Origin: an uncultured bacterium
GTDB lineage: Bacteria; Krumholzibacteriota; Krumholzibacteriia; JACNKJ01
DNA length: 64,000 bases
Assembly: GCA_963695095.1 (NCBI GenBank)
Contig: CAVOFT010000001.1
Coordinates: forward strand, 1,152,001 to 1,216,000
Reading direction: 5' to 3'
Below, piece by piece: positions 1 through 64,000 of this stretch (positions are counted from its first letter, which is position 1; the number at the start of each line of letters is the position of its first letter). The notes beneath the pieces were generated by a model. It ran no database searches and was not told the origin of the DNA. It saw only the letters and a program-made list of their open reading frames with translations. The translations under genes were made by a program, and so were the position numbers.

Positions 1-2740
1 TCAGGGTGTTGCCGGTGACCATCAGCGAGAAGAGCGCGGCGAGCGCGCCGACCGGCAGCACCGCGGCGATGATCAGGGGATCCACGAAGCTCTCGAACTG
101 GGCGGCCAGGATCATGTAGACGAGGAGCAGGGAGAGCAGCAGGGCCCAGCCGAGATCGCGGAAGCTGCGACCGATCTCCTCCTGCTCGCCGCCCTTGACG
201 AAGACGAGGCCGCCGGGCGTGGGCGTGGCGGCGAGAATGCGGTCCACGTCCTCCCAGACCTGGTCGACGCCGCGTCCCTCGACGCTGCCGGCGATGCTGA
301 TCTGCCGACGCTGGTCGCGGCGGACGATCTCGCGCACGGGGCGGTTCAGCTCCGTTTTCACGAAGGTGCCCAGGGTGACCGTCTTGCCGCCGGCCAGGCG
401 CAGGGGGGAGGCGAGCACGGCGTCGAGGTCGCGCCGCTCGGCCAGGGGCAGGCGGACGCCGACGTCGATGCGCTGATCGATCTCGTTGAAGGTGGTGGCC
501 ACCGTGCCCTGGATGCGGGCGCGCAGCTCCAGGGCGATGGACTCCGGCTCGAGGCCGTAGCGCAGAGCCAGCTCGCGATCGATGGTGGCCTCGAGCGTGG
601 GGTTGCCGAGCACGCGGTCCATCTCGAGATCGCCAAGGCCGGGCACGGCGGCGAGGTGGGGCAGGAGGCCTTCCACCACGGCGAGGGCCGTCTCCGGCGA
701 CGTGGAGACGACGCCGAGGGAGAAGGTGGCCTCGCCGCTGGCCAGCACCTCGCGCAGGCCGACGCCCTCGTCCTTGAACACCCAGCTGGCGCCGGCCAGC
801 TTCGCCATCCGGGCGTCGAGCAGCGCCTTGACCTCTTCCATGTCCGTGCGACCGTGCCGGGACGGCGCGAGCATCACGCGCAGGCGGGCCACATTGGGCG
901 CCGTGTACTCCTTGAGGCTGGCGAGGGTGCGCTCCGTCTCGCCGGCCTGCGTGTAGACCCTGGCCACGTGGGGCAAGGCCTCGGCGAAGGCCGCCAGCTC
1001 GCCGGCGATCTCGCCGGTGGCGTCCAGCGGCGTGCCGGCCGGCAGCTCGAGCTGCAGGCTGAAGTCGCCCTGATCGCGGTCGGGCAGGAAGCTGCGCCGG
1101 ATGTCCTTGCCCAGGAGGGCGGCGGCCGCCAGCAGGATGAGCAGCAAGCCCAGGAAGAGGGGCTTGTGGTCCAGCACCCAGGGCAAGGGGCGGTGGTAGA
1201 GATGCAGCAGGCGCTCCTGGAAGTCGTTCGTGAGCTGCACCGCGCGCGGCGTCCGGGCATGCGGGCGGAGCAGGCGGGCCGCGAGCATGGGCTGGAGCAG
1301 CAGGGCGCTGAGAATCGACACCAGCAGCGCGAAGGTGACGGTGAGCGCCTGGTCGCGGAAGAACTCCCCGGCGATCCCCGGCACGTAGATGACCGGGAAG
1401 AAGACGGCGATCGTCGTGAGCGTGGCGGCGATCACGGGCATCGCCACCTCGCGGGCGCCCTGCACGGCGCCCGCATCCCGTTCGGCCTGGGTCTTGCCGC
1501 GGCCGGCAAGGTGGCGGCTGATGTTCTCGAGCACGACGATCGAGTTGTCCACCAGCATGCCCGCGGCCAGGGAGAGCCCGCCCAGGGACATCAGGTTCAT
1601 GTTCACCTTCGCGACGTCGAGGCAGGCGAAGGTGGTGAAGATGGACACGGGCATGGCGATGCCCACGACCAGCGGACTCAAGAGGTCGCCCAGGCCGATG
1701 AGCAGGACGAGGAAGGCGAGCAGGGCGCCGATCAGCAGGGACTGCTGCAGGCCGCTCACGGACTCGGCGACGAAGTCCGCCTCGCGGTAGACGTAGCGGG
1801 TGGCGAAGGCGGAGTAGGTCGTCGTGAGCACGCCCAGCACCTCGTCGACGGTCTTGCTGGTGGTGATCGTGTTCTTGCCCACCTCCTTGTAGAGGTGCAG
1901 GCCCACGACTTCCTCGCGGCCGAGGAAGGTGGCGCCCTCGGGCTCCTTCACCGTGTCCTCGACGCGGGCGACATCGGCGATCGTGATGCCCGGCCCGGCG
2001 GCGGGGATCTCCGTCAGGCGGATCTCGTCCAGGTTCTCGAACTCGCCGAGGATGCGCAGGGGCAGGTGCAGGGGCCCCTTGCGGATGCGCCCGCCCGGAA
2101 AGCTGATGTTGGCGATGCGCAGGGCCGTGGCGAGGTCCTCGATGGTGAGGCCGTAGAGCCGCAGCTTGGCCAGGTCGGGCGTGACGAGGATCTCGCGCTC
2201 GGCGCCGCCGATCACCTCGGCCTGGCTGATGCCGTCGATCTGCTCGAGGGCCGGCTTCACCACCTCGCGGGCGAAGTCGGTCATCTCGCGCAGGGGGGCG
2301 TCGCCATCGAGAACCAGGATGGCGATGGGCCGCGCCGAAGGATCCCAGCGCAGGATGAGCGGGCGGTCGGCGACGGCCGGGAAGCTCTCGCCGTAGGCGA
2401 CCTGGTCCACGGCTTCGCGCATGTGCAGATTGGCGAAGTCCATGTCCGTGCCCCAGTCGTACTGGGCCGTGATCGTGGAGGTGCCTTCGCGGGTCTTGCT
2501 CACCACGCGGCGCACGCCCTCGAGGCCGGCGATGCGCTCTTCCAGGGGTTCCGTGACGAGGCGGACCAGATCGTCCGCCGGCGTGTCCGCGTAGTTGGTG
2601 ATGACCGTGAGATTGGGGTAGTTGATCGACGGCAGCAGGTCCAGGGCCAGCCGCCGCTGCCCCTGCACGCCGAGCAGAACGAGGCCGGCGAAGAGCATCA
2701 GCACCGCGACCGGGCGCCCCACGCTGCTGCGGATCATCAT
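1..2740 (-). CDS. RND efflux transporter permease subunit (AcrB/AcrD/AcrF family), runs off the left edge
   Basis: Minus strand reads MMIRSSVGRPVAVLMLF...LDLLPSINYPNLTVIT, with TM4-type 'AAGMLVDNSIVVLENI' and 'AAQFESFVDPLII'. ATG at 2740 overlaps the MFP stop (ATGA). Absent from the ORF track because there is no stop in the window. Confidence 0.92.
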   Translation of the reverse strand, partial: MMIRSSVGRPVAVLMLFAGLVLLGVQGQRRLALDLLPSINYPNLTVITNYADTPADDLVRLVTEPLEERIAGLEGVRRVVSKTREGTSTITAQYDWGTDMDFANLHMREAVDQVAYGESFPAVADRPLILRWDPSARPIAILVLDGDAPLREMTDFAREVVKPALEQIDGISQAEVIGGAEREILVTPDLAKLRLYGLTIEDLATALRIANISFPGGRIRKGPLHLPLRILGEFENLDEIRLTEIPAAGPGITIADVARVEDTVKEPEGATFLGREEVVGLHLYKEVGKNTITTSKTVDEVLGVLTTTYSAFATRYVYREADFVAESVSGLQQSLLIGALLAFLVLLIGLGDLLSPLVVGIAMPVSIFTTFACLDVAKVNMNLMSLGGLSLAAGMLVDNSIVVLENISRHLAGRGKTQAERDAGAVQGAREVAMPVIAATLTTIAVFFPVIYVPGIAGEFFRDQALTVTFALLVSILSALLLQPMLAARLLRPHARTPRAVQLTNDFQERLLHLYHRPLPWVLDHKPLFLGLLLILLAAAALLGKDIRRSFLPDRDQGDFSLQLELPAGTPLDATGEIAGELAAFAEALPHVARVYTQAGETERTLASLKEYTAPNVARLRVMLAPSRHGRTDMEEVKALLDARMAKLAGASWVFKDEGVGLREVLASGEATFSLGVVSTSPETALAVVEGLLPHLAAVPGLGDLEMDRVLGNPTLEATIDRELALRYGLEPESIALELRARIQGTVATTFNEIDQRIDVGVRLPLAERRDLDAVLASPLRLAGGKTVTLGTFVKTELNRPVREIVRRDQRRQISIAGSVEGRGVDQVWEDVDRILAATPTPGGLVFVKGGEQEEIGRSFRDLGWALLLSLLLVYMILAAQFESFVDPLIIAAVLPVGALAALFSLMVTGNTL

Positions 2741-4044
2741 GGGCCGTCGACCTGGGCAGGGGCGAGGCCCCAGCGATCGCGGGGCGTCAGGCGCCGGCGG
2801 ACGTCGATCTTGGCCTCGTGGGCCAGGGTCAGGTGATCGCTGACCACGACCTCGTCACCCGGCTCCAGGGTGCCGCCGCTGTGCACGTTCTGGATCTCGA
2901 TCCAGCTGTCGTTCTCCAGGCCCACGGTGACGTAGAGCCACTGCGCCTCGTCGCCGGACACCTTGAAGACCAGGGGGCGGTCGTCGCGGATGAGCACCGC
3001 CGATTTGGGCACGAGCAGTCGGTCCGGGAAAACGAAGCCGGCGATCTCGGCGCGGGCGAACATGCCGGGCCGGAAGCGCCCGCCCCGGTTGGGGAAGCGC
3101 AGGATGCACTCGCAGGTGCGGCTGGCGGCGTCCAGGCTGGGCGAGATGACGTCGATCGCGGCCTTGAGCGTGTCGGCCACCGCCGGCACGGCGATCAGGG
3201 CGGGCCGGCCTTCGCTGAGATTGGCCAGATCCGCCTCGAGCACGTGCACCACCGCCTCGAGCTTGCTGTTGTCGTAGAGCGAGAGCAGGGTTTGCCCCAC
3301 GCTGATGTTCTCGCCCACCACGGCCGCCAGTCCCTGCACGGTGCCGGCAAAGGGAGCGCGGATCTCCGTGTACTCCAGGGCCAGGCGCGCGCGCTCCACC
3401 GAGACGCGGGCCGCGGCCAGCCCCGTGCGCTGCTCGAGGACCTCCTGGCGGAAAGCGCCCTTGTCCAGGGCGTTCAGTTCCAGGGCGAGCAGGCGGGCGC
3501 GGTACTCCTCGTCGCCGAGGCCGCCCTCGCCGTGGGCTTGCTCCAGCTCCTGGCGCGCGGCATCGAATTCCCCGGCGGCCCGAGCGTCGCCGACGAAGCT
3601 GTCGGCTTCGGCCGCCACCTGGGACAGCGCCTGCAAGTGCGCGTAGCGTGCCGCCTCCAGGTCCAGCCGGTAGCCGCGGGGATCGATGCGGGCGAGCAGT
3701 TGACCCTGCTTGACGCGATCGCCGTCGCGCACGCCCACTTCGACGAGCTCGCCGCCCACCTTGACGCGGACGGCCAGCGAGCGCGGCGTGCGGATCTCGC
3801 CATCGGCGTAGATCGAGGTGACCAGATCGCCTCGCTGCACCGCGCCGATATTCACCTTGATCGCCTTCTCCGGCTCGGGCTCGGCCTCCGCGCTGGTGTC
3901 GGCGGCTGCCGCGGTGGAGTCCGCGCCCGCGCCCTCGCCCTGCTTGCCGCAGCCGAGGGGGGCGGCGAGCAGCAGGCCGAGGACGCCGAAGGTGAAGAGG
4001 AAGCTGGCAAGGTCGGCGCGGGGGCGGTAGCGCGGCAGGGACAT
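2737..4044 (-). CDS. RND periplasmic adaptor (membrane fusion protein)
   Basis: Motifs 'VRDGDRVKQGQLLARID', 'EIRAPFAGTV', 'FRPGMFARAEI' and 'LLVPKSAV'; N-terminal hydrophobic stretch with possible lipobox (PLGC). Start trimmed to the ATG at 4044. Confidence 0.9.
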   Translation of the reverse strand: MSLPRYRPRADLASFLFTFGVLGLLLAAPLGCGKQGEGAGADSTAAAADTSAEAEPEPEKAIKVNIGAVQRGDLVTSIYADGEIRTPRSLAVRVKVGGELVEVGVRDGDRVKQGQLLARIDPRGYRLDLEAARYAHLQALSQVAAEADSFVGDARAAGEFDAARQELEQAHGEGGLGDEEYRARLLALELNALDKGAFRQEVLEQRTGLAAARVSVERARLALEYTEIRAPFAGTVQGLAAVVGENISVGQTLLSLYDNSKLEAVVHVLEADLANLSEGRPALIAVPAVADTLKAAIDVISPSLDAASRTCECILRFPNRGGRFRPGMFARAEIAGFVFPDRLLVPKSAVLIRDDRPLVFKVSGDEAQWLYVTVGLENDSWIEIQNVHSGGTLEPGDEVVVSDHLTLAHEAKIDVRRRLTPRDRWGLAPAQVDGP

Positions 4045-4121
4045 CGAAGACCTCGGTGGGGCGGGAGAAAACGGCAACCGGGCTCCTACGCGGGCCCGGT
4101 TGCCTGGTTTCCAAGTGCTGA

Positions 4122-5337
4122 TCAAGGCATCGAGTAGCAGATCACTTCCAGCGCCGGGGCCTCGGCGGCCGCCTCGGCTTCGCCGGCCACGGCCTGCTGC
4201 GTGAGCCAGGCGTCAAGGGCGCCGCGCAGGACAATGACGCGGTCGCTGCCCAGCATGACGAGGCCGTCCTTGCGCGGGTCGCCCGGACAGCGCAGGGCGA
4301 GCTGGCGGACGTAGCGCCCGCTCGCGTCGAAGACATCCAGCAGGGCGAAGACGCCGGCCGGACGCGCGCTCATGTCACCGGGCTGGACCAGCACATTGCC
4401 CTTGCCGTCGAGGAAGAGACCGGCCACGGCCGGCTCCGTGGGTTCGATCGAGGTGCCCTTCAGCGGCGTCGGGTAGTAGCTGCCGATAGCCTCCATGATC
4501 CGGGTGGCGGTCGCCTTGCCCTCGGCATCGCGGGCGGGCGCCGCGTAGGCGCGGCCGAACTCGCGCTCGACGCTGCCGTCCGGCGCCTGGACGCGAATCA
4601 GGTACTCGTTCCGCGTCGGCGCCGTGTAGAGCTTGCCGTCGCCGCTCACCGTGAAGCGATTCCAGACGAAGTCCATCTTGCCTTCATCGAGGCGGAAGTC
4701 GCTGTAGTCGATCTGGTAGCTCTTGCTCAGGTACTCGACCTCTCTCCTTGCCCGCGCCGTCGCAGCGGGAGAGGAAGAAGGTCTGATCGCTGACGGCACC
4801 GCCGCCGAAGCTCATGCGAATGCCGAGCAGGACCATTTCGTTGGCCGGCGCGCCGAAGCCGGCGTTGAGCACGCAGAAGGCGCCCTGCTCGGCGCCGGGG
4901 CCCTGATAGGTGGCATCCCCCGCCGGCGAGCCATCCGGGTGCAGCAGGACGATGCGCCCGGGGAAGGACTGCAGCAGGCCGAGGCGGCCGTCGCTGAGCA
5001 GGAACATGCCGCCGGGGCGGCGCACCTCGCCGGGGCCGTCGCCCTCGCGGCCCAGCGTGGCCAGGTGCTCGCCGGTGGGCGAGTAGACCTGCACGTTGGA
5101 CTGCTGGGTGTCGAGAATGTAGATCTCGCCGCCGGCGCCCCGCTGCACGCCGCCGACGGAGCCGAAGAAGATCTCGTCGTCCTCGCCGCCGGCCCGCCAG
5201 AGCTCCTTGAGGGCGATTTCCTTCCGGCCCTCGGCCGGCTTGTCGCCGCTGTGCACGCGGGGGGGCGCGGCAGCGGCCGCAGCCGTCACTGCCAGGCTGA
5301 TCGCAAACAGAAGCGGAAGTCCGAGTCGCGCGTTCAT
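4122..5337 (-). CDS. 6-bladed beta-propeller (NHL-like) secreted protein, with one frameshift near 4742
   Basis: ORFs 4684-5337 and 4122-4799 join (..CDGAGKE/EVEYLSKSYQID..) into about 404 aa colinear with the paralog at 5364-6611. Has 'GREGDGPGEV' and C-terminal 'EVICYS'. Confidence 0.75.
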
Positions 5338-5363
5338 TGTGCCTCCTTGGCCCGCGGGCCGCC

Positions 5364-6611
5364 TTACTTGGTGCTGTAGCAGATCACTTCCATCGCGGCA
5401 GCTTCCTCGTCGGCACCCTCGCCGCCCATGGCCGCCATCGCCGCGTCCCAGAAGCCGGTGACCTGGATGGCCAGGCCTTCCTCGGTGAGGAAGAGCCAGT
5501 CGGTGGCGGAATCCCCGGGCGCCTTGGCCTTGACCTGCTTGACGAACTCGCCCGTGGGCGAGAAGACGTCCCAGGCCGCCAGGATGCCCGGCTCGGGCGT
5601 GTAGAGCGCGCGGCTGGTGAGCACCCAGGTGCTGCCGTCGGCAGCGCAGCGAATGCTCTGCACGTCGGGCTCCTGGTCCTCGATCACGGGCGTGGGTCGG
5701 TTGGGGAACTGCTGCGACTGCGCCTGCATCAGGCTCTGGTAGCGCTGGCGCACCTTGTCGTTGCGGGTCCAGGATTCGTACTGGCGCTCGATCACGCGCT
5801 CGAGCTTGCCCGCGGCGCTGTAGACGCTGAGCGCATACTCCAGCGGCGCCGGGGCCACGACGACCTGGCCCTTGGGGCTGACGCCGAAGCGGCGCCAGAC
5901 GAAGTCGTTGTCTTTCTCGAGGAACTGGAAGTTGTCGTTGAAGACCCAGGTGCGATCGGTGGCCATGAACTCGGCCTTCTGGGCGCCGTCCATGCCGTAG
6001 CTGCGCACGAAGTAGTGGCGCTTCTGGCTCAGCGTCGCCTGGTCGAAGGTCATCTCGATGCCGGTGAGGACGAGATTGCCGCCGCCGCTCTCGGCGTTGA
6101 TGAGGACGAAGAAGCCCCCGGCGGTGGGATCGGTCTTGCCCGGCTCGATGTCCTTGCCCGGGCTGCCGTCGGGCTTGAGGCCGATCAGCTTGCCGGGGAA
6201 GACCTGGGCGACGCCGATGTTGCCGTCGGGCAGGAAGCTGAATTGCTGGGCGTTGCGGAACTCGCCCGGGCCCTCGCCCTCGCGGCCGATGCTGCGCAGC
6301 AGTTCGCCCTCGGGGGAGATCACCTTGATCTCGTTGAGCTGGGCGTCGAGCAGGTAGATGTTGCCGTCGGCGCCCACGGCGGCGTCGGTGATGATGCCGA
6401 AGAGGATCTCCTCGTCGTCCTCGCCGCCGCGCCGCCAGAGCTCGGTGAGCGTGAGCGTCTCGACGCCGTTCTTGGGCGTGGCGCCGTTCTTCACATGGGG
6501 GACGCCGTCCGTCTGGGCGGCGGCGGGCTGGCTGAGCCCGAGGGCGAAGAGGGCCAGGGCAAGACAGCCGAGGGCGGCCAGGGCAAGCGCGCGCAGGGGG
6601 CGAATACTCAT
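5364..6611 (-). CDS. 6-bladed beta-propeller (NHL-like) secreted protein
   Basis: Signal peptide; 'GNIYLLDAQLNEIKVISPEGELLRSIGREGEGPGEF' is an NHL-like blade; C-terminal 'EVICYS'. Confidence 0.8.
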   Translation of the reverse strand: MSIRPLRALALAALGCLALALFALGLSQPAAAQTDGVPHVKNGATPKNGVETLTLTELWRRGGEDDEEILFGIITDAAVGADGNIYLLDAQLNEIKVISPEGELLRSIGREGEGPGEFRNAQQFSFLPDGNIGVAQVFPGKLIGLKPDGSPGKDIEPGKTDPTAGGFFVLINAESGGGNLVLTGIEMTFDQATLSQKRHYFVRSYGMDGAQKAEFMATDRTWVFNDNFQFLEKDNDFVWRRFGVSPKGQVVVAPAPLEYALSVYSAAGKLERVIERQYESWTRNDKVRQRYQSLMQAQSQQFPNRPTPVIEDQEPDVQSIRCAADGSTWVLTSRALYTPEPGILAAWDVFSPTGEFVKQVKAKAPGDSATDWLFLTEEGLAIQVTGFWDAAMAAMGGEGADEEAAAMEVICYSTK

Positions 6612-6725
6612 CAGGGGACTCCTTGTCAGGCGGGTGGTCGCGACCGCTGGATTGGCGGGGCGGGACAGGCTCCCTTACCCGGCCGCAGCCGTACTATTCG
6701 AGAAGACCATGTGCGCCGCCTCGGG

Positions 6726-8000
6726 TCAAGGGGCCGAGACGGGCGGCTCTTCATCATCCAGATGGGGCAGGAAGGGCAGGGTGGCCAGGCCGGGCAGGCC
6801 GAGGATCACGACGAGTAGAAAGAACCGGGGATAGCCCAATGCTTCCTGGATGGCTCCGCTCGCCATGCCGGGCAGCATCATGCCCAGGGCCATGATTCCC
6901 GTTGCGATGGCGTAATGCGAAGTCCGATGGCGCCCGCGCGAGATGCGCATGAAGTAGACCATGAAGGCGGTGGCCCCCAGGCCGTAGCCGAGCTGCTCGA
7001 GCGCGACGAGCAGGAAGACCAGGGCCGGCGCCGGCTGCACCTGGGCCATGTAGAGGTAGGCCGTGTTCGGAACGTTGAGCGCCAGGGCCAGCGGCCAGAT
7101 CAAGCGCCGGAGGCCGAAGCGCGCGATCAGCCAACCGCCGGCGATGCCGCCCAGGATCAGGCAGCCCAGGCCCAGGGTGCCGTAGGCCAGGCCCACCTGG
7201 GCCGTGCTCAGGCCCAGCCCGCCATCTGCGCGGGCGTCCAGCATGAAGGGCGCGGCCAGCTTGAGCAGGAGAGCCTCGCCCAGCCGGTAGAGCAGGATGA
7301 AGGCGATGATGACGGCGGCGCGCCTCTGGCCGAACCAGTCGGCGAAGATGCGCCCCCAGTGGGCCGGCGGCTCGGTCGCCGCGCGGGGGCCGGGCGCATC
7401 GGCCGGCGGGCGGGGGAGCGCGAAGCGGTGCCAGAGCCAGAGGCCGCCGAAGACGCCGGCGGCGAGGGCGAAGGCCAGGGTCCAGGCGCGCGGGATGTCG
7501 CCCAGGCTCAGCTCCAGCCGGCCGGCCAGGGTGACGAGCAGGCCGGAGCCGAAGATCATCGCCGCCCGGTAGAAGAGCGTGCGCACGCCGACGAAGAGGG
7601 CCTGCTGGCGCGCGTCCAGGGCGTAGAGGTAGAAGCCGTCGGCGGCGATGTCGTGGGTGGCCGAGGCGAGGGCGGCGAACCAGAAGACGGCCAGCGTGAC
7701 CGCGAAGGCGCTGGGCAGCCCGATGCCGATGGCCAGGGCGGCCAGGCTGACGGTGAGCGCGAGCTGGGTGCCGAGAATCCAGTTCCGCTTCGTCCCGCGC
7801 GTATCGACGAGGGGACTCCAGAGCATCTTCGCCACCCAGGGCAGGTAGAGCAGGCTGGTCCAGAAGGCGATGGCCGCGTTGTCCATGCCCAGGCGCTTGT
7901 AGAGAATCACCGAGACCGAGTTGACGAGGATGTAGGGCACGCCCTCGGCGAAGTAGAGCGTCGGCACGAAGACCCAGGGGGAGCGCGACGAGGCGGGCAT
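6726..8000 (-). CDS. AmpG-like MFS transporter (muropeptide permease family)
   Basis: About 12 TM segments; motifs 'LYFAEGVPY', 'LPWVAKMLWSPLVD' and 'ASATHDIAADGFY'. Confidence 0.85.
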   Translation of the reverse strand: MPASSRSPWVFVPTLYFAEGVPYILVNSVSVILYKRLGMDNAAIAFWTSLLYLPWVAKMLWSPLVDTRGTKRNWILGTQLALTVSLAALAIGIGLPSAFAVTLAVFWFAALASATHDIAADGFYLYALDARQQALFVGVRTLFYRAAMIFGSGLLVTLAGRLELSLGDIPRAWTLAFALAAGVFGGLWLWHRFALPRPPADAPGPRAATEPPAHWGRIFADWFGQRRAAVIIAFILLYRLGEALLLKLAAPFMLDARADGGLGLSTAQVGLAYGTLGLGCLILGGIAGGWLIARFGLRRLIWPLALALNVPNTAYLYMAQVQPAPALVFLLVALEQLGYGLGATAFMVYFMRISRGRHRTSHYAIATGIMALGMMLPGMASGAIQEALGYPRFFLLVVILGLPGLATLPFLPHLDDEEPPVSAP

Positions 8001-8024
8001 GGCGACCCCTTTCCGGCGCTGCGT

Positions 8025-8843
8025 CTAGCCCTTCGCCAGCCCGAGGGCCAGCGCAGCCAGCACCGCCAGGCCGGCGCCGATGCGATACCAGGCGAAGGGC
8101 ACGAAGGAGCGCCGCGAGACGAAGGCGATCAACCAGTTGATCACGGCGAGCGCCACGATGAAGGAGACGATGAAGCCGATGGCGAAGACGGGCAGGTCGG
8201 CCAGGCTCATCTGATCGCGCACGCCGGCGAGCTTGAGGATCGAGGCGCCCAGCATGGCCGGTATCGCCAGGAAGAAGGAGAACTCCGTGGCGGCCAGGCG
8301 GGAGAGGCCGAGCAGGAGGCCGCCCATGATCGTCGCGCCCGAGCGCGAGACGCCGGGGAAGAGGATCGAGAGCACCTGGATGGCGCCCACGCCCAGGGCG
8401 AGGCGCCAGGTGAGATCGTCGATGCCGGCCGCGCGCACCGGGCGCTGCCGGCGCTCGATGAGCAGGATGGCGATGCCGCCGCCGATGAGGGCCAGGGCCA
8501 CGGGCAGGGGCTTGAAGAAGTGGGCCTCGATCCAGGCCTCGGTGGGCAGGCCGACGACGATGGCCGGCAGCGTGCCGATCACCAGGTTCACGATCAGCCG
8601 GCGGGAGGGCTCGTCGTGGGGCCAGTTGACCGCCACGCCGAAGAGCTTGACCCGGTAGCGCCAGACCACGGCCAGGATCGCGCCCAGCTGGATGAAGATG
8701 ACGAAGGCGTTTTCCTTGGCGCCCTCGAAGCCGAGCAGGGTCTGGGTGAGAATGAGGTGCCCGGTGGAGGAGACGGGGATGAACTCCGTGGCCCCCTCGA
8801 CGATGCCGAGGATGGCGGCCTTGAGCCAGAGCAGCAGATCCAT
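8025..8843 (-). CDS. uppP: Undecaprenyl-diphosphate phosphatase (BacA/UppP)
   Basis: 'GIVEGATEFIPVSSTGHLI', 'PGVSRSGATI' and 'ATEFSFFLAIP'. Start at MDLLL after a GGAG RBS. Confidence 0.95.
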   Translation of the reverse strand: MDLLLWLKAAILGIVEGATEFIPVSSTGHLILTQTLLGFEGAKENAFVIFIQLGAILAVVWRYRVKLFGVAVNWPHDEPSRRLIVNLVIGTLPAIVVGLPTEAWIEAHFFKPLPVALALIGGGIAILLIERRQRPVRAAGIDDLTWRLALGVGAIQVLSILFPGVSRSGATIMGGLLLGLSRLAATEFSFFLAIPAMLGASILKLAGVRDQMSLADLPVFAIGFIVSFIVALAVINWLIAFVSRRSFVPFAWYRIGAGLAVLAALALGLAKG

Positions 8844-8883
8844 GCGTCTCCTGCGGGGGAGGAAGTGGCGGGCGAGGTGGCGG

Positions 8884-8912
8884 AGCCTACTCGATCGGCG
8901 CAGTGTGGGCAA
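8884..8912 (-). promoter_or_regulatory. Putative sigma70 promoter for uppP-ampG
   Basis: Minus strand TTGCCC-N17-TAGGCT. Confidence 0.45.
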
Positions 8913-9031
8913 CTGGAAGCATGCGCCGCGGTCGCTCCGCCGGCGCTCCGCGGCGCCTGCCGATCGGGGGCGGACCTGGCGCCTTGCCCCGGCATGGTCT
9001 ACACTCGCGGCAGGATCAAGGAGGGCCTGCG

Positions 9032-12010
9032 ATGGCCAGCGGCCAAGCACAGAGCGAGCCGGAAGCCATCGGCGGCTTCCGCGTGCTGGGCACGCTGGGC
9101 CGGGGCGGCAGCGGGGTCGTCTACCTGGCCGAGGACCCCGGCCTCGAGCGCCGGGTAGCGCTCAAGGTACTGGCTGCCGCCTTCGCTGCGGATCCCGAGC
9201 GGGTCGATCGCCTGCGCCGTGAAGCGCGCCTGCTCGCCAGCTTGAACCACCCCAACATCGCGGCCATCTACGGCCTCATCGAAGCCCCCCGCGAGCCGCT
9301 GGCCCTGGTGCTGGAACTGGTGAGCGGCGAGAGTCTCGCTGCGCGCCTCGCCCGCGGCCCGCTGGCGCTGGCCGAGGCGCTCACGCTCGCGCGCCAGATG
9401 GCCGCGGGCTTGGAGGCGGCCCACGAGCAAGGCGTCATCCATCGCGATCTCAAGCCGGCGAACGTGATGCTCACGGCCAAGGGCACCGTGAAGCTGGTCG
9501 ATTTCGGCCTCGCGCGCTCGGGCCCAGTCGGTACGGGCCCCGCGGACTCCACCCGCTCGCTTACCCTCGAGGCCCAGGGGACCGTCTTCGGCACGCCCGG
9601 CTACATGAGCCCGGAGCAGGCCCGCGGGCTGCCCCTGGATCCGCGGGCGGACATCTTCGCCTTCGGCTGCATCCTCTTCGAGTGTCTGAGCGGACGGCCG
9701 GCCTTCGCCGGCGCGAACCCGCTGGAAGTCCTGGCCCGCACGCTGGAGGGCGAGCCGGACTGGGTCGCCCTGCCGCCCGGGCTGCCCGAGGATCTGCGCG
9801 CACTGCTCGGAGGCTGCCTCGCCCGGGGTGCGGAGGCCCGCCTGGCCGACATGGGCGAGTTGGCGCGGGTCCTGGCCGCCGTCGTCGAGGGCGGTGCCGA
9901 GGCGGCGCGCCCTGCCGCCACTCACAACCTACCGCTCACGCTCACTCGTTTCGTGGGGCGCGAGCGCGAGCTGGCCGAGTTGAAGCGGCTGCTCGGCTTT
10001 GCGCGCCTGGTCACGATCACGGGGACGGGCGGTGCCGGCAAGACGCGGGTGGCCCTGGAACTGGCCCGCGAGCTGGCGCCAAGTTACCCGCACGGCGTCT
10101 GGCTGGCCGAGTTCGCCCTGATTCGCGATCCGGAGCGAGTGCCCGGGGTCCTGGCCGCGGCCCTGGGCCTGCACGAGGAACTGCAGCGCCCCCTCGTCGC
10201 CACCCTTGCCAACCACTTGCGCGAAAAGGCCTGCCTGCTCGTCCTGGATAACTGCGAGCACCTGCTCGCAACCTGCGCGCAGCTGATTCACGCGCTGCTT
10301 GCCGGCTGCCCGCGCCTGCGCGTCCTGGCCACCAGCCGGGAGCGCTTCGCGCTGACCGGCGAACAGGACTACCCCTTGCCTTCGCTTTCGCTGCCCCTCG
10401 GTGAGGACCCCCAGCGCCTCGCCCAGTCGGAGGCGCTGCGGCTCTTCGTCGACCGCGCGCGCCTGGTGCGCCCGGACTGGGAGCTCGCGCCGGCCGAGGT
10501 GCCGGCGGTGGCGCGCATTTGCCGCCGCCTGGACGGCATTCCGCTGGCCATCGAGCTGGCGGCTGCACGCGTACGCGTGCTCACCATCGAGGCCATCGAA
10601 GCGCGACTGGATGACCGCTTCCGCCTGCTCGTGGGCGCGGGCGCAGCGGCGGACCCCGCTAGCTTGCCCCAGCACGAGACCCTGCGCGCCGCGCTGGACT
10701 GGAGCTACGACTTGCTCGCACCGTCGGAGCAGAAGCTCCTGCGCGGGCTCGCCGTCTTCGCCGGGGGCTGGACGCTGGAACTGGCCACGGCGGTCTGCGG
10801 CGAGGGCGGGGACGAATTCGATCTGCTCGAGCAGCTCACGCACTTCGTCGACAAGTCACTGGTGGTCGTGGGTCAGGGCACGGGCGGCGAGGCGCGCTAC
10901 CGCCTGCTCGAGACCCTGCGCCAGTACGGACTCGAGGCGCTCGAGCGGGCGGGGGAAGCGCCCGCCCGTCGCGATGGGCATCTGGACGCCTGCCTGCGCC
11001 TGGGTGAGGAGGCCGCGCCGCACCTCAAGGGCGGCCAGCAACTGCGCTGGATCCGGCGCCTGGCCGCCGAGCAGGAGAACCTGCTCGCCGCGCTCGCGTG
11101 GTCGGAGCAGGCAGCAGGGGGCAGCGGGAAGGGCCTGCGCCTGGCCGCCGCCATCTGGCCCTTCTGGGAGGCTCGCAGCCATTTCAGCCTCGGCCGCGCG
11201 CTGCTGGCCCGGGCCATCGAGCGGGCCCGGCTCGAGGAGGCGCCGACGCGGGCCCTGGCGCGGGCCCTGACGGGAGCCGGCAACCTGGCCTGGGCCCAGG
11301 TCGACTATGTCGAAGCCAAGGCCCGCTATACCGACAGCCTGGCCGTGTGTCGCGCACTCGGCGAGCCGAGGGGCATCGCCGTTGCCCTCGGCAGCCTGGG
11401 GCTCGTGGCCCTCGACTCGGCAACGCTTCCGGAGGCCGAGGCCTTGTTCACGGAGGCGCTGGGCCTCTTTCGGGAGCTGGGGGACCGGCTGGGCACCTGC
11501 CGCACCCTGGCCAACCTGGCGATCGTCCGCCGCAGCCAGGGGCAGCCCGAGGAGGCGCGGCGATTGCAGGAGGAGAATCTCGCCATTCGGCGCGAGCTGG
11601 GTGACGCCCGCGGCGTCGGTCTCGCCCATTACAACCTCAGCGTCATCGCCCTCCAGCTCGGCGAGCTGCCGGCGGCGCGCGGCCATGTCGCCCGGGCATT
11701 GCGCGGCTTCAGCGAATTGGAGGACCGCTTTCATCAGGCCAGCAGCCTGGAGCGAGCCAGCGAGCTGGCGGCCTTTCTGAACGAGGCTACCCGAGCCGTC
11801 GGCCTCCGGGCTGCTGCCGGTGCACTGCGCGCATCATTGGGTGCCCCCGTAGCTCCGAAGGCGGTCGAGGAACGCGAGAACTTCATGATCGCCATGCGAG
11901 CGGCGCTCGGCGAGGCGGGCTTCGCCCAGTCCTGGGCGGCCGGGGAGTCCGCCAGCTATCGGGAGGTGGTGACCGAGACTCTCGACTGGCTCGATGGCCC
12001 CAGCGCCTAG
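9032..12010 (+). CDS. Ser/Thr protein kinase fused to a STAND/NB-ARC-like ATPase and TPR repeats
   Basis: Hanks motifs [30 protein letters not shown]; then [35 protein letters not shown]-like C-terminus. Confidence 0.9.
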
Positions 12011-12060
12011 CCCAGCGGCCGACGGCCGCGCCCACAGTCGCGCCCCAGGCCTCACATTCG

Positions 12061-12097
12061 CGTGACCTTCCTGCACGGACCGTGTAGAGTCTTCACG
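12061..12097 (+). promoter_or_regulatory. Tandem CGTG-N9-CACG dyads, candidate enhancer for a sigma54 activator
   Basis: GTG-N9-CAC at 12062-12076 and 12082-12096, 20 bp apart, 85-120 bp upstream of a -24/-12 element. Confidence 0.4.
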
Positions 12098-12127
12098 GTT
12101 CGCGGTCCGGCGCCCTCCAGGATCATC

Positions 12128-12156
12128 GATCAAGTCATTATATCGTAATCATTTAC
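12128..12156 (+). promoter_or_regulatory. IHF-like AT-rich site
   Basis: gATCAAgtcaTTA is close to WATCAANNNNTTR, within an AT-rich island in GC-rich DNA. Confidence 0.5.
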
Positions 12157-12180
12157 AGGATCGAAGCCACAGGGGGAGCT

Positions 12181-12196
12181 GGGTACGCGACTTGCG
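12181..12196 (+). promoter_or_regulatory. Sigma54 (-24/-12) promoter
   Basis: GG-TACGCGACTT-GC (GG-N10-GC with TTGC), about 30 bp before the ATG at 12225. Confidence 0.6.
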
Positions 12197-12224
12197 CCAA
12201 CTCGGGGTGTCGGCCAGGAGGATC

Positions 12225-13637
12225 ATGCCCCGCCCGCTCGCCATTGGTTCCCGATCAGCCCGCCAAGGGATACCGCTCCTGGTCGCTGCCCTGCTTTGCC
12301 TTTCGCCCGTGGGGGCGCGAGCGCGGGACGGCGCCCAGACCCCCGCCGGCCTGCGCGTCGAGGCCGTGAGCTTCGTCGGGCAGTGGAAGACGCACCGGGT
12401 CGTGCTGGAGCGCCTGCTCGCCCTGGCGCCCGGGGATGCCGTCGACGCCGCCGCTCTGGCCGCCGCGCGGGCGCGGCTGCTCGACTCGGGCTACTTCGCG
12501 AGCGTCGAGCTGACGACCCGCCCCGGCGCCGAGCGGGGTGGCCTGCTCGTCGACGTGAGCGTGAGGGAGCGCCACCGGCCCTATCTCGACACGGGCTTCG
12601 GCTTCCGCGACCCCGAGGGCTGGTACCTCACCCTGATCGGTCTGCGCCTGGAAAACCCGGTGGGCCTGGGCGGGCGCGCGACCCTGGGCCTGCAGCTCGG
12701 CTTCCGCACGGCCGGGGCCGAGGCCCAGTGGCTGCAGCCGCTGAGCGCCCGCGGCGCCCTCGCCCTGCGCCTGCGCCTGCGCGGCCAGAACGAGAAGCTC
12801 ATCTGGTACGCGAACGAGCCGGGCTGGCTGGGCCTCTACGACGAGCAGCGTCTGGGCCTGGAGCGGCAGGAGGCGGCGCTCAGCCTGCTCTGGCGCCCGC
12901 GCCCGGCGCTCGGCCTGGAGCTGGGCCTGGCTGCGCAGAGCGTCGAGCCCGATGCGGAGGGCGAGAACCGCGACACCGACAGCGAGATCCCCACCTACCG
13001 CCTGCCGCCCGCCTTCCAGACCGAGACCGGCCGCCGCGCGCTGAACGGCCTGCTCCTCGGCCTCAACCTGGGCGAAGGCGGCATGGACGGGACGCCCGGC
13101 CATTCGCTGAGTCTGCGCGGGCGTCTGGTGAGCGAGGGGCTCGGCGCCGAGGCCGACTACGCGCGCTGGACCCTGGCCGCCCGCGCCACCGAGGCCCTGC
13201 CCGCGGGGCAGCGCCTCGCGCTCGGGCTTCGCGCCGGCTGGCTGGGGGAGGCGGCGCCCTACTACGAGCGCTTCCGTCTGGGCGGCTCCTACTCGCTGCG
13301 CGGCTTTCGCGATCACAGCCTCTCGCCGCCCGAAGGGCACGACGGCTTTCTCAGCGCGGCCCTCGAGTACCGCCTGCCGCTGCTGCGCGCGCGGAGCGGC
13401 GGCGAGCGGCTCGGCGCCCTGGCCTTCGCCGACGCGGGTCGCGGCTGGCTCGAGCGGACGGGCTCCCTCGCCGAGCCCGACGTCGACTACGAGAAGTGGC
13501 AGCTGGGCGCAGGCTACGGCCTCCGTCTCACCTTGCCCTGGCTGGGCACCCTGGGCCTGGACCTGGGCTTCCCGGTGACGGCCGGCATCACGGGCGAGCC
13601 GGTCTGGGTCTATCTCACCCTGGGGCACAGCTTCTAG
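12225..13637 (+). CDS. Omp85 (BamA/TamA-like) outer-membrane protein with one POTRA domain
   Basis: Signal peptide; POTRA-like 'RVEAVSFVG...RLLDSGYFASV'; barrel motif 'FRLGGSYSLRGF'; C-terminal Phe. Confidence 0.85.
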   Translation: MPRPLAIGSRSARQGIPLLVAALLCLSPVGARARDGAQTPAGLRVEAVSFVGQWKTHRVVLERLLALAPGDAVDAAALAAARARLLDSGYFASVELTTRPGAERGGLLVDVSVRERHRPYLDTGFGFRDPEGWYLTLIGLRLENPVGLGGRATLGLQLGFRTAGAEAQWLQPLSARGALALRLRLRGQNEKLIWYANEPGWLGLYDEQRLGLERQEAALSLLWRPRPALGLELGLAAQSVEPDAEGENRDTDSEIPTYRLPPAFQTETGRRALNGLLLGLNLGEGGMDGTPGHSLSLRGRLVSEGLGAEADYARWTLAARATEALPAGQRLALGLRAGWLGEAAPYYERFRLGGSYSLRGFRDHSLSPPEGHDGFLSAALEYRLPLLRARSGGERLGALAFADAGRGWLERTGSLAEPDVDYEKWQLGAGYGLRLTLPWLGTLGLDLGFPVTAGITGEPVWVYLTLGHSF

Positions 13638-14406
13638 TGCGGCGCGCGTGGCGCAGGGGGCGGCCGGTGGCGCGAGGGGCGAGCCGCGGCGCAAGGGTCT
13701 TCGCGTTCGCGGCGCTCGCCTTTGCGGCGCTCGTCGCCGCGGACGCCCAGGCCATCGAACAGACGGCGCGCATCGAGCGCGTGGAGCTGGCCCGCGCCGA
13801 GGGCGAGCTCGTCGCCGACGTCGACGTGGTCGCGCTCTTCAGTCCGCCGCTGGAAAACACGCTGAAGAGCGGCCTGCCCGTGGTGGTGGACCTCGCCCTC
13901 GAGCTGCGCCCGGCCGCGGGCCGCGCCATGGGGCGCCTGGTGCGCAGCACGCTGAGCTACGACGTTTGGAAGGATCGCTATCGCCTCGAGCGCGGGGGCC
14001 GCCACTGGGACTATCCCGACCTCGCCACCCTGCGCGCGGCGGGCAGCCGCTACGAGGCGCTGCCGCTGGCGGCCCTGGCCGCCCTCGGCGCGGGCAGCCT
14101 CACACTGAGCCTGCGCGTGGCCGTGGATCCCCTGGGCGGCGCCGAGCGCGAGCGCATGGAGCGCTGGCTCGCCCGCACGGTGAGCGACCCGGCGGATCCC
14201 TCCGCGCGAGAGCTGCGCCTGGACCTGGGCGCACTCCTGGGCAGCGTCTTCGGCGGCAAGGGCGAGCAGGGCTGGGGGCCCGAGCGCCTGATCGGGCCCT
14301 TCGCCGTGGCGGCGCTCGCCCAGCGCGCGCCGGTGGTGGAAGCGCCGACCGCTTCCGCGCCGGCGACGCCCGCCCCGGCGAGCGACGGCAAGGAGGCGCC
14401 CGGACC

Positions 14407-14410
<4 letters not shown>
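13637..14410 (+). CDS. DUF4390-like periplasmic protein
   Basis: Signal peptide; 'LENTLKSGLPVVVDLALEL...LSYDVWKDRYRL'; sits just before an NtrY-like kinase. Start uncertain. Confidence 0.6.
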
Positions 14411-17358
<2,948 letters not shown>

Positions 17359-17362
<4 letters not shown>

Positions 17363-18810
17363 TCCTCGTCACCGGTGCCACCGGCTACATCGGCGGGCGG
17401 CTGGTGCCGCGGCTGCTGGAGCAGGGCCAGCGGGTGCGCTGCCTGGTGCGCGATCCGGCGCGGCTGGAGGGGCGGCCCTGGCAGCGCGCGGTCGAGATCG
17501 TGGCGGGCGACGTGCTCGACGCGGCCACCCTGCCGGCGGCGATGGAGGGCGTCAGCGCCGCCTACTACCTGGTGCACAGCATGGCGGGGGGCGCGGACTT
17601 CCACGCGCAGGACCTGCGCGCTGCCGAGAACTTCGCGCGGGCTGCCCGCGCTGCGGGCGTGGAGCGCATCCTCTACCTGGGCGGGCTGGCGGTGGCCTCG
17701 CCGGAGCTCTCCGAGCACCTGCGCTCGCGCCAGGAGACCGGCGCGGCCCTCGGCAGCGCGGGCCTGCCGGTTACCGAGTTCCGCGCGGGCGTCATCGTCG
17801 GCTCGGGCAGCCTCTCCTTCGAGATGATCCGCTACCTGACCGAGCGCGTGCCGGTCATGATCTGCCCGCGCTGGGTCTACACGCGTACGCAGCCCATCGC
17901 CGTGCGCGACGTGCTGGACTACCTGGTCGCGGGGCTGGCCACGCCGGCCAGCGCCGGGCGCGTGGTCGAGATCGGCGGCGAGGACGTCGTCACCTACGGC
18001 GACATGATGCTGATCTACGCCGAGGTGCGCGGCCTCAAGCGCTGGATGCTGCCGGTGCCCGTGCTGACGCCGCGCCTGTCGTCCTACTGGGTGAACCTGG
18101 TGACGCCGATTCCGGCCGCGATCGCGCGACCGCTGATCGAAGGGCTGAAGAGCGAGAGCGTGGTGCACGACCCGAGCGGCATGGCGCTCTTCCCCGAGAT
18201 CCGGCCGGCGGGCTACCGGCAGGCGGTGGAGCGCGCGCTGGCGAGCCTGGAGGCGAGCGCGGTGGAGACCGCCTGGAGCGACGCGCTGAGCAGCAGCCAG
18301 GGCAAGCTGCCGCCGGTGGTGCTGACGACGCAGGAGGGGATGATCATCGAGCGGCGGCAGCGCCTCGTGCGCGCAACGCCGGCGGCGGTGCACGGCGTCT
18401 ACACGGGCCTCGGCGGCGAGCGTGGCTGGACCACGATGAACTGGGCCTGGCGTCTGCGCGGCGGCTTCGACCGCCTGCTCGGCGGCGTGGGCCTGCGCCG
18501 CGGCCGTCGCGATCCGGACGCGCTGCGCGTGGGCGAGGCGCTGGACTTCTGGCGGGTGGAAGCGGTGGAGCCCGATCGGCTGCTGCGCCTGCGCGCCGAG
18601 ATGAAGGTGCCGGGCAAGGCCTGGCTGCAGTTCGAGGTGACGCCGCGGGCGGGGGGCGAGCTGCTGCTCGCCCAGACGGCCTTCTTCGCGCCCAAGGGCC
18701 TGTCGGGCTGGCTCTACTGGTACGGCCTGTATCCCTTCCACGCGCTGATCTTCAGCCGACTGATCGAGCAGATCGCCCGGCGGGCCGAGGTCCGGCAGGG
18801 CGGGTCCTAG
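17359..18810 (+). CDS. NAD(P)-binding SDR-like oxidoreductase with C-terminal DUF2867-like domain (YbjT-like)
   Basis: '[14 protein letters not shown]'; C-terminal 'LDFWRVE...[17 protein letters not shown]...YWY'. Confidence 0.85.
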
Positions 18811-18835
18811 CGCGCCGGGCAGCGGTGGCCAGTGG

Positions 18836-19462
18836 CTATTCGCCGCCGAGGTAGAGCGTGAGGCCGACCATGACGCTCCACTGGTCGTAGTCGAGGGCCT
18901 CGGCGCTCTCCAGGACGGCGTCGCCGAGCTTGCGGTCGACGTCGATGAACTCGAAGCGCAGCTCCGTGAACATCGCCAGGCGCGGCGAGGCCGAGAACTC
19001 GGCGCCGGCGCCGAGCAGCCAGCCGAAGGCGTTCTCGCTGTCGTCGGCTTGCAGGTTCTCGATGCTCTGCTCGAGGTCGCCGAAGTCGTAGCCGATGTAG
19101 CGCCACTGGGCGCCGACGGCGGCATAGGGCGTGAGCGCGCTCAGCGGCAGGTAGAGGCGCGCCATGAGCGAGATCGGCACGCTGTAGGCCTGGTAGCCGA
19201 CGGCCTCGCCGCCGGCCGGCGTGACGGAGAAGTCCTCGTCCAGCTTGTAGGAGACGGAGCCGAAGACGCCGAGCATGGGCCCGGGCCGCAGCTCGACGTG
19301 GGCGCCCAGCGTGGGGCTGCCGCTCTCGGCGTCGCGCGACTCGCCGTAGGCGCCGTGGATGCCGAGGCCGAGGCCGCTGGGGGCGGCGAGCACGCGACTC
19401 TGAAGGCCTGATGCGGCAAGGGCCAAGGACGCGAAGAGAAGCGCCTTGATGGTTCCGTGCAT
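18836..19462 (-). CDS. Outer-membrane beta-barrel protein (OmpA/porin-like)
   Basis: Signal peptide, amphipathic strands 'LTPYAAVGAQW' and 'GWLLGAGAEF'; GGGGAGG RBS before the ATG at 19462. Confidence 0.75.
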   Translation of the reverse strand: MHGTIKALLFASLALAASGLQSRVLAAPSGLGLGIHGAYGESRDAESGSPTLGAHVELRPGPMLGVFGSVSYKLDEDFSVTPAGGEAVGYQAYSVPISLMARLYLPLSALTPYAAVGAQWRYIGYDFGDLEQSIENLQADDSENAFGWLLGAGAEFSASPRLAMFTELRFEFIDVDRKLGDAVLESAEALDYDQWSVMVGLTLYLGGE

Positions 19463-19530
19463 GACTTGGTTCCTCCCCATGGCCGTCTGCGTGGTCATTG
19501 GCAGATCTGGTGACCTGACGACCGCCCTGG

Positions 19531-19559
19531 AAGCTAGGCGAGTGTCCTCGGCCTGTCAA
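19531..19559 (-). promoter_or_regulatory. Sigma70 promoter of the OM barrel gene
   Basis: Minus strand TTGACA-N17-TAGCTT. Confidence 0.6.
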
Positions 19560-19626
19560 AGATTGCCGCCCGGCACATCCCCAGACTGCGCCGCTGGGGT
19601 GAGGCGAGCCGATGGAAGGGCACTCC

Positions 19627-19641
19627 GTGAATAAAATTCAC
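19627..19641 (+). promoter_or_regulatory. Palindrome GTGAAT-AAA-ATTCAC, candidate activator site
   Basis: Same GTG-N9-CAC geometry as 12062/12082, about 110 bp upstream of a -24/-12 element. Confidence 0.45.
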
Positions 19642-19688
19642 TCATGGCGGAGTGGGTCGAGGCCAGGGCGAACCGCGTCTATACCGTG

Positions 19689-19713
19689 CAAGCCATTATT
19701 TTTCAACAGATTG
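19689..19713 (+). promoter_or_regulatory. IHF-like AT-rich site
   Basis: CAAGCCATTATTTTTCAACAGATTG contains TTTCAAcagaTTG, one mismatch from the IHF consensus. Confidence 0.5.
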
Positions 19714-19751
19714 ACAAGTGAGTACTTCGGTTCCTGCGCTCCTGCCCGCCC

Positions 19752-19767
19752 CGGCACACCCCTTGCG
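19752..19767 (+). promoter_or_regulatory. Sigma54 promoter
   Basis: cGG-CACACCCCTT-GCg, close to TGGCAC-N5-TTGC. Confidence 0.7.
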
Positions 19768-19814
19768 CTAGCCGCCTCGGAAGCCAATCACCGAGCCCCG
19801 AGGAGGCACTCCAA

Positions 19815-21737
19815 ATGAAGAAGCGAACCCCCGCCCGCCGCGCCCTGGCCCTGCTGGCGATCCCCCTGGCGGCCATCGCCCTGCTCAGCGGCTGCGAGCG
19901 CACGACGCCGAGCGAGACTCCCCCGGACGCCGACGTGGCCGCCAGCTTCGCGGCCAGCGCCCAGTCCGCGGCCACCGTGAACGAGAACCTCCAGCTCGCC
20001 CAGCTCTTCGCCAATCCCATGGCCAGCGCCACCGGCGACCTGGGCCTGGCCGAGGACCCCGAGTTCGACCCCTGGACCGGCCAGGGCGTGGACTTCCCCC
20101 AGCTCGCCCTCGTCAACGCCCAGGCCTTCCGCGCCGCGGCCGCCCTGCAGGTCACGGCGGCGCGGAGCGCCAGGGCCGGCCGCAAGGCCACGGCCGCGCT
20201 GCCGGCTTATGATGCCGGCCCCGGCTTCGACCGCGCCGAGGGCGACACCCTCTCGGTCGAGTACTTCAACAGCGCCGACAGCACCGGCCTGAACGCCGTC
20301 ATCGAGGCCGCGGGCCAGGACATGGTGCGCTTCGTGGCGATCCGCGATTATCCGAACGCCATCCTCTGGCAGGTGAGCCATCGCGAGAGCGAGGTGCTCA
20401 TCGACACCAACGGCACGCTCGCGGATCCCGAGGACGACAGCTACCACCGCCTCAGCATCGGCGAGACCCTGGCCAACGGCCAGGTCTCCAGCGGCTTGAT
20501 CCAGCCCGTTGCCGGCCCCGGCCCCATCGGTCCGGACACCCTGGTCGAGGCGGACCTGCGCGTTGACGACCCCTCCTTCCACCCCTTCCAGGCCTGGATC
20601 GAGACCGTCGTGCGCATGGAGATCGGCGCCCTGGACACCGAGGGCGACGAGGTCTTCCACCGCCTCGCCAACACCGTCCACTGGAAGAGCGGCGCCGAGC
20701 AGACGGCCGTGATCGAGGCCGCCGGCGGCGGCGCGATCGTGAACGGCAGCGAGGTCACCCTCACCGCCACCTTCACCGCCGCGCCCGGCAACCCCTGGCT
20801 CGAGAGCGTCGAGGATCACATCCGCGCCAACCTGGGCGAGCTCGAGGACGAGGGCGACGACCTGCTCCTCGAGATCGGCCGCGTCTCCACCTTCGACGGC
20901 CAGACCGCCGAGGGCGATTCGCCCAGCGCCACGGTCACCTTCACCCCCGAAGACCCCGTCGGCGTCGGCGAGGAGCCCTGCGGCGGCAACTTCGAGGAGG
21001 AGATCTTCTACGCGGCCGGCTGGTGGCTGCAGCACGCCCAGCGCCAGGTGGAGATCAGCTGCGCCGGCGCCGGCAGCTACCATCTGCACCTGGACTTCCT
21101 CGACGGCAGCTCTCTGGATCGCACGATCACCTGGGACGGCGCCGGGGCCGCCACGCTCACCGAGAGCCGCCCGGACGGCGTCAGCGTCGAGGGCGAGTTC
21201 AACGAGAGCAGCGGCGAGTACAGCGTGATCACCACCTTCGCCGCCGGCAGCGACCCCGTGAGCCGCGAGCAGACCGGCACCATCCTGCCGGGCAGCCTCG
21301 CCGCCCGCGACGAGTTCTTCTGGCAGGACGACCACGCCGACTACCGGACCTTCACGGCCACCGAGACCGCGGAGGGCTGGACGGCCACCGGCCAGCACGT
21401 GAAGGGCGGGCTCACGGAGACCTTCAGCGTCACGGGCACGGCCAGCACCCTGACCGGCGAGTGGAGCCGCACGGCCGCGGGCGTCAACGCCAGCGGCGAG
21501 TACACGCTCGAGGCCCTGGACGCGGGCGGCGCGCACCTCGTCTTCAGCGCGCGGGACACCCTCGCCGAGGGCAACCCCAGCGCCGTGGGCGACTTCTGGT
21601 ACGCCGCCGACGGCAGCGGCCACGGCACCCTGGTCTACACGCAGTTCGGCCACACGGTGACCTACAACGTCAGCTGGACCGGCGACGGCGCCGGCACCCT
21701 CAGCGACGGACAGGGCAACACGATTCCCCTGGGCTGA
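19815..21737 (+). CDS. Large acidic, beta-rich lipoprotein of unknown function
   Basis: GAGGAGG RBS, lipobox LLSGC, strong GC3 codon bias, internal repeats of about 60 aa. Confidence 0.8.
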   Translation: MKKRTPARRALALLAIPLAAIALLSGCERTTPSETPPDADVAASFAASAQSAATVNENLQLAQLFANPMASATGDLGLAEDPEFDPWTGQGVDFPQLALVNAQAFRAAAALQVTAARSARAGRKATAALPAYDAGPGFDRAEGDTLSVEYFNSADSTGLNAVIEAAGQDMVRFVAIRDYPNAILWQVSHRESEVLIDTNGTLADPEDDSYHRLSIGETLANGQVSSGLIQPVAGPGPIGPDTLVEADLRVDDPSFHPFQAWIETVVRMEIGALDTEGDEVFHRLANTVHWKSGAEQTAVIEAAGGGAIVNGSEVTLTATFTAAPGNPWLESVEDHIRANLGELEDEGDDLLLEIGRVSTFDGQTAEGDSPSATVTFTPEDPVGVGEEPCGGNFEEEIFYAAGWWLQHAQRQVEISCAGAGSYHLHLDFLDGSSLDRTITWDGAGAATLTESRPDGVSVEGEFNESSGEYSVITTFAAGSDPVSREQTGTILPGSLAARDEFFWQDDHADYRTFTATETAEGWTATGQHVKGGLTETFSVTGTASTLTGEWSRTAAGVNASGEYTLEALDAGGAHLVFSARDTLAEGNPSAVGDFWYAADGSGHGTLVYTQFGHTVTYNVSWTGDGAGTLSDGQGNTIPLG

Positions 21738-21760
21738 TCGCCGGAGGCGGACTAGGATTC

Positions 21761-21802
21761 GGCTCGGGCCGGCGCTCGCGAGAGCGGCCGGCCCGGGCCT
21801 TT
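21761..21802 (+). terminator. Hairpin, possible intrinsic terminator
   Basis: GGCTCGGGCCGG...CCGGCCCGGGCC followed by TTT. Confidence 0.5.
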
Positions 21803-21822
21803 GCCGTCGCGAGGAGATCGCC

Positions 21823-22485
21823 GTGACCCTTCGCCTTCTCGCCGCGCTTGTCGCGCTCCTCCTGCTGTCCGCCTCGGGGCTCGGGGCGGCTTCCGCGCGC
21901 GCTGAAGTGACAGGCGAGGCGGGCGCGCCGGCGCCGGGCGAAGGCCGCTGGGAGCTGGGGCTGGGCGCCCAGGGCGGCTGGGCGCATCTGGAAGAGGCGG
22001 CGCCGGACGGCTTCGCCCTCAGCGAGGGCCCCGGCTACGGGCTCGTGATCGGCGTCGGCCGCCGCCTCGCGCCGCGGGCCACCGCCACCTTCACCCTGCT
22101 CGCCGCCCGGCACGACACCAACCAAATGTCAGCGAAGGCAGAATGGAGCGCCGGCCTCCTCGGCCTACGCTACGAACTCGCGCGAGGCGGCGGCCTGGCG
22201 CCCTACCTGCACGGCGGCCTCGGCGGCGTGAACCTGCGCATCCGCTCGGACGGCGAAGGCGGCGGCCTCGCCGAAGAGCTGAAGCTGACCGGCCTGGCCG
22301 GCCTGCTCGGCGCGGGCCTGCGCCTGGCGCTGAGCCCACGCTTCCAGCTCGACCTCGAGCTGGACCACCTCATCGTCAACTACGCGGACGAATCGGTAGT
22401 CCTCGAGAGCGGCTACACGGGCACGCGCATCGACAAGGCGGGCCGCTTCACGCGCCTGGCCTGCGTCGCCCGCTGGCTGTTCTAG
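21823..22485 (+). CDS. Outer-membrane beta-barrel protein
   Basis: Signal peptide, 'LAPYLHGGLGG', 'GLLGAGLRLAL', C-terminal WLF. Confidence 0.7.
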   Translation: MTLRLLAALVALLLLSASGLGAASARAEVTGEAGAPAPGEGRWELGLGAQGGWAHLEEAAPDGFALSEGPGYGLVIGVGRRLAPRATATFTLLAARHDTNQMSAKAEWSAGLLGLRYELARGGGLAPYLHGGLGGVNLRIRSDGEGGGLAEELKLTGLAGLLGAGLRLALSPRFQLDLELDHLIVNYADESVVLESGYTGTRIDKAGRFTRLACVARWLF

Positions 22486-24128
22486 CGCTCCGCCTCGACC
22501 TCCTCCTTGAGCCGGTGGATATGCCCGCGGCCCATGCCGCGCACCGTGCAGCCCAGGCGCAGGTAGGCGCGGATCTTGTCGTCCTCGAGCAGGTTGAAGG
22601 CGTCCACGATCAGGCAGGGCCCGCCCACCGCGCGCACCACGCGCTCGGGCTCCAGCGCCAGGTACTCGCTGTGGCGCACGGCGAGGATCACGCCGCCGGC
22701 GCCGCGCAGGGCGACGTTCAGGTCCCGCTGCACGCGCAGCTCGGTGAGGCGCTCCTGGTTGCGGAAGAAGCGGCCCCAGCTGTAGCCCGGGCTGGGGTAG
22801 CTGTCCTGCTGCTCGAACTCCCACCAGTGCTCGACATAGGGATCGTGGACGCTCATCAGCGCGCCCATCTCGGTGAGCTTGCGCACCACCAGCTCGCTGC
22901 CGCTGTAGCGGGTGTCGCCCACGTCCTCGCGGTAGGAGGCGCCGAGCAGGAGCAGGCGCGAGCCGCCCACGCCGTGGCCCATCTCCTCGAGGCCGTCGCG
23001 CACCAGCTCCGCCACGTGCAGGGCGCGCGTGTCGTTGATGTCGATGGCCAGCGGCGTGATCTTGAAGGGATTGTCCTCGAAGCCGAGGATATGCTTGTAG
23101 GCCCAGAGCCCGAGGCCGCCGTCCTTGGGCAGGCAGTAGCCGCCGATGCCCGGCCCCGGGAACATCATGTTGTTGTGAGTGGGCCGCACGCGGATGGCCT
23201 TGATCACCTTGGCCAGGTCCACGCCGTTGCGCTCGGCGAAGAGGCTCCACTCGTCCATGAAGGCGAGCAGGGTGGCCCGGAAGCTGTTCTCGACGATCTT
23301 GCAGGTCTCGCTCTCGATCGGCCGGTCGAGCACGGTGAGCGGGAACTCCTCCGTGTTGAGCACCTCGCGCAGGAAGGTCTCCACGCGGCGGCGGCTCTCG
23401 GCGTTGACGCCGCTGCAGACGCGCCAGAAATCGCGGATGGACTTGACGTACTCGCGCCCCGGCATCACGCGCTCGTAGGAGTGGGCGAGCAGGGGCTCGC
23501 TGTCGATGCCCCGCGCCTGGAATTTCTCGCGCAGGACGGGCAGGGCGACGTGCTCGGTGGTGCCCGGCGCCACGGTCGTCTCGATGAGCACCAGGCAGCC
23601 CGCCGGGATGCGCTCCGCGATGGTGACGAAGCTCTTCTCGAGGGCCTCCATCTCCGTGCGCCCGGTGTGCAGCTTGCCGAGGTCCTGCTTGAGGTAGTCG
23701 CACTGGACGTCCACCACGACCACGTCGGCCAGCTTGAGCACGTCGGGGTTGAAGGTGGCCATCAGCGTGTTCTTCTCCACCACGCAGCGGTGGATCATCG
23801 GGTCCACCTCGGGATCCTCGGCCTTCACCGGCGAGATGCCGCGGTTGAGAAGGGGGATCTTCCAGAAGCTGCGCTCGCTGGGCCGCTGCATGCCGATGAC
23901 GAACTTCGCGGGCTTGCCTGTGGCCTTGTCCACGGTGTCGGCCACCACGGCCGCCATCACCGCGCCCACGAAGCCGACGCCCATCACCACCACGATCTCC
24001 ATGCCCGCCGCGCGCTTGGTGGCCACGATGGCGGCCAGGCGCTCGTACTCCTGGGCGTACTCCGCCGGCCCGGGCAGGGGGAAGGCCTCGCCGCTCGGGC
24101 TCAGCGAGACGCGCTGCTGCTCGCTCAT
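22482..24128 (-). CDS. Nucleotide-sugar dehydrogenase (UDP-glucose/GDP-mannose dehydrogenase family)
   Basis: 'VMGVGFVG', 'ETTVAPGTT', 'ETCKIVENSFRA', catalytic 'PGPGIGGYCLPKD', 'GASYREDVGDTRYS'. Confidence 0.92.
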   Translation of the reverse strand: MSEQQRVSLSPSGEAFPLPGPAEYAQEYERLAAIVATKRAAGMEIVVVMGVGFVGAVMAAVVADTVDKATGKPAKFVIGMQRPSERSFWKIPLLNRGISPVKAEDPEVDPMIHRCVVEKNTLMATFNPDVLKLADVVVVDVQCDYLKQDLGKLHTGRTEMEALEKSFVTIAERIPAGCLVLIETTVAPGTTEHVALPVLREKFQARGIDSEPLLAHSYERVMPGREYVKSIRDFWRVCSGVNAESRRRVETFLREVLNTEEFPLTVLDRPIESETCKIVENSFRATLLAFMDEWSLFAERNGVDLAKVIKAIRVRPTHNNMMFPGPGIGGYCLPKDGGLGLWAYKHILGFEDNPFKITPLAIDINDTRALHVAELVRDGLEEMGHGVGGSRLLLLGASYREDVGDTRYSGSELVVRKLTEMGALMSVHDPYVEHWWEFEQQDSYPSPGYSWGRFFRNQERLTELRVQRDLNVALRGAGGVILAVRHSEYLALEPERVVRAVGGPCLIVDAFNLLEDDKIRAYLRLGCTVRGMGRGHIHRLKEEVEAER

Positions 24129-24227
24129 GCTCTCTCCTTGGAAGGGGACTCAGGGGCCAGCGCCCCGCCGTGCTGCCGACCGCCAGGCTGACCGCCCGAC
24201 GATGAGGCGGTGGGGTCGCCTGGGCCG

Positions 24228-24392
24228 CTACTCCTCGATGGCGACGATGTGCATCGGGTTGATCTGCACGCGATCGCCTAATTCTTGCACCATCACGAAC
24301 CAGCCGTCGGGGTGGATCTCCACGACCTTGCCCTTGAAGAGCCGATCGGCGCTGGTGATGACCTTGATGACCATGCCTTGCTTGAGGTCCAT
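24228..24392 (-). CDS. 54-aa small protein, possible Sm/Hfq-like fold (not in ORF track)
   Basis: MDLKQGMVIKVITSADRLFKGKVVEIHPDGWFVMVQELGDRVQINPMHIVAIEE*; GAGGAG RBS; GC3-biased codons; has its own promoter. Confidence 0.75.
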   Translation of the reverse strand: MDLKQGMVIKVITSADRLFKGKVVEIHPDGWFVMVQELGDRVQINPMHIVAIEE

Positions 24393-24497
24393 CGGTCTCT
24401 CCTCGGCTGGGGGCGGTGGAGTCTGGCGCGCCGGGCGGGGCGCTTGCCCCGCCGAGGCCGGCGGCCCGTCCTCCGGGGGGCGGGTCGCGCCCTGCGC

Positions 24498-24568
24498 ATC
24501 CTAGGACTTTGTCGGGCTAGAAGCAAGAGGCGGAGGGCTTTACAGAGACCCGCGGGCTGCGCTATGTT
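24498..24568. promoter_or_regulatory. Back-to-back sigma70 promoters
   Basis: Minus: TTGCTT-N17-TAGGAT (24526-24498). Plus: TTTACA-N18-TATGTT (24539-24568). Confidence 0.5.
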
Positions 24569-24620
24569 CTCTCTGCACCCGGAGATCCCGGCGCATCCGC
24601 AGAGAAAAGGAGCACGAGCC

Positions 24621-24893
24621 ATGGCCGCCAATCGCTTCGTCGAGGTCCTGAAGTCCTGGGCAGGATCTCCCGTCACGATCATCAACCCGCAGAGCTACAC
24701 GGTCTCGAAGATCACCGATGGCATTTCCTTCGAGTCCTACTCCGCCCAGCTCACCACCGCGGCCGAGGACTACATCCAGGTGACCTTCGCGCACAAGAAG
24801 CAGGGCGCCGACCAGCCGGTCGAGCAGTTCATCCCGGTGGCCTGGATCAAGCGCATCAGCGTCTGGCAGAACCAGCGCTACATCCAGCTCTAG
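24621..24893 (+). CDS. 90-aa hypothetical protein, possible Sm-like fold
   Basis: AAGGAG RBS; MAANRFVEVLKSWAGSPVTIINP...VEQFIPVAWIKRISVW. Confidence 0.75.
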   Translation: MAANRFVEVLKSWAGSPVTIINPQSYTVSKITDGISFESYSAQLTTAAEDYIQVTFAHKKQGADQPVEQFIPVAWIKRISVWQNQRYIQL

Positions 24894-24928
24894 GCCCCGC
24901 CGGCGCCACAGGCCGCTGCCAGCGCAAC

Positions 24929-24963
24929 GAAGCCGGGCGCCCTGTAGGGGCGGCCCGGCTTCT
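24929..24963. terminator. Hairpin between convergent genes
   Basis: GAAGCCGGGCGCCC...GGGCGGCCCGGCTTC. Confidence 0.55.
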
Positions 24964-24987
24964 GCATGCCCGTTGCTGCCGGACGGC

Positions 24988-25752
24988 CTAGAAGACGCCG
25001 GCCAGCCAGGCCTGCAGCGAGACGAAGCGGCCCAGCAGCAGGCTGATGCGCGCCATCACCGTGTAGCCGAAGGCGGCGCCGAAGGAGACCATCAGGAAGT
25101 AGATGCCCACCCGGCTGATGCCGCCGAAGACGCCCTTGTGCTCGCGCGAGAAGTAGAAGTAGACCAGCCCCGCGAAGACGCCCACCAGCACGATCAGGTT
25201 GTTGATGCCCTCGGCCACGGTCGCCGTGCCCAGCACCGGCTTGATCGTGCTGTTGATCTGCTCCATGGCGTTGGACTGCAGGAACACGTAGAGGCGCAGC
25301 CCCGCCGCCATGCCCATCACGAAGGCCAGGGGCCAGCGGCTGAAGTAGGCGATCTTCGGGATCAGGCGCGTGAAGAAGAGCAGGCCCAGGATGAGCGGGA
25401 TGTAGTAGGAGATGCTGATGTGATTCACGAGCTGGGCCGAGGCGATCTGCGCCGGGCTCAGCGTGCCGTCGACGAGGGCATTGCCGGCGTAGCGCACGCC
25501 GTCGACGATGACCTGGTCCACCCAGATGTAGCTGAACTCGCCCCAGCCGCGCAGGATGCTCTCCGGCCACCAGAGGTTGCCGAAGAGGTTCGGGTGCACC
25601 TGGCTCCAGAAAGCCATGCACATCCAGTAGGCCGCCGAGACCCCCGTGAACAGGTGCTCGGCGAACTTGTAGAAGGGGTTGTCCTTGTACAGAAAGCTGA
25701 AGATGGCCAGGGTCAGCAGCGCCGCCAACCAGACCCCGAATGTCTCCGCCAT
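24988..25752 (-). CDS. Multi-pass membrane protein (GlmL/DUF6754 operon)
   Basis: 'FSFLYKDNPFYKFAEHLFTGVSAAY', 'LMVSFGAAFGYTVMARISLL'; about 6 TM segments. Confidence 0.8.
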   Translation of the reverse strand: MAETFGVWLAALLTLAIFSFLYKDNPFYKFAEHLFTGVSAAYWMCMAFWSQVHPNLFGNLWWPESILRGWGEFSYIWVDQVIVDGVRYAGNALVDGTLSPAQIASAQLVNHISISYYIPLILGLLFFTRLIPKIAYFSRWPLAFVMGMAAGLRLYVFLQSNAMEQINSTIKPVLGTATVAEGINNLIVLVGVFAGLVYFYFSREHKGVFGGISRVGIYFLMVSFGAAFGYTVMARISLLLGRFVSLQAWLAGVF

Positions 25753-25764
25753 CGGCTCTTCCCC

Positions 25765-26616
25765 CTAGTACTTGCGCTGGCGACGCCGCTCCACGAGGAA
25801 CGCGACGTTGCCGATCACGATGAAGAGGACGATCACCAGGTGCGCGATGCTCTGGGCCGACATGCCGACATTCGCCCGGCCGAGCGCGGGGACGATGCTC
25901 TTGTCCATGAGCAGGCGTTCGAATTCGGCCGCGCCCGACAGGCCGCCCAGGATGCCCCGGCACTGGCCCGAATGCACGTAGGGCACCACCTCCGTCACCT
26001 GCACGGCGGTGCAGCCCGTGCTCATGGGCTTGTTGTAGGGGTCGGCCGCGTACTGCACCCACTCCACCGTGCCCGGATAGCCCGCCGAGAAGCTGAAGAT
26101 GAAGTCGATGTTGGCCAGGTTCTCGATGCCCTGCATGATCGGGTAGCTGGCCGTGGACTGGCCGCGCGTGTCCACCGGGAAGGTGCGCGTGAAGCTCTCG
26201 GCGATGGACTTGATCACCACCTCGTTGCCGGCCTTGTAGCCGAGGTTGATGAAGTCCTGGCCGTACTCCAGCTGGTGACGGCCGACGGCCACCCGGTCCA
26301 GGATGTCCCGGCTCATGAAGACGCCGTCCGGCCACAAGCACATCACGATGATCTTGTGGTGGCGCTGGATGAGCAGCTCCAGCACGGCGTCCGCCATCGG
26401 GTGCACTTCGGGCAGCGTGCTCGGCCCGTACTCGAAGGAGCAGAGCACGGTGCTGCCCTCGGGGAGGGCATCGAGGGCGCTGTAGACGGCCTGGACGTGG
26501 GGGGAGATCTTGACCGGCATGCTGAAGGGCCACACCAGCGGCAGGGCCACGCTGAGGGCGATCATCAGGTAGATCCAGCGCCGGTCCAGGCGACTCACCT
26601 TGGCGAGAAAGGACAT
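25765..26616 (-). CDS. Membrane-anchored protein with an alpha/beta soluble domain (GlmL/DUF6754 operon)
   Basis: N- and C-terminal TM segments; 'YGQDFINLGYKAG', 'PYVHSGQCRGILGGLSGAAEFE'. Confidence 0.8.
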   Translation of the reverse strand: MSFLAKVSRLDRRWIYLMIALSVALPLVWPFSMPVKISPHVQAVYSALDALPEGSTVLCSFEYGPSTLPEVHPMADAVLELLIQRHHKIIVMCLWPDGVFMSRDILDRVAVGRHQLEYGQDFINLGYKAGNEVVIKSIAESFTRTFPVDTRGQSTASYPIMQGIENLANIDFIFSFSAGYPGTVEWVQYAADPYNKPMSTGCTAVQVTEVVPYVHSGQCRGILGGLSGAAEFERLLMDKSIVPALGRANVGMSAQSIAHLVIVLFIVIGNVAFLVERRRQRKY

Positions 26617-26626
26617 CCGCGCGCTC

Positions 26627-27331
26627 CTACTCTTCCCCGAGGAAGGACTTCTCGATGCCGAGGATCAGGCGCAGGCTGGTGGAGACGACGCCCAGCGCAA
26701 TGCCGATCATGATCGCCCGCTGCCCGGCCGTGTTCGGATAGGTGTAGATCCAGTCGGCCACCTGCTCCAGGCGCAGGCCGCTGAAGAAGCCCGTCTCCGG
26801 CAGCCAGGCCGTGAAGGTCTGCCCCAAGGGCACCCGGCCCAGCATCACCACGATGCCGGCCGCGAGCAGGATCGTCGCCTCCAGGTTGCGGGCGCGGAAG
26901 GCGCGGTAGCTGGCGCTGGCCACGTAGAAGGCGAGCAGGGCGTACATCGTCGCCGACAGCGGCGTGAAGATGTACCAGTAGATCCAGAAGAAGTGGCTCT
27001 CCGGGTGGTTGACGTGCGTGCCCGCCAGATAGCGCGCCTGCGGCCCGAAGTAGCTGTGCCAGTTCAAGCCCACCCAGGCCATGAGCAGGAAGCCGACGAT
27101 GGTGACGATGCTGAAGGGCCAGCCCCGCTTGCGCTGGATGATCTTGAGCCCCTGCAGCTTGATCAGGTTGGCGGCGCCCAGGATGATGGCGAAGGACGCC
27201 AGGATGTCGAAGAACTGGCTGAAGTCCTGGCCGAGGTGGCCGATCGGGTCATGGGGGACGAACCAGCTCACCAGGGTGAGCAGCCCCACGAAGATGAGAA
27301 TGCCCAGCGGGATCCAGCGCTTGAAGAGCAT
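26627..27331 (-). CDS. Multi-pass membrane protein (GlmL/DUF6754 operon)
   Basis: 'PLSATMYALLAFYVASASYRAFRARNLEA', 'AGQRAIMIGIALG...LRLILGIE'. Confidence 0.8.
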   Translation of the reverse strand: MLFKRWIPLGILIFVGLLTLVSWFVPHDPIGHLGQDFSQFFDILASFAIILGAANLIKLQGLKIIQRKRGWPFSIVTIVGFLLMAWVGLNWHSYFGPQARYLAGTHVNHPESHFFWIYWYIFTPLSATMYALLAFYVASASYRAFRARNLEATILLAAGIVVMLGRVPLGQTFTAWLPETGFFSGLRLEQVADWIYTYPNTAGQRAIMIGIALGVVSTSLRLILGIEKSFLGEE

Positions 27332-27337
27332 GGCCGC

Positions 27338-28672
27338 TTACTCCCCTCCGCCGCCACCGGCACCCGAGAAGAGCCGGGTGATGTCCAGCCAGTCGGGCAG
27401 GTCCAGGCCCAAGGCCTCCACGCTGACGTAGACCACGCCGAGCACGAGGGCCACCATGAAGATCAGCTTGCCCACGTCCTGCCCGCGGATCGAGCCGATC
27501 AGCTTGCGCTCCTTGGACAGGTAGGCGCTGGCGGCGAAGAACTCCTCGCCGATCAGCGTGTAGTCGCAGGCGGTGACGAAGAAGGGCAACTGCGCCGGGC
27601 TCGCCGTGCCGGCGATCTGGATGGCGCCGATCGAGTTGCCCGTCTCGGCGAGAATCAGGCTCTCCGCGTAGAACTTGCCCTGGTAGAAGCAGGCCGCCGG
27701 CCGCTGGCGCAGCATGATCCCGTCCACCGCCGCCGCGTAGGCGAACTGATCGTCGGTGAGGTAGTGGATCATGTCGTCATTGTAGAGGTCAGGCCGGCCC
27801 GCGCTGAGGTAGGCCTCTCGCACCACCTCGCGGGCGTGGGCCATCACCAGCGAGCGGCTGACCGGCACCTCCAGCGGCGTCTCGTACTGCGCGGTCATCT
27901 TCGCCACGTAGCCGAGCACGTTCACGCCCGCCAGGGTCTCGATCTGGTCCATGTCCTGGATGCCGGGGATGAAGAGCACCGGCTGGCCCATCTCGGTGGC
28001 GCGGCCGACGGCCTCGTCGAAGGCGGCCAGGCCGGCCACCGGGCGCAGGTAGATGTCGGCGCTCTGCGCGCGCAGAATCCAGTAGATGATGGCCGCGCTG
28101 AGGACGAGCACGGCCAGCAGCATGCCCCAGCGGCCGCGGTTGAACCACTGGGCCACGCTCGCCGCAGGGGTGGCGAGCAGGATGGCGGCCTCGCCGCCCG
28201 GGCCCCAGGCCTCGACGCGGTAAAAGTAGGCCCGCCCCGTCTCGATCTCGCCGCCGACGTCCGTGAAGCTGGCCCGCTCCTCGCGGCCGCCCGTGGCGCC
28301 GCGCTGGCCGACCCGCAGCCAGTCGAGGCGCTCGGGCGCGACGCCCGGCCGGGCCTCGGCGCGGAAGACGCGGTAGCCCGCCACCAGGCCGCTGCCGTCG
28401 TCGCTGGCCGAGCGCTGCCAGGTGATCTCGATGGCGCGGCCGTTGTCGTCGGGCACGTCGATGGCGGCGAGCGCCCGGGGCGGTGCCGGCGCGAGGGCGG
28501 CGGCTGGGGCCGCGGCGCTCAGGCTGTCCCCGGCGATGGGGGCCGGCAGCGACTGCGCTAGCGCCGGGGCGAGGGCCGGGCCCGCGAGCAGGCCGAGAAG
28601 GGCGGCGAGTAGGGCCAGCGTCTGGCCGCAATGGCGAAGCGCGCCTGGCTGCTGAGGCGTCCGGCTGGGCAT
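27338..28672 (-). CDS. DUF6754-like membrane protein with N-terminal fibronectin-III-like domain
   Basis: Signal peptide; FN3-like 'AIDVPDDNGRAIEITW...YFYRVEA'; then 'RPVAGLAAFDEAVGRATEMGQP...QLPFFVTACDYTLIGEEFFAASAYL'. Confidence 0.75.
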   Translation of the reverse strand: MPSRTPQQPGALRHCGQTLALLAALLGLLAGPALAPALAQSLPAPIAGDSLSAAAPAAALAPAPPRALAAIDVPDDNGRAIEITWQRSASDDGSGLVAGYRVFRAEARPGVAPERLDWLRVGQRGATGGREERASFTDVGGEIETGRAYFYRVEAWGPGGEAAILLATPAASVAQWFNRGRWGMLLAVLVLSAAIIYWILRAQSADIYLRPVAGLAAFDEAVGRATEMGQPVLFIPGIQDMDQIETLAGVNVLGYVAKMTAQYETPLEVPVSRSLVMAHAREVVREAYLSAGRPDLYNDDMIHYLTDDQFAYAAAVDGIMLRQRPAACFYQGKFYAESLILAETGNSIGAIQIAGTASPAQLPFFVTACDYTLIGEEFFAASAYLSKERKLIGSIRGQDVGKLIFMVALVLGVVYVSVEALGLDLPDWLDITRLFSGAGGGGGE

Positions 28673-28692
28673 GGCGGGCTCCCGGGTGGAGG

Positions 28693-29094
28693 TCACTTGC
28701 GGCGGCGCCGCCAGAAGCGCCAGTCGGGCCGGCCCTGCGCCGCCTTGCGCGCAGCTTTCTCGACCTTCTCGGCGCGGGCCAGCTCGCTCTCGTAGCCCTC
28801 GATCATCTGCAAGAGCAGCTCCAGGGTGGGCCGCTGCTCGAGCAACTGGGTGTAGCGCTCGTAGTTCGGCGTCTCGAAGAGCACCTGGACGAAGGGTCCG
28901 AAGAAGACCATCGCCTGCGCACCAACATAGTTGAGGGGTTTGGCGGTCTCCAAGAAGAAAATCGCGGGCACGGCCAGGCGCCGGCGCACGATCTTGCGCG
29001 CGAGGTCGGTGAGGAGCGCGAAGTCCTCTGCGGCCATGTCGGCCGGCTGGGCGGGCAGGCGGGCGGCGTTGAAGGCCGTCTCGAAGCCGTTCAC
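28693..29094 (-). CDS. Conserved hypothetical helical protein
   Basis: 'PAIFFLETAKPLNYVGAQAMVFFGPF'; GTG start overlaps the upstream stop. Confidence 0.7.
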   Translation of the reverse strand: MNGFETAFNAARLPAQPADMAAEDFALLTDLARKIVRRRLAVPAIFFLETAKPLNYVGAQAMVFFGPFVQVLFETPNYERYTQLLEQRPTLELLLQMIEGYESELARAEKVEKAARKAAQGRPDWRFWRRRRK

Positions 29095-29630
29095 GCGCGC
29101 TCCTCGCCCTTGGCGGCGGCTGCTTCGGCTGCGCTCGCCGCCTTGGCCGCAAGCGCCGCCTCATCTGGCGCCGGGGCGGCGGCCGCCAGGCGCGCCCGGA
29201 CGCAGGCCATCACGGCCTCGCCCTCGGCGCCGGCGGGCAGCAGCAGGAGCTGGCTGCGATAGTTGTCCAGGCGGGAGCCGGGCGGCAGGGTGAGCAGCTT
29301 CAGGCGCTCGCCGGCGCGGGCATAGCCGCGGAACTCGCTCCAGCGGCGCTGGCGCCGGTAGAGCAGGTTCTTCACCTGGACACTCTCGTCGCTCAGGCGA
29401 AAGGAGGTGGGCAGCAGGAACTGCGAGAGGCTGGCGAGGAGCAGGAGGCCGGCCACCGCGGTGAGCAGGACGCTCCCCGACAGGCTCCAGGCGAAGGCGA
29501 GGGTGAGCAGGCAAACGGAGAGCGCGAGCCCGCCGCGCAGGGGATGGGCGGGCAGCAGCCAGACGCGCCAGGCGAGCTCCGTGCCGGGGGCGGCTGCCGC
29601 CCGCTCGCCCTGGCTCTCCGCTGCCGTCAC
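29091..29630 (-). CDS. Two-TM protein with a PH-like soluble domain
   Basis: Two TM segments followed by 'PTSFRLSDESVQV...RRWSEFRGY'. Confidence 0.65.
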   Translation of the reverse strand: MTAAESQGERAAAAPGTELAWRVWLLPAHPLRGGLALSVCLLTLAFAWSLSGSVLLTAVAGLLLLASLSQFLLPTSFRLSDESVQVKNLLYRRQRRWSEFRGYARAGERLKLLTLPPGSRLDNYRSQLLLLPAGAEGEAVMACVRARLAAAAPAPDEAALAAKAASAAEAAAAKGEERA

Positions 29631-29639
29631 GCCCGCCTC

Positions 29640-30770
29640 CTAGTCCGTCTCCACCATCTCGAGGTTGGCGCGGGGCAAGAGCACCTCGCGCCCGTCGGCG
29701 AGGCGGGCCTTGGCCACGCGCACGAGCGTGCCGCTCTCCATGCGCTGCAGGTCCGGGGGCAGGCTGGTCACGCTGCCCAGGAGGCCGAAGTAGGGCGCCC
29801 GGATCACGCGCACCAGGCTGCCTTCTTCGATGCCCGTGATGCGGGACTCGTCGAAGACACGGCCGCTGATCTCCTCGGGGGGCAGGGGGATGATCACCTC
29901 GGGCCGAATGACGCCCGCGCGGATCTGGGTGGCCCCGTTCAGGCTGGCCAGGCGGCCGGCGTGGGACTTCAGCAGCTCGAAGGTGCGCTCGGCGATGGCG
30001 ATGCGGCCGAAGCCCTCGGTGAGCACCAGCGCGGTCACGATCTCCTCGCCGCCGGTGATGGCGACGCCGAGATCGTAGCCGAGCAGGGGTTTGAGGTCCT
30101 GGTAGTCGAAGCCGCCGACGATCACCGCCGCCGCACCCAGCTGCATCGCCTGCTTCAGGGTGGCCAGGCTGATGAAGGCGCCGCCGACGAGGATCTTGCC
30201 CTTGCAGCTCGCGTCGAGGCGGTCGCTGGTCAGTTCCTGGTCCGGCCGGTCGACCACGATCTTGATCTCGCCCTGCCGCTCGCCGCCGATGCCGAAGATG
30301 CCCTGGATGAACACGCCCGTCGTCTCGACGATGACGCCCTCCTGGGGCAGCTCCTCGGTCACCTTGCCTTCGATGTAGGCGTCCACTTGCACGGGAATGG
30401 GCGCTTCGCGCAGCACGACCTGGCCGGTGACGCCCGAGATGCTCTCGACGGTGCCGTCGGCGGGGCTGGCCAGGGTGCTCTTGAAGAAGCCGAAGATGCC
30501 CCGGCTGCGCGCCATCGGCTCGCCCTTCTTCACCCGCTCGCCCTCGTGCTTGAGCATGGACTCCCCGACGTCGCCCGGGTCCACGTTGAGCTGACCGGCG
30601 ACGTTGACCATCTGCACGTTTCCGGGCAGCTCCGTGGCGGCGACGATCGTCTGCGGCGAGACGGCATCGCCGGTGGCGACCCGCACCTCGCCCCTGAGGG
30701 GCAGCATGCGGACCTTGGCGACGCGGGCCTCCTTGAGGACCTTCAGTCCGGGCGTGTAGGCGTGGGCCAT
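29640..30770 (-). CDS. Conserved protein with barrel-sandwich-hybrid (biotin/lipoyl-like) motifs
   Basis: 'GEVRVATGDAV', 'GERVKKGEPMA...SPADGTVESIS', 'IQGIFGIGGE', 'LNGATQIRAGVIRPEVII'. Confidence 0.75.
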   Translation of the reverse strand: MAHAYTPGLKVLKEARVAKVRMLPLRGEVRVATGDAVSPQTIVAATELPGNVQMVNVAGQLNVDPGDVGESMLKHEGERVKKGEPMARSRGIFGFFKSTLASPADGTVESISGVTGQVVLREAPIPVQVDAYIEGKVTEELPQEGVIVETTGVFIQGIFGIGGERQGEIKIVVDRPDQELTSDRLDASCKGKILVGGAFISLATLKQAMQLGAAAVIVGGFDYQDLKPLLGYDLGVAITGGEEIVTALVLTEGFGRIAIAERTFELLKSHAGRLASLNGATQIRAGVIRPEVIIPLPPEEISGRVFDESRITGIEEGSLVRVIRAPYFGLLGSVTSLPPDLQRMESGTLVRVAKARLADGREVLLPRANLEMVETD

Positions 30771-30797
30771 CGTGGCCTTCCTTCCTTGGCGGGCGCG

Positions 30798-32656
30798 CTA
30801 GACGGCGGCGCCCTGCGTGACTTCGCTCTCGGGGTACTCGGCGGTGGCAGCGCTCCACTCGCGCAGCCTGGCGATGCGCGTGGCGTCCTCGGGCAGGGTG
30901 AAGGGCTGCCGGCCGCGGCCGTCGAAGATGAGGCCGACGACCCCGCCGCGCAGCTCGGTCTGCACTTCCTGGCCCTTGCCGCTGCCGATGTCGATGCCCT
31001 TCGCCGGCCGCAGCACCGCCCGCACCGGATCCTCGTAGGCGGCCGGCACCAGGAACAGCTCGCCGTGGGCGAGTTCGCGCTGGAGCGTCTCGCCGCCGGG
31101 CAGCTCGAGGCTGATGTCCATCAGCTTGCGGCCGGGCTTGGCCGCGCCCACCGGGGCCACGCAGGTGCCGAGATGGATGAGGCAGTCCTTGTCGAAGACC
31201 TCGGTGGCGGCGCGCTCGTTCACGGTGGAGAGCACGCCGAGCTGCGGCATCATGAAGATGGAGTCCACGGCGAGCTGGGTGACGCCCTCGGGCAGGAAGG
31301 CGTCGATCAGCATGCAGCGCCGCCTGGTGGCGGCGCGGCGCGTGGCAGAGCACGCCGCCCGAGCCGACGAGCAGGTCCAGGCTCATCATGTCGACGAGGG
31401 TCTCGCCCGAAGCGCTCTGATCGAAGGCGTCGGAGATCGTGCGCTCCTTCTGGACGCCCTTGAGGCCCACCGCGAACTGCTTGTGCTGGATGAAGGCCAG
31501 GCGCAGCGCCTCGCGGGCGATGGCCTGCTCGATCTTCAGCTCGTCCAGGGTCTGCGGAATCGTCGTCGGCCGGATCATCTTGTTGCCGATGCGGTTCATG
31601 CAGCTCCTGCTCGTCGATCTCGAAGCGGCACCCAGCGCAGCACGTTGGCGAGCCCGGCCTCGGCGAGCACGTTGCAGACGCTGTAGCTCATGCCCAGGTT
31701 GGCGCTCACCGTGCGGTTGAAGACGCCCTGGAAGACGCTGAAGACGTCCGTCGTGGCGCCGCCGATGTCCACGCCGACCACGCTGATGCCGGCGCGGCGG
31801 GCGACCGTCTCGATGATGGCGCCCACGGCGCCCGGGCGTGGGCATGATCGGCGCGTCGGTCCAGCTCATCAGCTTCTTGTAGCCGGGCGCCTGGGCCATC
31901 ACGTGCTCCATGAAGAGCTCGTGGATCTCGTCGCGGCTGGGCGTGAGGTTCTCGCGCTCCAGCACCGGCCGGATGTTGTCGACCACCTTGAGATCGGTAA
32001 CGTTGCCGAGCGTCTCCCAGATGGTCTGCCGCGCTTCCTTGTTGCCGGCGTAGATGACGGGCAGCTTGTAGCTCATGCCCAGGCGCGGCTTCGGATTGGC
32101 GGCGGCGAGGATCTCGGCCAGCTCGACGACGTGGCTGACCGTGCCGCCGTCGATGCCGCCGGAGAGCAGGATCATGTCCGGCCGCAGCTGGCGGATGCGG
32201 CGCGATCTTCTCGTGGGGCAGGCGGCCGTCGTTGCTGGCCAGCACGTCCATCACGATGGCGCCGGCGCCCAGGGCGGCGCGCTGGGCGCTCTCGCCCGGT
32301 CATCGACTTGACGACGCCGGCCACCATCATCTGCAGGCCGCCGCCCGCGCTCGACGTGGAGATGTAGATGTCCACGCCGCGGTCGCCCGCCATGGGCGTG
32401 ATGATCGTCTCGCCGTCGAGGAGCCGGCGCTCGGGGTTCTTCTGACGGCGAGCTCCTCCACCTCGAGCACCGCGTTGAGCACGCCGCGCGTGACGTCCTC
32501 GAAGGGCGCCTCCACGGTGGTGGGGGCCTCGCCGCGGAAGGTCTGCCGGTACTCGCCGTCCACCAGCTCGATCAGGATGGCCTTGGTGGTGGTGGAGCCG
32601 CAGTCCGTGGCTAGGATGGAACGGGCCTGGGCGTAATCCCGCTGCTTCTCGGACAC
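30798..32656 (-). CDS. Glutamate mutase L (GlmL/MutL)-like ASKHA ATPase, about 617 aa after repairing about 7 frameshifts
   Basis: 'TDCGSTTTKA', 'STSSAGGGLQM', 'PDMILLSGGIDGG', 'MPTPG', 'VDIGGATTDVFS', 'RTVSANLGMSYS' and 'LVGSGGVL' are spread over several frames. Confidence 0.8.
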
Positions 32657-32733
32657 GTCAACCTCTGCCTGGGTTCGAGCATGACAAGGCACTGCCGGAG
32701 CCGATCCGACGGTGCAAGCGCTTGAATGCGTGC

Positions 32734-32762
32734 ATCCTAGGGAATTCGGCCTGGAAAATCAA
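32734..32762 (-). promoter_or_regulatory. Sigma70 promoter of the GlmL-like operon
   Basis: Minus strand TTGATT-N17-TAGGAT. Confidence 0.55.
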
Positions 32763-32911
32763 GGCCGGCCGTCCGGGTTGTCGGGCGGGGCGGCCCGGGG
32801 CGCTGGCCGCGCTTTGCCGATCCCGCGCTCCGGAAGCTCCTTGGCAGGGAGGCAGGCCCCCGCTATTGTGCCCCATCGCGCCGGGATGCCGCCGGCGGGC
32901 CAGGAGTGGCG

Positions 32912-33658
32912 ATGGAGCTGCGCAGCGGACTCGAACAGCAGGGCGACTGGCTCTTCCGCCATCGGGGCACGCTGCCGCTGCTCCTGCTCGCGGTCCTGTT
33001 GCCGGCGCTCTGGGTGTCACCGCAGGTCGATTTCCCCTTCGGCGCCGTCGGCGCCCGCGTCTACCGGGGGCTGTGCATCGGCGCCGGCTTCGCGGGCCTG
33101 CTCATCCGCGTGCTCACGGTGGGCTGCGTGCCCGGCGGCAGTTCCGGACGCAACACCCAGGGGCAGGTGGCGGCGGCGCTCAACACCACGGGCATCTACT
33201 CGCTGCTGCGCCACCCGCTCTACTTCGGCAATGTCCTCACCTATCTGGCCATCGTCTCCTTCCCGGGCGTCTGGTGGGCCGCCCTGCTGGCGGCGCTGAT
33301 GCTGGCGCTCTACTACGAGCGCATCATCCTCGCCGAGGAGGCCTTCCTGCGCGCGCAGTTCGGGGAGGAGTTCCGCGCCTGGGCTCGGCGCACGCCGGCC
33401 TTCTTCCCGCGCTTCGGAGGCTGGCAGCCGGCCCAGCTCCGCTTCTGCCCCCGCACCGCCGCCCGCCGCGAGTACTCGGGGCTGCTGGCCCTCGTCCTGG
33501 CCTTCGCCCTGCTGCAGCAGGGCATGGACGATATCAGCCAGGGCGACTTCGTGCTCAACCGCCTCTGGGCGTCGCTGCTCGCCGCCGCCACGCTCGTCTA
33601 CCTGACCCTGCGCACGCTCAAGCGGCGGACCCGCCTGCTGCACATGCCCGGGCGTTAG
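32912..33658 (+). CDS. ICMT/PEMT-family membrane methyltransferase, LmtA (lipid A phosphate methyltransferase)-like
   Basis: 'QGDWLFRHRG', 'SGRNT..QVAAALNTTGIYSLLRHPLYFGN', 'YYERIILAEEAFL...TPAFFP'. Confidence 0.75.
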   Translation: MELRSGLEQQGDWLFRHRGTLPLLLLAVLLPALWVSPQVDFPFGAVGARVYRGLCIGAGFAGLLIRVLTVGCVPGGSSGRNTQGQVAAALNTTGIYSLLRHPLYFGNVLTYLAIVSFPGVWWAALLAALMLALYYERIILAEEAFLRAQFGEEFRAWARRTPAFFPRFGGWQPAQLRFCPRTAARREYSGLLALVLAFALLQQGMDDISQGDFVLNRLWASLLAAATLVYLTLRTLKRRTRLLHMPGR

Positions 33659-33752
33659 GCCCCGCTGGGGACTGGACCCGCGCGGCGCAGCTGCTATACT
33701 GCCGCGGCTTGGCCGGGCGGTCCGGCCGAGCCTGCCCCCGGAGGTCGTCCCC

Positions 33753-34520
33753 ATGTTTCGAGTCCCGCGCCATCTCCAGCTCGCCGCCACCTCTCTTGCC
33801 CTGCTGCTCGCCTGCGGGCCAGGCGCCGGGAGCGCGGCCGCGGCGGAGGGCGTCGTCGACGGCAGTTTCGAAGCCCAGAAATCGAGCGGAGACCTGCGCA
33901 AGGACGGCAAGGGCCCGGACTGGTACGAGAGCCGCGACGACGGCGAGGGGGCCAAGCTGCTCATGCTGAGCAGCAAGGACATCGGCGGCAACGCGACCAA
34001 GAAGGCCATGATCAAGGCCCACCCCGATCTCAACACCTACCTGAGCCAGCGCCTGCCGGCGCCGATCAAGGTGGCGGCCACGCTGCGCTACGACCTCTTC
34101 GTGCGCGAGATCCTGCCCGATGACAACCGCTCGGCCTTCTGCTTCATGGGCGGCATCAAGGACAAGCAGGGCGGACCCAATAGCACCGGTTCCGAACGCT
34201 TCGTCTTTCTCGGCTGCGAGAACGCGGCCACGCCCGGCAAGATGAATCTCTTCGCCCGCGAAGGGGCCAAGGGCTGGGACGCGCGCACCCTGGTGGCCAA
34301 GGACCTGGAGCTCGGCAAGTGGCACACGATCGTGGTGGAAGTGAACGTGCCCGAGGGCTTCTACGCGGTGCGCATCGAGGGGCGGACGCAGCCCTTCGAG
34401 CTGGAGTCCTTCTTCACCAAGGGCAGGACGCCGAGCCAGCTCACCCATCTCAGCTTCGCGAGCTGGAACGACGGCGCCGGCACCTTCTACGTGGACAAGG
34501 TCTCGCTCGAGGGCAACTGA
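33753..34520 (+). CDS. Secreted hypothetical protein, possible concanavalin/LamG-like beta-sandwich
   Basis: Signal peptide; 'GKWHTIVVEVN', 'GTFYVDKVSL'. Confidence 0.65.
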   Translation: MFRVPRHLQLAATSLALLLACGPGAGSAAAAEGVVDGSFEAQKSSGDLRKDGKGPDWYESRDDGEGAKLLMLSSKDIGGNATKKAMIKAHPDLNTYLSQRLPAPIKVAATLRYDLFVREILPDDNRSAFCFMGGIKDKQGGPNSTGSERFVFLGCENAATPGKMNLFAREGAKGWDARTLVAKDLELGKWHTIVVEVNVPEGFYAVRIEGRTQPFELESFFTKGRTPSQLTHLSFASWNDGAGTFYVDKVSLEGN

Positions 34521-34538
34521 GCTCCCAGCGGTAAAATC

Positions 34539-34571
34539 GAGCGCCCCCCGGAGCGATCCGGGGGGCGCTTT
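34539..34571. terminator. Intrinsic terminator between convergent genes
   Basis: AGCGCCCCCCGGA-GCGA-TCCGGGGGGCGCT followed by TT. Confidence 0.75.
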
Positions 34572-34597
34572 GCTTGCACCGAGCGGGAGCGCGTCGA

Positions 34598-35671
34598 TCA
34601 GGGCGCGCAGCCGGCATCCAGCCAGCGGCCGGCGAAGAAGCCGCCGCGGCCGGGGCCGCTGCGGAAGTGGCCGGCCAGGGTGCCCATCAGGGTCTCGGTC
34701 TCGTCGATCCAGTCGCCCTCGAAGCTGCCGGCGCCGCCGCTGCCGACGGGATCAGCCGCCCAGCTGCCGCGCAGGAAGCCGCGGAAGCTGCCGTCCCGGG
34801 CAATCCACTTGCCGCGGAAGCGCTGCTCGCCCTCGTCGGTGACGCCCCAGTGGCCGCGCAGGTGGCCGAGCAGCTCGCCCTCGTAGCTGAGGAAGGCGCC
34901 GCGGAAGATGCCGCGCAAGGCGGCCTCGCCCGGCCGATGCACCCAGATGCCCGCGAGGAAGCCGTTGGGGCAGTCCAGGATGGCCGGCGCCTGCAGGGAC
35001 ATCTGGTTGCCCAGCTCATCGACGTCCAGCAGGCCCTCGTAGCCGTCCAGGTCCGCCACGGGCAGGCTGGTGGTCGCCGGTCCCATCGCGATCGTGAGGG
35101 CGTTCGCCTCCGGGGCGTCCGGCGTGGGATCGATGACCTGCAGGAGCAGGCCGTCATAATGGGTGGTCGTGAGCGAGTGCAGGTCGACGACCTTCACATC
35201 CTCGCGGGGGAAGACCACCCAATCGGTCTGCCGCTCGAAGGCGATGCGGCGCAGGACCACGATGCCGCCGCGATCGACGCGGATCGACCCGGACCAGTCC
35301 GTCGCGGTCTCGATGTCCGGGTTGCCGGCGAGCTGGCCCCAGCTCAAGTAGAGATAGTGGACCTGGACGCCGGGCGTCGCCAGCATGGCCCGGATCTCGG
35401 GACCCATGCAGTGGTTGTCCCCGGCGGCGACGGCCAGCTCGAAGCGGTGGCGGAAGAAGTTGGGCTCGCCGAAGCCCGGCTCCTCATCCTCGGTGCCGTA
35501 GCCACCGTTGGCTTCTTCGAGATCGAGGTTGAGGTCGCTGTAGAGCTCGGCGTCGTAGAGCTCGGCCTCGGGATCGGCGCTGACGGCCTCGCTGCCTCCG
35601 AAGAGGCTGTTGCAGCCGGCGGCGCCCAGGGCGAGCAGGCCGATGAGCAGCAAGAGCGGAGTGAGTCGCAT
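34598..35671 (-). CDS. Lipoprotein with a Gly/aromatic beta-repeat C-terminus
   Basis: GAGGAG RBS, lipobox AAGC, repeated FxGxW/GxLxGxW strands. Confidence 0.8.
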   Translation of the reverse strand: MRLTPLLLLIGLLALGAAGCNSLFGGSEAVSADPEAELYDAELYSDLNLDLEEANGGYGTEDEEPGFGEPNFFRHRFELAVAAGDNHCMGPEIRAMLATPGVQVHYLYLSWGQLAGNPDIETATDWSGSIRVDRGGIVVLRRIAFERQTDWVVFPREDVKVVDLHSLTTTHYDGLLLQVIDPTPDAPEANALTIAMGPATTSLPVADLDGYEGLLDVDELGNQMSLQAPAILDCPNGFLAGIWVHRPGEAALRGIFRGAFLSYEGELLGHLRGHWGVTDEGEQRFRGKWIARDGSFRGFLRGSWAADPVGSGGAGSFEGDWIDETETLMGTLAGHFRSGPGRGGFFAGRWLDAGCAP

Positions 35672-35739
35672 GGTAGGTCTCCTCGTTCGCGGTTCCGGTG
35701 GGCCAGGGGTCGTCCCCTGCGGGGGACGAGCAGGGCAGG

Positions 35740-35808
35740 GCAAGGGGCATACCCGGGCAGCGTGGGGACTCGGGGTATTTCTCCAAGTGACTGGTAATGA
35801 ATGTCTTG
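35740..35808 (-). promoter_or_regulatory. Sigma54 promoter plus IHF-like site
   Basis: Minus strand GG-TATGCCCCTT-GC (35753-35740); upstream CAAGACATTCATTACCAGTCACTTG (35808-35784). Confidence 0.6.
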
Positions 35809-35955
35809 CCGCGGAAGGGGGGGGGAGGGTTTCCAGCCTGGCGCCCGCGGCGCTGCACCCTTTGGTGCGGCCGGCCGTCCGCTGCGGTGCGGGCTCAAAC
35901 GCCGAGCGCCTCCCCGGGATCGGGAAGGCGCCGCCGGGAAGCCGCTGGGCGAGGA

Positions 35956-36147
35956 CTAGGCCTTGGCCTGCTTCTCCAGGGTGCGCAGGGCGCGCGTGGA
36001 GATCCAGACGCGCTTCGTCACGCCGTCGATGGTGACGAGCTTCTTCTGGAGATTGGGGCGGAACCAGCGCGGGGTGCGGTTCTTGGCGTGGCTCACGTTG
36101 CGGCCGGCCCGCGGACCCATCCCGGTCAAGGCGCAGCGCTTGGACAT
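35956..36147 (-). CDS. rpmB: 50S ribosomal protein L28
   Basis: MSKRCALTG..GRNVSHAKNRTPRWFRPNLQ..VWISTRALRT. Confidence 0.96.
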   Translation of the reverse strand: MSKRCALTGMGPRAGRNVSHAKNRTPRWFRPNLQKKLVTIDGVTKRVWISTRALRTLEKQAKA

Positions 36148-36208
36148 GGCGATCTCCCCTGGAGCGTGGCGTCGAGAAGCCGGGCGCAGGCCCGGCCGAA
36201 GGATGCGC

Positions 36209-36237
36209 AATATACCAGGCGATCCGGCACCCGTCAA
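36209..36237 (-). promoter_or_regulatory. Sigma70 promoter of rpmB
   Basis: TTGACG-N17-TATATT with an extended TG. Confidence 0.7.
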
Positions 36238-36279
36238 GTGCGCCTGGCGCCCGGCCTTTCGCCTTGCGGGTCGCCGTCG

Positions 36280-37185
36280 CTACTTGAGCAAGGTCATTTT
36301 CCCCGGTGCATCGAGGTCGCGGCCGGCGGCGTCCTGCAGGCGGGCGAAGTAGACGCCCGATGCACTCTGCTCGCCCTGGGCATCGCGGCCGTCCCAGGCG
36401 AAGTCATGCGCGCCGCCGGCGATGGGGCCGGCGTGCAGCACCTTCACCAGGCGACCCGCACTGTCGAGGATGCTCAGGCGCACGCTGGCCGGCTGACCGA
36501 GGTCGAAGCTCAGGCGCGTCTTCGGATTGAAGGGATTCGGGAAGTTGGGCGCGAGCAGGGCCGCCAGCGGCGCGCTCTCGGCGGCAGTGGGCTGGGCCTC
36601 GTCGAGGGACAGGACCAAGCTATAGATGTAGTCGTCCAGGACCGATCCGCTGTTGTCGGCCGCGTTGCCCATGCCGTAGAGCGTGACCGGGCCGCTGCCG
36701 GCCGCGGGCGCCTGCCACTGCATCGTCCAGGTCTTGCTGCCGAGGGTGCCGGGCGCGGAGCCGGCCAGGGTCTGCTTGCCGTACTGGCGCAGGTGCGTGG
36801 CGATCACGCTGTCGGCCACCTGGGTCTCGGCGTCCACGGGCGAGAGCAAGCCCGCCTTGTCACCCGCGGCGTCGATCAGCGTGATCTCGAAGCCCCAGCG
36901 GCTGGCTCCGGGATCGGCGAGCTCGAGGCAGATGGTGTAGCTGTTGCCGGGGACGTACTGGCCGCCGCCCGCAATGCAGTTTTCGGCGAAGCTGCCGCTG
37001 CCGGAGTCCAGATCGAAACTGAAGTGGCACTGGGTGCAGTTGCCTTCGCCGGGGGCGCCGGTCTTGCCGTTGTAGGGGCCCTAGAGGAAGGCGAGGGCCA
37101 TCTCCACATCGATCAGGGCGCTGAGCGTGACGAGCACGGCGAAAAGAGAGAGCAGGGCGAAGAAGAGGGGACGCGTGACGCGCAT
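36280..37185 (-). CDS. Secreted CxxCH / Reeler-like (choice-of-anchor V-like) protein with FlgD-Ig C-terminus, interrupted by an in-frame TAG at codon 35
   Basis: MRVTRPLFFALL...ALAFL*GPYNGKTGAPGEGNCTQCH...RWGFEIT, in frame with ORF 36280-36849 (PNPFNP..GVYF). TAG at 37081-37083. Confidence 0.75.
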
Positions 37186-37394
37186 GGGGACCTCCCGATC
37201 AGGGGTGCGCGGCGTCACCGGGTGAGGGGCTGGCGCCGGCGAGATACCGTAGAGCTTACGCTATTTCCCTCCACCGCGGCAAGCAGCGACAGCGGCTAAT
37301 ACGTTGAAAGATCAAGACTTAGGGATCCCGATTTCCCTCCCGGCCCGAGGCGCTCGAGGACGCAGGCCGGCGGCGAGCATCCATCGCTCTCTCG

Positions 37395-37423
37395 TTGAAG
37401 CGCTTGCGGCGCTGTGCTAGCCT
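37395..37423 (+). promoter_or_regulatory. Sigma70 promoter of the M16 operon
   Basis: TTGAAG-N17-TAGCCT with an extended TG. Confidence 0.5.
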
Positions 37424-37483
37424 GCCCTGCCTTGCCCGTTGCGGCCCATCGACCCACCGCTCCCTGATCCCAGGAGGTTTCGC

Positions 37484-39001
37484 ATGTCCTGCCGGACACG
37501 CCTGGCGCTCTGCGCCGCCACCCCGCTTCTCGCGCTGCTCCTTGCCGCCGGCGCCGGGCCGGCGCAGGCCGGCTATGAAGAGATGGCCGGCCAGGTCCAG
37601 GAGATCACCCTGGACAACGGTCTCAAGATCCTGCTCCTGGAGCGCCATGACGTGCCCGTCTTCTCCTTCTGGACCTACGTCGGCGTGGGCGGCGTCGACG
37701 AGGAAGGCGGCAAGAGCGGCATCGCCCACATGTTCGAGCACATGGCCTTCAAGGGCACGCACGAGCTGGGCAGCCTGGACATCAAGCGCGAGCTGAAGGC
37801 GATGGACGCCATGGAGGAGGTCTATGCGCAGATCCAGGCCGAGCGGCTCAAGGGCGACGCAGCCGACGCCGCTCGCCTGGCCACGCTCGAGGCCCGCTTC
37901 GACGCCCTCGAGGCCGAGGCGGACGGCCTCGTCGACACGAACGCCTTCGGCAAGCTCGTCGAGGCCCACGGCGGCGTCGGCATGAACGCGATGACGAGCT
38001 GGGACGAGACGCAGTACTTCTACAGCATGCCGTCGAACAAGCTCGAGCTGTGGTGCCTGCTCGAGAGCGACCGCTTCATCAATCCGGTGCTGCGCGAGTT
38101 CTACAAGGAGAAGAACGTCATCCTCGAGGAGCGCAACATGCGCACCGAGAGCCAGCCCCAGGGGCGCCTGTTCGAGGAGTGGGTCTGCGCCGCCTATCTC
38201 GGCCATCCCTACGGCCGGCCCGTCATCGGCCACCGCAGGGATATCGAGCTGTGGAGCCGCCGCGACGCGGAGGACTTCTACCAGCGGCACTACGGCGCGC
38301 GCAACATGGTGATCGCGGTGGTGGGCGACGTCTACCGCGCCGAGATGGAGCAGCTCGCCCAGAAGTACTTCGCGAAGATCCCGGCCGGCCCCGGTCCGCA
38401 GCCCGTGCGCACGGTGGAGCCGGAGCAGCTCGGCGAGCGGCGCGTGGTGATCGAGGAGAACACCCAGCCCTTCATCTTCATCGGCTATCACATTCCGGCC
38501 AAGCGGCACGCCGACCGCCCGGCCATCGGCGCCCTGGCCAGCATCCTCGGCCAGGGCCGCGCGAGCCGGCTCAACGTGCGCCTCGTCAAGCAGGAGAAGC
38601 TGGCGCTCTTCTCGGGCGCCTTCGAGGGGCTGCCCGGAGACCGCTATCCCGCGCTCCTCACCCTGATCGCCGTGCCGAACAAGGATATCACCGTCGAGGA
38701 CGTGGAGGCGGCCATCTACGCAGAGGCTGCGCGCATCGTCGATGAGGGCGTCACCGAGACCGAGCTGGCCGGGTACAAGAGCCGCGCCCGGGCCCAGTTC
38801 ATCCGGGACCTGGAAGGCAACCAGGGCATGGCCGGCCAGCTCTGCTGGGCGCAGATGATCCTGGGCGACTGGCGCGAGCTGTTCACCCAGCTCGCGGCCA
38901 TCGACGCCGTCACCGCCGCCGACGTGCAGCGGGTGGCCGGTGAGATCTTCCGCACATCCAACCGGACGGTGGGCGTCATCAAGACCACCGTGGGCAGCTA
39001 G
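37484..39001 (+). CDS. M16 (pitrilysin-family) zinc peptidase, catalytic subunit
   Basis: Signal peptide, 'TLDNGL', HxxEH 'AHMFEHMAFKG', 'NAMTSWDET', 'HPYGRPVIG'. Confidence 0.93.
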   Translation: MSCRTRLALCAATPLLALLLAAGAGPAQAGYEEMAGQVQEITLDNGLKILLLERHDVPVFSFWTYVGVGGVDEEGGKSGIAHMFEHMAFKGTHELGSLDIKRELKAMDAMEEVYAQIQAERLKGDAADAARLATLEARFDALEAEADGLVDTNAFGKLVEAHGGVGMNAMTSWDETQYFYSMPSNKLELWCLLESDRFINPVLREFYKEKNVILEERNMRTESQPQGRLFEEWVCAAYLGHPYGRPVIGHRRDIELWSRRDAEDFYQRHYGARNMVIAVVGDVYRAEMEQLAQKYFAKIPAGPGPQPVRTVEPEQLGERRVVIEENTQPFIFIGYHIPAKRHADRPAIGALASILGQGRASRLNVRLVKQEKLALFSGAFEGLPGDRYPALLTLIAVPNKDITVEDVEAAIYAEAARIVDEGVTETELAGYKSRARAQFIRDLEGNQGMAGQLCWAQMILGDWRELFTQLAAIDAVTAADVQRVAGEIFRTSNRTVGVIKTTVGS

Positions 39002-39016
39002 GCGAGGAGGCCAACG

Positions 39017-41182
39017 ATGCTCAAGTCCCTGAAGCTGAAGACGCGTGCCTGGGGGCGGCTCGGCCTCGTCGCGCTCGCCCTGATCGCGCTCGTCCCGGCG
39101 GCCGGCCAGGCCGGCGAGAGCCGCTATGACAAGGTCGTCACTTCCCTGCCCGCGCTCCGCGACTTCCAGGTGCCGCAGGTCACGCGCGAGCAGCTCGCCA
39201 ACGGCATGGTGCTCTACCTGGTCGAGGACCACGACCTGCCGGTCGTCCGCCTCTCCGCGATGATCCGCGCCGGGCGCATCTACGAGCCGGCCGCCCAGAC
39301 GGGACTGGCCGACCTGGTCGGCGAGGTGATGCGCACCGGCGGCACCGAGCGCTACCCCGGCGACGAGCTGGACGAGCTGCTCGAGAACATGGGCGCCAGC
39401 GTCGAGACCGGCATGGACGAGGCGAACGCCAGCGCCTCCCTGAACTGCCTCACCGAGAATTTCGACGAGGTGCTCGCCGTCTTCGTGGACGTGCTGCGCT
39501 ACCCGGCCTTCCCCGATGAGAAGCTCGACCTCGCCATCACGCAGGCGAAGACTGCCATCAGCCGCCGCAACGACGACGCTTCGGGGATCGCCAATCGCGA
39601 GATCCAGCGCCTCTACTTCGGCGCGGACAGCCCCTACGCCCGCGAACCGGAGTACGATACCCTGGCCGCCATCGAGCGCGCGGACCTGGTTGCCTTTCAC
39701 GAGTACTTCTATCACCCGAACAACATGATCCTCGTGGCCGGCGGCGATTTCGACACGGCAACGATGAAGGCCAAGCTCAGCGCGGCCTTCGCCGACTGGC
39801 CGCAGGGGGAGACCTTCTTCCCGCCGGATCCCCTGATCTCCGACACGCCGATGTCGGTCAACTACATCGCCAAGGAAGACGTCAACCAGTCGAAGATCCG
39901 CATGGGGCACCTCGGCATCCGCTGGGACGACGAGCATCTCTTTCCCCTGCAGGTGCTCAACGAGATTCTCGGCGGCGGCTTCTCGAGCCGGCTCTTCAGC
40001 GAGGTGCGCAGCAAGCGCGAGCTGGCCTACGGCGTCTGGGCCTGGATGATCGTGGGCAACCACCACCGCATGCCCTTCACGGTGGGCGTCGACACCAAGA
40101 GCGAGTCGACGGTGGAGGCGATCACCATCATCATGGACGAGCTGCGCAAGGTGCGCGAGGAGCCCGTCACCGCCGACGAGCTGCGGCGCGCCAAGGAGGG
40201 CCTGAAGAACGGCTTCGTCTTCAACTTCTCCAATCCCTTCTCGATCGCCAGCCGCAAGGCTTCCTACGAGTTCTGGGGCCGGCCGGCCGACTACCTGGAC
40301 ACCTTCCTGGACAAGGTGGACGCCGTCACCGCCGCCGATATCCTCGCCGCAGCCAAGGCGCGCATCCACCCGGAGCAGATGGCGATTCTCGTCGTCGGCC
40401 GCGCGGCGGACTTCGATGCGCCCCTGGCCAGCCTCGGCTTCGGCGAGCCGACCGAGATCGACATCACCATTCCGGAGCCCAAGTTCGCCCTGGAACTGCC
40501 GGAGGCGACGAGCGAGAACCTGGCCGCCGGTCGCGCGCTGATGGACAAGGCCCTGGCGGCCCACGGCGGCGCCAAGGCCCTGGCGGCGGTCAAGTCGCTG
40601 CGTTTCAAGGGCGACTTCCTGATCAAGGAAACGGGCATGGGCCCGATGACCTTCGGTATCGTCCAGCAGCGTTTGGGCGAAGATCGCCTGCGCCTGGAGA
40701 CGACGACGCCCTTCGGCAACATGGTTCAGATCCTCACGCCGGACGCGGCCTGGGTGATCAGCCCGCGCGGCAAGCAGACCGTCACCGGGAAGGACCTGGC
40801 CGAGATGTGGCGCAGCGAAAGGAGCGACGCCCTGCACCTGCTTCGCCACCTCGACGACTATCGCGCGCTGTCCCTGGGTCGCGAGGCCTTTGCCGGGGAG
40901 GACTGCGCCGTGGTCTACCTGCAGGGTGAGGGCGACGAAGGCTACAGGGTCTTCCTGGGCGTGGATCACCTGTTCCGCGGCATGGAATACAAGGATAGCG
41001 GCCAGGCGGGGCCGGTGATGAATCTCACGACCTTCGGCGACTACGCGGCGACGGGCGGCGTGCAGTTCGCGCGCAGCTTCACGATCGACCACGACGGCAC
41101 CCCCTTCGCGACGCTGACGATCAAGGAGGTGGTGGTGAATCCGACGCTGCCGGCATCGCTCTTCGCCGAGCCCGCCGACTAG
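39017..41182 (+). CDS. M16 peptidase partner subunit (no HxxEH) with a beta-rich C-terminal extension
   Basis: 'LANGM..LVEDHDLP', 'ILGGGFSSRLFSEVR..LAYGV'; extra domain of about 230 aa. Confidence 0.88.
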   Translation: MLKSLKLKTRAWGRLGLVALALIALVPAAGQAGESRYDKVVTSLPALRDFQVPQVTREQLANGMVLYLVEDHDLPVVRLSAMIRAGRIYEPAAQTGLADLVGEVMRTGGTERYPGDELDELLENMGASVETGMDEANASASLNCLTENFDEVLAVFVDVLRYPAFPDEKLDLAITQAKTAISRRNDDASGIANREIQRLYFGADSPYAREPEYDTLAAIERADLVAFHEYFYHPNNMILVAGGDFDTATMKAKLSAAFADWPQGETFFPPDPLISDTPMSVNYIAKEDVNQSKIRMGHLGIRWDDEHLFPLQVLNEILGGGFSSRLFSEVRSKRELAYGVWAWMIVGNHHRMPFTVGVDTKSESTVEAITIIMDELRKVREEPVTADELRRAKEGLKNGFVFNFSNPFSIASRKASYEFWGRPADYLDTFLDKVDAVTAADILAAAKARIHPEQMAILVVGRAADFDAPLASLGFGEPTEIDITIPEPKFALELPEATSENLAAGRALMDKALAAHGGAKALAAVKSLRFKGDFLIKETGMGPMTFGIVQQRLGEDRLRLETTTPFGNMVQILTPDAAWVISPRGKQTVTGKDLAEMWRSERSDALHLLRHLDDYRALSLGREAFAGEDCAVVYLQGEGDEGYRVFLGVDHLFRGMEYKDSGQAGPVMNLTTFGDYAATGGVQFARSFTIDHDGTPFATLTIKEVVVNPTLPASLFAEPAD

Positions 41183-41203
41183 CGGCGGCCGGGAGGACGC
41201 GGC

Positions 41204-42295
41204 ATGGCCTGGCGGCGCACGATCGCCGAGTTCGCCGGAGCGATGCTGCGCCAGCGCAGCTACAACCCGCGGCGCAATCTGTACCTGATCTTCGGCCTCC
41301 TCTGGGGGCTGCCGATTCCGCTCTTCTCGCTCGGCCTCGGCTTCTCCCTGGCCGAGCTGAAGCCCTCGCTCGGGAACCTGCCGGGGCTGCTCCGCACGCA
41401 GCCCTGGCAGTTCGTCTTCATGCTGCATCCGCTGCTCTTCTCGGCGGTCTTCGGCATCCTGGGCACCGTCTACGCCATCAAGGAAGAGCAGGTCGCCCGC
41501 CTGCTGCGGGACCTGCGCGGCAAGGTACGCGAGCTGGGCGCCGCCAACCGCGAGCTGCAGGAGCTCGACCAGATGAAGGACGAATTCCTCAGCAACGTCA
41601 CGCACGAGCTGAAGACGCCGCTGGTCACCATCCAGGGCTACAGCGAGATGCTCGACTCGGGGCGCCTCGGCGAGATCAGCGACCGCCAGCGGCGGGCCCT
41701 GGCCGTGATGCGGCGCAACCAGGAACGGCTGCAGGAGCTGATCCGCCAGCTCCTGCGTTACGGCAAGATGGAGGAGAGCACCGCCCAGGTCTTCATCGGC
41801 GAGATCAGCGTGGTCAAGCTCTTCCGCTTCCTCGAGCAGAGCTTCCTGCCCGCCATGGAGCAAAAGGGGATCGACTTTCAGGTGATTCCGCCGGAGGTCG
41901 ACCTGCACGTCGCCGGCCAGGAGGATCTCATCGAGCAGGCGCTGCGCAACCTGATCGGCAACGCGCGCAAGTTCACGGATGCCGGCGGGCGCGTTGCGCT
42001 TACCGTTGATACCACCGAGGTGCCCGAGAGCCTGGGGCTCGTCGTGTCGGACAGCGGTTGCGGCATCGCGAAAGATGCGCTACCCTTCATCTTCGAGCGC
42101 TTTCGGCAGGGCGACGGCTCCATCCGCCGCAAGTACGGCGGCACCGGGCTTGGCCTGGCGATCGTCAAGAAGATTGCCGACGCGCATCGCGCGACGGTGA
42201 AGGTGGACAGCACGGTGGGCCAGGGGTCGCGCTTCACCATCATGCTGCCGATCGTGCCCCGTGACCAGCCCCAGACGAGGAGGATGTCCCGATGA
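41204..42295 (+). CDS. Membrane sensor histidine kinase
   Basis: Two TM segments, 'FLSNVTHELKTPL', 'NLIGNARKFT', 'GGTGLGLAIV'. Confidence 0.93.
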   Translation: MAWRRTIAEFAGAMLRQRSYNPRRNLYLIFGLLWGLPIPLFSLGLGFSLAELKPSLGNLPGLLRTQPWQFVFMLHPLLFSAVFGILGTVYAIKEEQVARLLRDLRGKVRELGAANRELQELDQMKDEFLSNVTHELKTPLVTIQGYSEMLDSGRLGEISDRQRRALAVMRRNQERLQELIRQLLRYGKMEESTAQVFIGEISVVKLFRFLEQSFLPAMEQKGIDFQVIPPEVDLHVAGQEDLIEQALRNLIGNARKFTDAGGRVALTVDTTEVPESLGLVVSDSGCGIAKDALPFIFERFRQGDGSIRRKYGGTGLGLAIVKKIADAHRATVKVDSTVGQGSRFTIMLPIVPRDQPQTRRMSR

Positions 42296-43038
42296 ACGCT
42301 GAGCCGAATCGCCGCATTCTCGTCGTTGACGACGAGCCGGATATCGTCGAGATGCTGCATAGCCTGCTCGAGATCGAGGGCTTCACCGTGAGCACCGCCA
42401 CCAGCGGCGCCCAGGCCGTGGCCGCCCTCGCCGAGCGGCCGGCTCTCGTGCTCCTGGACATCATGATGCCGGACATGGACGGCCACGCCGTGCTGGCGAC
42501 CATCCGTGAGCAGTACGACCAGGCGGCTCTGCCCGTGCTCATGGTAACGGCGCGCAACGACGTCGTCGACATCGGTGCCGCCTTGGACACCGGTGCCAAC
42601 GGTTTCGTGGTCAAGCCCTTCGAAACCGAGAACCTCCTGCGCACGCTGCGGGCGGTGATCGCCCGCCGCCCTGCCGACTTCTACACCAACTACGAGGCCG
42701 TCAAAGGGATTACCGCCCGCGACGGCGTCGGCTACCAGCAGGGCGATCGCATCATCTTCCTCGACCTGCACGAGGCCGATCCCGGCGCCGACCACATCCT
42801 CGAGGCACTTGCCAGCGAGGGCGTGCACATGATGAGCATTCTCCAGTTCGACACCGAACGCGGCGGTCGGCAGAGCTCGGTGCTGGTGACGGCCGAGAAC
42901 GGCCGCGCCTTCGGCGGCTTCCTCAACGCGCTGATGGCCACGGGCAGCGTCGGTGTGACCGCCTGTCAGATCTACAAGGATGCCCTCGATCTGCCCCATG
43001 ACCTGATCACCGGCGACCAGGAGTACAGCCTGGACTAG
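42292..43038 (+). CDS. Response regulator (REC plus unrecognised C-terminal domain)
   Basis: 'ILVVDDE', 'LLDIMMPDMDG', 'KPF'; no recognisable HTH. Confidence 0.88.
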   Translation: MNAEPNRRILVVDDEPDIVEMLHSLLEIEGFTVSTATSGAQAVAALAERPALVLLDIMMPDMDGHAVLATIREQYDQAALPVLMVTARNDVVDIGAALDTGANGFVVKPFETENLLRTLRAVIARRPADFYTNYEAVKGITARDGVGYQQGDRIIFLDLHEADPGADHILEALASEGVHMMSILQFDTERGGRQSSVLVTAENGRAFGGFLNALMATGSVGVTACQIYKDALDLPHDLITGDQEYSLD

Positions 43039-43064
43039 CCGCGGAGACTGCAAGGAGAAACCCC

Positions 43065-45041
43065 ATGCGCATCCTGCTCGCCGCGTTCGTTCTGCTCGCC
43101 GCCGCGAGCAACCCGGCAGCCGGCCCTGCCGTGCCGGCGGACCCGCTTCTCGATCTCAAGGCGAACTTCTGCCGCGCGGGCGCCGGCCTGCTGGCGGGCC
43201 GGGCGCCGCAGGCGCGGGACTACGACTGGGACATCCTCCACGCCGAGCTGCACTTCACCCCGGACTTCGCGGCCGAGACCCTCGCCGGCAGCGTGCGCTT
43301 CGACAGCCGCGCCGAGACGGCCGGCCTGGCCACCGTCAGCCTCGACTTCGACCAGGCGATGAACCTGCTCGCCGTCCGCCAGGACGGCAGCCCCGTCGCC
43401 TGGACCCACGGCGGCGATCTCGCGGTCGTCACCCTGAGCGCCCCCTTGGCGGCTGGGCAGCTCTTCAGCCTCGAGCTGGACTTCGTCGGCTCGCCCGGCT
43501 CCACCGGCTTCGGCAGCTTCACCTGGACGGATCACGGCGGCGTGCCCCTGGTCGCCACGCTCAGCGAACCCGAGGGCGCCCGCGACTGGTGGCCCTGCAA
43601 GGACGTCCCCGACGAGAAGTTCACCGCCGATCTCTACTACCGCGTGCCCAGCGCCTACTCGGCGCCGGGGCCGGGCCTGCTCCAGTCCGTCACCGATCAC
43701 GGCGACGGCAGCAGCACCTGGCACTGGCGCGAAAGCTACCCGATCAACTCCTACCTGATCGCGCTCACGGTGACGAACTACCAGCACTACACCGATTGGT
43801 ACGTGAGCAGCAGCGGCGACTCGCTGCCCATCGAGAACTACGTCTACCCGGAGAACTACACGAACTCGGTCGAGGACCTCAGCATCACGCCGCTCGCCCT
43901 GGCCATCATGGACAGCCTCTTCGGCGAGTATCCCTTCATGGACGAGAAGTACGGCCACATGGTCTTCCACTGGGCCGGCGCCATGGAGCATCAGACCTGC
44001 ACGAGCATGGGCAACGCGGTGCTCGGCGGCGGCCACTACTACGACCGCATCGTGATGCACGAGCTGGCCCATCAGTGGTTCGGCGACGCCGTGACGCTGC
44101 AGGACTGGGAGAACGTCTGGCTGAACGAGGGCTTCGCGAGCTACTGCGAGGCAATCTGGTTCGAGTACGTGGGTGGCCAGGCCGGCCTCACCACATGGAT
44201 GACCCAGACCACCTCCGACTTCGTCGGGCCGGTGTACAACAACCCCGCCCTCTTCGGCAGCGTGGTCTACCGCAAGGGCGCCTGGGTGCTGCACATGTTG
44301 CGCTTCATGCTCGGCGACGAGACCTTCTTCGGCGCCCTGCGCTACTACTACGGCCAGCACCTCTACGGCAACGCGCATACCACGGACCTGGAGGCCGACC
44401 TCGAGGCCTACACGGGCCGGGACCTGACCGGCTTCTTCCAGCAGTGGGTCTACGGCGAGAACAGACCGGTCTACCAGTGGGCCTGGCAGGCCAGGAGCGG
44501 CACCGGCGGCTGGTGGCTGGACCTGCAGATCCGCCAGGTGCAGACCAATGCCGGCCTGTTCACGATGCCTCTGCCCTTTCGCGTGACGACGGCTCTGGGC
44601 CCGCTCGACCTGCGCGTGGACAACGACGCCTGGCATCAGAACTACAGCCTGCCCTTGGGACCCCAGGAACCGCTGGACCTCGCCTTCGACCCCGACAACT
44701 GGGTGCTGGAGTCCAGCAGCGAAGTGGCCTTCGATCCCACGGCCGCGGGAGGGGTCCCGCTAGTGGCCACGGGCCTCGCCGGCTGCTACCCGAATCCCTT
44801 CAATCCGTCCACGCGCGTGGCCTTCACGCTGGCGACGCCGGGTCCCGTGCGCCTGGAGGTCTTCGACACCGCGGGCCGCCGTCTGCGCGTGCTGGCGGAG
44901 GGGCCGCGCCCGGCGGGGCCGCAGAGCCTCGCCTTCGACGGCCTCGATGCGCACGGCGAGCCCCTGGCCAGCGGCGTCTACCTGCTGCGCCTCAGCGCCG
45001 GCGGCCGGGAGTTCAGCCAGCGCGCCGTCTTGCTCAAGTAG
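43065..45041 (+). CDS. Secreted M1 aminopeptidase with FlgD-Ig C-terminus
   Basis: GAMEH, HELAHQWFG..WLNEGFASY, YRKGAWVLHMLR; 'PNPFNP..SGVYLL'. Confidence 0.93.
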   Translation: MRILLAAFVLLAAASNPAAGPAVPADPLLDLKANFCRAGAGLLAGRAPQARDYDWDILHAELHFTPDFAAETLAGSVRFDSRAETAGLATVSLDFDQAMNLLAVRQDGSPVAWTHGGDLAVVTLSAPLAAGQLFSLELDFVGSPGSTGFGSFTWTDHGGVPLVATLSEPEGARDWWPCKDVPDEKFTADLYYRVPSAYSAPGPGLLQSVTDHGDGSSTWHWRESYPINSYLIALTVTNYQHYTDWYVSSSGDSLPIENYVYPENYTNSVEDLSITPLALAIMDSLFGEYPFMDEKYGHMVFHWAGAMEHQTCTSMGNAVLGGGHYYDRIVMHELAHQWFGDAVTLQDWENVWLNEGFASYCEAIWFEYVGGQAGLTTWMTQTTSDFVGPVYNNPALFGSVVYRKGAWVLHMLRFMLGDETFFGALRYYYGQHLYGNAHTTDLEADLEAYTGRDLTGFFQQWVYGENRPVYQWAWQARSGTGGWWLDLQIRQVQTNAGLFTMPLPFRVTTALGPLDLRVDNDAWHQNYSLPLGPQEPLDLAFDPDNWVLESSSEVAFDPTAAGGVPLVATGLAGCYPNPFNPSTRVAFTLATPGPVRLEVFDTAGRRLRVLAEGPRPAGPQSLAFDGLDAHGEPLASGVYLLRLSAGGREFSQRAVLLK

Positions 45042-45122
45042 GGGAGGGCGAACTCCGCTTCTCGGCTCGGCACGGTGTCTGCTATACTGGACACCGCTAC
45101 ACCCTGGGAGAGGAGGACCCCT

Positions 45123-47516
45123 GTGCTGCTTCGCGCCACCACCCTTGGGCGCTTCGGCGCCATTCTGTGCCTGCTGGCCCTTGCCGTCGCCACCGCAGCG
45201 GCGAGCACCGAACACCATGCCCAGCTCCGCTACTGGCTCGACACGAGCGAGGATCGCGCCTTCATCGAGCGCGAAGCGGGCCGACTGGACCTCGTCCCCA
45301 GCCGTGAGGGCGACTACGTCGACATCTTCGTTCCCAGCACCGAGCGCGAGGCCTTCATGGGTCTGGGCAGCCGCGTCGAGCTGATCCACGCCGACGTCGA
45401 GAGCTTCTACGCGGAGCGCCTGGGCGATCGCGCCGACTACGGCCTCTACCACACCTATGCCGAGTCCGTGGCCTGGATGGACAGCCTGCGCACGCTCTAC
45501 CCGCAGGTGATCAGCGCGCGCTGGGCGCTCGGCCAGGGGCACCTGGGCAACCAGATCTGGTGCGCCCGCCTCTCGGACAATCCCGATCTCGACGAGGTCG
45601 GCGAGCCCGAGGTGCTCTTCGACGGCGCGCATCACGCCCGCGAGATCATGGCCTCCGAGATGCCGATGATGCTGGCCCAGTACCTCTGCGAGCAGTACGA
45701 CGCCGGCAACCCGGAGATCGTCGATCTGCTCGATGCGAACGAGGTCTACATCGTGCCCATCGTCAACCCGGACGGCTTTCTCTACAACGAGCAGACGAAT
45801 CCCAACGGCGGCGGCATGTGGCGCAAGAACCGTCGCAACAACGGCAGCAGCTACGGCGTGGATCCGAACCGCAACTACCCCTACGAGTGGGGCTGCGACT
45901 GGGGCAGCAGCGGCGTGCCCAGCGACGAGACCTACCGCGGGCCCGCGCCGGGCAGCGAGCCCGAGGTGCAGGCGATGATGACCTTCATCAACGCCCACGA
46001 TTTCGTCGTTCGCCAGAGTCTCCACACTTACGGCGAGCTGACGCTCTACCCCTGGGGCTACACGACCGCGAATACCCCGGATGAGGATGTCTTCCGCGAG
46101 TTGGCCGCCGCGATGGTGCAGTTCAACGGCTACACGCCGGGCCAGCCGGGCGAGGTGCTCTACGACGTCTGCGGCGGCACTTTCGACTGGGACTACGGCG
46201 CCCAGGGCGAGCACGGCAAGATCTACGGCTTCACCAACGAGATGGGCAACAGCACCGACGGCTTCTGGCCGACGAATGCCCGCCGCCAGGCGCTCTTCGA
46301 CGACAACCTCTGGCCCGCGCTCTACCTGATCCAGGCGGCGGGCAGCCTGCGCGGGGTGACCTGGCAGCACAGCCCGCTCCCCTTCACGGCCGCGCCCGGC
46401 GGCGGCTACCTCACCGTCGGCGTGCCGCAGGGCTTCGCCGGCGCGGCCATCGAGCCCGGCAGCGTGACCCTGCGGTATCGGGTGAACGGCGGGGCCTTCT
46501 CGGCCATCGCGATGACGCCCACGGGCCAGCCCGGCGAGTACGGCGCCTCGATTCCGAGCCAGGCCGAGGGGAGCGCCGTCGAGTACTACCTGAGCGCGAC
46601 GGATGTGAGCGGCAACGACGGCTCGAGCCCGCGCAACGCGCCCGATGCCCTGCACTACTTCGAGGTGGGCGCGAGCTTTGCCCATGACATGGAAGCCGAT
46701 CGCGGCTGGACGGTCGGCGATGCCGCCGACGACGCCACCAGCGGCCTCTGGGTGCGCGTCGATCCCGTGGGCACGGCGGCGCAGCCGGAGGACGACCACA
46801 GCGCCGCCGGCGCCCAGTGCTGGGTGACCGGGCAGCACGTGGCCGGCCAGACCGTCGGCTACAATGACGTGGACGGCGGCGCGACAACGCTCTTCTCGCC
46901 GGTCTACGATCTGACGGGGGCCGAGTCGGTCAGCTTCAGCTACTGGCGCTGGTACTCGAACGATCAGGGCAGCAACCCGGGCGCCGACAACTGGCAGGTC
47001 TTCGTCTCCAACAACGCCGGCCAGAGCTGGGCGGCGGTGGAGAACACCACGATCTCATCCAACGCCTGGGAGAGCCACAGCTTCGATCTCGCCACCTTCT
47101 TCGCCCTGGCGGGCGAGGTGCAACTCAAGTTCGTCGCCAGCGACACGGGTAGCGGCTCGGTGGTCGAGGGCGCCGTGGACGATTTCATGATCGCCGGCGT
47201 CTTCGACACGACCGCCACGGAAGAGACTCCGGCCGGCCTGCGCCTCAGCCTGGCCCAGGCCTTCCCGAATCCCTTCAATCCGACGACGACCGTGCGCTTC
47301 ACGATCGCCAGGCCGGGCTTCGCCAGCTTGGGCATCTACGACGCACAGGGGCGCCTGCTGCGGTCGCTGCTGACCGGCGAACTGCCGGCCGGCGAGCAGG
47401 CGGTGAGCTGGAACGGGCGCGACGCCCTCGGGCGGCCGGTGGCCAGCGGCGTCTACTTCATCCGCTTGCAGAGCGGCGGCAAGGAACTGACGCGAAAGGT
47501 CGTGCTCGCCAAGTAA
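45123..47516 (+). CDS. Secreted M14 zinc carboxypeptidase (carboxypeptidase T-like) with accessory domains and FlgD-Ig C-terminus
   Basis: HHARE, VNPDG, WRKNRR, GVDPNRNY, SEPE, HTYG; 'PNPFNP..SGVYF'; GAGGAGG RBS before the GTG at 45123. Confidence 0.93.
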   Translation: MLLRATTLGRFGAILCLLALAVATAAASTEHHAQLRYWLDTSEDRAFIEREAGRLDLVPSREGDYVDIFVPSTEREAFMGLGSRVELIHADVESFYAERLGDRADYGLYHTYAESVAWMDSLRTLYPQVISARWALGQGHLGNQIWCARLSDNPDLDEVGEPEVLFDGAHHAREIMASEMPMMLAQYLCEQYDAGNPEIVDLLDANEVYIVPIVNPDGFLYNEQTNPNGGGMWRKNRRNNGSSYGVDPNRNYPYEWGCDWGSSGVPSDETYRGPAPGSEPEVQAMMTFINAHDFVVRQSLHTYGELTLYPWGYTTANTPDEDVFRELAAAMVQFNGYTPGQPGEVLYDVCGGTFDWDYGAQGEHGKIYGFTNEMGNSTDGFWPTNARRQALFDDNLWPALYLIQAAGSLRGVTWQHSPLPFTAAPGGGYLTVGVPQGFAGAAIEPGSVTLRYRVNGGAFSAIAMTPTGQPGEYGASIPSQAEGSAVEYYLSATDVSGNDGSSPRNAPDALHYFEVGASFAHDMEADRGWTVGDAADDATSGLWVRVDPVGTAAQPEDDHSAAGAQCWVTGQHVAGQTVGYNDVDGGATTLFSPVYDLTGAESVSFSYWRWYSNDQGSNPGADNWQVFVSNNAGQSWAAVENTTISSNAWESHSFDLATFFALAGEVQLKFVASDTGSGSVVEGAVDDFMIAGVFDTTATEETPAGLRLSLAQAFPNPFNPTTTVRFTIARPGFASLGIYDAQGRLLRSLLTGELPAGEQAVSWNGRDALGRPVASGVYFIRLQSGGKELTRKVVLAK

Positions 47517-47736
47517 GACTGCCCGGAACGCGATCGAAGCCGCCGCACTCAACTCCTCCCGCGCGCGAGAGAACGCGCGCGGCGAGAAGTCGAGTGCGGC
47601 GGCCCGTTTGTGGCCTGGGCAGCCCCGCCCGCGAACACGGCCGGGCGAAGCGCGCTGATACCCACCCGGGAGCTGCACCAGCCGCCGCTTCGCGGCCTGA
47701 TACCGGGTGGACTTCATCGCTTTTTTCTGGACGAGA

Positions 47737-47765
47737 TTGCGCGCCTGTGAAACCGTCTCCATAAT
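47737..47765 (+). promoter_or_regulatory. Sigma70 promoter
   Basis: TTGCGC-N17-CATAAT. Confidence 0.5.
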
Positions 47766-47814
47766 CTGCGGGGATGCTGTCGTCGGCGGCTCGCCGGCGA
47801 CGGAGGAGGTCAGG

Positions 47815-48045
47815 ATGAGCCTCGGTGTGGACAAGGGTCGCCAGGATCACATGGTCGTGCTCGCTGCCGACGGCGACGAGCGCGAAAAGCGGGAGATGGC
47901 CACCATTCTGCGCAGTCTGGCGCAGGCCATGGACGATCAGGACTTTGTCGGCTGTCCCCTGCTGGTCATGGAACAGCGCTGCTACGAGCGCCTTCTGGGC
48001 TTGCACCGCCGCGCGGTGCGGGCTGCGGGCGGCCAGCAGACCTGA
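47815..48045 (+). CDS. 76-aa hypothetical protein
   Basis: GGAGGAGG RBS and a promoter directly upstream. Confidence 0.6.
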   Translation: MSLGVDKGRQDHMVVLAADGDEREKREMATILRSLAQAMDDQDFVGCPLLVMEQRCYERLLGLHRRAVRAAGGQQT

Positions 48046-48213
48046 GCGGCGGCGGCCGGCGCGGGACTGCCCTCGCCGGGAGGGGTAGGGCGGCTTACCA
48101 TCGTGTTTGTTCGGGGCTGGTCAAAGCCCTCGGGTGGGGCTAGAGTTGTGGCATTCGATAACCACGGCGAGATGTCCCGCTGCGGACGCTCCCTCTCAGC
48201 GAAAGGACGGAAC

Positions 48214-48786
48214 ATGACTACAATGCGCTACCGCCTGCTGCTGGCCGCGGTCGCCCTGCTGGCCTTGCTGCCAGTCGGCGCCTTCGCCCAGGACAAGGTG
48301 CTCGAACTGGACACGCTGCCCGGCCGGGAGCCGATTCCGCCCGACTGTTCGGGCTGGCACGAGCTGTGGCCGAACTTCTGCGCCCCCGCTCACCAGGACA
48401 GCGTCGAGGACAATGGAGACGGTGAGCTCACCGCCTGCGACTTCATCTACCTGGACGGCGTGCGTTACCACATCGACTGGATCGGCCCCACCTACTGGCT
48501 GGACTGCGAGCTGATTCTCGAGCCCACCGATTACCAGCCAGGCGATCCGGTCTGCCAGACCTGGATCGAGATCTGGCCCGACTATGGCCAGCTCTGGCAT
48601 GTCGACGCCTGGGAGGACAACGGCAACGGTGTCGTGGATGCCTGCGATATCATCACCGTCACCGGCCCCGGCGGCACCTTGGCCTGTCACGTGAACGAGG
48701 TGGCGACGAACATTCGCGTCACCGGCGATCCGACGCCCGTCGAGGAAGGCACCTGGAGCCGCATCAAGAGCTTCTTCGGCTTCTAG
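48214..48786 (+). CDS. Secreted Cys/Trp-rich protein with two DNGxG repeats and a TWxxIK tail
   Basis: Signal peptide; repeats 'WHELWP..EDNGDGELTACD' and 'WIEIWP..EDNGNGVVDACD'; tail 'TPVEEGTWSRIKSFFGF'. Confidence 0.8.
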   Translation: MTTMRYRLLLAAVALLALLPVGAFAQDKVLELDTLPGREPIPPDCSGWHELWPNFCAPAHQDSVEDNGDGELTACDFIYLDGVRYHIDWIGPTYWLDCELILEPTDYQPGDPVCQTWIEIWPDYGQLWHVDAWEDNGNGVVDACDIITVTGPGGTLACHVNEVATNIRVTGDPTPVEEGTWSRIKSFFGF

Positions 48787-48817
48787 GCTTTCCCGCTGCC
48801 CCTGCGATTTCCGCTTC

Positions 48818-48849
48818 GGCCCGGCGCCCTGAGGGCGCCGGGCCTCTTT
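48818..48849 (+). terminator. Intrinsic terminator
   Basis: GGCCCGGCGCCC-TGA-GGGCGCCGGGCC-TCTTT. Confidence 0.75.
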
Positions 48850-49068
48850 GTGCACCGGTGAGGATTGGCTCTGATCCGCCGAGAAGCGGAGAAGGCCGCC
48901 ACCGGCAGGGCCGCGGTGAGCCAGCCGCCGCACTCCTTGCAGCGGCAGATCACGACCTGGGAGGGCGCCTCGTTTTGTACACGTGTACACTCCGCCACGA
49001 CTGGGGCCGCGAAGGCAGCCGGCAGCAGCTCGGTCTTCGCCTCGGCGTGTCCTCTTGCCGGACCGAGG

Positions 49069-50404
49069 TCAGCGCTCGCGCTTGGGCGGGATGGGGACGA
49101 GAGGCTGGGGGCCGCGCCCCGGCAGGGGCAGCCCGGCCCGCCGCCAGCCGGGCACGCCCTCCTGGTAGATCAGTGTGCGCAGCCAGCCCAGCCGAGCGGC
49201 CTTCGTGGCCGCGATGCGGCTGCGCACGCAATCGGCCCCGTAGCAGTAGAAGGCCAAGGAGTCGCGGGCGGGCGCCGTTCCCGGCCAATGCGCGGCGATG
49301 AGCGCGCTGAGCGAGTCGTCGACCACTTGCGCGGGCAGGGCGATGGCCCCGGGCAGATGCTCGCGCGTGAAGTCGCGGTGGCCGCGCAGGTCGAAGAGGG
49401 GCAGCCGCGGGCGGCGCCGATCGGCGAGTTCGGGATTGCCGTCGGCGAGCAGGGCGCGCATCGCCTCCGTGTCGAGGATGCGCGTCGTGGGTAGCGTCCA
49501 GTCTGCCTGCCAGGCCGCCCAGCCGCCGAGCTGCACGGCGGCCTTCACGCCGATCATCCGCAGCAGCAGATAGCCCAGGCCCGGCGCCGGGTCGGTGGCA
49601 TCCGCCCCGCAGAGCACGAAGGTGGCCTCCAGGTCCACGGTGTCCCGCTTGCGGGGGCCGAAGCTCGCCGAGGGCCTCGCGGGCGGCCTTTGGCTCCGGC
49701 CAGCCGTCGTTGGCGCCGAGCAGGGCGGGCAGGTCGATGGCCAGGGCATGGGGGATGTGCCCCGCGGGCCCGGCCCAGGCGGCTTCGCCGCGCAGGTCGA
49801 GGATCTCGCAGGTCCGGGTCTCGCCCATGCGGGCCAGGATCCAGGCCGCGTCGACGGCGAGCGCGGCGTCCGGTGTGGGGCCGGCGACCGCGGTCGCCCC
49901 CGCCGCCGGCTCGCGGCTCAACTCGCCCCCCTCGCGCAGCCAGGCCTCGATGCCGCCCGCGAGCACCCGCGGCATTCGGCAGCCCGCCCACTCCAGGGCC
50001 CAGAAGGCACGGCCGAGGGCCGGCAGGCCGAGGCCGTCCGTGTAGAGGAGCAGAGGGGTCTCGCTGTCGATGCCCTGCGCGCCTAGCCAGGCGGCGAGGG
50101 AGCCGGCCTCACCTGCGGCGAGCGCGGTGGCCAGCGGCAGCTCCAGGTCGAAGGGGCGCGCGGCTGGGAGATGGCCTCGCGCGAAGGCCTCGGCGGGGCG
50201 CAGGTCGAGCGCGAGCGGGCGCTTCCGCTCGGGCGTCCTCGCCAACTCGCGGGGGCCGATCAGGATCTCCGGGTAGACGGGCTCGCGCGGCGGGGTGCGA
50301 CCCAGCCAGGGGAAGGGGTCGCGCGGGGCCTTGGTGTCGGCCCCGGTGGGGCCGCTCAAGGCGAGCCCGGCGAGGGCCAGGGCGAGGAGGGCGAGCTGGC
50401 GCAT
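49069..50404 (-). CDS. Secreted three-domain rhodanese/sulfurtransferase-like protein, with one frameshift near 49665
   Basis: 'LDLRP..GHLP', 'LDLRG..GHIPHA', 'FDLRG..EHLPGA', 'AFYCYGADCVRS'. ORFs 48950-50404 and 49069-49749 join at ..REALG/FGPRKRD... Confidence 0.78.
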
Positions 50405-50545
50405 GGGGGCATCCTAGCCCCGGAGCGCGGCGGGGGCAAGGCGCAGGGCGCCGCTTGGCAGGCGAGCCCAAAACTGTTAGAATCATCTGGAATTGCCGCC
50501 GGGCCTGGGCTCGGGGCTGCCACCACATCCACAAAAGGACACCGA

Positions 50546-52201
50546 ATGAAGGGCTTACGCTTTGCCCTCGCCGCGGCGCTGGCGGGTCTGCCCGCCCTGA
50601 GCGGAGCGGCGCCCGAGCTCGAGTGGGCCGCGACCCACGACGGCGGCGGCCTCTACGTGGACGAGGCCCGCCTTGCCCTCACGGACCCCGCGGGCAACCT
50701 GGTGCTGGCCGGCACCAGCCACGACGGCGTGGACGGCCTGGACCTGCTGGCCATGAAGCTGGCCAAGGACACGGGCGCCGTGCTCTGGGAGCGCCGCCAG
50801 CCCTCCTTCGACACCAACGACATGGCCGTGAGCGCGCTGAGCTGGGACGGGCTCGGCGACCTGCTCCTCGTCGGCTATGTCGTCGGCTGCGTGGGTTGAG
50901 GCCACGGCGACGACATCGTCGTCCTGAAGCTGGACGGCGAGACCGGAGAGGTTCTCTGGTTACAGCACTACGCTCCCGCAGGTGATCAGCACGAAACGGC
51001 CTACGCCGTGGCCGCGGCGCCGAACGGCGATGCCTTTGTCGTGGGGCGCGCCTACACGGCCGGCCGCATGGACGACGTCATCGCCCTGCGCCTGGCTGCC
51101 GCCGACGGCCACATCCTCTGGCTGAACCGCCTCGACGGCGGCAATGCCCGCAATGACCGCGGCTACGCCTGCGTGGCGGACGCCGCCGGTGACCTCGTCA
51201 TCACCGGCATCGCGGTGAACCCGGACGAATCGGCGGACTTCCTCACCCTCAAGCTGGCCGGCGAGGACGGCCAGCTGCACTGGACGCGGCGCGAGCCCGG
51301 CGCCGTCAACAACGAGACGCCGTCGGGCTGGCTGGGCCTGGCTGCGGAGGGCGGCGACGTCTTCATGGCCAACAAGACCTGGCAGACGGGCTACTCCTTC
51401 GACGCCGTGCTCGCGCGCTACGCGGGCGCTGACGGCGCCGTGCTCTGGAGCCGGCAATACGACAACGCCGGCGCGGCGGACGACCCGCGGCAGATGATCG
51501 TCGACGGCGCGGGCTGGCCCGTGGTGGCCGGCGTCTCGGCGGGCAACATGATGACGATGCGCGTGGACCCGACCAGCGGCGATCCCCTCTGGACCCGCTT
51601 CAAGGACGGGCCCATGGGCTGGTACGACCTCGCCAACTGCCTGGGCCTGGGCCCCGAGGGGCTGATCCTCGCCGCCGGCTTCATGGACGGCGGTGCGTCC
51701 ACCTGGGACGCGGCCGTGGTTGCCTACGCACCCGATACGGGCGATGAGGCCTGGACACTGGTCTGGGACGGCGCGGACAGCCTCACCGACGAGCTGCGCG
51801 CGCTCGCGCTCGCGCCCACGGGCGAGCTCTATGCCGTGGGCTACAGCTACGCGACCTCGACGGACATGGACATGCTCGCCCTGCAGTATCGCTTCGCGCC
51901 GACGGCGGTGGACTCGCCCTGGCAGCCGGCCGCGCTCGAGGCGCGCGCCTGGCCCAATCCCTTCCGCGAATCCGTGCAGCTTCGCCTCGCCCTGCCCGCC
52001 GCGGGCAGCTATCGCGCGGAGATCTTCGATGCGCAGGGCCGCCGCGTGCGGAGCCTCGACGGCGAGGCCGCGTCCGGCGAACTGAGCCTGCTGTGGGACG
52101 GCCGGGACGCGGAGGGGCGCGCGGCTCCGGCCGGTCTCTACTTCGTGCGCATCACGAGCGGCGGCGGCGAGTGGCGGGGGCGGCTGCTGCGCCTGCGCTA
52201 G
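50546..52201 (+). CDS. Secreted beta-propeller protein with FlgD-Ig C-terminus; candidate selenoprotein (CVGU, TGA at 50897-50899)
   Basis: AAGGA RBS and signal peptide. The frame continues through TGA into GHGDDIVVLKLDGETGEVLW, the same blade repeat as 'DLLAMKLAKDTGAVLW'. SECIS-like hairpin downstream. Confidence 0.8.
50916..50940 (+). other. Candidate bacterial SECIS element
   Basis: Stem TCGTCGTCC/GGACGGCGA (9 bp, one G-U pair), loop TGAAGCT with G at loop position 2, 25 nt after the UGA. Confidence 0.55.
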
Positions 52202-52232
52202 TTGCCCGCTTCGGTCCGCTGAAGAACGATTC

Positions 52233-52263
52233 GACGCCCCGGTGCTCTGGTCCGGGGCGTTTC
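52233..52263 (+). terminator. Intrinsic terminator
   Basis: GACGCCCCGG...CCGGGGCGTTT. Confidence 0.65.
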
Positions 52264-52356
52264 TGTAGCGTGCGGCAGGAAGTGCGAGCGATCGGCAGCG
52301 GGTGTATACTCCCAAGCGTCGGGCAAGGGTGCTGCCGATGAGGGGAGGTCCTGGTG

Positions 52357-53949
52357 ATGGGCAAACGCTGCTTCGCAGCTGGGATAGTGCTTGCGATGCT
52401 GCCAAGCGGCTTTGCGAGCGGGGCAGAGGCCGCTCAGCTCCACGTCCCGCTCGAGTACCCCACGATCCAGGCAGCGGTCGATGCAGCGGCGCCGGGGGAC
52501 AGCGTCATGGTCTCACCTGGAATCTATGCCGCTCCGCCAGATTCAACACGGATCCTCCGGTGCATCGGAAAGGCCATTTACGTCATCGGCACGGCCGGTA
52601 GCGATTCCACCATCCTGTACGGGGCTGGCGGGGGAGGCCTATCCCTCATCGATGTGCCTCCTCCCGGGTTGAGCCTTCAGGGACTGACCATTGAAGAGTG
52701 CGCTGGTGGGATCTACTGCAGCGGCAGCGACCTCCTATGTTCGGAGATCCAGTGGCGCGGGAACTGCAGCGACCTTTACGCTGGCGGGCTGACGCTGATC
52801 AACTCCGTGGCTCGCATCACCGGTTCGGGTTTCGCAGACAACCGCAGCGGCTGGGATACCATTAGCGGTGGGTTTGGTGGAGCCCTCTATCTCTGGGGGG
52901 AGTCCTCCGCCTATCTCTCCGAGGTGGAGTTTTTGCGAAACGAGGCAAGCTTTGGAGGCGGTGCAATCGCCATGCTCCACGCGGATTCGCTCACCCTCGA
53001 TCGCGTGAGTTTCGAAGACAACAGCGGGCACTCCGGCGGCGCGCTGTACGTGGAAGCCAGCTCTGCCGAGGATTCGTCCAGTGTTCGGATACAGGAGTCG
53101 GTCTTCCATAGCAATTCGGCGGTGGGGGACGGCGGTGCAATCCGAGCTGCTGGCGGCCGACTGGAGCTTGAGGCTGTGGTCATCAGCGGAAACGAAGCGG
53201 GCCAGTATGGGGGCGGTATCGATTGCTCGCGGACTGCGTTGAGAATCGCCAGCTGCACGATCGCGCGCAACCAATCCACAGTGGGCGGCGCGGCCATTCA
53301 CGTCGACGACGGCGGCGAAGCGGGGAGCGTGAGCTTGGAGGTCTGCATCGTCGCCCTGAACACGGGCTCAAGCAGCCTCGAGTGGGCCGGCGACGGGGCA
53401 GCGCCCGTGCTCGCGTGCTGCGATGTCTTTGCCACGAACGGCGACCACTTCGGCGGCGCTTGGCCGGATGTCATCGGCCAGGACGGCAACTTCTCGGCGT
53501 ATCCCTACTTCTGCGGTACAGGGCCCTACGATGAGCAGAGCGGAGCGGACTTCAGCTACGAGCTTCAGACGAACTCGCCCTGCCTGCCGGGAGGCAATCC
53601 CTGCGGCATCTTGGTCGGTGCTTTCGGCGAGGGTTGTATCGCCAGCGTCGCAGGGGATTCGGATAGCGCCGACTGGCAGCCCGCCCGCGCGCTTCCGAAT
53701 CCCTTCGTGGAGACCACGCGGATTCGCGGCGCACTGCCGGGAGCGGGACCTGCGATGCTGTGCATCTACGACATCAGGGGGCGCAAGCTGCGCGAGCTGA
53801 AAGCTCTCGCGGGCGCCAACGAGTCCGCTGTCGAGTTTGCCTGGGACGGCCGCGACGGCGAGGGCCGACCCGCGCCGTGTGGCGTGTACCTGTACCGGAT
53901 TGAACGGGAAGGCCGGCGGCTCTCGGGGCGAGTCACCAGGCTGCGCTAA
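52357..53949 (+). CDS. Secreted right-handed beta-helix (Pmp-like GGAI/FxxN repeat) protein with FlgD-Ig C-terminus
   Basis: 'YPTIQAAVDAA..GDSVMVSPGIY', repeated FxxN..GGA[IL], 'SPCLPG', 'PNPF..GVYLY'. Confidence 0.85.
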   Translation: MGKRCFAAGIVLAMLPSGFASGAEAAQLHVPLEYPTIQAAVDAAAPGDSVMVSPGIYAAPPDSTRILRCIGKAIYVIGTAGSDSTILYGAGGGGLSLIDVPPPGLSLQGLTIEECAGGIYCSGSDLLCSEIQWRGNCSDLYAGGLTLINSVARITGSGFADNRSGWDTISGGFGGALYLWGESSAYLSEVEFLRNEASFGGGAIAMLHADSLTLDRVSFEDNSGHSGGALYVEASSAEDSSSVRIQESVFHSNSAVGDGGAIRAAGGRLELEAVVISGNEAGQYGGGIDCSRTALRIASCTIARNQSTVGGAAIHVDDGGEAGSVSLEVCIVALNTGSSSLEWAGDGAAPVLACCDVFATNGDHFGGAWPDVIGQDGNFSAYPYFCGTGPYDEQSGADFSYELQTNSPCLPGGNPCGILVGAFGEGCIASVAGDSDSADWQPARALPNPFVETTRIRGALPGAGPAMLCIYDIRGRKLRELKALAGANESAVEFAWDGRDGEGRPAPCGVYLYRIEREGRRLSGRVTRLR

Positions 53950-53967
53950 GGTGGACCACGCCAGCGC

Positions 53968-54537
53968 CTAGTTGCCCGCTGACACCAGCGCGTAGATGAC
54001 CGGCAGCAGGATGCCGATCAGCATCAGCACGCCGCCGCGGCCCATGAGGCCCTTCTTGCCGCGCACGAGGAAGATCCCCGAGATGGCCAGCACGATGACG
54101 ATGCCGGCATAGACATCGGCCACGCCCGTCCAGAGGCGCTTGCCCGTGTTCAAGTGCATGAAGTTCATCTCGAAGAGCCAGGGCCGCTTGGCCGCGCTGT
54201 CCCGCTGGTACTCGCCGGTGACGAGGTTCACCTCGATCTTGCCGCCGCTCTCGAGGAAGACGGCCAGGTAGTCCTGGCCCGAGCGCCAGGTGCTCTTCAC
54301 GGCCAGCTCGGGGTCCTGCGCGCGCAGGCGATCGAGCACCAGCGGCGTGACGAGCGCGGTCTCACCCGCCCCCGGGGGCGCCATCTGCTCGCGCACGCGC
54401 GTGCGCGCGTAGTTCGCGTCCCAGTGGTGGACGTGGTTCAGCGCCAGACCGCTGATCGCGTAGACGAGGGTCAGCCCCACCGCGAGGAAACCCAGCTCGC
54501 GGTGGAGCCAGAGGCATACCCGACGAAAAGTGCTCAT
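53968..54537 (-). CDS. PepSY-associated TM helix protein
   Basis: 'WLHRELGF..YAISGLALNH', 'MNFMHLN', 'AISGIFL'. Confidence 0.8.
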   Translation of the reverse strand: MSTFRRVCLWLHRELGFLAVGLTLVYAISGLALNHVHHWDANYARTRVREQMAPPGAGETALVTPLVLDRLRAQDPELAVKSTWRSGQDYLAVFLESGGKIEVNLVTGEYQRDSAAKRPWLFEMNFMHLNTGKRLWTGVADVYAGIVIVLAISGIFLVRGKKGLMGRGGVLMLIGILLPVIYALVSAGN

Positions 54538-54547
54538 GCTGCTGCGG

Positions 54548-55090
54548 CTAGCCTTTGTGCTGGGGCTTCACGGCCTCCAGCGCGTTCGGCTCGGCCTTGG
54601 GATCCGCCTTGGGGGCGGCGGCCGCCTCGAGCGCCACGGCGCCCGTGCCCGAGAGCTGATAGAGCGTCATGCAGTCGGTCACGTGCTCGGGGTTGAACTC
54701 CTCGCCCTTCTTCTCGGCCTGCGCGCCGCAGTACTGCTTGGTCGTCTCGAGATCCAGCTTGTTGGCCGTCCAGACGCCCTCGGCGATGACAGTGGAGCCC
54801 AGGATGCTCGCCGGGAAGACGATGACGCCGTCCTCCACCTTGACCCGCAGGGTCTCGCCTTCCTTGTCCGAGCCGATGTTGATCCAGCAGCCGCGGTGCT
54901 CGCAGACGCCCACGGCGAGGCCCTCGACGCGCAGGGTCTGGCCGACATAGGCATCCGGGGTGGCCAGGAGCTGGCTCACGGGGATCGTCTCGCGGGAGCT
55001 GACACCCTTGCCGTAGACGGTCTCGCCGGCCAGGCTGAGGGCGGGAACGAGGAGGGCGAGGCAGAAAGCGACGATGATTCCCTTGCGCAT
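54548..55090 (-). CDS. DUF4920-like secreted OB-fold protein
   Basis: Signal peptide; 'YVGQTLRVEG..VCEHRGCWINI', 'VIAEG'. Confidence 0.75.
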   Translation of the reverse strand: MRKGIIVAFCLALLVPALSLAGETVYGKGVSSRETIPVSQLLATPDAYVGQTLRVEGLAVGVCEHRGCWINIGSDKEGETLRVKVEDGVIVFPASILGSTVIAEGVWTANKLDLETTKQYCGAQAEKKGEEFNPEHVTDCMTLYQLSGTGAVALEAAAAPKADPKAEPNALEAVKPQHKG

Positions 55091-55301
55091 GTGCGCGTCT
55101 CCTTGGGTGAGGGGGTGAGCCGCCAGGATAGCAGTAATCCATAACAAGGTGAAGGAGATCCTCAACCCGCGCAAGGGGCTGGGGTTCCCAATCCGGACCC
55201 CTTTCCCCTCAATATTCCCGCGGCGGCTGCCGATGAAGGCTCTGGCGGGGCGTCCCTGGGCCGGGGCGCCTCCGTCCGCGCCGCAGGCGGAAAGGGGGGC
55301 C

Positions 55302-57236
55302 ATGCCCAGTCTCCACGAGGATCGCCTGGCCGACCTGCTCGGCCAGCGCCGCCTGCTCAGCGAGGCCGAGATCCGGGGCCTGCTGGAGCGCAGTGCCGGC
55401 GCGGGGCGGGATTTCGAGGCGCAGCTGCTCAGCGAGGGCGGCTTCAGCCGTCGCCAGTTGCTGGAAATCCTCGAAAATCAGTACTTCTGCCCCTCGGCGG
55501 ACCTGCCCGATGAGAGCCCGGCGCCGGCCGCCCTCCTGCTCCTGCCCCGCGCCCTCGCCGAGCGCCACGACTGCCTGCCCGTGGACCTCCGCGGGGACGC
55601 CCTGCGGGTGGCCTTTGCCGATCCCGACGACAAGCCGGCCCGGGAGGCGGTCGCCCGGGCGACCGGCCGCGAGATCCTGCCCCTCGTCGCCCTGCGCACG
55701 GAGCTGGCCCGCTGCCGCCGCGACTGGTATGCGCAGCAGGAGGCGGGCCTGGCCTCGATCCGCCCCGCGGCGCCGGCGGCCTCTGCCGCGGCCCCCGCGC
55801 CGCCTCGCATCGAGCCCATTGCCGATCTGGCCGGACGCACGCCGGCCGAGCTCGTGGCGACCCTGCTCGGGGCCGCCGCGCGCCGCGGCGCCACGGATGT
55901 GCACATCGAGCAAGGCGACGAGGCGCTGGTCCTGCGGCTGCGCCTGGACGGCATCCTGCACACGGTGGCCCGCCTGCCGCGGGAGCAGGCGGCCGGCGTG
56001 ATCTCGCGCATCAAGATCCTCGCCAGCCTGGACATCGCCGAGCACCGCCTGCCCCAGGACGGCCGTTTCAGCACGCGCGAAGGCGACCGCCTCTTCGACC
56101 TGCGCGTGAGCGTGCTGCCCGCCCAGCACGGGGAAAAGATCGTGCTGCGCCTGCTCGAGAAGAAGCTCGAGCTGCTCGACCTGGAGCGGCTCCATCTACC
56201 GCCCGCCATTCGCGAGGCCTACCAGGCCGTGCTCACGAACCCCATGGGCTTCTACCTGGTCTCGGGACCCACCGGCAGCGGCAAGACGACGACGCTCTAC
56301 GCGACCCTGCAATCGCTGGATCGCGAGGTGCTCAACATCGCCACCCTGGAAGATCCCATCGAGTACTCGCTGCCCGGCATCACCCAGACCCAGGTGCAGG
56401 AGGAGATCGGCCTCACCTTCTCCGCTGGCCTGCGCTCGCTCTTGCGGCAGGATCCGGACGTCATCCTCGTCGGCGAGATGCGCGACCTGGAGACGGTGGA
56501 GGTGGCCTGCCGCGCCGCGCTGACGGGACACAAGGTGCTCAGCACCATCCACACCAACGATGCCTGCCAGGTGATCACCCGCCTTCTGGACATGGGCACG
56601 GCGCCGCACCTGATCGCGGCCACCCTGCGCGGCGTGCTCGCCCAGCGCCTCGTGCGCCGCGTCTGCCCCCAGTGCAACGAACGCTATGCGCCGAGCGAGG
56701 CCGAACGCGCCCTGCTCGGCTATCCCGAAGTCGAGGCTCTCGTGCGCGGCCGCGGCTGTGCGCACTGCGCCGGCACCGGCTACAAGGGCCGCATGGGCAT
56801 CTACGAGTACTTCCCAGTGGAGGAGGACATCCACCGGCTCATCCTCGATCGCGCCTCGCCCTATGCCATCCGCTACGCTGCCAAGCGCGCGGGCATGCTG
56901 CTCTTGGCCGACCATGCCAAGCGCGCCGTGCTGGCCGGCGAGACGACGGTGGCCGAGATCCAGCGCGTCGTGCTGGCCGAGGCGCCCCACGAGCAGCTCT
57001 GCCCGCACTGCCAGCGCGTCGTCAACGTGGAGTTCAGCGTCTGTCCCTACTGCCAGACCACGCTCAAGGAGACCTGCGGCGGCTGCGGCCGCCCGGTGGA
57101 GGCCAACTGGGAGAGCTGCCCCGCCTGCGGCGTCCACCTGGAGCGGGAATGGGAGAAGATCTACTGCCGGCACTGCCTGGCGCCGGTGCGCCCGGACTGG
57201 GAGAGCTGCCACTTCTGCGGAGGTGCCCTGCGATGA
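55302..57236 (+). CDS. GspE/PilB-family secretion ATPase with N-terminal MshEN-like domain and C-terminal zinc ribbons
   Basis: 'ATDVHIE', 'RLPQDGRF', 'GPTGSGKTTTLY', 'TLEDPIEY', 'LRQDPDVILVGEMRD', 'STIHTND'; C-terminus with six extra CxxC pairs. Confidence 0.93.
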   Translation: MPSLHEDRLADLLGQRRLLSEAEIRGLLERSAGAGRDFEAQLLSEGGFSRRQLLEILENQYFCPSADLPDESPAPAALLLLPRALAERHDCLPVDLRGDALRVAFADPDDKPAREAVARATGREILPLVALRTELARCRRDWYAQQEAGLASIRPAAPAASAAAPAPPRIEPIADLAGRTPAELVATLLGAAARRGATDVHIEQGDEALVLRLRLDGILHTVARLPREQAAGVISRIKILASLDIAEHRLPQDGRFSTREGDRLFDLRVSVLPAQHGEKIVLRLLEKKLELLDLERLHLPPAIREAYQAVLTNPMGFYLVSGPTGSGKTTTLYATLQSLDREVLNIATLEDPIEYSLPGITQTQVQEEIGLTFSAGLRSLLRQDPDVILVGEMRDLETVEVACRAALTGHKVLSTIHTNDACQVITRLLDMGTAPHLIAATLRGVLAQRLVRRVCPQCNERYAPSEAERALLGYPEVEALVRGRGCAHCAGTGYKGRMGIYEYFPVEEDIHRLILDRASPYAIRYAAKRAGMLLLADHAKRAVLAGETTVAEIQRVVLAEAPHEQLCPHCQRVVNVEFSVCPYCQTTLKETCGGCGRPVEANWESCPACGVHLEREWEKIYCRHCLAPVRPDWESCHFCGGALR

Positions 57237-58924
57237 ACAGCGGCAAGGACCTGATGCCCACCGGCATCGCGGGACTGGACCATCTGCTCGGCGGCGGCCT
57301 CGTGCGCGGCAACAGCTTGCTCGTCGAAGGGCCGCCCGGCAGCGGCAAGACCACCGTCGCCCTGCGCACGCTCTATGCCGGCGCTCAGCAGTTCGACGAG
57401 CCGGGCCTCATCCTCACCTTCGAGGAATTCCCGCGCCAGATCTACGAGGAGGCGGCGGGCTTCGGCATGGACCTGGCGGGGCTCGAGAAGCAGGGCAAGC
57501 TGCGCGTGGTGTGGACGCCGCCGGAGCGCATCCTGCAGGGCTTCGCCGGCAAGAGCGATCTCGTCGAGAACATCGTGCGCGAGCTGGGCGTGCGGCGCCT
57601 GGTCATCGACAGCATCACGCACTTCAAGCGGGTTGCCCACTCGGAGACCGAACTGCGCGAGACCCTGGCCGAGATCCTCAACTTCCTCAAGCTGCGCGGG
57701 ATCAACGCCATGCTCGTCAAGGAACTCGAGCGCATGGACGACGCCACCATCGCCTTCGAGGAGTACCTCGTCGACGCGAGCTTGCGCGTCTACAACGCGC
57801 GCTCGGGCCACGGGGGCGACAACGAGCGCTTCCTCGAGGTGCGCAAGACGCGCGGGCAGTCGCACATCTCGGGCCTGCATCCCTTCGAGCTGGGGGAGAC
57901 GGGCGTCGTCGTCTATCCGCGCCTGCGCCCCGAGGACGTGCGGCGTTCGCCGGCGCCGCAGGCCGTTCGCCGCCGCGTGCCGCTGGGCGTGGCCGGCCTG
58001 GACGCCATGCTCGAAGGCGGCTTCTGGACGGGCTCCTTCAACCTGGCCGCCGGCTATCAGGGCACGGGCAAGACGGTGCTCGCCTACCACTTCATCGACG
58101 AGGGCCTGCGCCGCGGCGAGAGCTGCCGCTCGGTGGTCTTCAACCGCCGGCCCGAGGACCTGCTGGGCGAGGCCCGGAGTCTGGGCTTCGACTGGGATGA
58201 AGCCCTGGCTTCCGGTCGCCTCTGCGTGGATGCCTTCACGCGCGGCGGCATGAGCATGGAGAAGCTGCTGGGGGCGCTGGATGTCGCCCTGCACGCGGGG
58301 CCGCCGCAGCGCTTCGTGCTCGAGTCCCTGGACGATCTCTTCGCCCTGCCCGGCCGCGACCGCCGGGTGGCCGACGGCGTGCAGGTGCTGCGCGCCCTGC
58401 TCGCCGACGTGGGCGCCACCGCGCTCCTGCTCCACCGCGCGCAGAGCCTCGCGGGCGACCTCATGGACAATGCCCGCGAGATCGGGGAGTTCACCGACGG
58501 CATCCTGCAGTTCTCCCTGGCCGAGAACGAGGGACGGCTCTGCCGCTTCCTCAGCGTGCGCAAGCACGCGGGCAGCAATCACGCCAAGGAGCTGCGCGAG
58601 CTGGAGATCGGTCCGCGCGGCATGGAGGTGGCCGACAGCGCCGGCCGCCACCGCGGCATCCTCACCGGCCAGCTCGAGCTGGCCCCGGCGGAGGCCGCGC
58701 CCGAGGTGCTGCCGCGCATCAAGGCCGTGCGGGACATCTTCCAGGATCTGCTCGCCGCCACCGGGCTGCCCGAGGACCTGCGCCGCCGCGTGATGGCCGC
58801 GCGGCGGGAGCTGGTGCTGGCCGATGTCGTGCTGCAGGAGCACTTCGGCGGCACGCATTTCGCGCAGATGGCAGTCCGCCGCCGCGAAGAGCCGGCGCCC
58901 GAGCCCGCGGGCGGCCACCGCTAG
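57233..58924 (+). CDS. KaiC-like/RAD55 double-domain RecA-family ATPase
   Basis: 'TGIAGLDHLLGGG..GPPGSGKT..TFEE..LVIDS..VRKTRG'; second domain 'GLDAMLEGG..GYQGTGKT..VRKHAGSNH'. ATGA overlap with the PilB-like gene. Confidence 0.88.
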   Translation: MNSGKDLMPTGIAGLDHLLGGGLVRGNSLLVEGPPGSGKTTVALRTLYAGAQQFDEPGLILTFEEFPRQIYEEAAGFGMDLAGLEKQGKLRVVWTPPERILQGFAGKSDLVENIVRELGVRRLVIDSITHFKRVAHSETELRETLAEILNFLKLRGINAMLVKELERMDDATIAFEEYLVDASLRVYNARSGHGGDNERFLEVRKTRGQSHISGLHPFELGETGVVVYPRLRPEDVRRSPAPQAVRRRVPLGVAGLDAMLEGGFWTGSFNLAAGYQGTGKTVLAYHFIDEGLRRGESCRSVVFNRRPEDLLGEARSLGFDWDEALASGRLCVDAFTRGGMSMEKLLGALDVALHAGPPQRFVLESLDDLFALPGRDRRVADGVQVLRALLADVGATALLLHRAQSLAGDLMDNAREIGEFTDGILQFSLAENEGRLCRFLSVRKHAGSNHAKELRELEIGPRGMEVADSAGRHRGILTGQLELAPAEAAPEVLPRIKAVRDIFQDLLAATGLPEDLRRRVMAARRELVLADVVLQEHFGGTHFAQMAVRRREEPAPEPAGGHR

Positions 58925-58968
58925 TCGAAGTCGGCGGGCCCCGGCGAGCGCCACTGCCCGGCCCGCTC

Positions 58969-60894
58969 TCAGGCCAGTTCGGGCCGATCGCGGAACAGGG
59001 CGAGGGCTTCCGGGTTGGCCAGGGCCTCGGTGTTCTTCACGGGCCGGCCGTGGATGACTTCTCGCACGGCCAGCTCGGAGATCTTGCCGCTGCGGGTGCG
59101 CGGAATGTCGGCCACCTGCAGGATGACCGCCGGCACGTGCCGCGGCGTCGTGTGCTCGCGGATGCGCCGGCCGATGCGGGCGCGCAGGGCGTCGTCGAGC
59201 TGGAGCCCCGCGCGCAGGCGCACGAAGAGCAGCACGCGCTGGTCGCCGCCCACCTCCTGGCCCACGACGATGGCCTCCTCCACCTCGGGCACCTGCTCCA
59301 CCTGCCGGTAGATCTCGGCCGTGCCGATCCTCACGCCGCCCGGGTTCAAGGTCGAATCGCTGCGCCCGTGGATCACGATGCCACCGTGCTCGGTGAGTTC
59401 GACGCGATCCCCATGTCGCCAGACGCCCGGGAAGTGCTCGAAGTAGGCGGCGCGGTAGCGGCTGCCGTCGGCATCGCCCCAGAAGCCGATGGGCATGGAG
59501 GGCGCGGGAGCCGTGCAGACCAGTTCCCCGGGCTCGCCCAGCAGCGGCCGGCCCTCGTCGTCCCAGACCTCCACCTTCATGCCCAGGCCGCGGCACTGGA
59601 TCTCGCCGCGCCAGACGGGCAGCAGGGGATTGCCCAGCATGAAGCAGGAGACGATGTCCGTGCCGCCCGCGATGCTGGCGAGCAGGAGGTCCGCCTTCAC
59701 TTCCGCATAGACCCAGTCGAAGGACTCGGGGGCCAGGGGCGAACCCGTCGAGAGGATCGTCTGCAGGGCCGAGAGCTCGTGCGTGCGACGCGGCGAGAGC
59801 CCGGCCTTCTTGCAGGCGTCCAGGTACTTGGCGCTGGTGCCGAACTGGGTGAGCCGCTCCTCGACGGCCAGGTCCCAGAGCGTCTCCGGCCCCGGGTGGA
59901 AGGGGCTGCCGTCGTAGAGCACCAGCGTGGCGCCGCTGGCCAGGCCCGTGACCAGCCAGTTCCACATCATCCAGCCCGTGGTGGTGAAGTAGAAGAAGCG
60001 GTCGCCGGCGCGCAGGTCCGTGTGCAGGCGATGCTCCTTCAGGTGCTGGAGGAGCGTGCCGCCGGCGCCGTGGGTGATGCACTTGGGCCGCCCGGTGGTG
60101 CCGGACGAGTAGAGGATGTAGAGCGGATGGTCGAAGGGGAAGCGCGGCAGCGCCAGCTCGCCCGCGGGCGCGCTGGCCAGGAAGGCCGCGTAATCCTCGG
60201 TGCCGGGCACGGTGCCCGGCTCCGTGCCGCCCGTGTCGCGGATCACGAAGCAGCGCTCCACGCTGGGCAGTCCGGCGAGCACCCCGCGCAGCTTCTCCTC
60301 GGAGCTGTGTACAACGCCTTTGTAAAGATGGCCGTCGGCCACGATGAGGAACTTGGGCGCGATCTGGCCGAAGCGGTCCACGACGCCCTCGACGCCGAAG
60401 TCCGGCGAGGCCGAGGACCAGATGGCGCCCAGGCTCGTCACGGCGAGGGCGGCGACGATGGTCTCGGGCAGGTTGGGCACGAAGGCGGCGACGCGATCGC
60501 CTTCCCGCAGGCCCGCGGCCTGGAAGGCGCGCTGGAGCCGGCTGACCTGCTCGTGCAGCTGGGCGTAGCTCAGCTCGCGGCGCGCCCCATCCTCGCGGCG
60601 AAAGATGATCGCGGGCGCATCGTCCCGCCGCCAGAGCAGGTTCTCCACGAAGCTGAGCCGCGCGTCGGGAAACCAGCGCGCGCCGGGCAGGCGCTGGCCG
60701 TCCACGAGCGCGCGCGCGCCCACTTCGCCGCGCACGGCGCAGAAGTCCCAGACGGCGCGCCAGAAGGCGGCCGGCTCGGCCACCGACCAGCGATAGAGCC
60801 CATCGTAATCGCCATGACCCGTTGCGCGAAGAAAGGCCATCATCTGCGAGGCCTCGGTGCGGGCCGCGGGCGGGCTCCAGAGCGCTGCGGGCAT
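58969..60894 (-). CDS. Acetoacetate--CoA ligase
   Basis: '[22 protein letters not shown]', 'WMMWNWL', 'GGTDIVSCF', '[20 protein letters not shown]', '[11 protein letters not shown]'. Confidence 0.93.
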
Positions 60895-60906
60895 CCTCGC
60901 CTCCGC

Positions 60907-61716
60907 CTAGCGCGCCGCGCGCTCGGCGGCCTGGGGCAGGCGCCACTCGCCCGCGTCCAGAGCCGCGTACTCGGCGATGAAGCGCTGCGTGGCCTCGGCG
61001 GCGTAGCGAAGCAGCACCTGCGGATCGGGCGGGAAGGCCAGGCGCTCGATGAGCGCGCGGTCCACGGGCGGGATGTCGCGGTCCAGGTAGCGCCAGCCGT
61101 AGTCGTAGCGCTCGGGGCAGTGGCGCAGGCGCAGGAGCTCCACCAGCGGCTTGAGCACGAGGGCCTGGTAGAAGGCCGAGGCCTCGGCCAGGTGGCCGCG
61201 GCGCACGGCCTTCTCCACCATGGGCACGAAGAGCGGCACCGTGCTGCGCATTGTCTTCAATCGGCCTTCGGCCTTGGCGAGGTGCTCGTCCCAGTCCAGG
61301 GGCGGCGCTGCCAGGTGGTCGCCGCGATCGAAGAGCACCAGGGCCTTGCCGTGGCGCTCCGGCTCGAGCGAGCGCGCCGAAGCCGGCTTGCTGAGCGGGA
61401 CGACGGCCAGGTCGAGCATGTGCTTGGGATCGGCGTCCCGGAGCTGGAAGAACTCCTGCGAGAGGCCGTGCCAGGCCGGCTCGGGCAGGCGGTAGGCGAG
61501 CGAGATCGGCGAGAGCGTCTCCAGGGCCTTGCGCACGAGGACGAAGACGGCCTCGACGTGGGCGTCGGGCACGATGACCTGCAGGTCCACGTCCGAGTAC
61601 TGGTCCGTGCGGCCGCTGGCGTCGCTGCCGCCCAGCCAGGCGGCCAGCACCTCGCTGTCGGCGGCCAGGGCCGCGCTCACGGTGTCGATGATCTGCTGTC
61701 TGGAGACCCTGGGCAT
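60907..61716 (-). CDS. Pol-beta-type nucleotidyltransferase domain protein with helical C-terminus
   Basis: 'AWLGGSDASGRTDQYSDVDL' matches the GS...DxD motif. Confidence 0.75.
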   Translation of the reverse strand: MPRVSRQQIIDTVSAALAADSEVLAAWLGGSDASGRTDQYSDVDLQVIVPDAHVEAVFVLVRKALETLSPISLAYRLPEPAWHGLSQEFFQLRDADPKHMLDLAVVPLSKPASARSLEPERHGKALVLFDRGDHLAAPPLDWDEHLAKAEGRLKTMRSTVPLFVPMVEKAVRRGHLAEASAFYQALVLKPLVELLRLRHCPERYDYGWRYLDRDIPPVDRALIERLAFPPDPQVLLRYAAEATQRFIAEYAALDAGEWRLPQAAERAAR

Positions 61717-61790
61717 GCCGATCCTCCCCTGCCGAGACCAGGGTAGAGGCTGGCCCCCTCCATCGCCAGTGCATTTTGGCCGCCCGCCGG

Positions 61791-61818
61791 TGTAACCTCG
61801 CGGGCGCTCGGGGGTCAT
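61791..61818 (+). promoter_or_regulatory. ECF-type promoter, probably autoregulatory
   Basis: TGTAAC-N16-GGTCAT directly upstream of the ECF sigma gene. Confidence 0.5.
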
Positions 61819-61861
61819 ATCCTGCGGGCCGGGCGGGCCCGCTGCGGCGGCGAGGAGAATC

Positions 61862-62428
61862 GTGAGCGGAAGCTGGAGCAAGGCCTATCGCCGTCACGGG
61901 GCCGACATCCAGGCCTATCTCGCGCGGCGATTGCCCCGGCGCGAGGAGGCCGAGGATCTCTGCCAGGAGACCTTCCTGCGCGCCATGCGCGCCGAGGAGA
62001 AGCTGCGCGACCCCGGCCGCCTGCGCGCCTACCTCTTCAGCACGGCGCACAACCTGCTCGTCAACCACCTGCGCCGCCGGCGGCTCGTGCAGGCGGAGAG
62101 CGAGTTGGGCGAGGGCCTGAGCCTGGAGCTCGTCGCCGGCGCTCGCGGCGCCGAGGGTGAGTCGGGCCCGACGGCGGCGATCCGGGATCGGGAGCTCGCC
62201 CGCGCCCTCGCCGCGGCGCTGGCCGGTCTGCCCGCCGAGCAGCGGCTGGCCTTCACGCTCGGTCCGCTGGAGCGGCGGCCCTATGCGGAGATCGCCGCGA
62301 GCACGGGCTGGAGCTTGAGCAAGGTGAAGATCAACGTCCACCGGGCGCGCAAGTCGCTGATGGCGCGGCTGGAGGAACACGCGCCGGCGGCCCGCGCGGC
62401 CGGAGCGGACAAGGAGGCAAGGGCATGA
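61862..62428 (+). CDS. ECF RNA polymerase sigma factor
   Basis: 'EAEDLCQETFLRA', 'YLFSTAHNLLVNHLRR', 'YAEIA..VKINVHRARKSL'. Confidence 0.92.
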   Translation: MSGSWSKAYRRHGADIQAYLARRLPRREEAEDLCQETFLRAMRAEEKLRDPGRLRAYLFSTAHNLLVNHLRRRRLVQAESELGEGLSLELVAGARGAEGESGPTAAIRDRELARALAAALAGLPAEQRLAFTLGPLERRPYAEIAASTGWSLSKVKINVHRARKSLMARLEEHAPAARAAGADKEARA

Positions 62429-62988
62429 AGGACTGCGAGCGGATGGAAGCGCTCGTCTCGGCTCTCCTCGACGGCGAGGGCGAGCCCGGCGAGCAGCGCG
62501 AGGCCCTGGATCACCTGATCGCCTGCGCGGAATGCCGCCGCTTCTACCAGGAGGCGAGCTCCCTGCAGGGGCGCCTGGATCTACTCCCGCCCGGCGCCTG
62601 GCCGGCCGCGCCGCGCCGAACCTGGCCCCGGCTCGGCGGCCGCACCTGGCTGCAGGCCGCGGCCCTCGTCGCCATGCTCGCTCTGGGCCTGGCCCTGGGC
62701 GCGCGCCTCGGCCCCCGGGCTCCGGGGCTGCCGGCCCTGCCCGCCGAGGGGGAGACGATCGAACTGGCCCTCGCCTCCGACGGCGGTGCCATGGACGACC
62801 GCGAGTTCGTCGCCCTCACCCTGCGTCTTCTGCGCGCGGATCGACGCTATCACCGCGAGCTGGCAGCAATCCTCTATCGCGTCGCGCCCGCCCTGGCCGC
62901 CGGCGAGGCGAGCGCCGGCGAGATCGCAGTGGCCACCGAGCAAAGCCCCGGCGACGCGCCCGAACGCGCGGCGCGGGTCATCTACTGA
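62425..62988 (+). CDS. Zinc-binding (zf-HC2/ZAS) membrane anti-sigma factor
   Basis: 'LLDGE..HLIACAECR' (HxxxCxxC), one TM segment, ATGA overlap with the sigma gene. Confidence 0.85.
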   Translation: MKDCERMEALVSALLDGEGEPGEQREALDHLIACAECRRFYQEASSLQGRLDLLPPGAWPAAPRRTWPRLGGRTWLQAAALVAMLALGLALGARLGPRAPGLPALPAEGETIELALASDGGAMDDREFVALTLRLLRADRRYHRELAAILYRVAPALAAGEASAGEIAVATEQSPGDAPERAARVIY

Positions 62989-63009
62989 GATTCCAGAAAG
63001 GAGATCCCC

Positions 63010-64000
63010 ATGCGGACGCGCATCGCGAGTGTGCAGGCGGCCCTGCTCCTGATCGGCCTGGCCGCGGCGCCCCTGGCGGCAAAGCAGGCGAACGAGGGCT
63101 TTCTCTACGGCACCATCAGCACCGACTCCGGCAAGGAGTACACCGGCTTCCTGCGCTGGAACACCGACGAGGAGGCCTTCTGGGACGACCTCTTCCAGTC
63201 GGCCAAGGAGGACCTGCCCTATCTCAAGGAAGTGAGCGAGCGCGATCGCCAGCGCGGGCGGGAGAAGAAGCGCACGAACATCAAGATCTTCGGCTTTCGC
63301 GTGAACGTCGAGTCCGACGGCTGGGGCAGCGGCGACTCGCGCATCTTCATCGCGCGCTTCGGCGACATCGAGAGCATCGAGGCGCGGGGCGCGACCGCGG
63401 CCCAGCTCACCATGAAGGGCGGCGAGCGCTACGCGGTGAAGGGCTATGCCAACGATGTCGGCGCCACCATCCTCGTGCGCGACGAAAAGCTGGGCGAGAT
63501 CGAGCTGCGCTGGGACCACATCGAGACCATCCGCTTCGCCGCGGCGCCCGCCGGCGCGGATCCCGGCGCGACCCGCCTCTACGGCACGCTCAGCACCCGC
63601 CACGGCGAGTTCACGGGCTACATCCAGTGGGATCAGGAGGAGTGCCTGAGCAGCGACCGCCTGGACGGAGAGGCCGAGGACGGCAAGCTCTCCGTGCCGA
63701 TGGGGAGCATCGCCGGCATCGAGCGGCGCGGCAGCCAGGGCTGCGCGGTGACGCTGAAGGACGGCCGCAGCTACCGGCTGCGGGGCACCAACGACGTCAA
63801 CGAAGAGAACCGCGGCATCATGGTGGAGGACCCCCGCTTCGGTCGCGTGGTGGTGGGCTGGCGCGAGTTCGACCGGCTCGAGTTCAGCGAGAACCCGGCG
63901 AGCGGGCGCGCCTACGCGGACTACAAGCCGGCGAAACCGCTGGCGGGCACGGTGATCACCAAAGGCGGCGCCACCCATGCGGGCCGGCTCGTCTTCGACC
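63010..64000 (+). CDS. Secreted repeat protein, runs off the right edge
   Basis: AAGGAG RBS; MRTRIASVQAALLLIG..; repeats 'LYGTISTDSGKEYTGFLRW', 'LYGTLSTRHGEFTGYIQW', 'LAGTVITKGGATHAGRLVFD'. Confidence 0.8.
   Translation, partial: MRTRIASVQAALLLIGLAAAPLAAKQANEGFLYGTISTDSGKEYTGFLRWNTDEEAFWDDLFQSAKEDLPYLKEVSERDRQRGREKKRTNIKIFGFRVNVESDGWGSGDSRIFIARFGDIESIEARGATAAQLTMKGGERYAVKGYANDVGATILVRDEKLGEIELRWDHIETIRFAAAPAGADPGATRLYGTLSTRHGEFTGYIQWDQEECLSSDRLDGEAEDGKLSVPMGSIAGIERRGSQGCAVTLKDGRSYRLRGTNDVNEENRGIMVEDPRFGRVVVGWREFDRLEFSENPASGRAYADYKPAKPLAGTVITKGGATHAGRLVFD

Follow-up and report, generated by a model that had tools for sequence, protein, structure and literature searches.

An operon of eight genes (A to H) in the window, the whole 64,000-nucleotide stretch of DNA analysed, was read with a probability of about one half as encoding a solute importer that resembles the ArsAB and ECF systems and would be driven by an actin-fold ATPase. 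The initial annotation had proposed an uncharacterised membrane complex tied to such an ATPase, and this is supported by gene order, by the absence of glutamate mutase E from 40 genomes and by predicted docking of A on the membrane protein E. Family searches, PDB sequence searches with A and B, and fold searches of B and E, including Foldseek, mapped none of the subunits onto an already described complex.

The packed arrangement annotated earlier was confirmed, with all eight genes on the minus strand, intergenic distances of -4 to 27 bases and sequences like ribosome-binding sites. A sigma-70-like promoter (TTGATT-17-TAGGAT, 32734..32762, minus strand) matches the consensus at 8 of 12 positions. 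Although it scores under the threshold of the promoter scanner, the same spacing of 17 and a like sequence were found upstream of A in 7/7 close relatives examined (3 identical). The GC-rich hairpin 3' of H, between convergent genes (24929..24962, minus strand), is also real as annotated, with z of -3.1 over a 96-nt stretch, though it has no U-run. Peptide cargo, suggested from the peptidase-rich surroundings, was rejected. The peptidase neighbourhood is syntenic in close relatives only and flanking genes vary by lineage, so that the peptidase genes are uninformative on cargo; no recurring neighbour gene conserved across loci names a cargo.

Gene A (30798..32656, minus strand) encodes a long GlmL-like ASKHA (actin/Hsp70-fold) ATPase, ~610 aa in relatives. 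The earlier assignment of this gene holds for family and place but not for the frame, since A has no open frame in this assembly and carries seven single-base indels relative to L005 (six insertions, one deletion). All pieces match PF13941 and together cover the whole Pfam MutL model. Zero in-frame stops were found over 610 aligned codons, and 2 of 293 invariant columns are altered (0-6 in 24 of 25 intact rows, 27 in one distant row). Split genes occur elsewhere in the source genome too. Given the lack of stops, the kept invariant columns and the other split genes, an assembly (sequencing) error is likelier than decay; among the sequencing runs searched for the source DNA, none matched half of the words. 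The motifs DCGSTTTK, DIGGATTD and GSGG, which we take to be the phosphate-1, phosphate-2 and adenosine motifs of the ASKHA superfamily, are invariant or nearly so over 33 rows. All three ATP-binding motifs are thus present, from which A would be expected to hydrolyse ATP. Mean column identity of A is 78%. Its predicted E-docking domain gives weak matches to Pfam B12-binding in all three sequences tested (E 0.059, 0.025, 6e-4); the middle domain of A gave no match to three GlmS sequences in a profile test, so the likeness is confined to the weak Pfam matches.

The partner of A, the 376-aa protein B (29640..30770, minus strand), was modelled at a pLDDT of 86, with fold matches of Z 7-9. Its predicted structure comprises two nested barrel-sandwich-hybrid domains, a swiveling domain and a C-terminal KOW/SH3 barrel. 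The initial description of a barrel-sandwich-hybrid protein lacking a biotin/lipoyl-lysine motif was borne out: the hairpin reads GIFGFFK, with no modified-lysine motif, and the Biotin_lipoyl score is 14.7 bits against the 22.1 required. K97 is invariant and presumably sits outside the position of that motif. The swiveling domain is RraA/PA/phospho-His-like and aligns with the phospho-His swiveling domains of enzyme I and PPDK (Z 8.7, rmsd 2.7, 102 residues), but no conserved His was found in residues 152-296 across 40 rows, and B has no invariant Cys or His at all. NusG was the best Foldseek match, through the KOW barrel; the KOW/SH3 fold is generic, and many rows are tied among the fold matches of B. 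Profiles of A and B returned nothing significant from PDB sequences, and a protein-atlas search of B and G returned unnamed or own-family clusters only. The ATPase unit also includes D, a small helical protein (28693..29094, minus strand) present in 63/80 loci. C (29091..29630, minus strand), with two membrane helices and a PH-like domain (a weak bPH_6 match was seen in one relative, E 0.049), is accessory and was found by tblastn in 7/80 loci.

The membrane unit consists of E, F, G and H. E (27338..28672, minus strand) is a DUF6754 protein (PF20539, E 4e-115; model pLDDT 93) in which a signal peptide is followed by an FN3-like domain, a membrane helix, a cytoplasmic Rossmann-like DUF6754 domain and a second membrane helix, with topology taken from positive-inside counts. 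Of the FN3 plus DUF6754 architecture annotated earlier, the DUF6754 part was substantiated, while FN3 has no Pfam match in the window's E and is named from the names and Pfam matches of longer relatives. Fold searches of E gave generic Rossmann matches only (best Z 10.4, many ties; Foldseek none at E<=0.001). Relatives of E carry varied outside domains, including FN3 and PQQ propeller, and one E protein, P0210, is fused to a PMT-type glycosyltransferase domain. F (26627..27331, minus strand) is a six-helix membrane protein whose family has 2855 representatives at E<=0.001; among long F homologs one holds an FHA domain and another a WD40 domain. G (25765..26616, minus strand) has two membrane anchors around an extracytoplasmic domain, and H (24988..25752, minus strand) is polytopic, with four helices by hydropathy and about six by eye. 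F and H matched no transporter or other family in Pfam/NCBIfam, and none of the eight proteins matched ABC-type ATPase, EcfT or S-component families there. The idea of an inverted repeat across opposite faces, with E paralogous to G and F to H, found no support in profile comparisons.

Docking of A was predicted at the GRATEMG motif of E (27986..28006, minus strand). The pattern GRxxExG is present in 13/13 ATPase-linked copies of E (in one of these rows, L139, the short contig has B and no A), in 120/120 long E proteins and in 95/95 metagenome E copies. It is present in 0/17 genomes of a clade without the ATPase unit, and it is also missing from 3/12 extra cassettes in ATPase-holding genomes. 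The modelling of ATPase with membrane subunit that had been suggested earlier was carried out for A and E, and gave a score of 0.64 against 0.00 for the best of three controls; the mark for this score, passed by 116/157 solved and 2/215 mismatched pairs, is a rough one here, where our own alignment was used. The runs agree in 95% or more of their contacts, with a partner pLDDT of 76 or higher (interface E 38-49), and the interface is centred on the GRATEMG helix. The model thus supports binding of A to E, with the GRATEMG helix as the predicted site, and the loss of the motif together with the ATPase points to the same docking site. Three annotated GlmL proteins conserve the segments of A (110-115, 161-170, 224-227) that make the predicted contact with E.

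In the 17 genomes without A or B, E-F-G-H is intact and conserved. Absence of A was scored at E<=1e-30 (loosely for G014 only) and of B at E<=0.001, and G089 was dropped from the set since its B is adjacent to E where the contig ends. These genomes form a single clade (support 96/93 and 99/93), so A was lost once and they are not 17 independent tests. Conserved-column retention from ATPase-linked to ATPase-less copies, excluding L141 with its split G, goes from 0.66 to 0.56 for E, 0.65 to 0.62 for F, 0.57 to 0.63 for G and 0.71 to 0.71 for H. Because E-F-G-H is retained in this clade although the ATPase is gone, coupling of the two is, as judged from gene content, not obligatory.

The operon recurs as a set across many uncultured bacteria, and its gene order is conserved elsewhere, as checked in 54 related loci with room on both sides: 49 hold the full gene set, and 48 of them follow the window's order. 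In Marinimicrobia, the phylum of G154, A was found in 77/121 and E in 76/121 genomes, and 76/76 E-positive genomes hold A, unlinked cases included. In the window's phylum the system is patchy, not found in 111/151 genomes, and all 21 A-positive genomes (of 151) have E. The same-genus genome G006 was not counted, as its contig starts just past the operon site; its apparent lack of A and B is probably an assembly gap.

The source genome holds three E-F-G-H cassettes and one A, three WOR-3-type genomes have scattered A and B with 3-4 E genes, and tandem cassettes occur in metagenome loci (identity between tandem cassettes 32-47% for G, the most variable subunit, and 49-83% for E). In 3 genomes D is joined to the N-terminal end of A, and in 3 genomes A is fused to B; no E-F-G-H lies within 9-19 kb of the A-B fusions that stand alone. 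In one protein, P0220, the soluble domain of G is fused ahead of FN3 and E. These fusions, together with the extra cassettes per genome, suggest that one common ATPase unit serves exchangeable membrane modules, a sharing that is counted in genes and would be expected in the cell.

The initial annotation had noted that the window holds neither a mutase nor a B12-binding gene. A domain search found no B12-binding domain in the 64,000 nt (6 matches elsewhere in the genome). Glutamate mutase E was found in 0/1 own genome and 0/40 genomes (20 of them A-positive), with a control positive in 1/14, under the cut-off. PF09043 (ornithine/lysine aminomutase) was likewise found in 0/1 and 0/40, with a control that gave no match anywhere. 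The A of L003, an intact relative, scores 221 of 475 for NF040745, 206 of 600 for NF040744 and 151 of 204 for TIGR01319. With scores this far below the GlmL and Or-4 cut-offs and glutamate mutase E in 0/40 genomes, A is by these comparisons no mutase helper, and the profiling proposed earlier shows no strict co-occurrence of the GlmL-like clade with glutamate mutase E. The reading without a B12 mutase therefore stands for glutamate mutase but does not extend to methylmalonyl-CoA mutase, which is present in 46/46 A-positive genomes tested.

Among known systems, GlmL/MutL and Or-4 (PF13941, NF040745, NF040744, TIGR01319) have the ASKHA motifs and an inserted domain in common with A. A differs in being 27-31% identical to GlmL and below all three NCBIfam cut-offs, in having roughly 130 more residues at the C-terminus and an insert around 393-404, and in lying with B, D and a membrane cassette, whereas true glmL lies between glmS and glmE. 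In group II ECF transporters one energising module is common to exchangeable membrane modules scattered in the genome. One A with several E-F-G-H cassettes per genome resembles this in gene counts; here, however, there is no ABC ATPase, EcfT or S-component match, and what would be exchanged is a set of four proteins bearing soluble domains on both sides of the membrane. With RnfC/NqrA only the barrel-sandwich-hybrid domain of B aligns (Z 7.3, rmsd 2.2-2.8, 65 residues); B has no invariant Cys or His and hence no iron-sulfur motif, and the membrane genes are unrelated to Rnf/Nqr families. In ArsAB, the ArsB carrier is described as working alone, with the cytoplasmic ArsA ATPase optional (PMC12415280). 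The retention of E-F-G-H without the ATPase in one clade is alike, as known from genes, but ArsA belongs to the P-loop ATPases and ArsB is a single polypeptide, whereas here an actin-fold ATPase would meet four unrelated membrane subunits. Diol/glycerol dehydratase reactivases combine an Hsp70-like ATPase domain with a swiveling domain (PMC7674605). A and B (fused in 3 genomes) repeat this pairing, but they are predicted to act on a membrane unit, B has barrel-sandwich and KOW domains in addition, and neither has a sequence match to any solved structure.

In the importer reading, the membrane unit E-F-G-H would work with a cytoplasmic ATPase unit A-B-D whose ATP turnover boosts or gates import. 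The inserted B12-binding-like domain of A would grip the GRATEMG helix of E, and A would cycle like a cofactor-release chaperone and pull E to reset the path or unload cargo. F and H may form the path, and the outside domain of G may select the cargo, which we guess to be a small organic nutrient. In the absence of A, E-F-G-H would act as a facilitator or secondary carrier, like ArsB without ArsA. More tentatively, the operon may represent a new class of dual-mode (primary/secondary) transporter, in which a B12-enzyme chaperone of actin/Hsp70 fold was repurposed as the shared motor of exchangeable four-subunit permeases. The motor would grip a coupling helix on these permeases, and even ocean bacteria of 1 Mb retain it.

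Kinases and oxoprolinase-type enzymes are common among ASKHA proteins, and glycerol kinase works with its facilitator. By analogy, E-F-G-H could be a passive facilitator and the docked A an enzyme, either a kinase or an ATP-dependent hydrolase, which captures or transforms the solute as it enters; ATP would then pay for chemistry instead of transport. The weak match of A pieces to Hydantoinase_A (E 1e-4), the very strong conservation of A and the survival of the membrane unit without A all fit. We nevertheless hold it unlikely: one A seems to serve cassettes 31-55% alike, which is hard for a substrate-specific enzyme, and the nearest families, GlmL and Or-4, are chaperone-type proteins (PMC4682846). 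GlmL is described as a reactivating chaperone of a B12 enzyme (PMC4682846), which lends itself to a cobamide machine in which E-F-G-H imports B12 or a related cofactor and A unloads it or hands it to methylmalonyl-CoA mutase. The B12-binding matches of the docking domain, the reactivase-like pairing of A and B, the occurrence of that mutase in every A-positive genome tested and the B12-binding subunit kept in 5/5 genomes near 1 Mb agree with this. It is quite improbable, however, as the mutase is also in 30/34 A-negative genomes, no B12 gene clusters with the operon (recurring neighbours, by eye), neither E nor G resembles GlmS or GlmE or has a conserved His, and the presence of two to four divergent cassettes in a genome points to more than one cargo.

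A transmembrane sensor, in which G and the outside add-ons on E and F sense a ligand, E switches the ATPase unit, and the KOW and barrel-sandwich domains of B act on a cytoplasmic target, would account for the NusG match and for the FN3, PQQ propeller, FHA and WD40 domains of E and F relatives. We consider it very doubtful, since the KOW/SH3 fold is generic, about twelve membrane helices exceed the need of simple sensors, and F, G and H are intact in the 17 ATPase-less genomes, where a sensor deprived of output should decay. Hsp70 motors act at organellar translocons, and the actin-fold proteins PilM/GspL at secretion platforms. With these precedents, and the glycosyltransferase domain on P0210, the ATPase could instead be a ratchet at a translocation channel or flip a lipid-linked substrate in an export or envelope machine. 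That too has little probability, given that genes for secretion, pili or the envelope are not among the recurring neighbours of the operon, that no peptide-binding domain was detected in A, and that the system is patchy in its phylum.

No literature on DUF6754 or PF13941 was found in a search that lay outside most subscription journals and supplements, and none joining Marinimicrobia with glutamate mutase. The GlmL literature, judged by title or abstract start, held nothing on the present system, and the best ten matches for ASKHA and transporter made no mention of ASKHA.

The named helix of E and the ATPase-less clade make the docking model directly testable, and as the predicted docking surface of A is conserved in GlmL, the model bears on how GlmL grips its client. 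The analysis also corrects what is probably a cause of erroneous 'glutamate mutase' pathway calls. If the importer reading is true, it would add a coupling of ATP to membrane transport that derives from an actin-fold chaperone, beside the ABC, P-type and ArsA motors. It would also assign a class of function to DUF6754 and to three membrane families that lack names and have thousands of members. These families are frequent in Marinimicrobia, with genomes near 1 Mb among the carriers.

The operon (genes A to H, 24988-32762) was confirmed as eight minus-strand genes with intergenic gaps of -4 to 27 bases, as tightly packed as the initial annotation had claimed. Its single promoter and terminal hairpin also held: a conserved promoter-like element lies upstream of A, and a GC-rich hairpin without a U-run lies 3' of H. 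Family matches were obtained only for A, a GlmL-like actin/Hsp70-fold (ASKHA) ATPase (PF13941), and E (PF20539, DUF6754). B is the partner of A, C and D are accessory genes, and E-F-G-H form a membrane cassette. Compared with the intact relative L005, gene A of the assembly carries seven single-base indels, a defect that the initial annotation passes over. Since its codons contain no stop, 2/293 invariant columns are changed, and genes are also split at another locus of the same two-contig genome, these frameshifts were read from the sequence as probable assembly errors. All work on A was done with intact relatives' sequences. The nearest locus with a phylum name (L004) was from Krumholzibacteriota.

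Just beyond the operon end lie two small convergent ORFs (24229-24390, minus strand; about 24620-24893, plus strand), perhaps encoding small beta-barrel proteins; the second has a partial match in two genomes (G009 and G001). Two predicted lipoproteins (19815-21737 and 34598-35743) gave no Pfam match. An M16 peptidase pair and M1 and M14 peptidases bearing FlgD-like sorting domains at the C-terminus occupy 37439-41182 and 43065-47516, and synteny of the M16 pair was kept in the 3 close relatives checked.

A scan with B as query confirmed 95 loci, of which the best 80 were taken. Gene order, whose conservation the initial annotation proposed as a check, was kept: among the 54 loci with room on both sides, 41 read A-B-D-E-F-G-H, 7 included C, one had D first and 5 had B alone. 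Three lone-B genomes tested further contained A, B and 3-4 E genes located apart. Flanking genes differed from lineage to lineage. In the phylum of G154 (Marinimicrobia by the title of locus L069), A was present in 77/121 genomes, some of about 1 Mb, and E in 76/121, every one of which also held A; the window's phylum gave 21/151 for A and 40/151 for E. Tandem pairs of E genes per single F-G-H were seen at two loci (L103 6984-8994 and L104 6601-8441).

The ASKHA nucleotide motifs are retained in A. The B model (pLDDT 86) contains a swiveling domain lacking any conserved His, a KOW barrel and two nested barrel-sandwich domains, consistent with the initial description of a barrel-sandwich-hybrid protein. 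Dehydratase reactivases likewise combine an Hsp70-like ATPase and a swiveling domain, as described in an excerpt of PMC7674605. D-A fusions in three genomes and B-A fusions in three others indicate that A-B-D is a single unit. Stand-alone A-B fusions of 843-983 aa make up a second class (L150 3566-6514, L151 8878-11406, L152 1764-4298), with E-F-G-H not found within the 9-19 kb fetched.

Annotated GlmL proteins, whose genes were placed between glmS and glmE, are 27-31% identical to A, and intact A scored far under the GlmL, Or-4 and TIGR01319 cut-offs. A is probably no mutase helper. In agreement with the claimed lack of a mutase companion, searches for glutamate mutase E found none in the window's genome and none in 40 further genomes, including 20 A-positive ones. 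An aminomutase search returned no match, though its control also stayed silent. Dictyoglomus turgidum is credited with a glutamate mutase (Dtur_1345-1347) in an excerpt of PMC5167688; these genes may be a true mutase operon or a copy of the present system.

Seventeen genomes from five genera lack A and B and have E-F-G-H intact; in one (G014), the upstream gene abuts E at the D-A-B position of relatives. They form one clade nested within ATPase-holders. Conservation drops in E alone, at G42, R43, E46 and a few further columns (16 rows compared, L141 left out). The motif GRxxExG was present in 0/17 of these genomes vs 13/13 linked copies, and in 120/120 long E proteins and 95/95 metagenome copies. 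It was kept in 9/12 extra cassettes of ATPase-holding genomes; the other three (L106, L107, L109) may represent a separate, second origin of modules that do not depend on the ATPase. The A-E complex model scored 0.64 (best of three controls, 0.00), passing a mark, rough here, that was reached by 116/157 solved and 2/215 mismatched pairs. Contact agreement among runs was at least 95% and partner pLDDT at least 76. The interface core pairs E 38-49, which is the motif, with A 110-115, 161-170 and 224-227, segments also conserved in GlmL. The alignments supplied consisted of ATPase-holding genomes. Solved structures contained no sequence relative of A and no fold relative of E at E<=0.001, which makes it unlikely that the score reflects a known structure. 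The model supports predicted binding of A to E. As the ATPase was lost in one event, motif loss and an interface modelled at the same motif coincide strongly but do not amount to independent replicates.

The DUF6754 domain of E was modelled (pLDDT 93) as a six-stranded Rossmann-like fold flanked by two membrane helices, with generic fold matches only. Positive-inside counts predict that it is cytoplasmic and the soluble domain of G outside; a natural fusion of a G domain ahead of FN3 and E is consistent with this. F contains six helices, and H contains four to six. G was the least conserved subunit when tandem cassettes were compared (32-47%), and E the most conserved (49-83%). Some F homologs carry WD40 or FHA domains, and some E homologs are preceded by PMT-type glycosyltransferase or PQQ-propeller domains (P0316, P0381, P0210, P0150).

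The system was read as an importer, at a probability of roughly one half. G would pick cargo outside, F and H would convey it, and the A-B-D unit would grip E, spending ATP on path reset or cargo unloading. A single unit may serve several cassettes; the window's genome has two more, without A or B (L001 11986-15513 and L002 7229-10532). One is near the ATP synthase operon, with its E and G frames split, and the other lies after an aminotransferase gene, close to a phosphate-uptake operon (labels by eye). Without A-B-D a cassette might act as a secondary carrier, by analogy with ArsB lacking its ATPase (excerpt of PMC12415280). The logic would resemble that of ECF and ArsAB, although the system appears to belong to neither. 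The reading builds on observed gene order, fusions, motifs and motif loss and on predicted binding and topology; transport, its direction and the cargo are inferred.

A cassette acting as facilitator, with an enzyme trapping the cargo, is an improbable substitute for the importer. Cobamide handling seems slightly less probable again. The inserted domain of A gave weak B12-binding-domain matches in 3/3 sequences, and no match by profile to three GlmS sequences. Methylmalonyl-CoA mutase, present in 46/46 A-positive vs 30/34 A-negative genomes, speaks neither for a B12 link nor against one. A sensor and an export or envelope machine rank equally as the most doubtful readings.

The literature searched, with thin coverage of subscription journals, held no description of the system. 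It is widespread and unexplained, and is now testable at a named site, GRxxExG.

Follow-up and report, generated by a model that had tools for sequence, protein, structure and literature searches.

An in-frame TGA in a predicted exported beta-propeller gene of an uncultured Krumholzibacteriota bacterium is almost certainly read as selenocysteine

The 64,000-nucleotide stretch of DNA analysed here (the window) contains a 551-codon gene on the forward strand that is interrupted by a single in-frame TGA, and we are highly confident that this TGA is a selenocysteine (Sec) codon. The gene represents a selenoprotein family that is absent from current catalogues and whose TGA is almost certainly read as Sec. 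The mechanical list of open reading frames had halved it into 50171..50899 and 51008..52201, both in the same frame as the ATG at 50546. That the two halves share one frame and are separated only by the TGA at 50897-50899, which would encode Sec, had already been proposed in a first-pass annotation of the window. The frame was borne out: the read-through product has 551 residues, with U118 in the context ...GYVVGCVGUGHGDDIVVLKLDGETGEVLW.... The Sec assignment is supported by homologues, all 69 of which keep exactly one TGA. Taking all observations together, the locus very probably encodes a Sec-decoded, exported, eight-bladed PQQ/BamB-like propeller with a type IX secretion (T9SS) sorting domain, made as one 551-residue polypeptide. 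Its features are listed in Table 1.

Table 1. Coordinates in the window of the gene, its predicted protein features and the RNA hairpins
Feature	Position	Strand	Basis or detail
Shine-Dalgarno-like AAGGA	50535..50539	+	6 nt 5' of the ATG; read from the sequence
Whole predicted selenoprotein gene	50546..52201	+	ATG at 50546; 551 codons including UGA118, plus TAG stop at 52199-52201
Candidate N-terminal signal peptide, about residues 1-21	50546..50608	+	By eye from the translation
Predicted beta-propeller, about residues 24-449	50615..51892	+	AF2, Foldseek, invariant Trp columns
Cys115 codon TGC	50888..50890	+	Predicted to pair with Sec118 in CxxU
UGA, almost certainly Sec118	50897..50899	+	One TGA in 69/69 strong matches; same column in 34/34 aligned genes
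Hairpin 1	50916..50940	+	9 bp, loop UGAAGCU, 25 nt from UGA to loop, -14.7 kcal/mol
Hairpin 2	50941..50961	+	8-9 bp, with GGU as apical loop (50950-52) 50 nt past the UGA, -10.8 kcal/mol
C-terminal Ig-like sorting domain (FlgD_ig / T9SS type A), about residues 467-551	51944..52198	+	PF13860, TIGR04183

Orthologue reading frames were extracted with a tblastn-guided procedure. A search of 208 genomes of the phylum yielded 69 strong matches (E <= 6e-86) in 68 genomes from two families (f1 and f2), and each of them contains exactly one in-frame TGA. The frame and the TGA column are kept among homologues down to 33% identity. The 16 full-length homologues from 41 related genomes each show a single in-frame TGA, and in the 34 genes that were aligned at the nucleotide level the TGA falls into a single column, within the motif GC(x)xGU[GDS][HQ]GDD. 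The orthologue alignment (A2) covers the full-length span at 35-81% identity, and invariant residues flank the UGA on both sides (W27, W81, D101, G114 and C115 before it; G121, D122, D123, K128 and W138 after it). Several acidic positions are likewise invariant, namely D101, E150, D204, D361, D388, D415/E416 and D442. Since every strong match keeps exactly one in-frame TGA, the codon is neither an error nor the mark of a dead gene.

That the TGA arose here by faulty sequencing or assembly is supported by nothing beyond the general possibility. Independent assemblies of 68 genomes have the same TGA, which effectively refutes this explanation, and its remaining probability is negligible. Among the listed differences of relatives' contigs, taken from four metagenome runs, none lies at 50897-50899, while the synonymous site 50896 varies. 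A search for reads of the source sample gave 24 runs, in each of which the share of sampled words was at most 0.07, and no run was catalogued as RNA.

The TGA could also be a genuine stop, in which case the locus would be a pseudogene or would consist of two genes, one for a 117-residue secreted peptide and one for a separately started propeller. This is how gene callers read the locus: the public protein sets searched hold only C-terminal pieces of 346-431 residues, without the signal peptide and without the most conserved motif. In one search the database proteins closest to the family were post-TGA fragments only (18 of 24), and such fragments accounted for 13 of the best 150 matches listed in a database search. 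However, the peptide GHGDD...TGEVLW, which is the most conserved of the whole protein, begins directly after the TGA without a start codon, and the called starts of the public fragments scatter among orthologues (profile positions 127-178). A separate C-terminal part would moreover carry a sorting domain without a signal peptide, and neither half of this explanation agrees with a frame and a TGA column that are retained in all homologues. We therefore regard a genuine stop as very improbable. In the orthologues the hydrophobic leader is found only 5' of the UGA and the sorting domain only 3' of it, and an AGGA/GGAG-like word with a start lies 114-120 codons 5' of the TGA in 16/16. A single polypeptide is indicated because ribosome-binding word, start and leader all precede the TGA and the sorting domain stands only at the far end.

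A global reassignment of TGA was rejected, since TGA is still the true stop of 7 of the 15 complete orthologues. The genes selA, selB, selC and selD, which the first-pass annotation had named as a check on its proposal, are all present in the genome and score above curated cut-offs: tRNA-Sec (selC) with 71.9 bits (cut-off 47) and the anticodon tca, selA with 430 bits, selB with 337 bits, and a Sec-type selD with 342 bits that has an in-frame TGA of its own. As selA was found in 41/41 relatives searched, those with the family and those without it alike, a phyletic test against the Sec machinery would be uninformative and was dropped.

Two tandem hairpins follow the UGA inside the coding sequence. 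The first-pass annotation had described hairpin 1 as a 9-bp hairpin at 50916-50940 with its loop 25 nt past the UGA and a G at loop position 2, and it folds in just this way at -14.7 kcal/mol. Hairpin 2, which stands directly behind it, was absent from that annotation. For neither hairpin was any of 200 shuffles as stable. Both are conserved in 34 sequences: in hairpin 1, 87.6% of the cells are paired and compensatory changes occur at 4 of the 9 pairs, and in hairpin 2 all cells (100%) are paired, with compensatory changes at 2 pairs. Together this amounts to 93.4% of 578 paired cells and compensatory changes at 6 of 17 pairs. Such pairing across the family was reached by 0 of 500 shuffles, and slid controls gave 35-60%.

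The two hairpins differ in their loops. Position 2 of the hairpin 1 loop is G in 26 and C in 8 of the 34 orthologues, and in 7 of the 34 neither of the two leading loop positions is a G. The loop of hairpin 2 is GGT in 34/34. Synonymous sites in hairpin 2 are frozen as well (GTT in 15/16, CTC in 16/16, GGA or GGG in 16/16). GTT thus encodes Val136 in 15 of 16 orthologues, vs a share of 59 among all 720 Val codons; at Leu137 all 16 use CTC, and GGC never occurs at Gly134.

According to a 2026 review (PMC13188914), the consensus bacterial SECIS (bSECIS) has a loop of 3-9 nt, a stem of 4-16 bp, a G at loop position 1 or 2 and a minimum free energy of -7.5 kcal/mol or lower, and it lies 16-37 nt from the UGA. 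Hairpin 1 of this genome fits every item, but its loop G is missing in 7/34 orthologues; hairpin 2 fits all items but the spacing (50 nt vs 16-37 nt). Across the family, neither hairpin fits the published consensus. An Rfam scan of 50700-51200 at E <= 10 gave seven chance-level matches, all far below gathering scores and none of them a SECIS.

We lean slightly towards hairpin 2 as the SelB site, with hairpin 1 as a putative structured spacer in a tandem SECIS. Hairpin 1 is the less likely SelB site because its loop G is replaced by C in 8/34 orthologues, while the loop of hairpin 2 is invariant and its synonymous sites are frozen. The first-pass annotation, which took the hairpin at 50916-50940 for the SECIS, had thus probably not picked the SelB element. 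In the mechanism that we propose, SelB and Sec-tRNA(Sec) would be recruited by a tandem RNA element within the coding sequence, the invariant GGU loop of hairpin 2 would mark the SelB-binding hairpin, and hairpin 1 would be a conserved spacer whose folding places hairpin 2 near the ribosome in spite of its distance of 50 nt.

It is possible, but rather unlikely, that the UGA is a Sec codon served by hairpin 1 alone and that hairpin 2 is kept for some other purpose, for example to pause the ribosome, to stabilise the mRNA or to bind another protein. This would agree with the fit of hairpin 1 to the whole consensus in this genome (7-nt loop, 9-bp stem, G at position 2, 25 nt, -14.7 kcal/mol), with the compensatory changes at 4 of its 9 stem pairs, and with a distance from the UGA that is normal for hairpin 1 and abnormal for hairpin 2. 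It would leave unexplained the C at loop position 2 in 8/34 orthologues, the absence of G from both opening positions in 7/34, and the frozen synonymous sites on hairpin 2. The loop G of hairpin 1 is also followed by A, where G or U is usual. Furthermore, GGA or GGUC loops stand 17-21 nt past the UGA in five further selenoprotein genes that the genome encodes (selD, Prx, Rdx/SelW-like, DUF1573 and a UPAC protein), and all five thereby share the GG(A/U) loop type with hairpin 2.

Stop-codon read-through can be stimulated by downstream structures, and the UGA might be read in this way by near-cognate Trp, Cys or another residue, which would give a full-length protein without selenium. The GGU loop at an atypical distance would be in keeping with this, as would the fact that no Cys form was found that would indicate a need for a chalcogen. 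Nevertheless, we consider it improbable. The genome has the full Sec machinery, and all 41 relatives searched carry selA; the hairpin 2 loop is of the type seen in the bona fide selenoprotein genes of this genome; and if any residue were acceptable, a sense codon would be expected somewhere among the 69 genes. The codon also lies in a CxxU motif, which is listed for many selenoproteins in PMC13188914.

The Sec reading yields a protein of three parts. By eye, the leader (residues about 1-21) has a basic N-terminus, a hydrophobic core and small residues ahead of the mature end, and a comparable hydrophobic leader can be seen at the N-terminus of 16/16 orthologues. In the AF2 model, residues 2-18 form a lone helix of low confidence. 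The model as a whole (pLDDT 84.6) is all-beta, with 33 strands over residues 24-449. Eight propeller repeats are marked in the orthologue alignment by conserved Trp residues at 27, 81, 138, 192, 246, about 301, 349 and 403; the blade count of eight is taken from these sequence repeats and not from coordinates. A Foldseek search with the model returned CylK (1.6e-15) as well as BamB and tetrathionate hydrolase (about 1e-9 to 1e-11). The FlgD-Ig domain that the first-pass annotation had placed at the C-terminus is present, as PF13860 (FlgD_ig) matches residues 484-539 with an E-value of 5.6e-11. The T9SS type A sorting domain model TIGR04183 scores 29 bits vs a cut-off of 23, and it is the only match above cut-off in NCBIfam release 20. 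Core T9SS machinery is encoded in the genome (SprA with 532 bits summed, cut-off 200; PorU with 438 bits, cut-off 420). Because a predicted signal peptide and a T9SS sorting domain are found on the same polypeptide, we infer that the protein is exported to the cell surface or into the medium.

Sec118 and Cys115, three residues apart, lie on a glycine-rich loop (G-C-x-G-U-G/D-H/Q-G-D-D), which the AF2 model places between the predicted propeller strands 105-112 and 123-130. The first-pass annotation had put Sec118 on a loop between blades; the loop agrees with the model, and its placement between blades is conjectural. Cys115 is invariant in the 16 aligned proteins and in 18 further orthologues. 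That annotation had also asked whether homologues carry TGA or Cys at the Sec column, and the answer was one-sided. TGA occupies it throughout, Cys was not found among the 69 strong matches from the 208 phylum genomes, and none of the fetched database proteins had a Cys version of the motif. A word search on the motif region gave 16 candidates, none at E <= 10. The sole TGA-free relatives found, at 28-32% identity, are distant paralogues without the entire CxxU loop, and judged from the sequences the loop is an insertion relative to them.

Cys115 and Sec118 could form a reversible selenenylsulfide, and with less confidence we suggest that the propeller may act as an extracellular oxidoreductase for thiols and disulfides or for sulfur compounds. 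A redox role of the CxxU pair is a reasonable guess that we would put at slightly below an even chance. The main functional alternative is that Cys, Sec, His/Gln and Asp together bind a metal. More tentative still is the combined proposal of an obligate-selenium family of extracellular T9SS propeller enzymes with a bipartite SECIS, whose GGU hairpin would work from 50 nt by way of the spacer hairpin.

The functional proposal has no contextual support, because no conserved operon partner was found across the two families f1 and f2. Several neighbours were considered and rejected as functional clues. Synteny of the T9SS peptidases M1 and M14, which lie upstream, is confined to family f1, and a divergent rhodanese gene is common to only one other locus. 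A gene for a tetrahaem cytochrome c554-like protein divergently adjoins the propeller gene in 11 of 22 f2 loci; its homologue in this genome lies 2.3 Mb off.

Among genes decoded by SelB and SECIS, with E. coli fdhF as the archetype, the present one is alike in its in-frame UGA, in a downstream hairpin with a G-G/U loop and in the complete set of selA, selB, selC and selD. It differs in that two conserved tandem hairpins are present, that the GGU loop lies at 50 nt and not at 16-37 nt, that the hairpin at the canonical distance has no conserved loop G, and that no Cys homologues were found, which are usual for such genes though not obligatory. Thioredoxin-fold oxidoreductases with CxxU or UxxC are unlike it in fold, as the motif here sits, according to the AF2 model, on an inter-strand loop of an all-beta propeller. 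Mammalian thioredoxin reductase has a C-terminal Gly-Cys-Sec-Gly redox centre. In both proteins Cys and Sec are near neighbours on a flexible segment flanked by glycines and could in principle form a selenenylsulfide; here, however, the motif is CxxU and not CU and is embedded in a propeller loop, a flavin domain is missing, and export is predicted.

The fold itself is predicted to be that of the PQQ-like/BamB eight-bladed propellers and of CylK (PDB 7fh7 and 3prw, among others), with a Foldseek probability of 1.0 and TM scores of 0.44-0.52 over about 440-480 columns. Identity to these proteins is just 15-19%, though, the CxxU loop is absent from all of them, and none is a selenoprotein. The D-x-x-T-G-x-x-x-W repeat of our protein is similar to the tryptophan-docking motif of PQQ propellers. 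Close homologues carry a precomputed PF13360 label, and a Pfam scan of this protein gave no PF13360 match at E <= 0.01. A catalogued all-beta selenoprotein of the envelope is also extracytoplasmic and has a predicted Sec in CxxU; it is a membrane barrel vs the soluble propeller here, and Cys homologues are reported for the barrel. The present protein gave no match at E <= 0.01 to the NCBIfam model of this barrel protein.

The first-pass annotation had not recognised a known selenoprotein family, and neither the 119-family table nor NCBIfam release 20 provides one. No propeller, PQQ-like, FlgD or T9SS family is among the 119 families in Table 1 of the review (PMC13188914), and the words "propeller", "T9SS", "FlgD" and "PQQ" have 0 occurrences in that review and in the deep-Sep paper. 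Literature searches returned no relevant report of a bacterial beta-propeller selenoprotein with a SECIS, of selenocysteine in Krumholzibacteriota, or of a PQQ-like selenoprotein. Those on selenocysteine and T9SS returned co-mentions only, with each term used once, which we judged from the listing to be incidental.

If confirmed, the family would put a selenoprotein on a beta-propeller scaffold, for which the 2026 table of 119 families has no entry (PMC13188914). It would also place a selenoprotein among the proteins that the type IX system exports, and be a rare case without a Cys form, which speaks for selenium being essential to the chemistry of the propeller. Its tandem-hairpin SECIS would be missed or mis-assigned by predictors that assume 16-37 nt, and the gene offers a clean test system for the maximal distance between a UGA and its SelB hairpin. 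It further illustrates how difficult selenoproteins are to annotate, as the public sets searched hold only a headless fragment.

A relaxed genome-wide screen for further selenoprotein genes gave 37 sites, which serve as a lead list and most of which are probably not selenoproteins. An FG-GAP-type gene with an in-frame TGA was also found in this genome. It belongs to a family with a different repeat and a different motif, in which 8 of 19 matches are TGA-free vs none in the propeller family described here. If the Sec reading is true, the two genes together would point to an unrecognised class of surface-exposed propeller selenoproteins, whose role in anoxic habitats would be extracellular redox or metal chemistry based on selenium.

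The candidate selenoprotein gene for the propeller is a single reading frame split by one TGA alone, as the first-pass annotation had observed; a mechanical ORF list gives it as two halves, 50171..50899 and 51008..52201, in a common frame. Reading through the TGA yields a 551-residue product, and the TGA is codon 118 of it, within ...LLLVGYVVG-C-VG-U-GHGDDIVVLKLDGETGEVLW. The observation was confirmed, and its interpretation as a selenoprotein was supported, with a correction to the SECIS assignment. We consider it very probable that this UGA encodes selenocysteine (Sec).

Features of the propeller gene, its surroundings and other selenoprotein genes (G000:C1, contig of this genome; L numbers, extracted loci)
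Feature	Coordinates	Strand	Remarks
Propeller gene, start ATG	50546	+	AAGGA upstream at 50535-50539
Propeller gene, stop TAG	52199-52201	+	frame broken solely by TGA 50897-50899
Hairpin 1	50916-50940	+	9 bp; loop UGAAGCU; UGA to loop 25 nt; -14.7 kcal/mol
Hairpin 2	50941-50961	+	directly 3' of hairpin 1; 9 bp here; loop GGU; -10.8 kcal/mol
M1 aminopeptidase-like (658 aa) and M14 carboxypeptidase (813 aa)	43065-47516	+	secreted; each with C-terminal FlgD_ig sorting domain
Rhodanese-domain ORF, 484 aa	48950-50404	-	divergent to propeller gene; domain residues 52-157, E 3.6e-12
T9SS-type cargo, right-handed beta-helix	52354-53949	+	polymorphic-membrane-protein repeats, weak FlgD_ig; immediately downstream of propeller gene
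T2SSE/PilB-like ATPase (695 aa), then KaiC-like ATPase ORF	55149-58924	+	MshEN domain and C-terminal double zinc ribbon in T2SSE/PilB-like ATPase
Cytochrome c554-like gene, example from family f2	L072:3375-3962	+
Cytochrome c554-like and b561 pair, this genome	G000:C1:3480022-3481075
Second exported propeller gene (FG-GAP)	G000:C1:2602302-2603540 (L090:3-1241)	-	one in-frame TGA
Five further selenoprotein genes	G000:C1 ~70080, 2731343, 2768022	-	
	G000:C1 1064804, 2963424	+	
of these: Sec-type selD			
of these: peroxiredoxin			PxxxTxxU motif (FTFVUPTE); AhpC-TSA, E 1e-36
of these: Rdx/SelW-like CxxU protein			E 4e-18
of these: DUF1573 protein			Sec context GGUACS
of these: UPAC-motif protein			exported; no Pfam match

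Searched with the read-through protein, 41 related genomes yielded 16 full-length matches (37-80% identity), spread over 15 of them. Each contained exactly one in-frame TGA, and all 16 TGAs share one column of a MAFFT alignment. At the scale of the phylum, 68 of 208 genomes had a match at E<=1e-40. The TGA is kept here too: 69 of the 70 matches listed (E<=5.6e-86, identity down to 33%) carry exactly one, the remaining match being a distant paralogue (2e-47, 32% identity), and the motif GC(x)xG-U-[G/S]HGDD was present in all 18 further orthologues that were extracted. Two TGA-free relatives (28-32% identity) lack the whole five-to-six-residue Cys/Sec loop, as does a 27%-identical database protein. 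With this query, the family is limited to two taxonomic families among the 208 genomes, f1 (10 of 11 genomes and this genome) and f2 (57 of 91), and was not found in the 105 genomes of the other seven.

A genuine TGA stop terminates 7 of the 15 complete orthologues, so that TGA is a stop codon in these organisms and site 118 a local exception. In every orthologue, 114-120 codons separate the TGA from a start codon that comes with an SD-like word and a hydrophobic leader, and in the alignment the secretion sorting domain is confined to the C-terminus. Since the leader lies only 5' of the TGA and the sorting domain only at the C-terminal end, both halves must be one chain. The genome (3.64 Mb, 2 contigs) encodes the complete set of selA (430 bits), selB (337 bits, 362 including a C-terminal piece), selC (tRNA-Sec, Rfam 71.9 bits vs a cut-off of 47; ARAGORN anticodon tca) and selD (342 bits), the last with its own in-frame TGA in the classic ...GGU-S-A-K context. 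Because selA occurs in all 41 relatives, co-occurrence of the family with the Sec machinery is consistent yet non-discriminating.

No Cys form of the propeller was found among the 24 proteins returned by a word-indexed search of 5.8 billion protein clusters, the best 150 of a profile search of 1.84 billion representatives, or in a search with the motif region. Of the 24, the closest 18 (42-90% identity) are taken as post-TGA fragments, since their length is just 346-426 residues and none spans more than 70% of the 460-residue query region; the remaining six, with at most 29% identity, are long PQQ-like proteins. Candidatus Krumholzibacteriota is given as the source of one database fragment, a hint at the lineage. 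The profile search matched at least 150 proteins, and those listed comprised 13 single-stretch fragments of 376-431 residues, starting at profile positions 127-178, and long multi-propeller proteins. The pattern C-x(2,3)-C-[GD]-[HQ]-GDD occurred in 0 of 173 database proteins, and a query of residues 98-142 carrying Cys for Sec had 16 word-sharing candidates, none at E<=10.

Two hairpins follow the UGA. None of 200 dinucleotide shuffles of hairpin 1, and none of 200 shuffles of hairpin 2, folded equally well. Across 34 orthologues aligned without gaps over 87 nt around the TGA, 93.4% of 578 cells preserve the two-hairpin structure, and 6 of 17 pairs have changed on both sides; no column shuffle out of 500 reached these values, and sliding the 3' partners by 1-3 columns lowered pairing to 35-60%. 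RNAalifold predicted the same two helices from 16 sequences. In addition, several relatives' contigs (four metagenome runs, four studies) match the gene only from about 50883-50897 to 50960-50973, which ranks the stretch from the UGA through hairpin 2 as more conserved in nucleotide sequence than any other part of the gene and provides independent support for an RNA element.

The first-pass annotation had named hairpin 1 alone as a SECIS-like element. This hairpin does fold as claimed, and 4 of its 9 pairs covary, but its loop is variable: 26 of the 34 orthologues have G at position 2 and 8 have C, and in 7 neither of the first two positions is G. In hairpin 2, by contrast, all cells (100%) are paired, the GGU loop never varies (34/34), and the sequence is almost frozen, synonymous sites included. 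Codons there are ACC for Thr133 (15/15), GGA or GGG for Gly134 (16/16; other conserved Gly columns are mostly GGC), GTT for Val136 (15/16; overall, GTT makes up 59 of 720 Val codons in these genes) and CTC for Leu137 (16/16). Unlike in hairpin 2, third positions in the 16-nt linker between UGA and hairpin 1 are free to vary. We regard hairpin 1 on its own as the less likely SECIS.

The five other selenoprotein genes of the genome each have a single hairpin of 6-8 bp with a GGA or GGUC(U) loop starting 17-21 nt past the UGA. Hairpin 2 is identical to these in form, but lies 50 nt from the UGA; the bSECIS consensus spacing in section 5 of PMC13188914 is 16-37 nt. Hairpin 2 may be the SelB-binding hairpin and hairpin 1 a folded spacer with its two ends side by side, in which case hairpin 2 would begin about 17 nt from the UGA in space. 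We lean slightly towards this tandem arrangement.

In the read-through protein, Pfam detected a single domain, the C-terminal FlgD_ig, and the one notable NCBIfam match, above its cut-off, was a T9SS type A sorting domain; the genome encodes SprA, the T9SS translocon, and the PorU sortase. From the 16-sequence alignment, AF2 gave a model (mean pLDDT 84.6, pTM 0.75) that is all-beta from residue 24 to 449; next come a linker of low confidence (452-464) and an Ig-like sandwich. The best Foldseek match was CylK (1.6e-15), followed by BamB, YxaL and tetrathionate hydrolase, all of them propellers with only 15-19% identity to our protein. Eight conserved Trp-containing repeats, about 54 residues apart in the alignment, indicate eight blades. 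The read-through protein had 148 further matches in the 3.6-Mb genome, almost all at the sorting-domain end, pointing to an unusually large set of T9SS cargo.

New selenoprotein families are reported regularly. The first-pass annotation did not recognise this one as a known family, which agrees with a 2026 review of the prokaryotic selenoproteome: no propeller, PQQ-like, FlgD or T9SS protein is among the 119 families of its Table 1 (PMC13188914). Its text nowhere uses the words "propeller", "T9SS", "FlgD" and "PQQ", and nor do the passages covered of the deep-Sep paper. Full-text literature searches returned nothing relevant, and supplementary tables of the primary surveys could hold unnamed candidates; the family is likely uncatalogued in print. 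At the level of sequence, the case for a new selenoprotein family is solid. The family is unusual in three respects: it pairs a propeller scaffold with T9SS export, our searches found no Cys form of it, and its probable SECIS loop is displaced.

In the model, the CxxU motif sits between two strands (105-112 and 123-130), where the local pLDDT is lower (68), as is usual for an exposed loop. Residues G114, C115, U118, G121, D122, D123 and K128 are invariant, and residue 120 is His in 14 and Gln in 2 of the 16 aligned proteins. PMC13188914 gives CxxU as the motif of many redox selenoproteins. C115 and U118, three residues apart on this glycine-rich loop, could form a selenenylsulfide. To our knowledge, an NADPH-linked reductase is unavailable to an exported protein; the habitats of the lineage are anoxic and sulfidic, and small thiols or sulfide might recycle the bond. 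We hold a redox role only tentatively. A metal site is a serious alternative, given the adjacent His/Gln and two invariant Asp.

The gene context does not discriminate between redox and metal functions. The M1 and M14 peptidases are found upstream of the propeller gene in f1 only: M14 is nearby with >57% identity in five loci, all f1, and in two more f1 loci half the query is matched, at about 41% identity. The rhodanese ORF has a counterpart in one other locus only; rhodanese selenoproteins exist, and this ORF contains no in-frame TGA. In 11 of 22 f2 loci, a small, divergently oriented tetrahaem cytochrome c554-like gene (four CxxCH) adjoins the propeller gene, with a cytochrome b561 gene beyond it in nine; in this genome the pair lies 2.3 Mb away. 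The mechanical start of the KaiC-like ORF overlaps the T2SSE/PilB-like ATPase by about 560 nt, so its true start is probably later.

A relaxed selenoprotein screen of the genome gave 37 sites in all, mostly unverified leads. A second exported propeller gene combines a signal peptide, FG-GAP repeats (PF13517, E 1.7e-21) and a FlgD_ig sorting domain, with its TGA in the context ...NYPGG-U-CLGL. In the 41 relatives it had 19 matches, 11 with one TGA and 8 with none. Two TGA-free homologues have Gly in the TGA column and retain the neighbouring Cys, and in one orthologue the TGA has moved by one residue, onto the Cys column.
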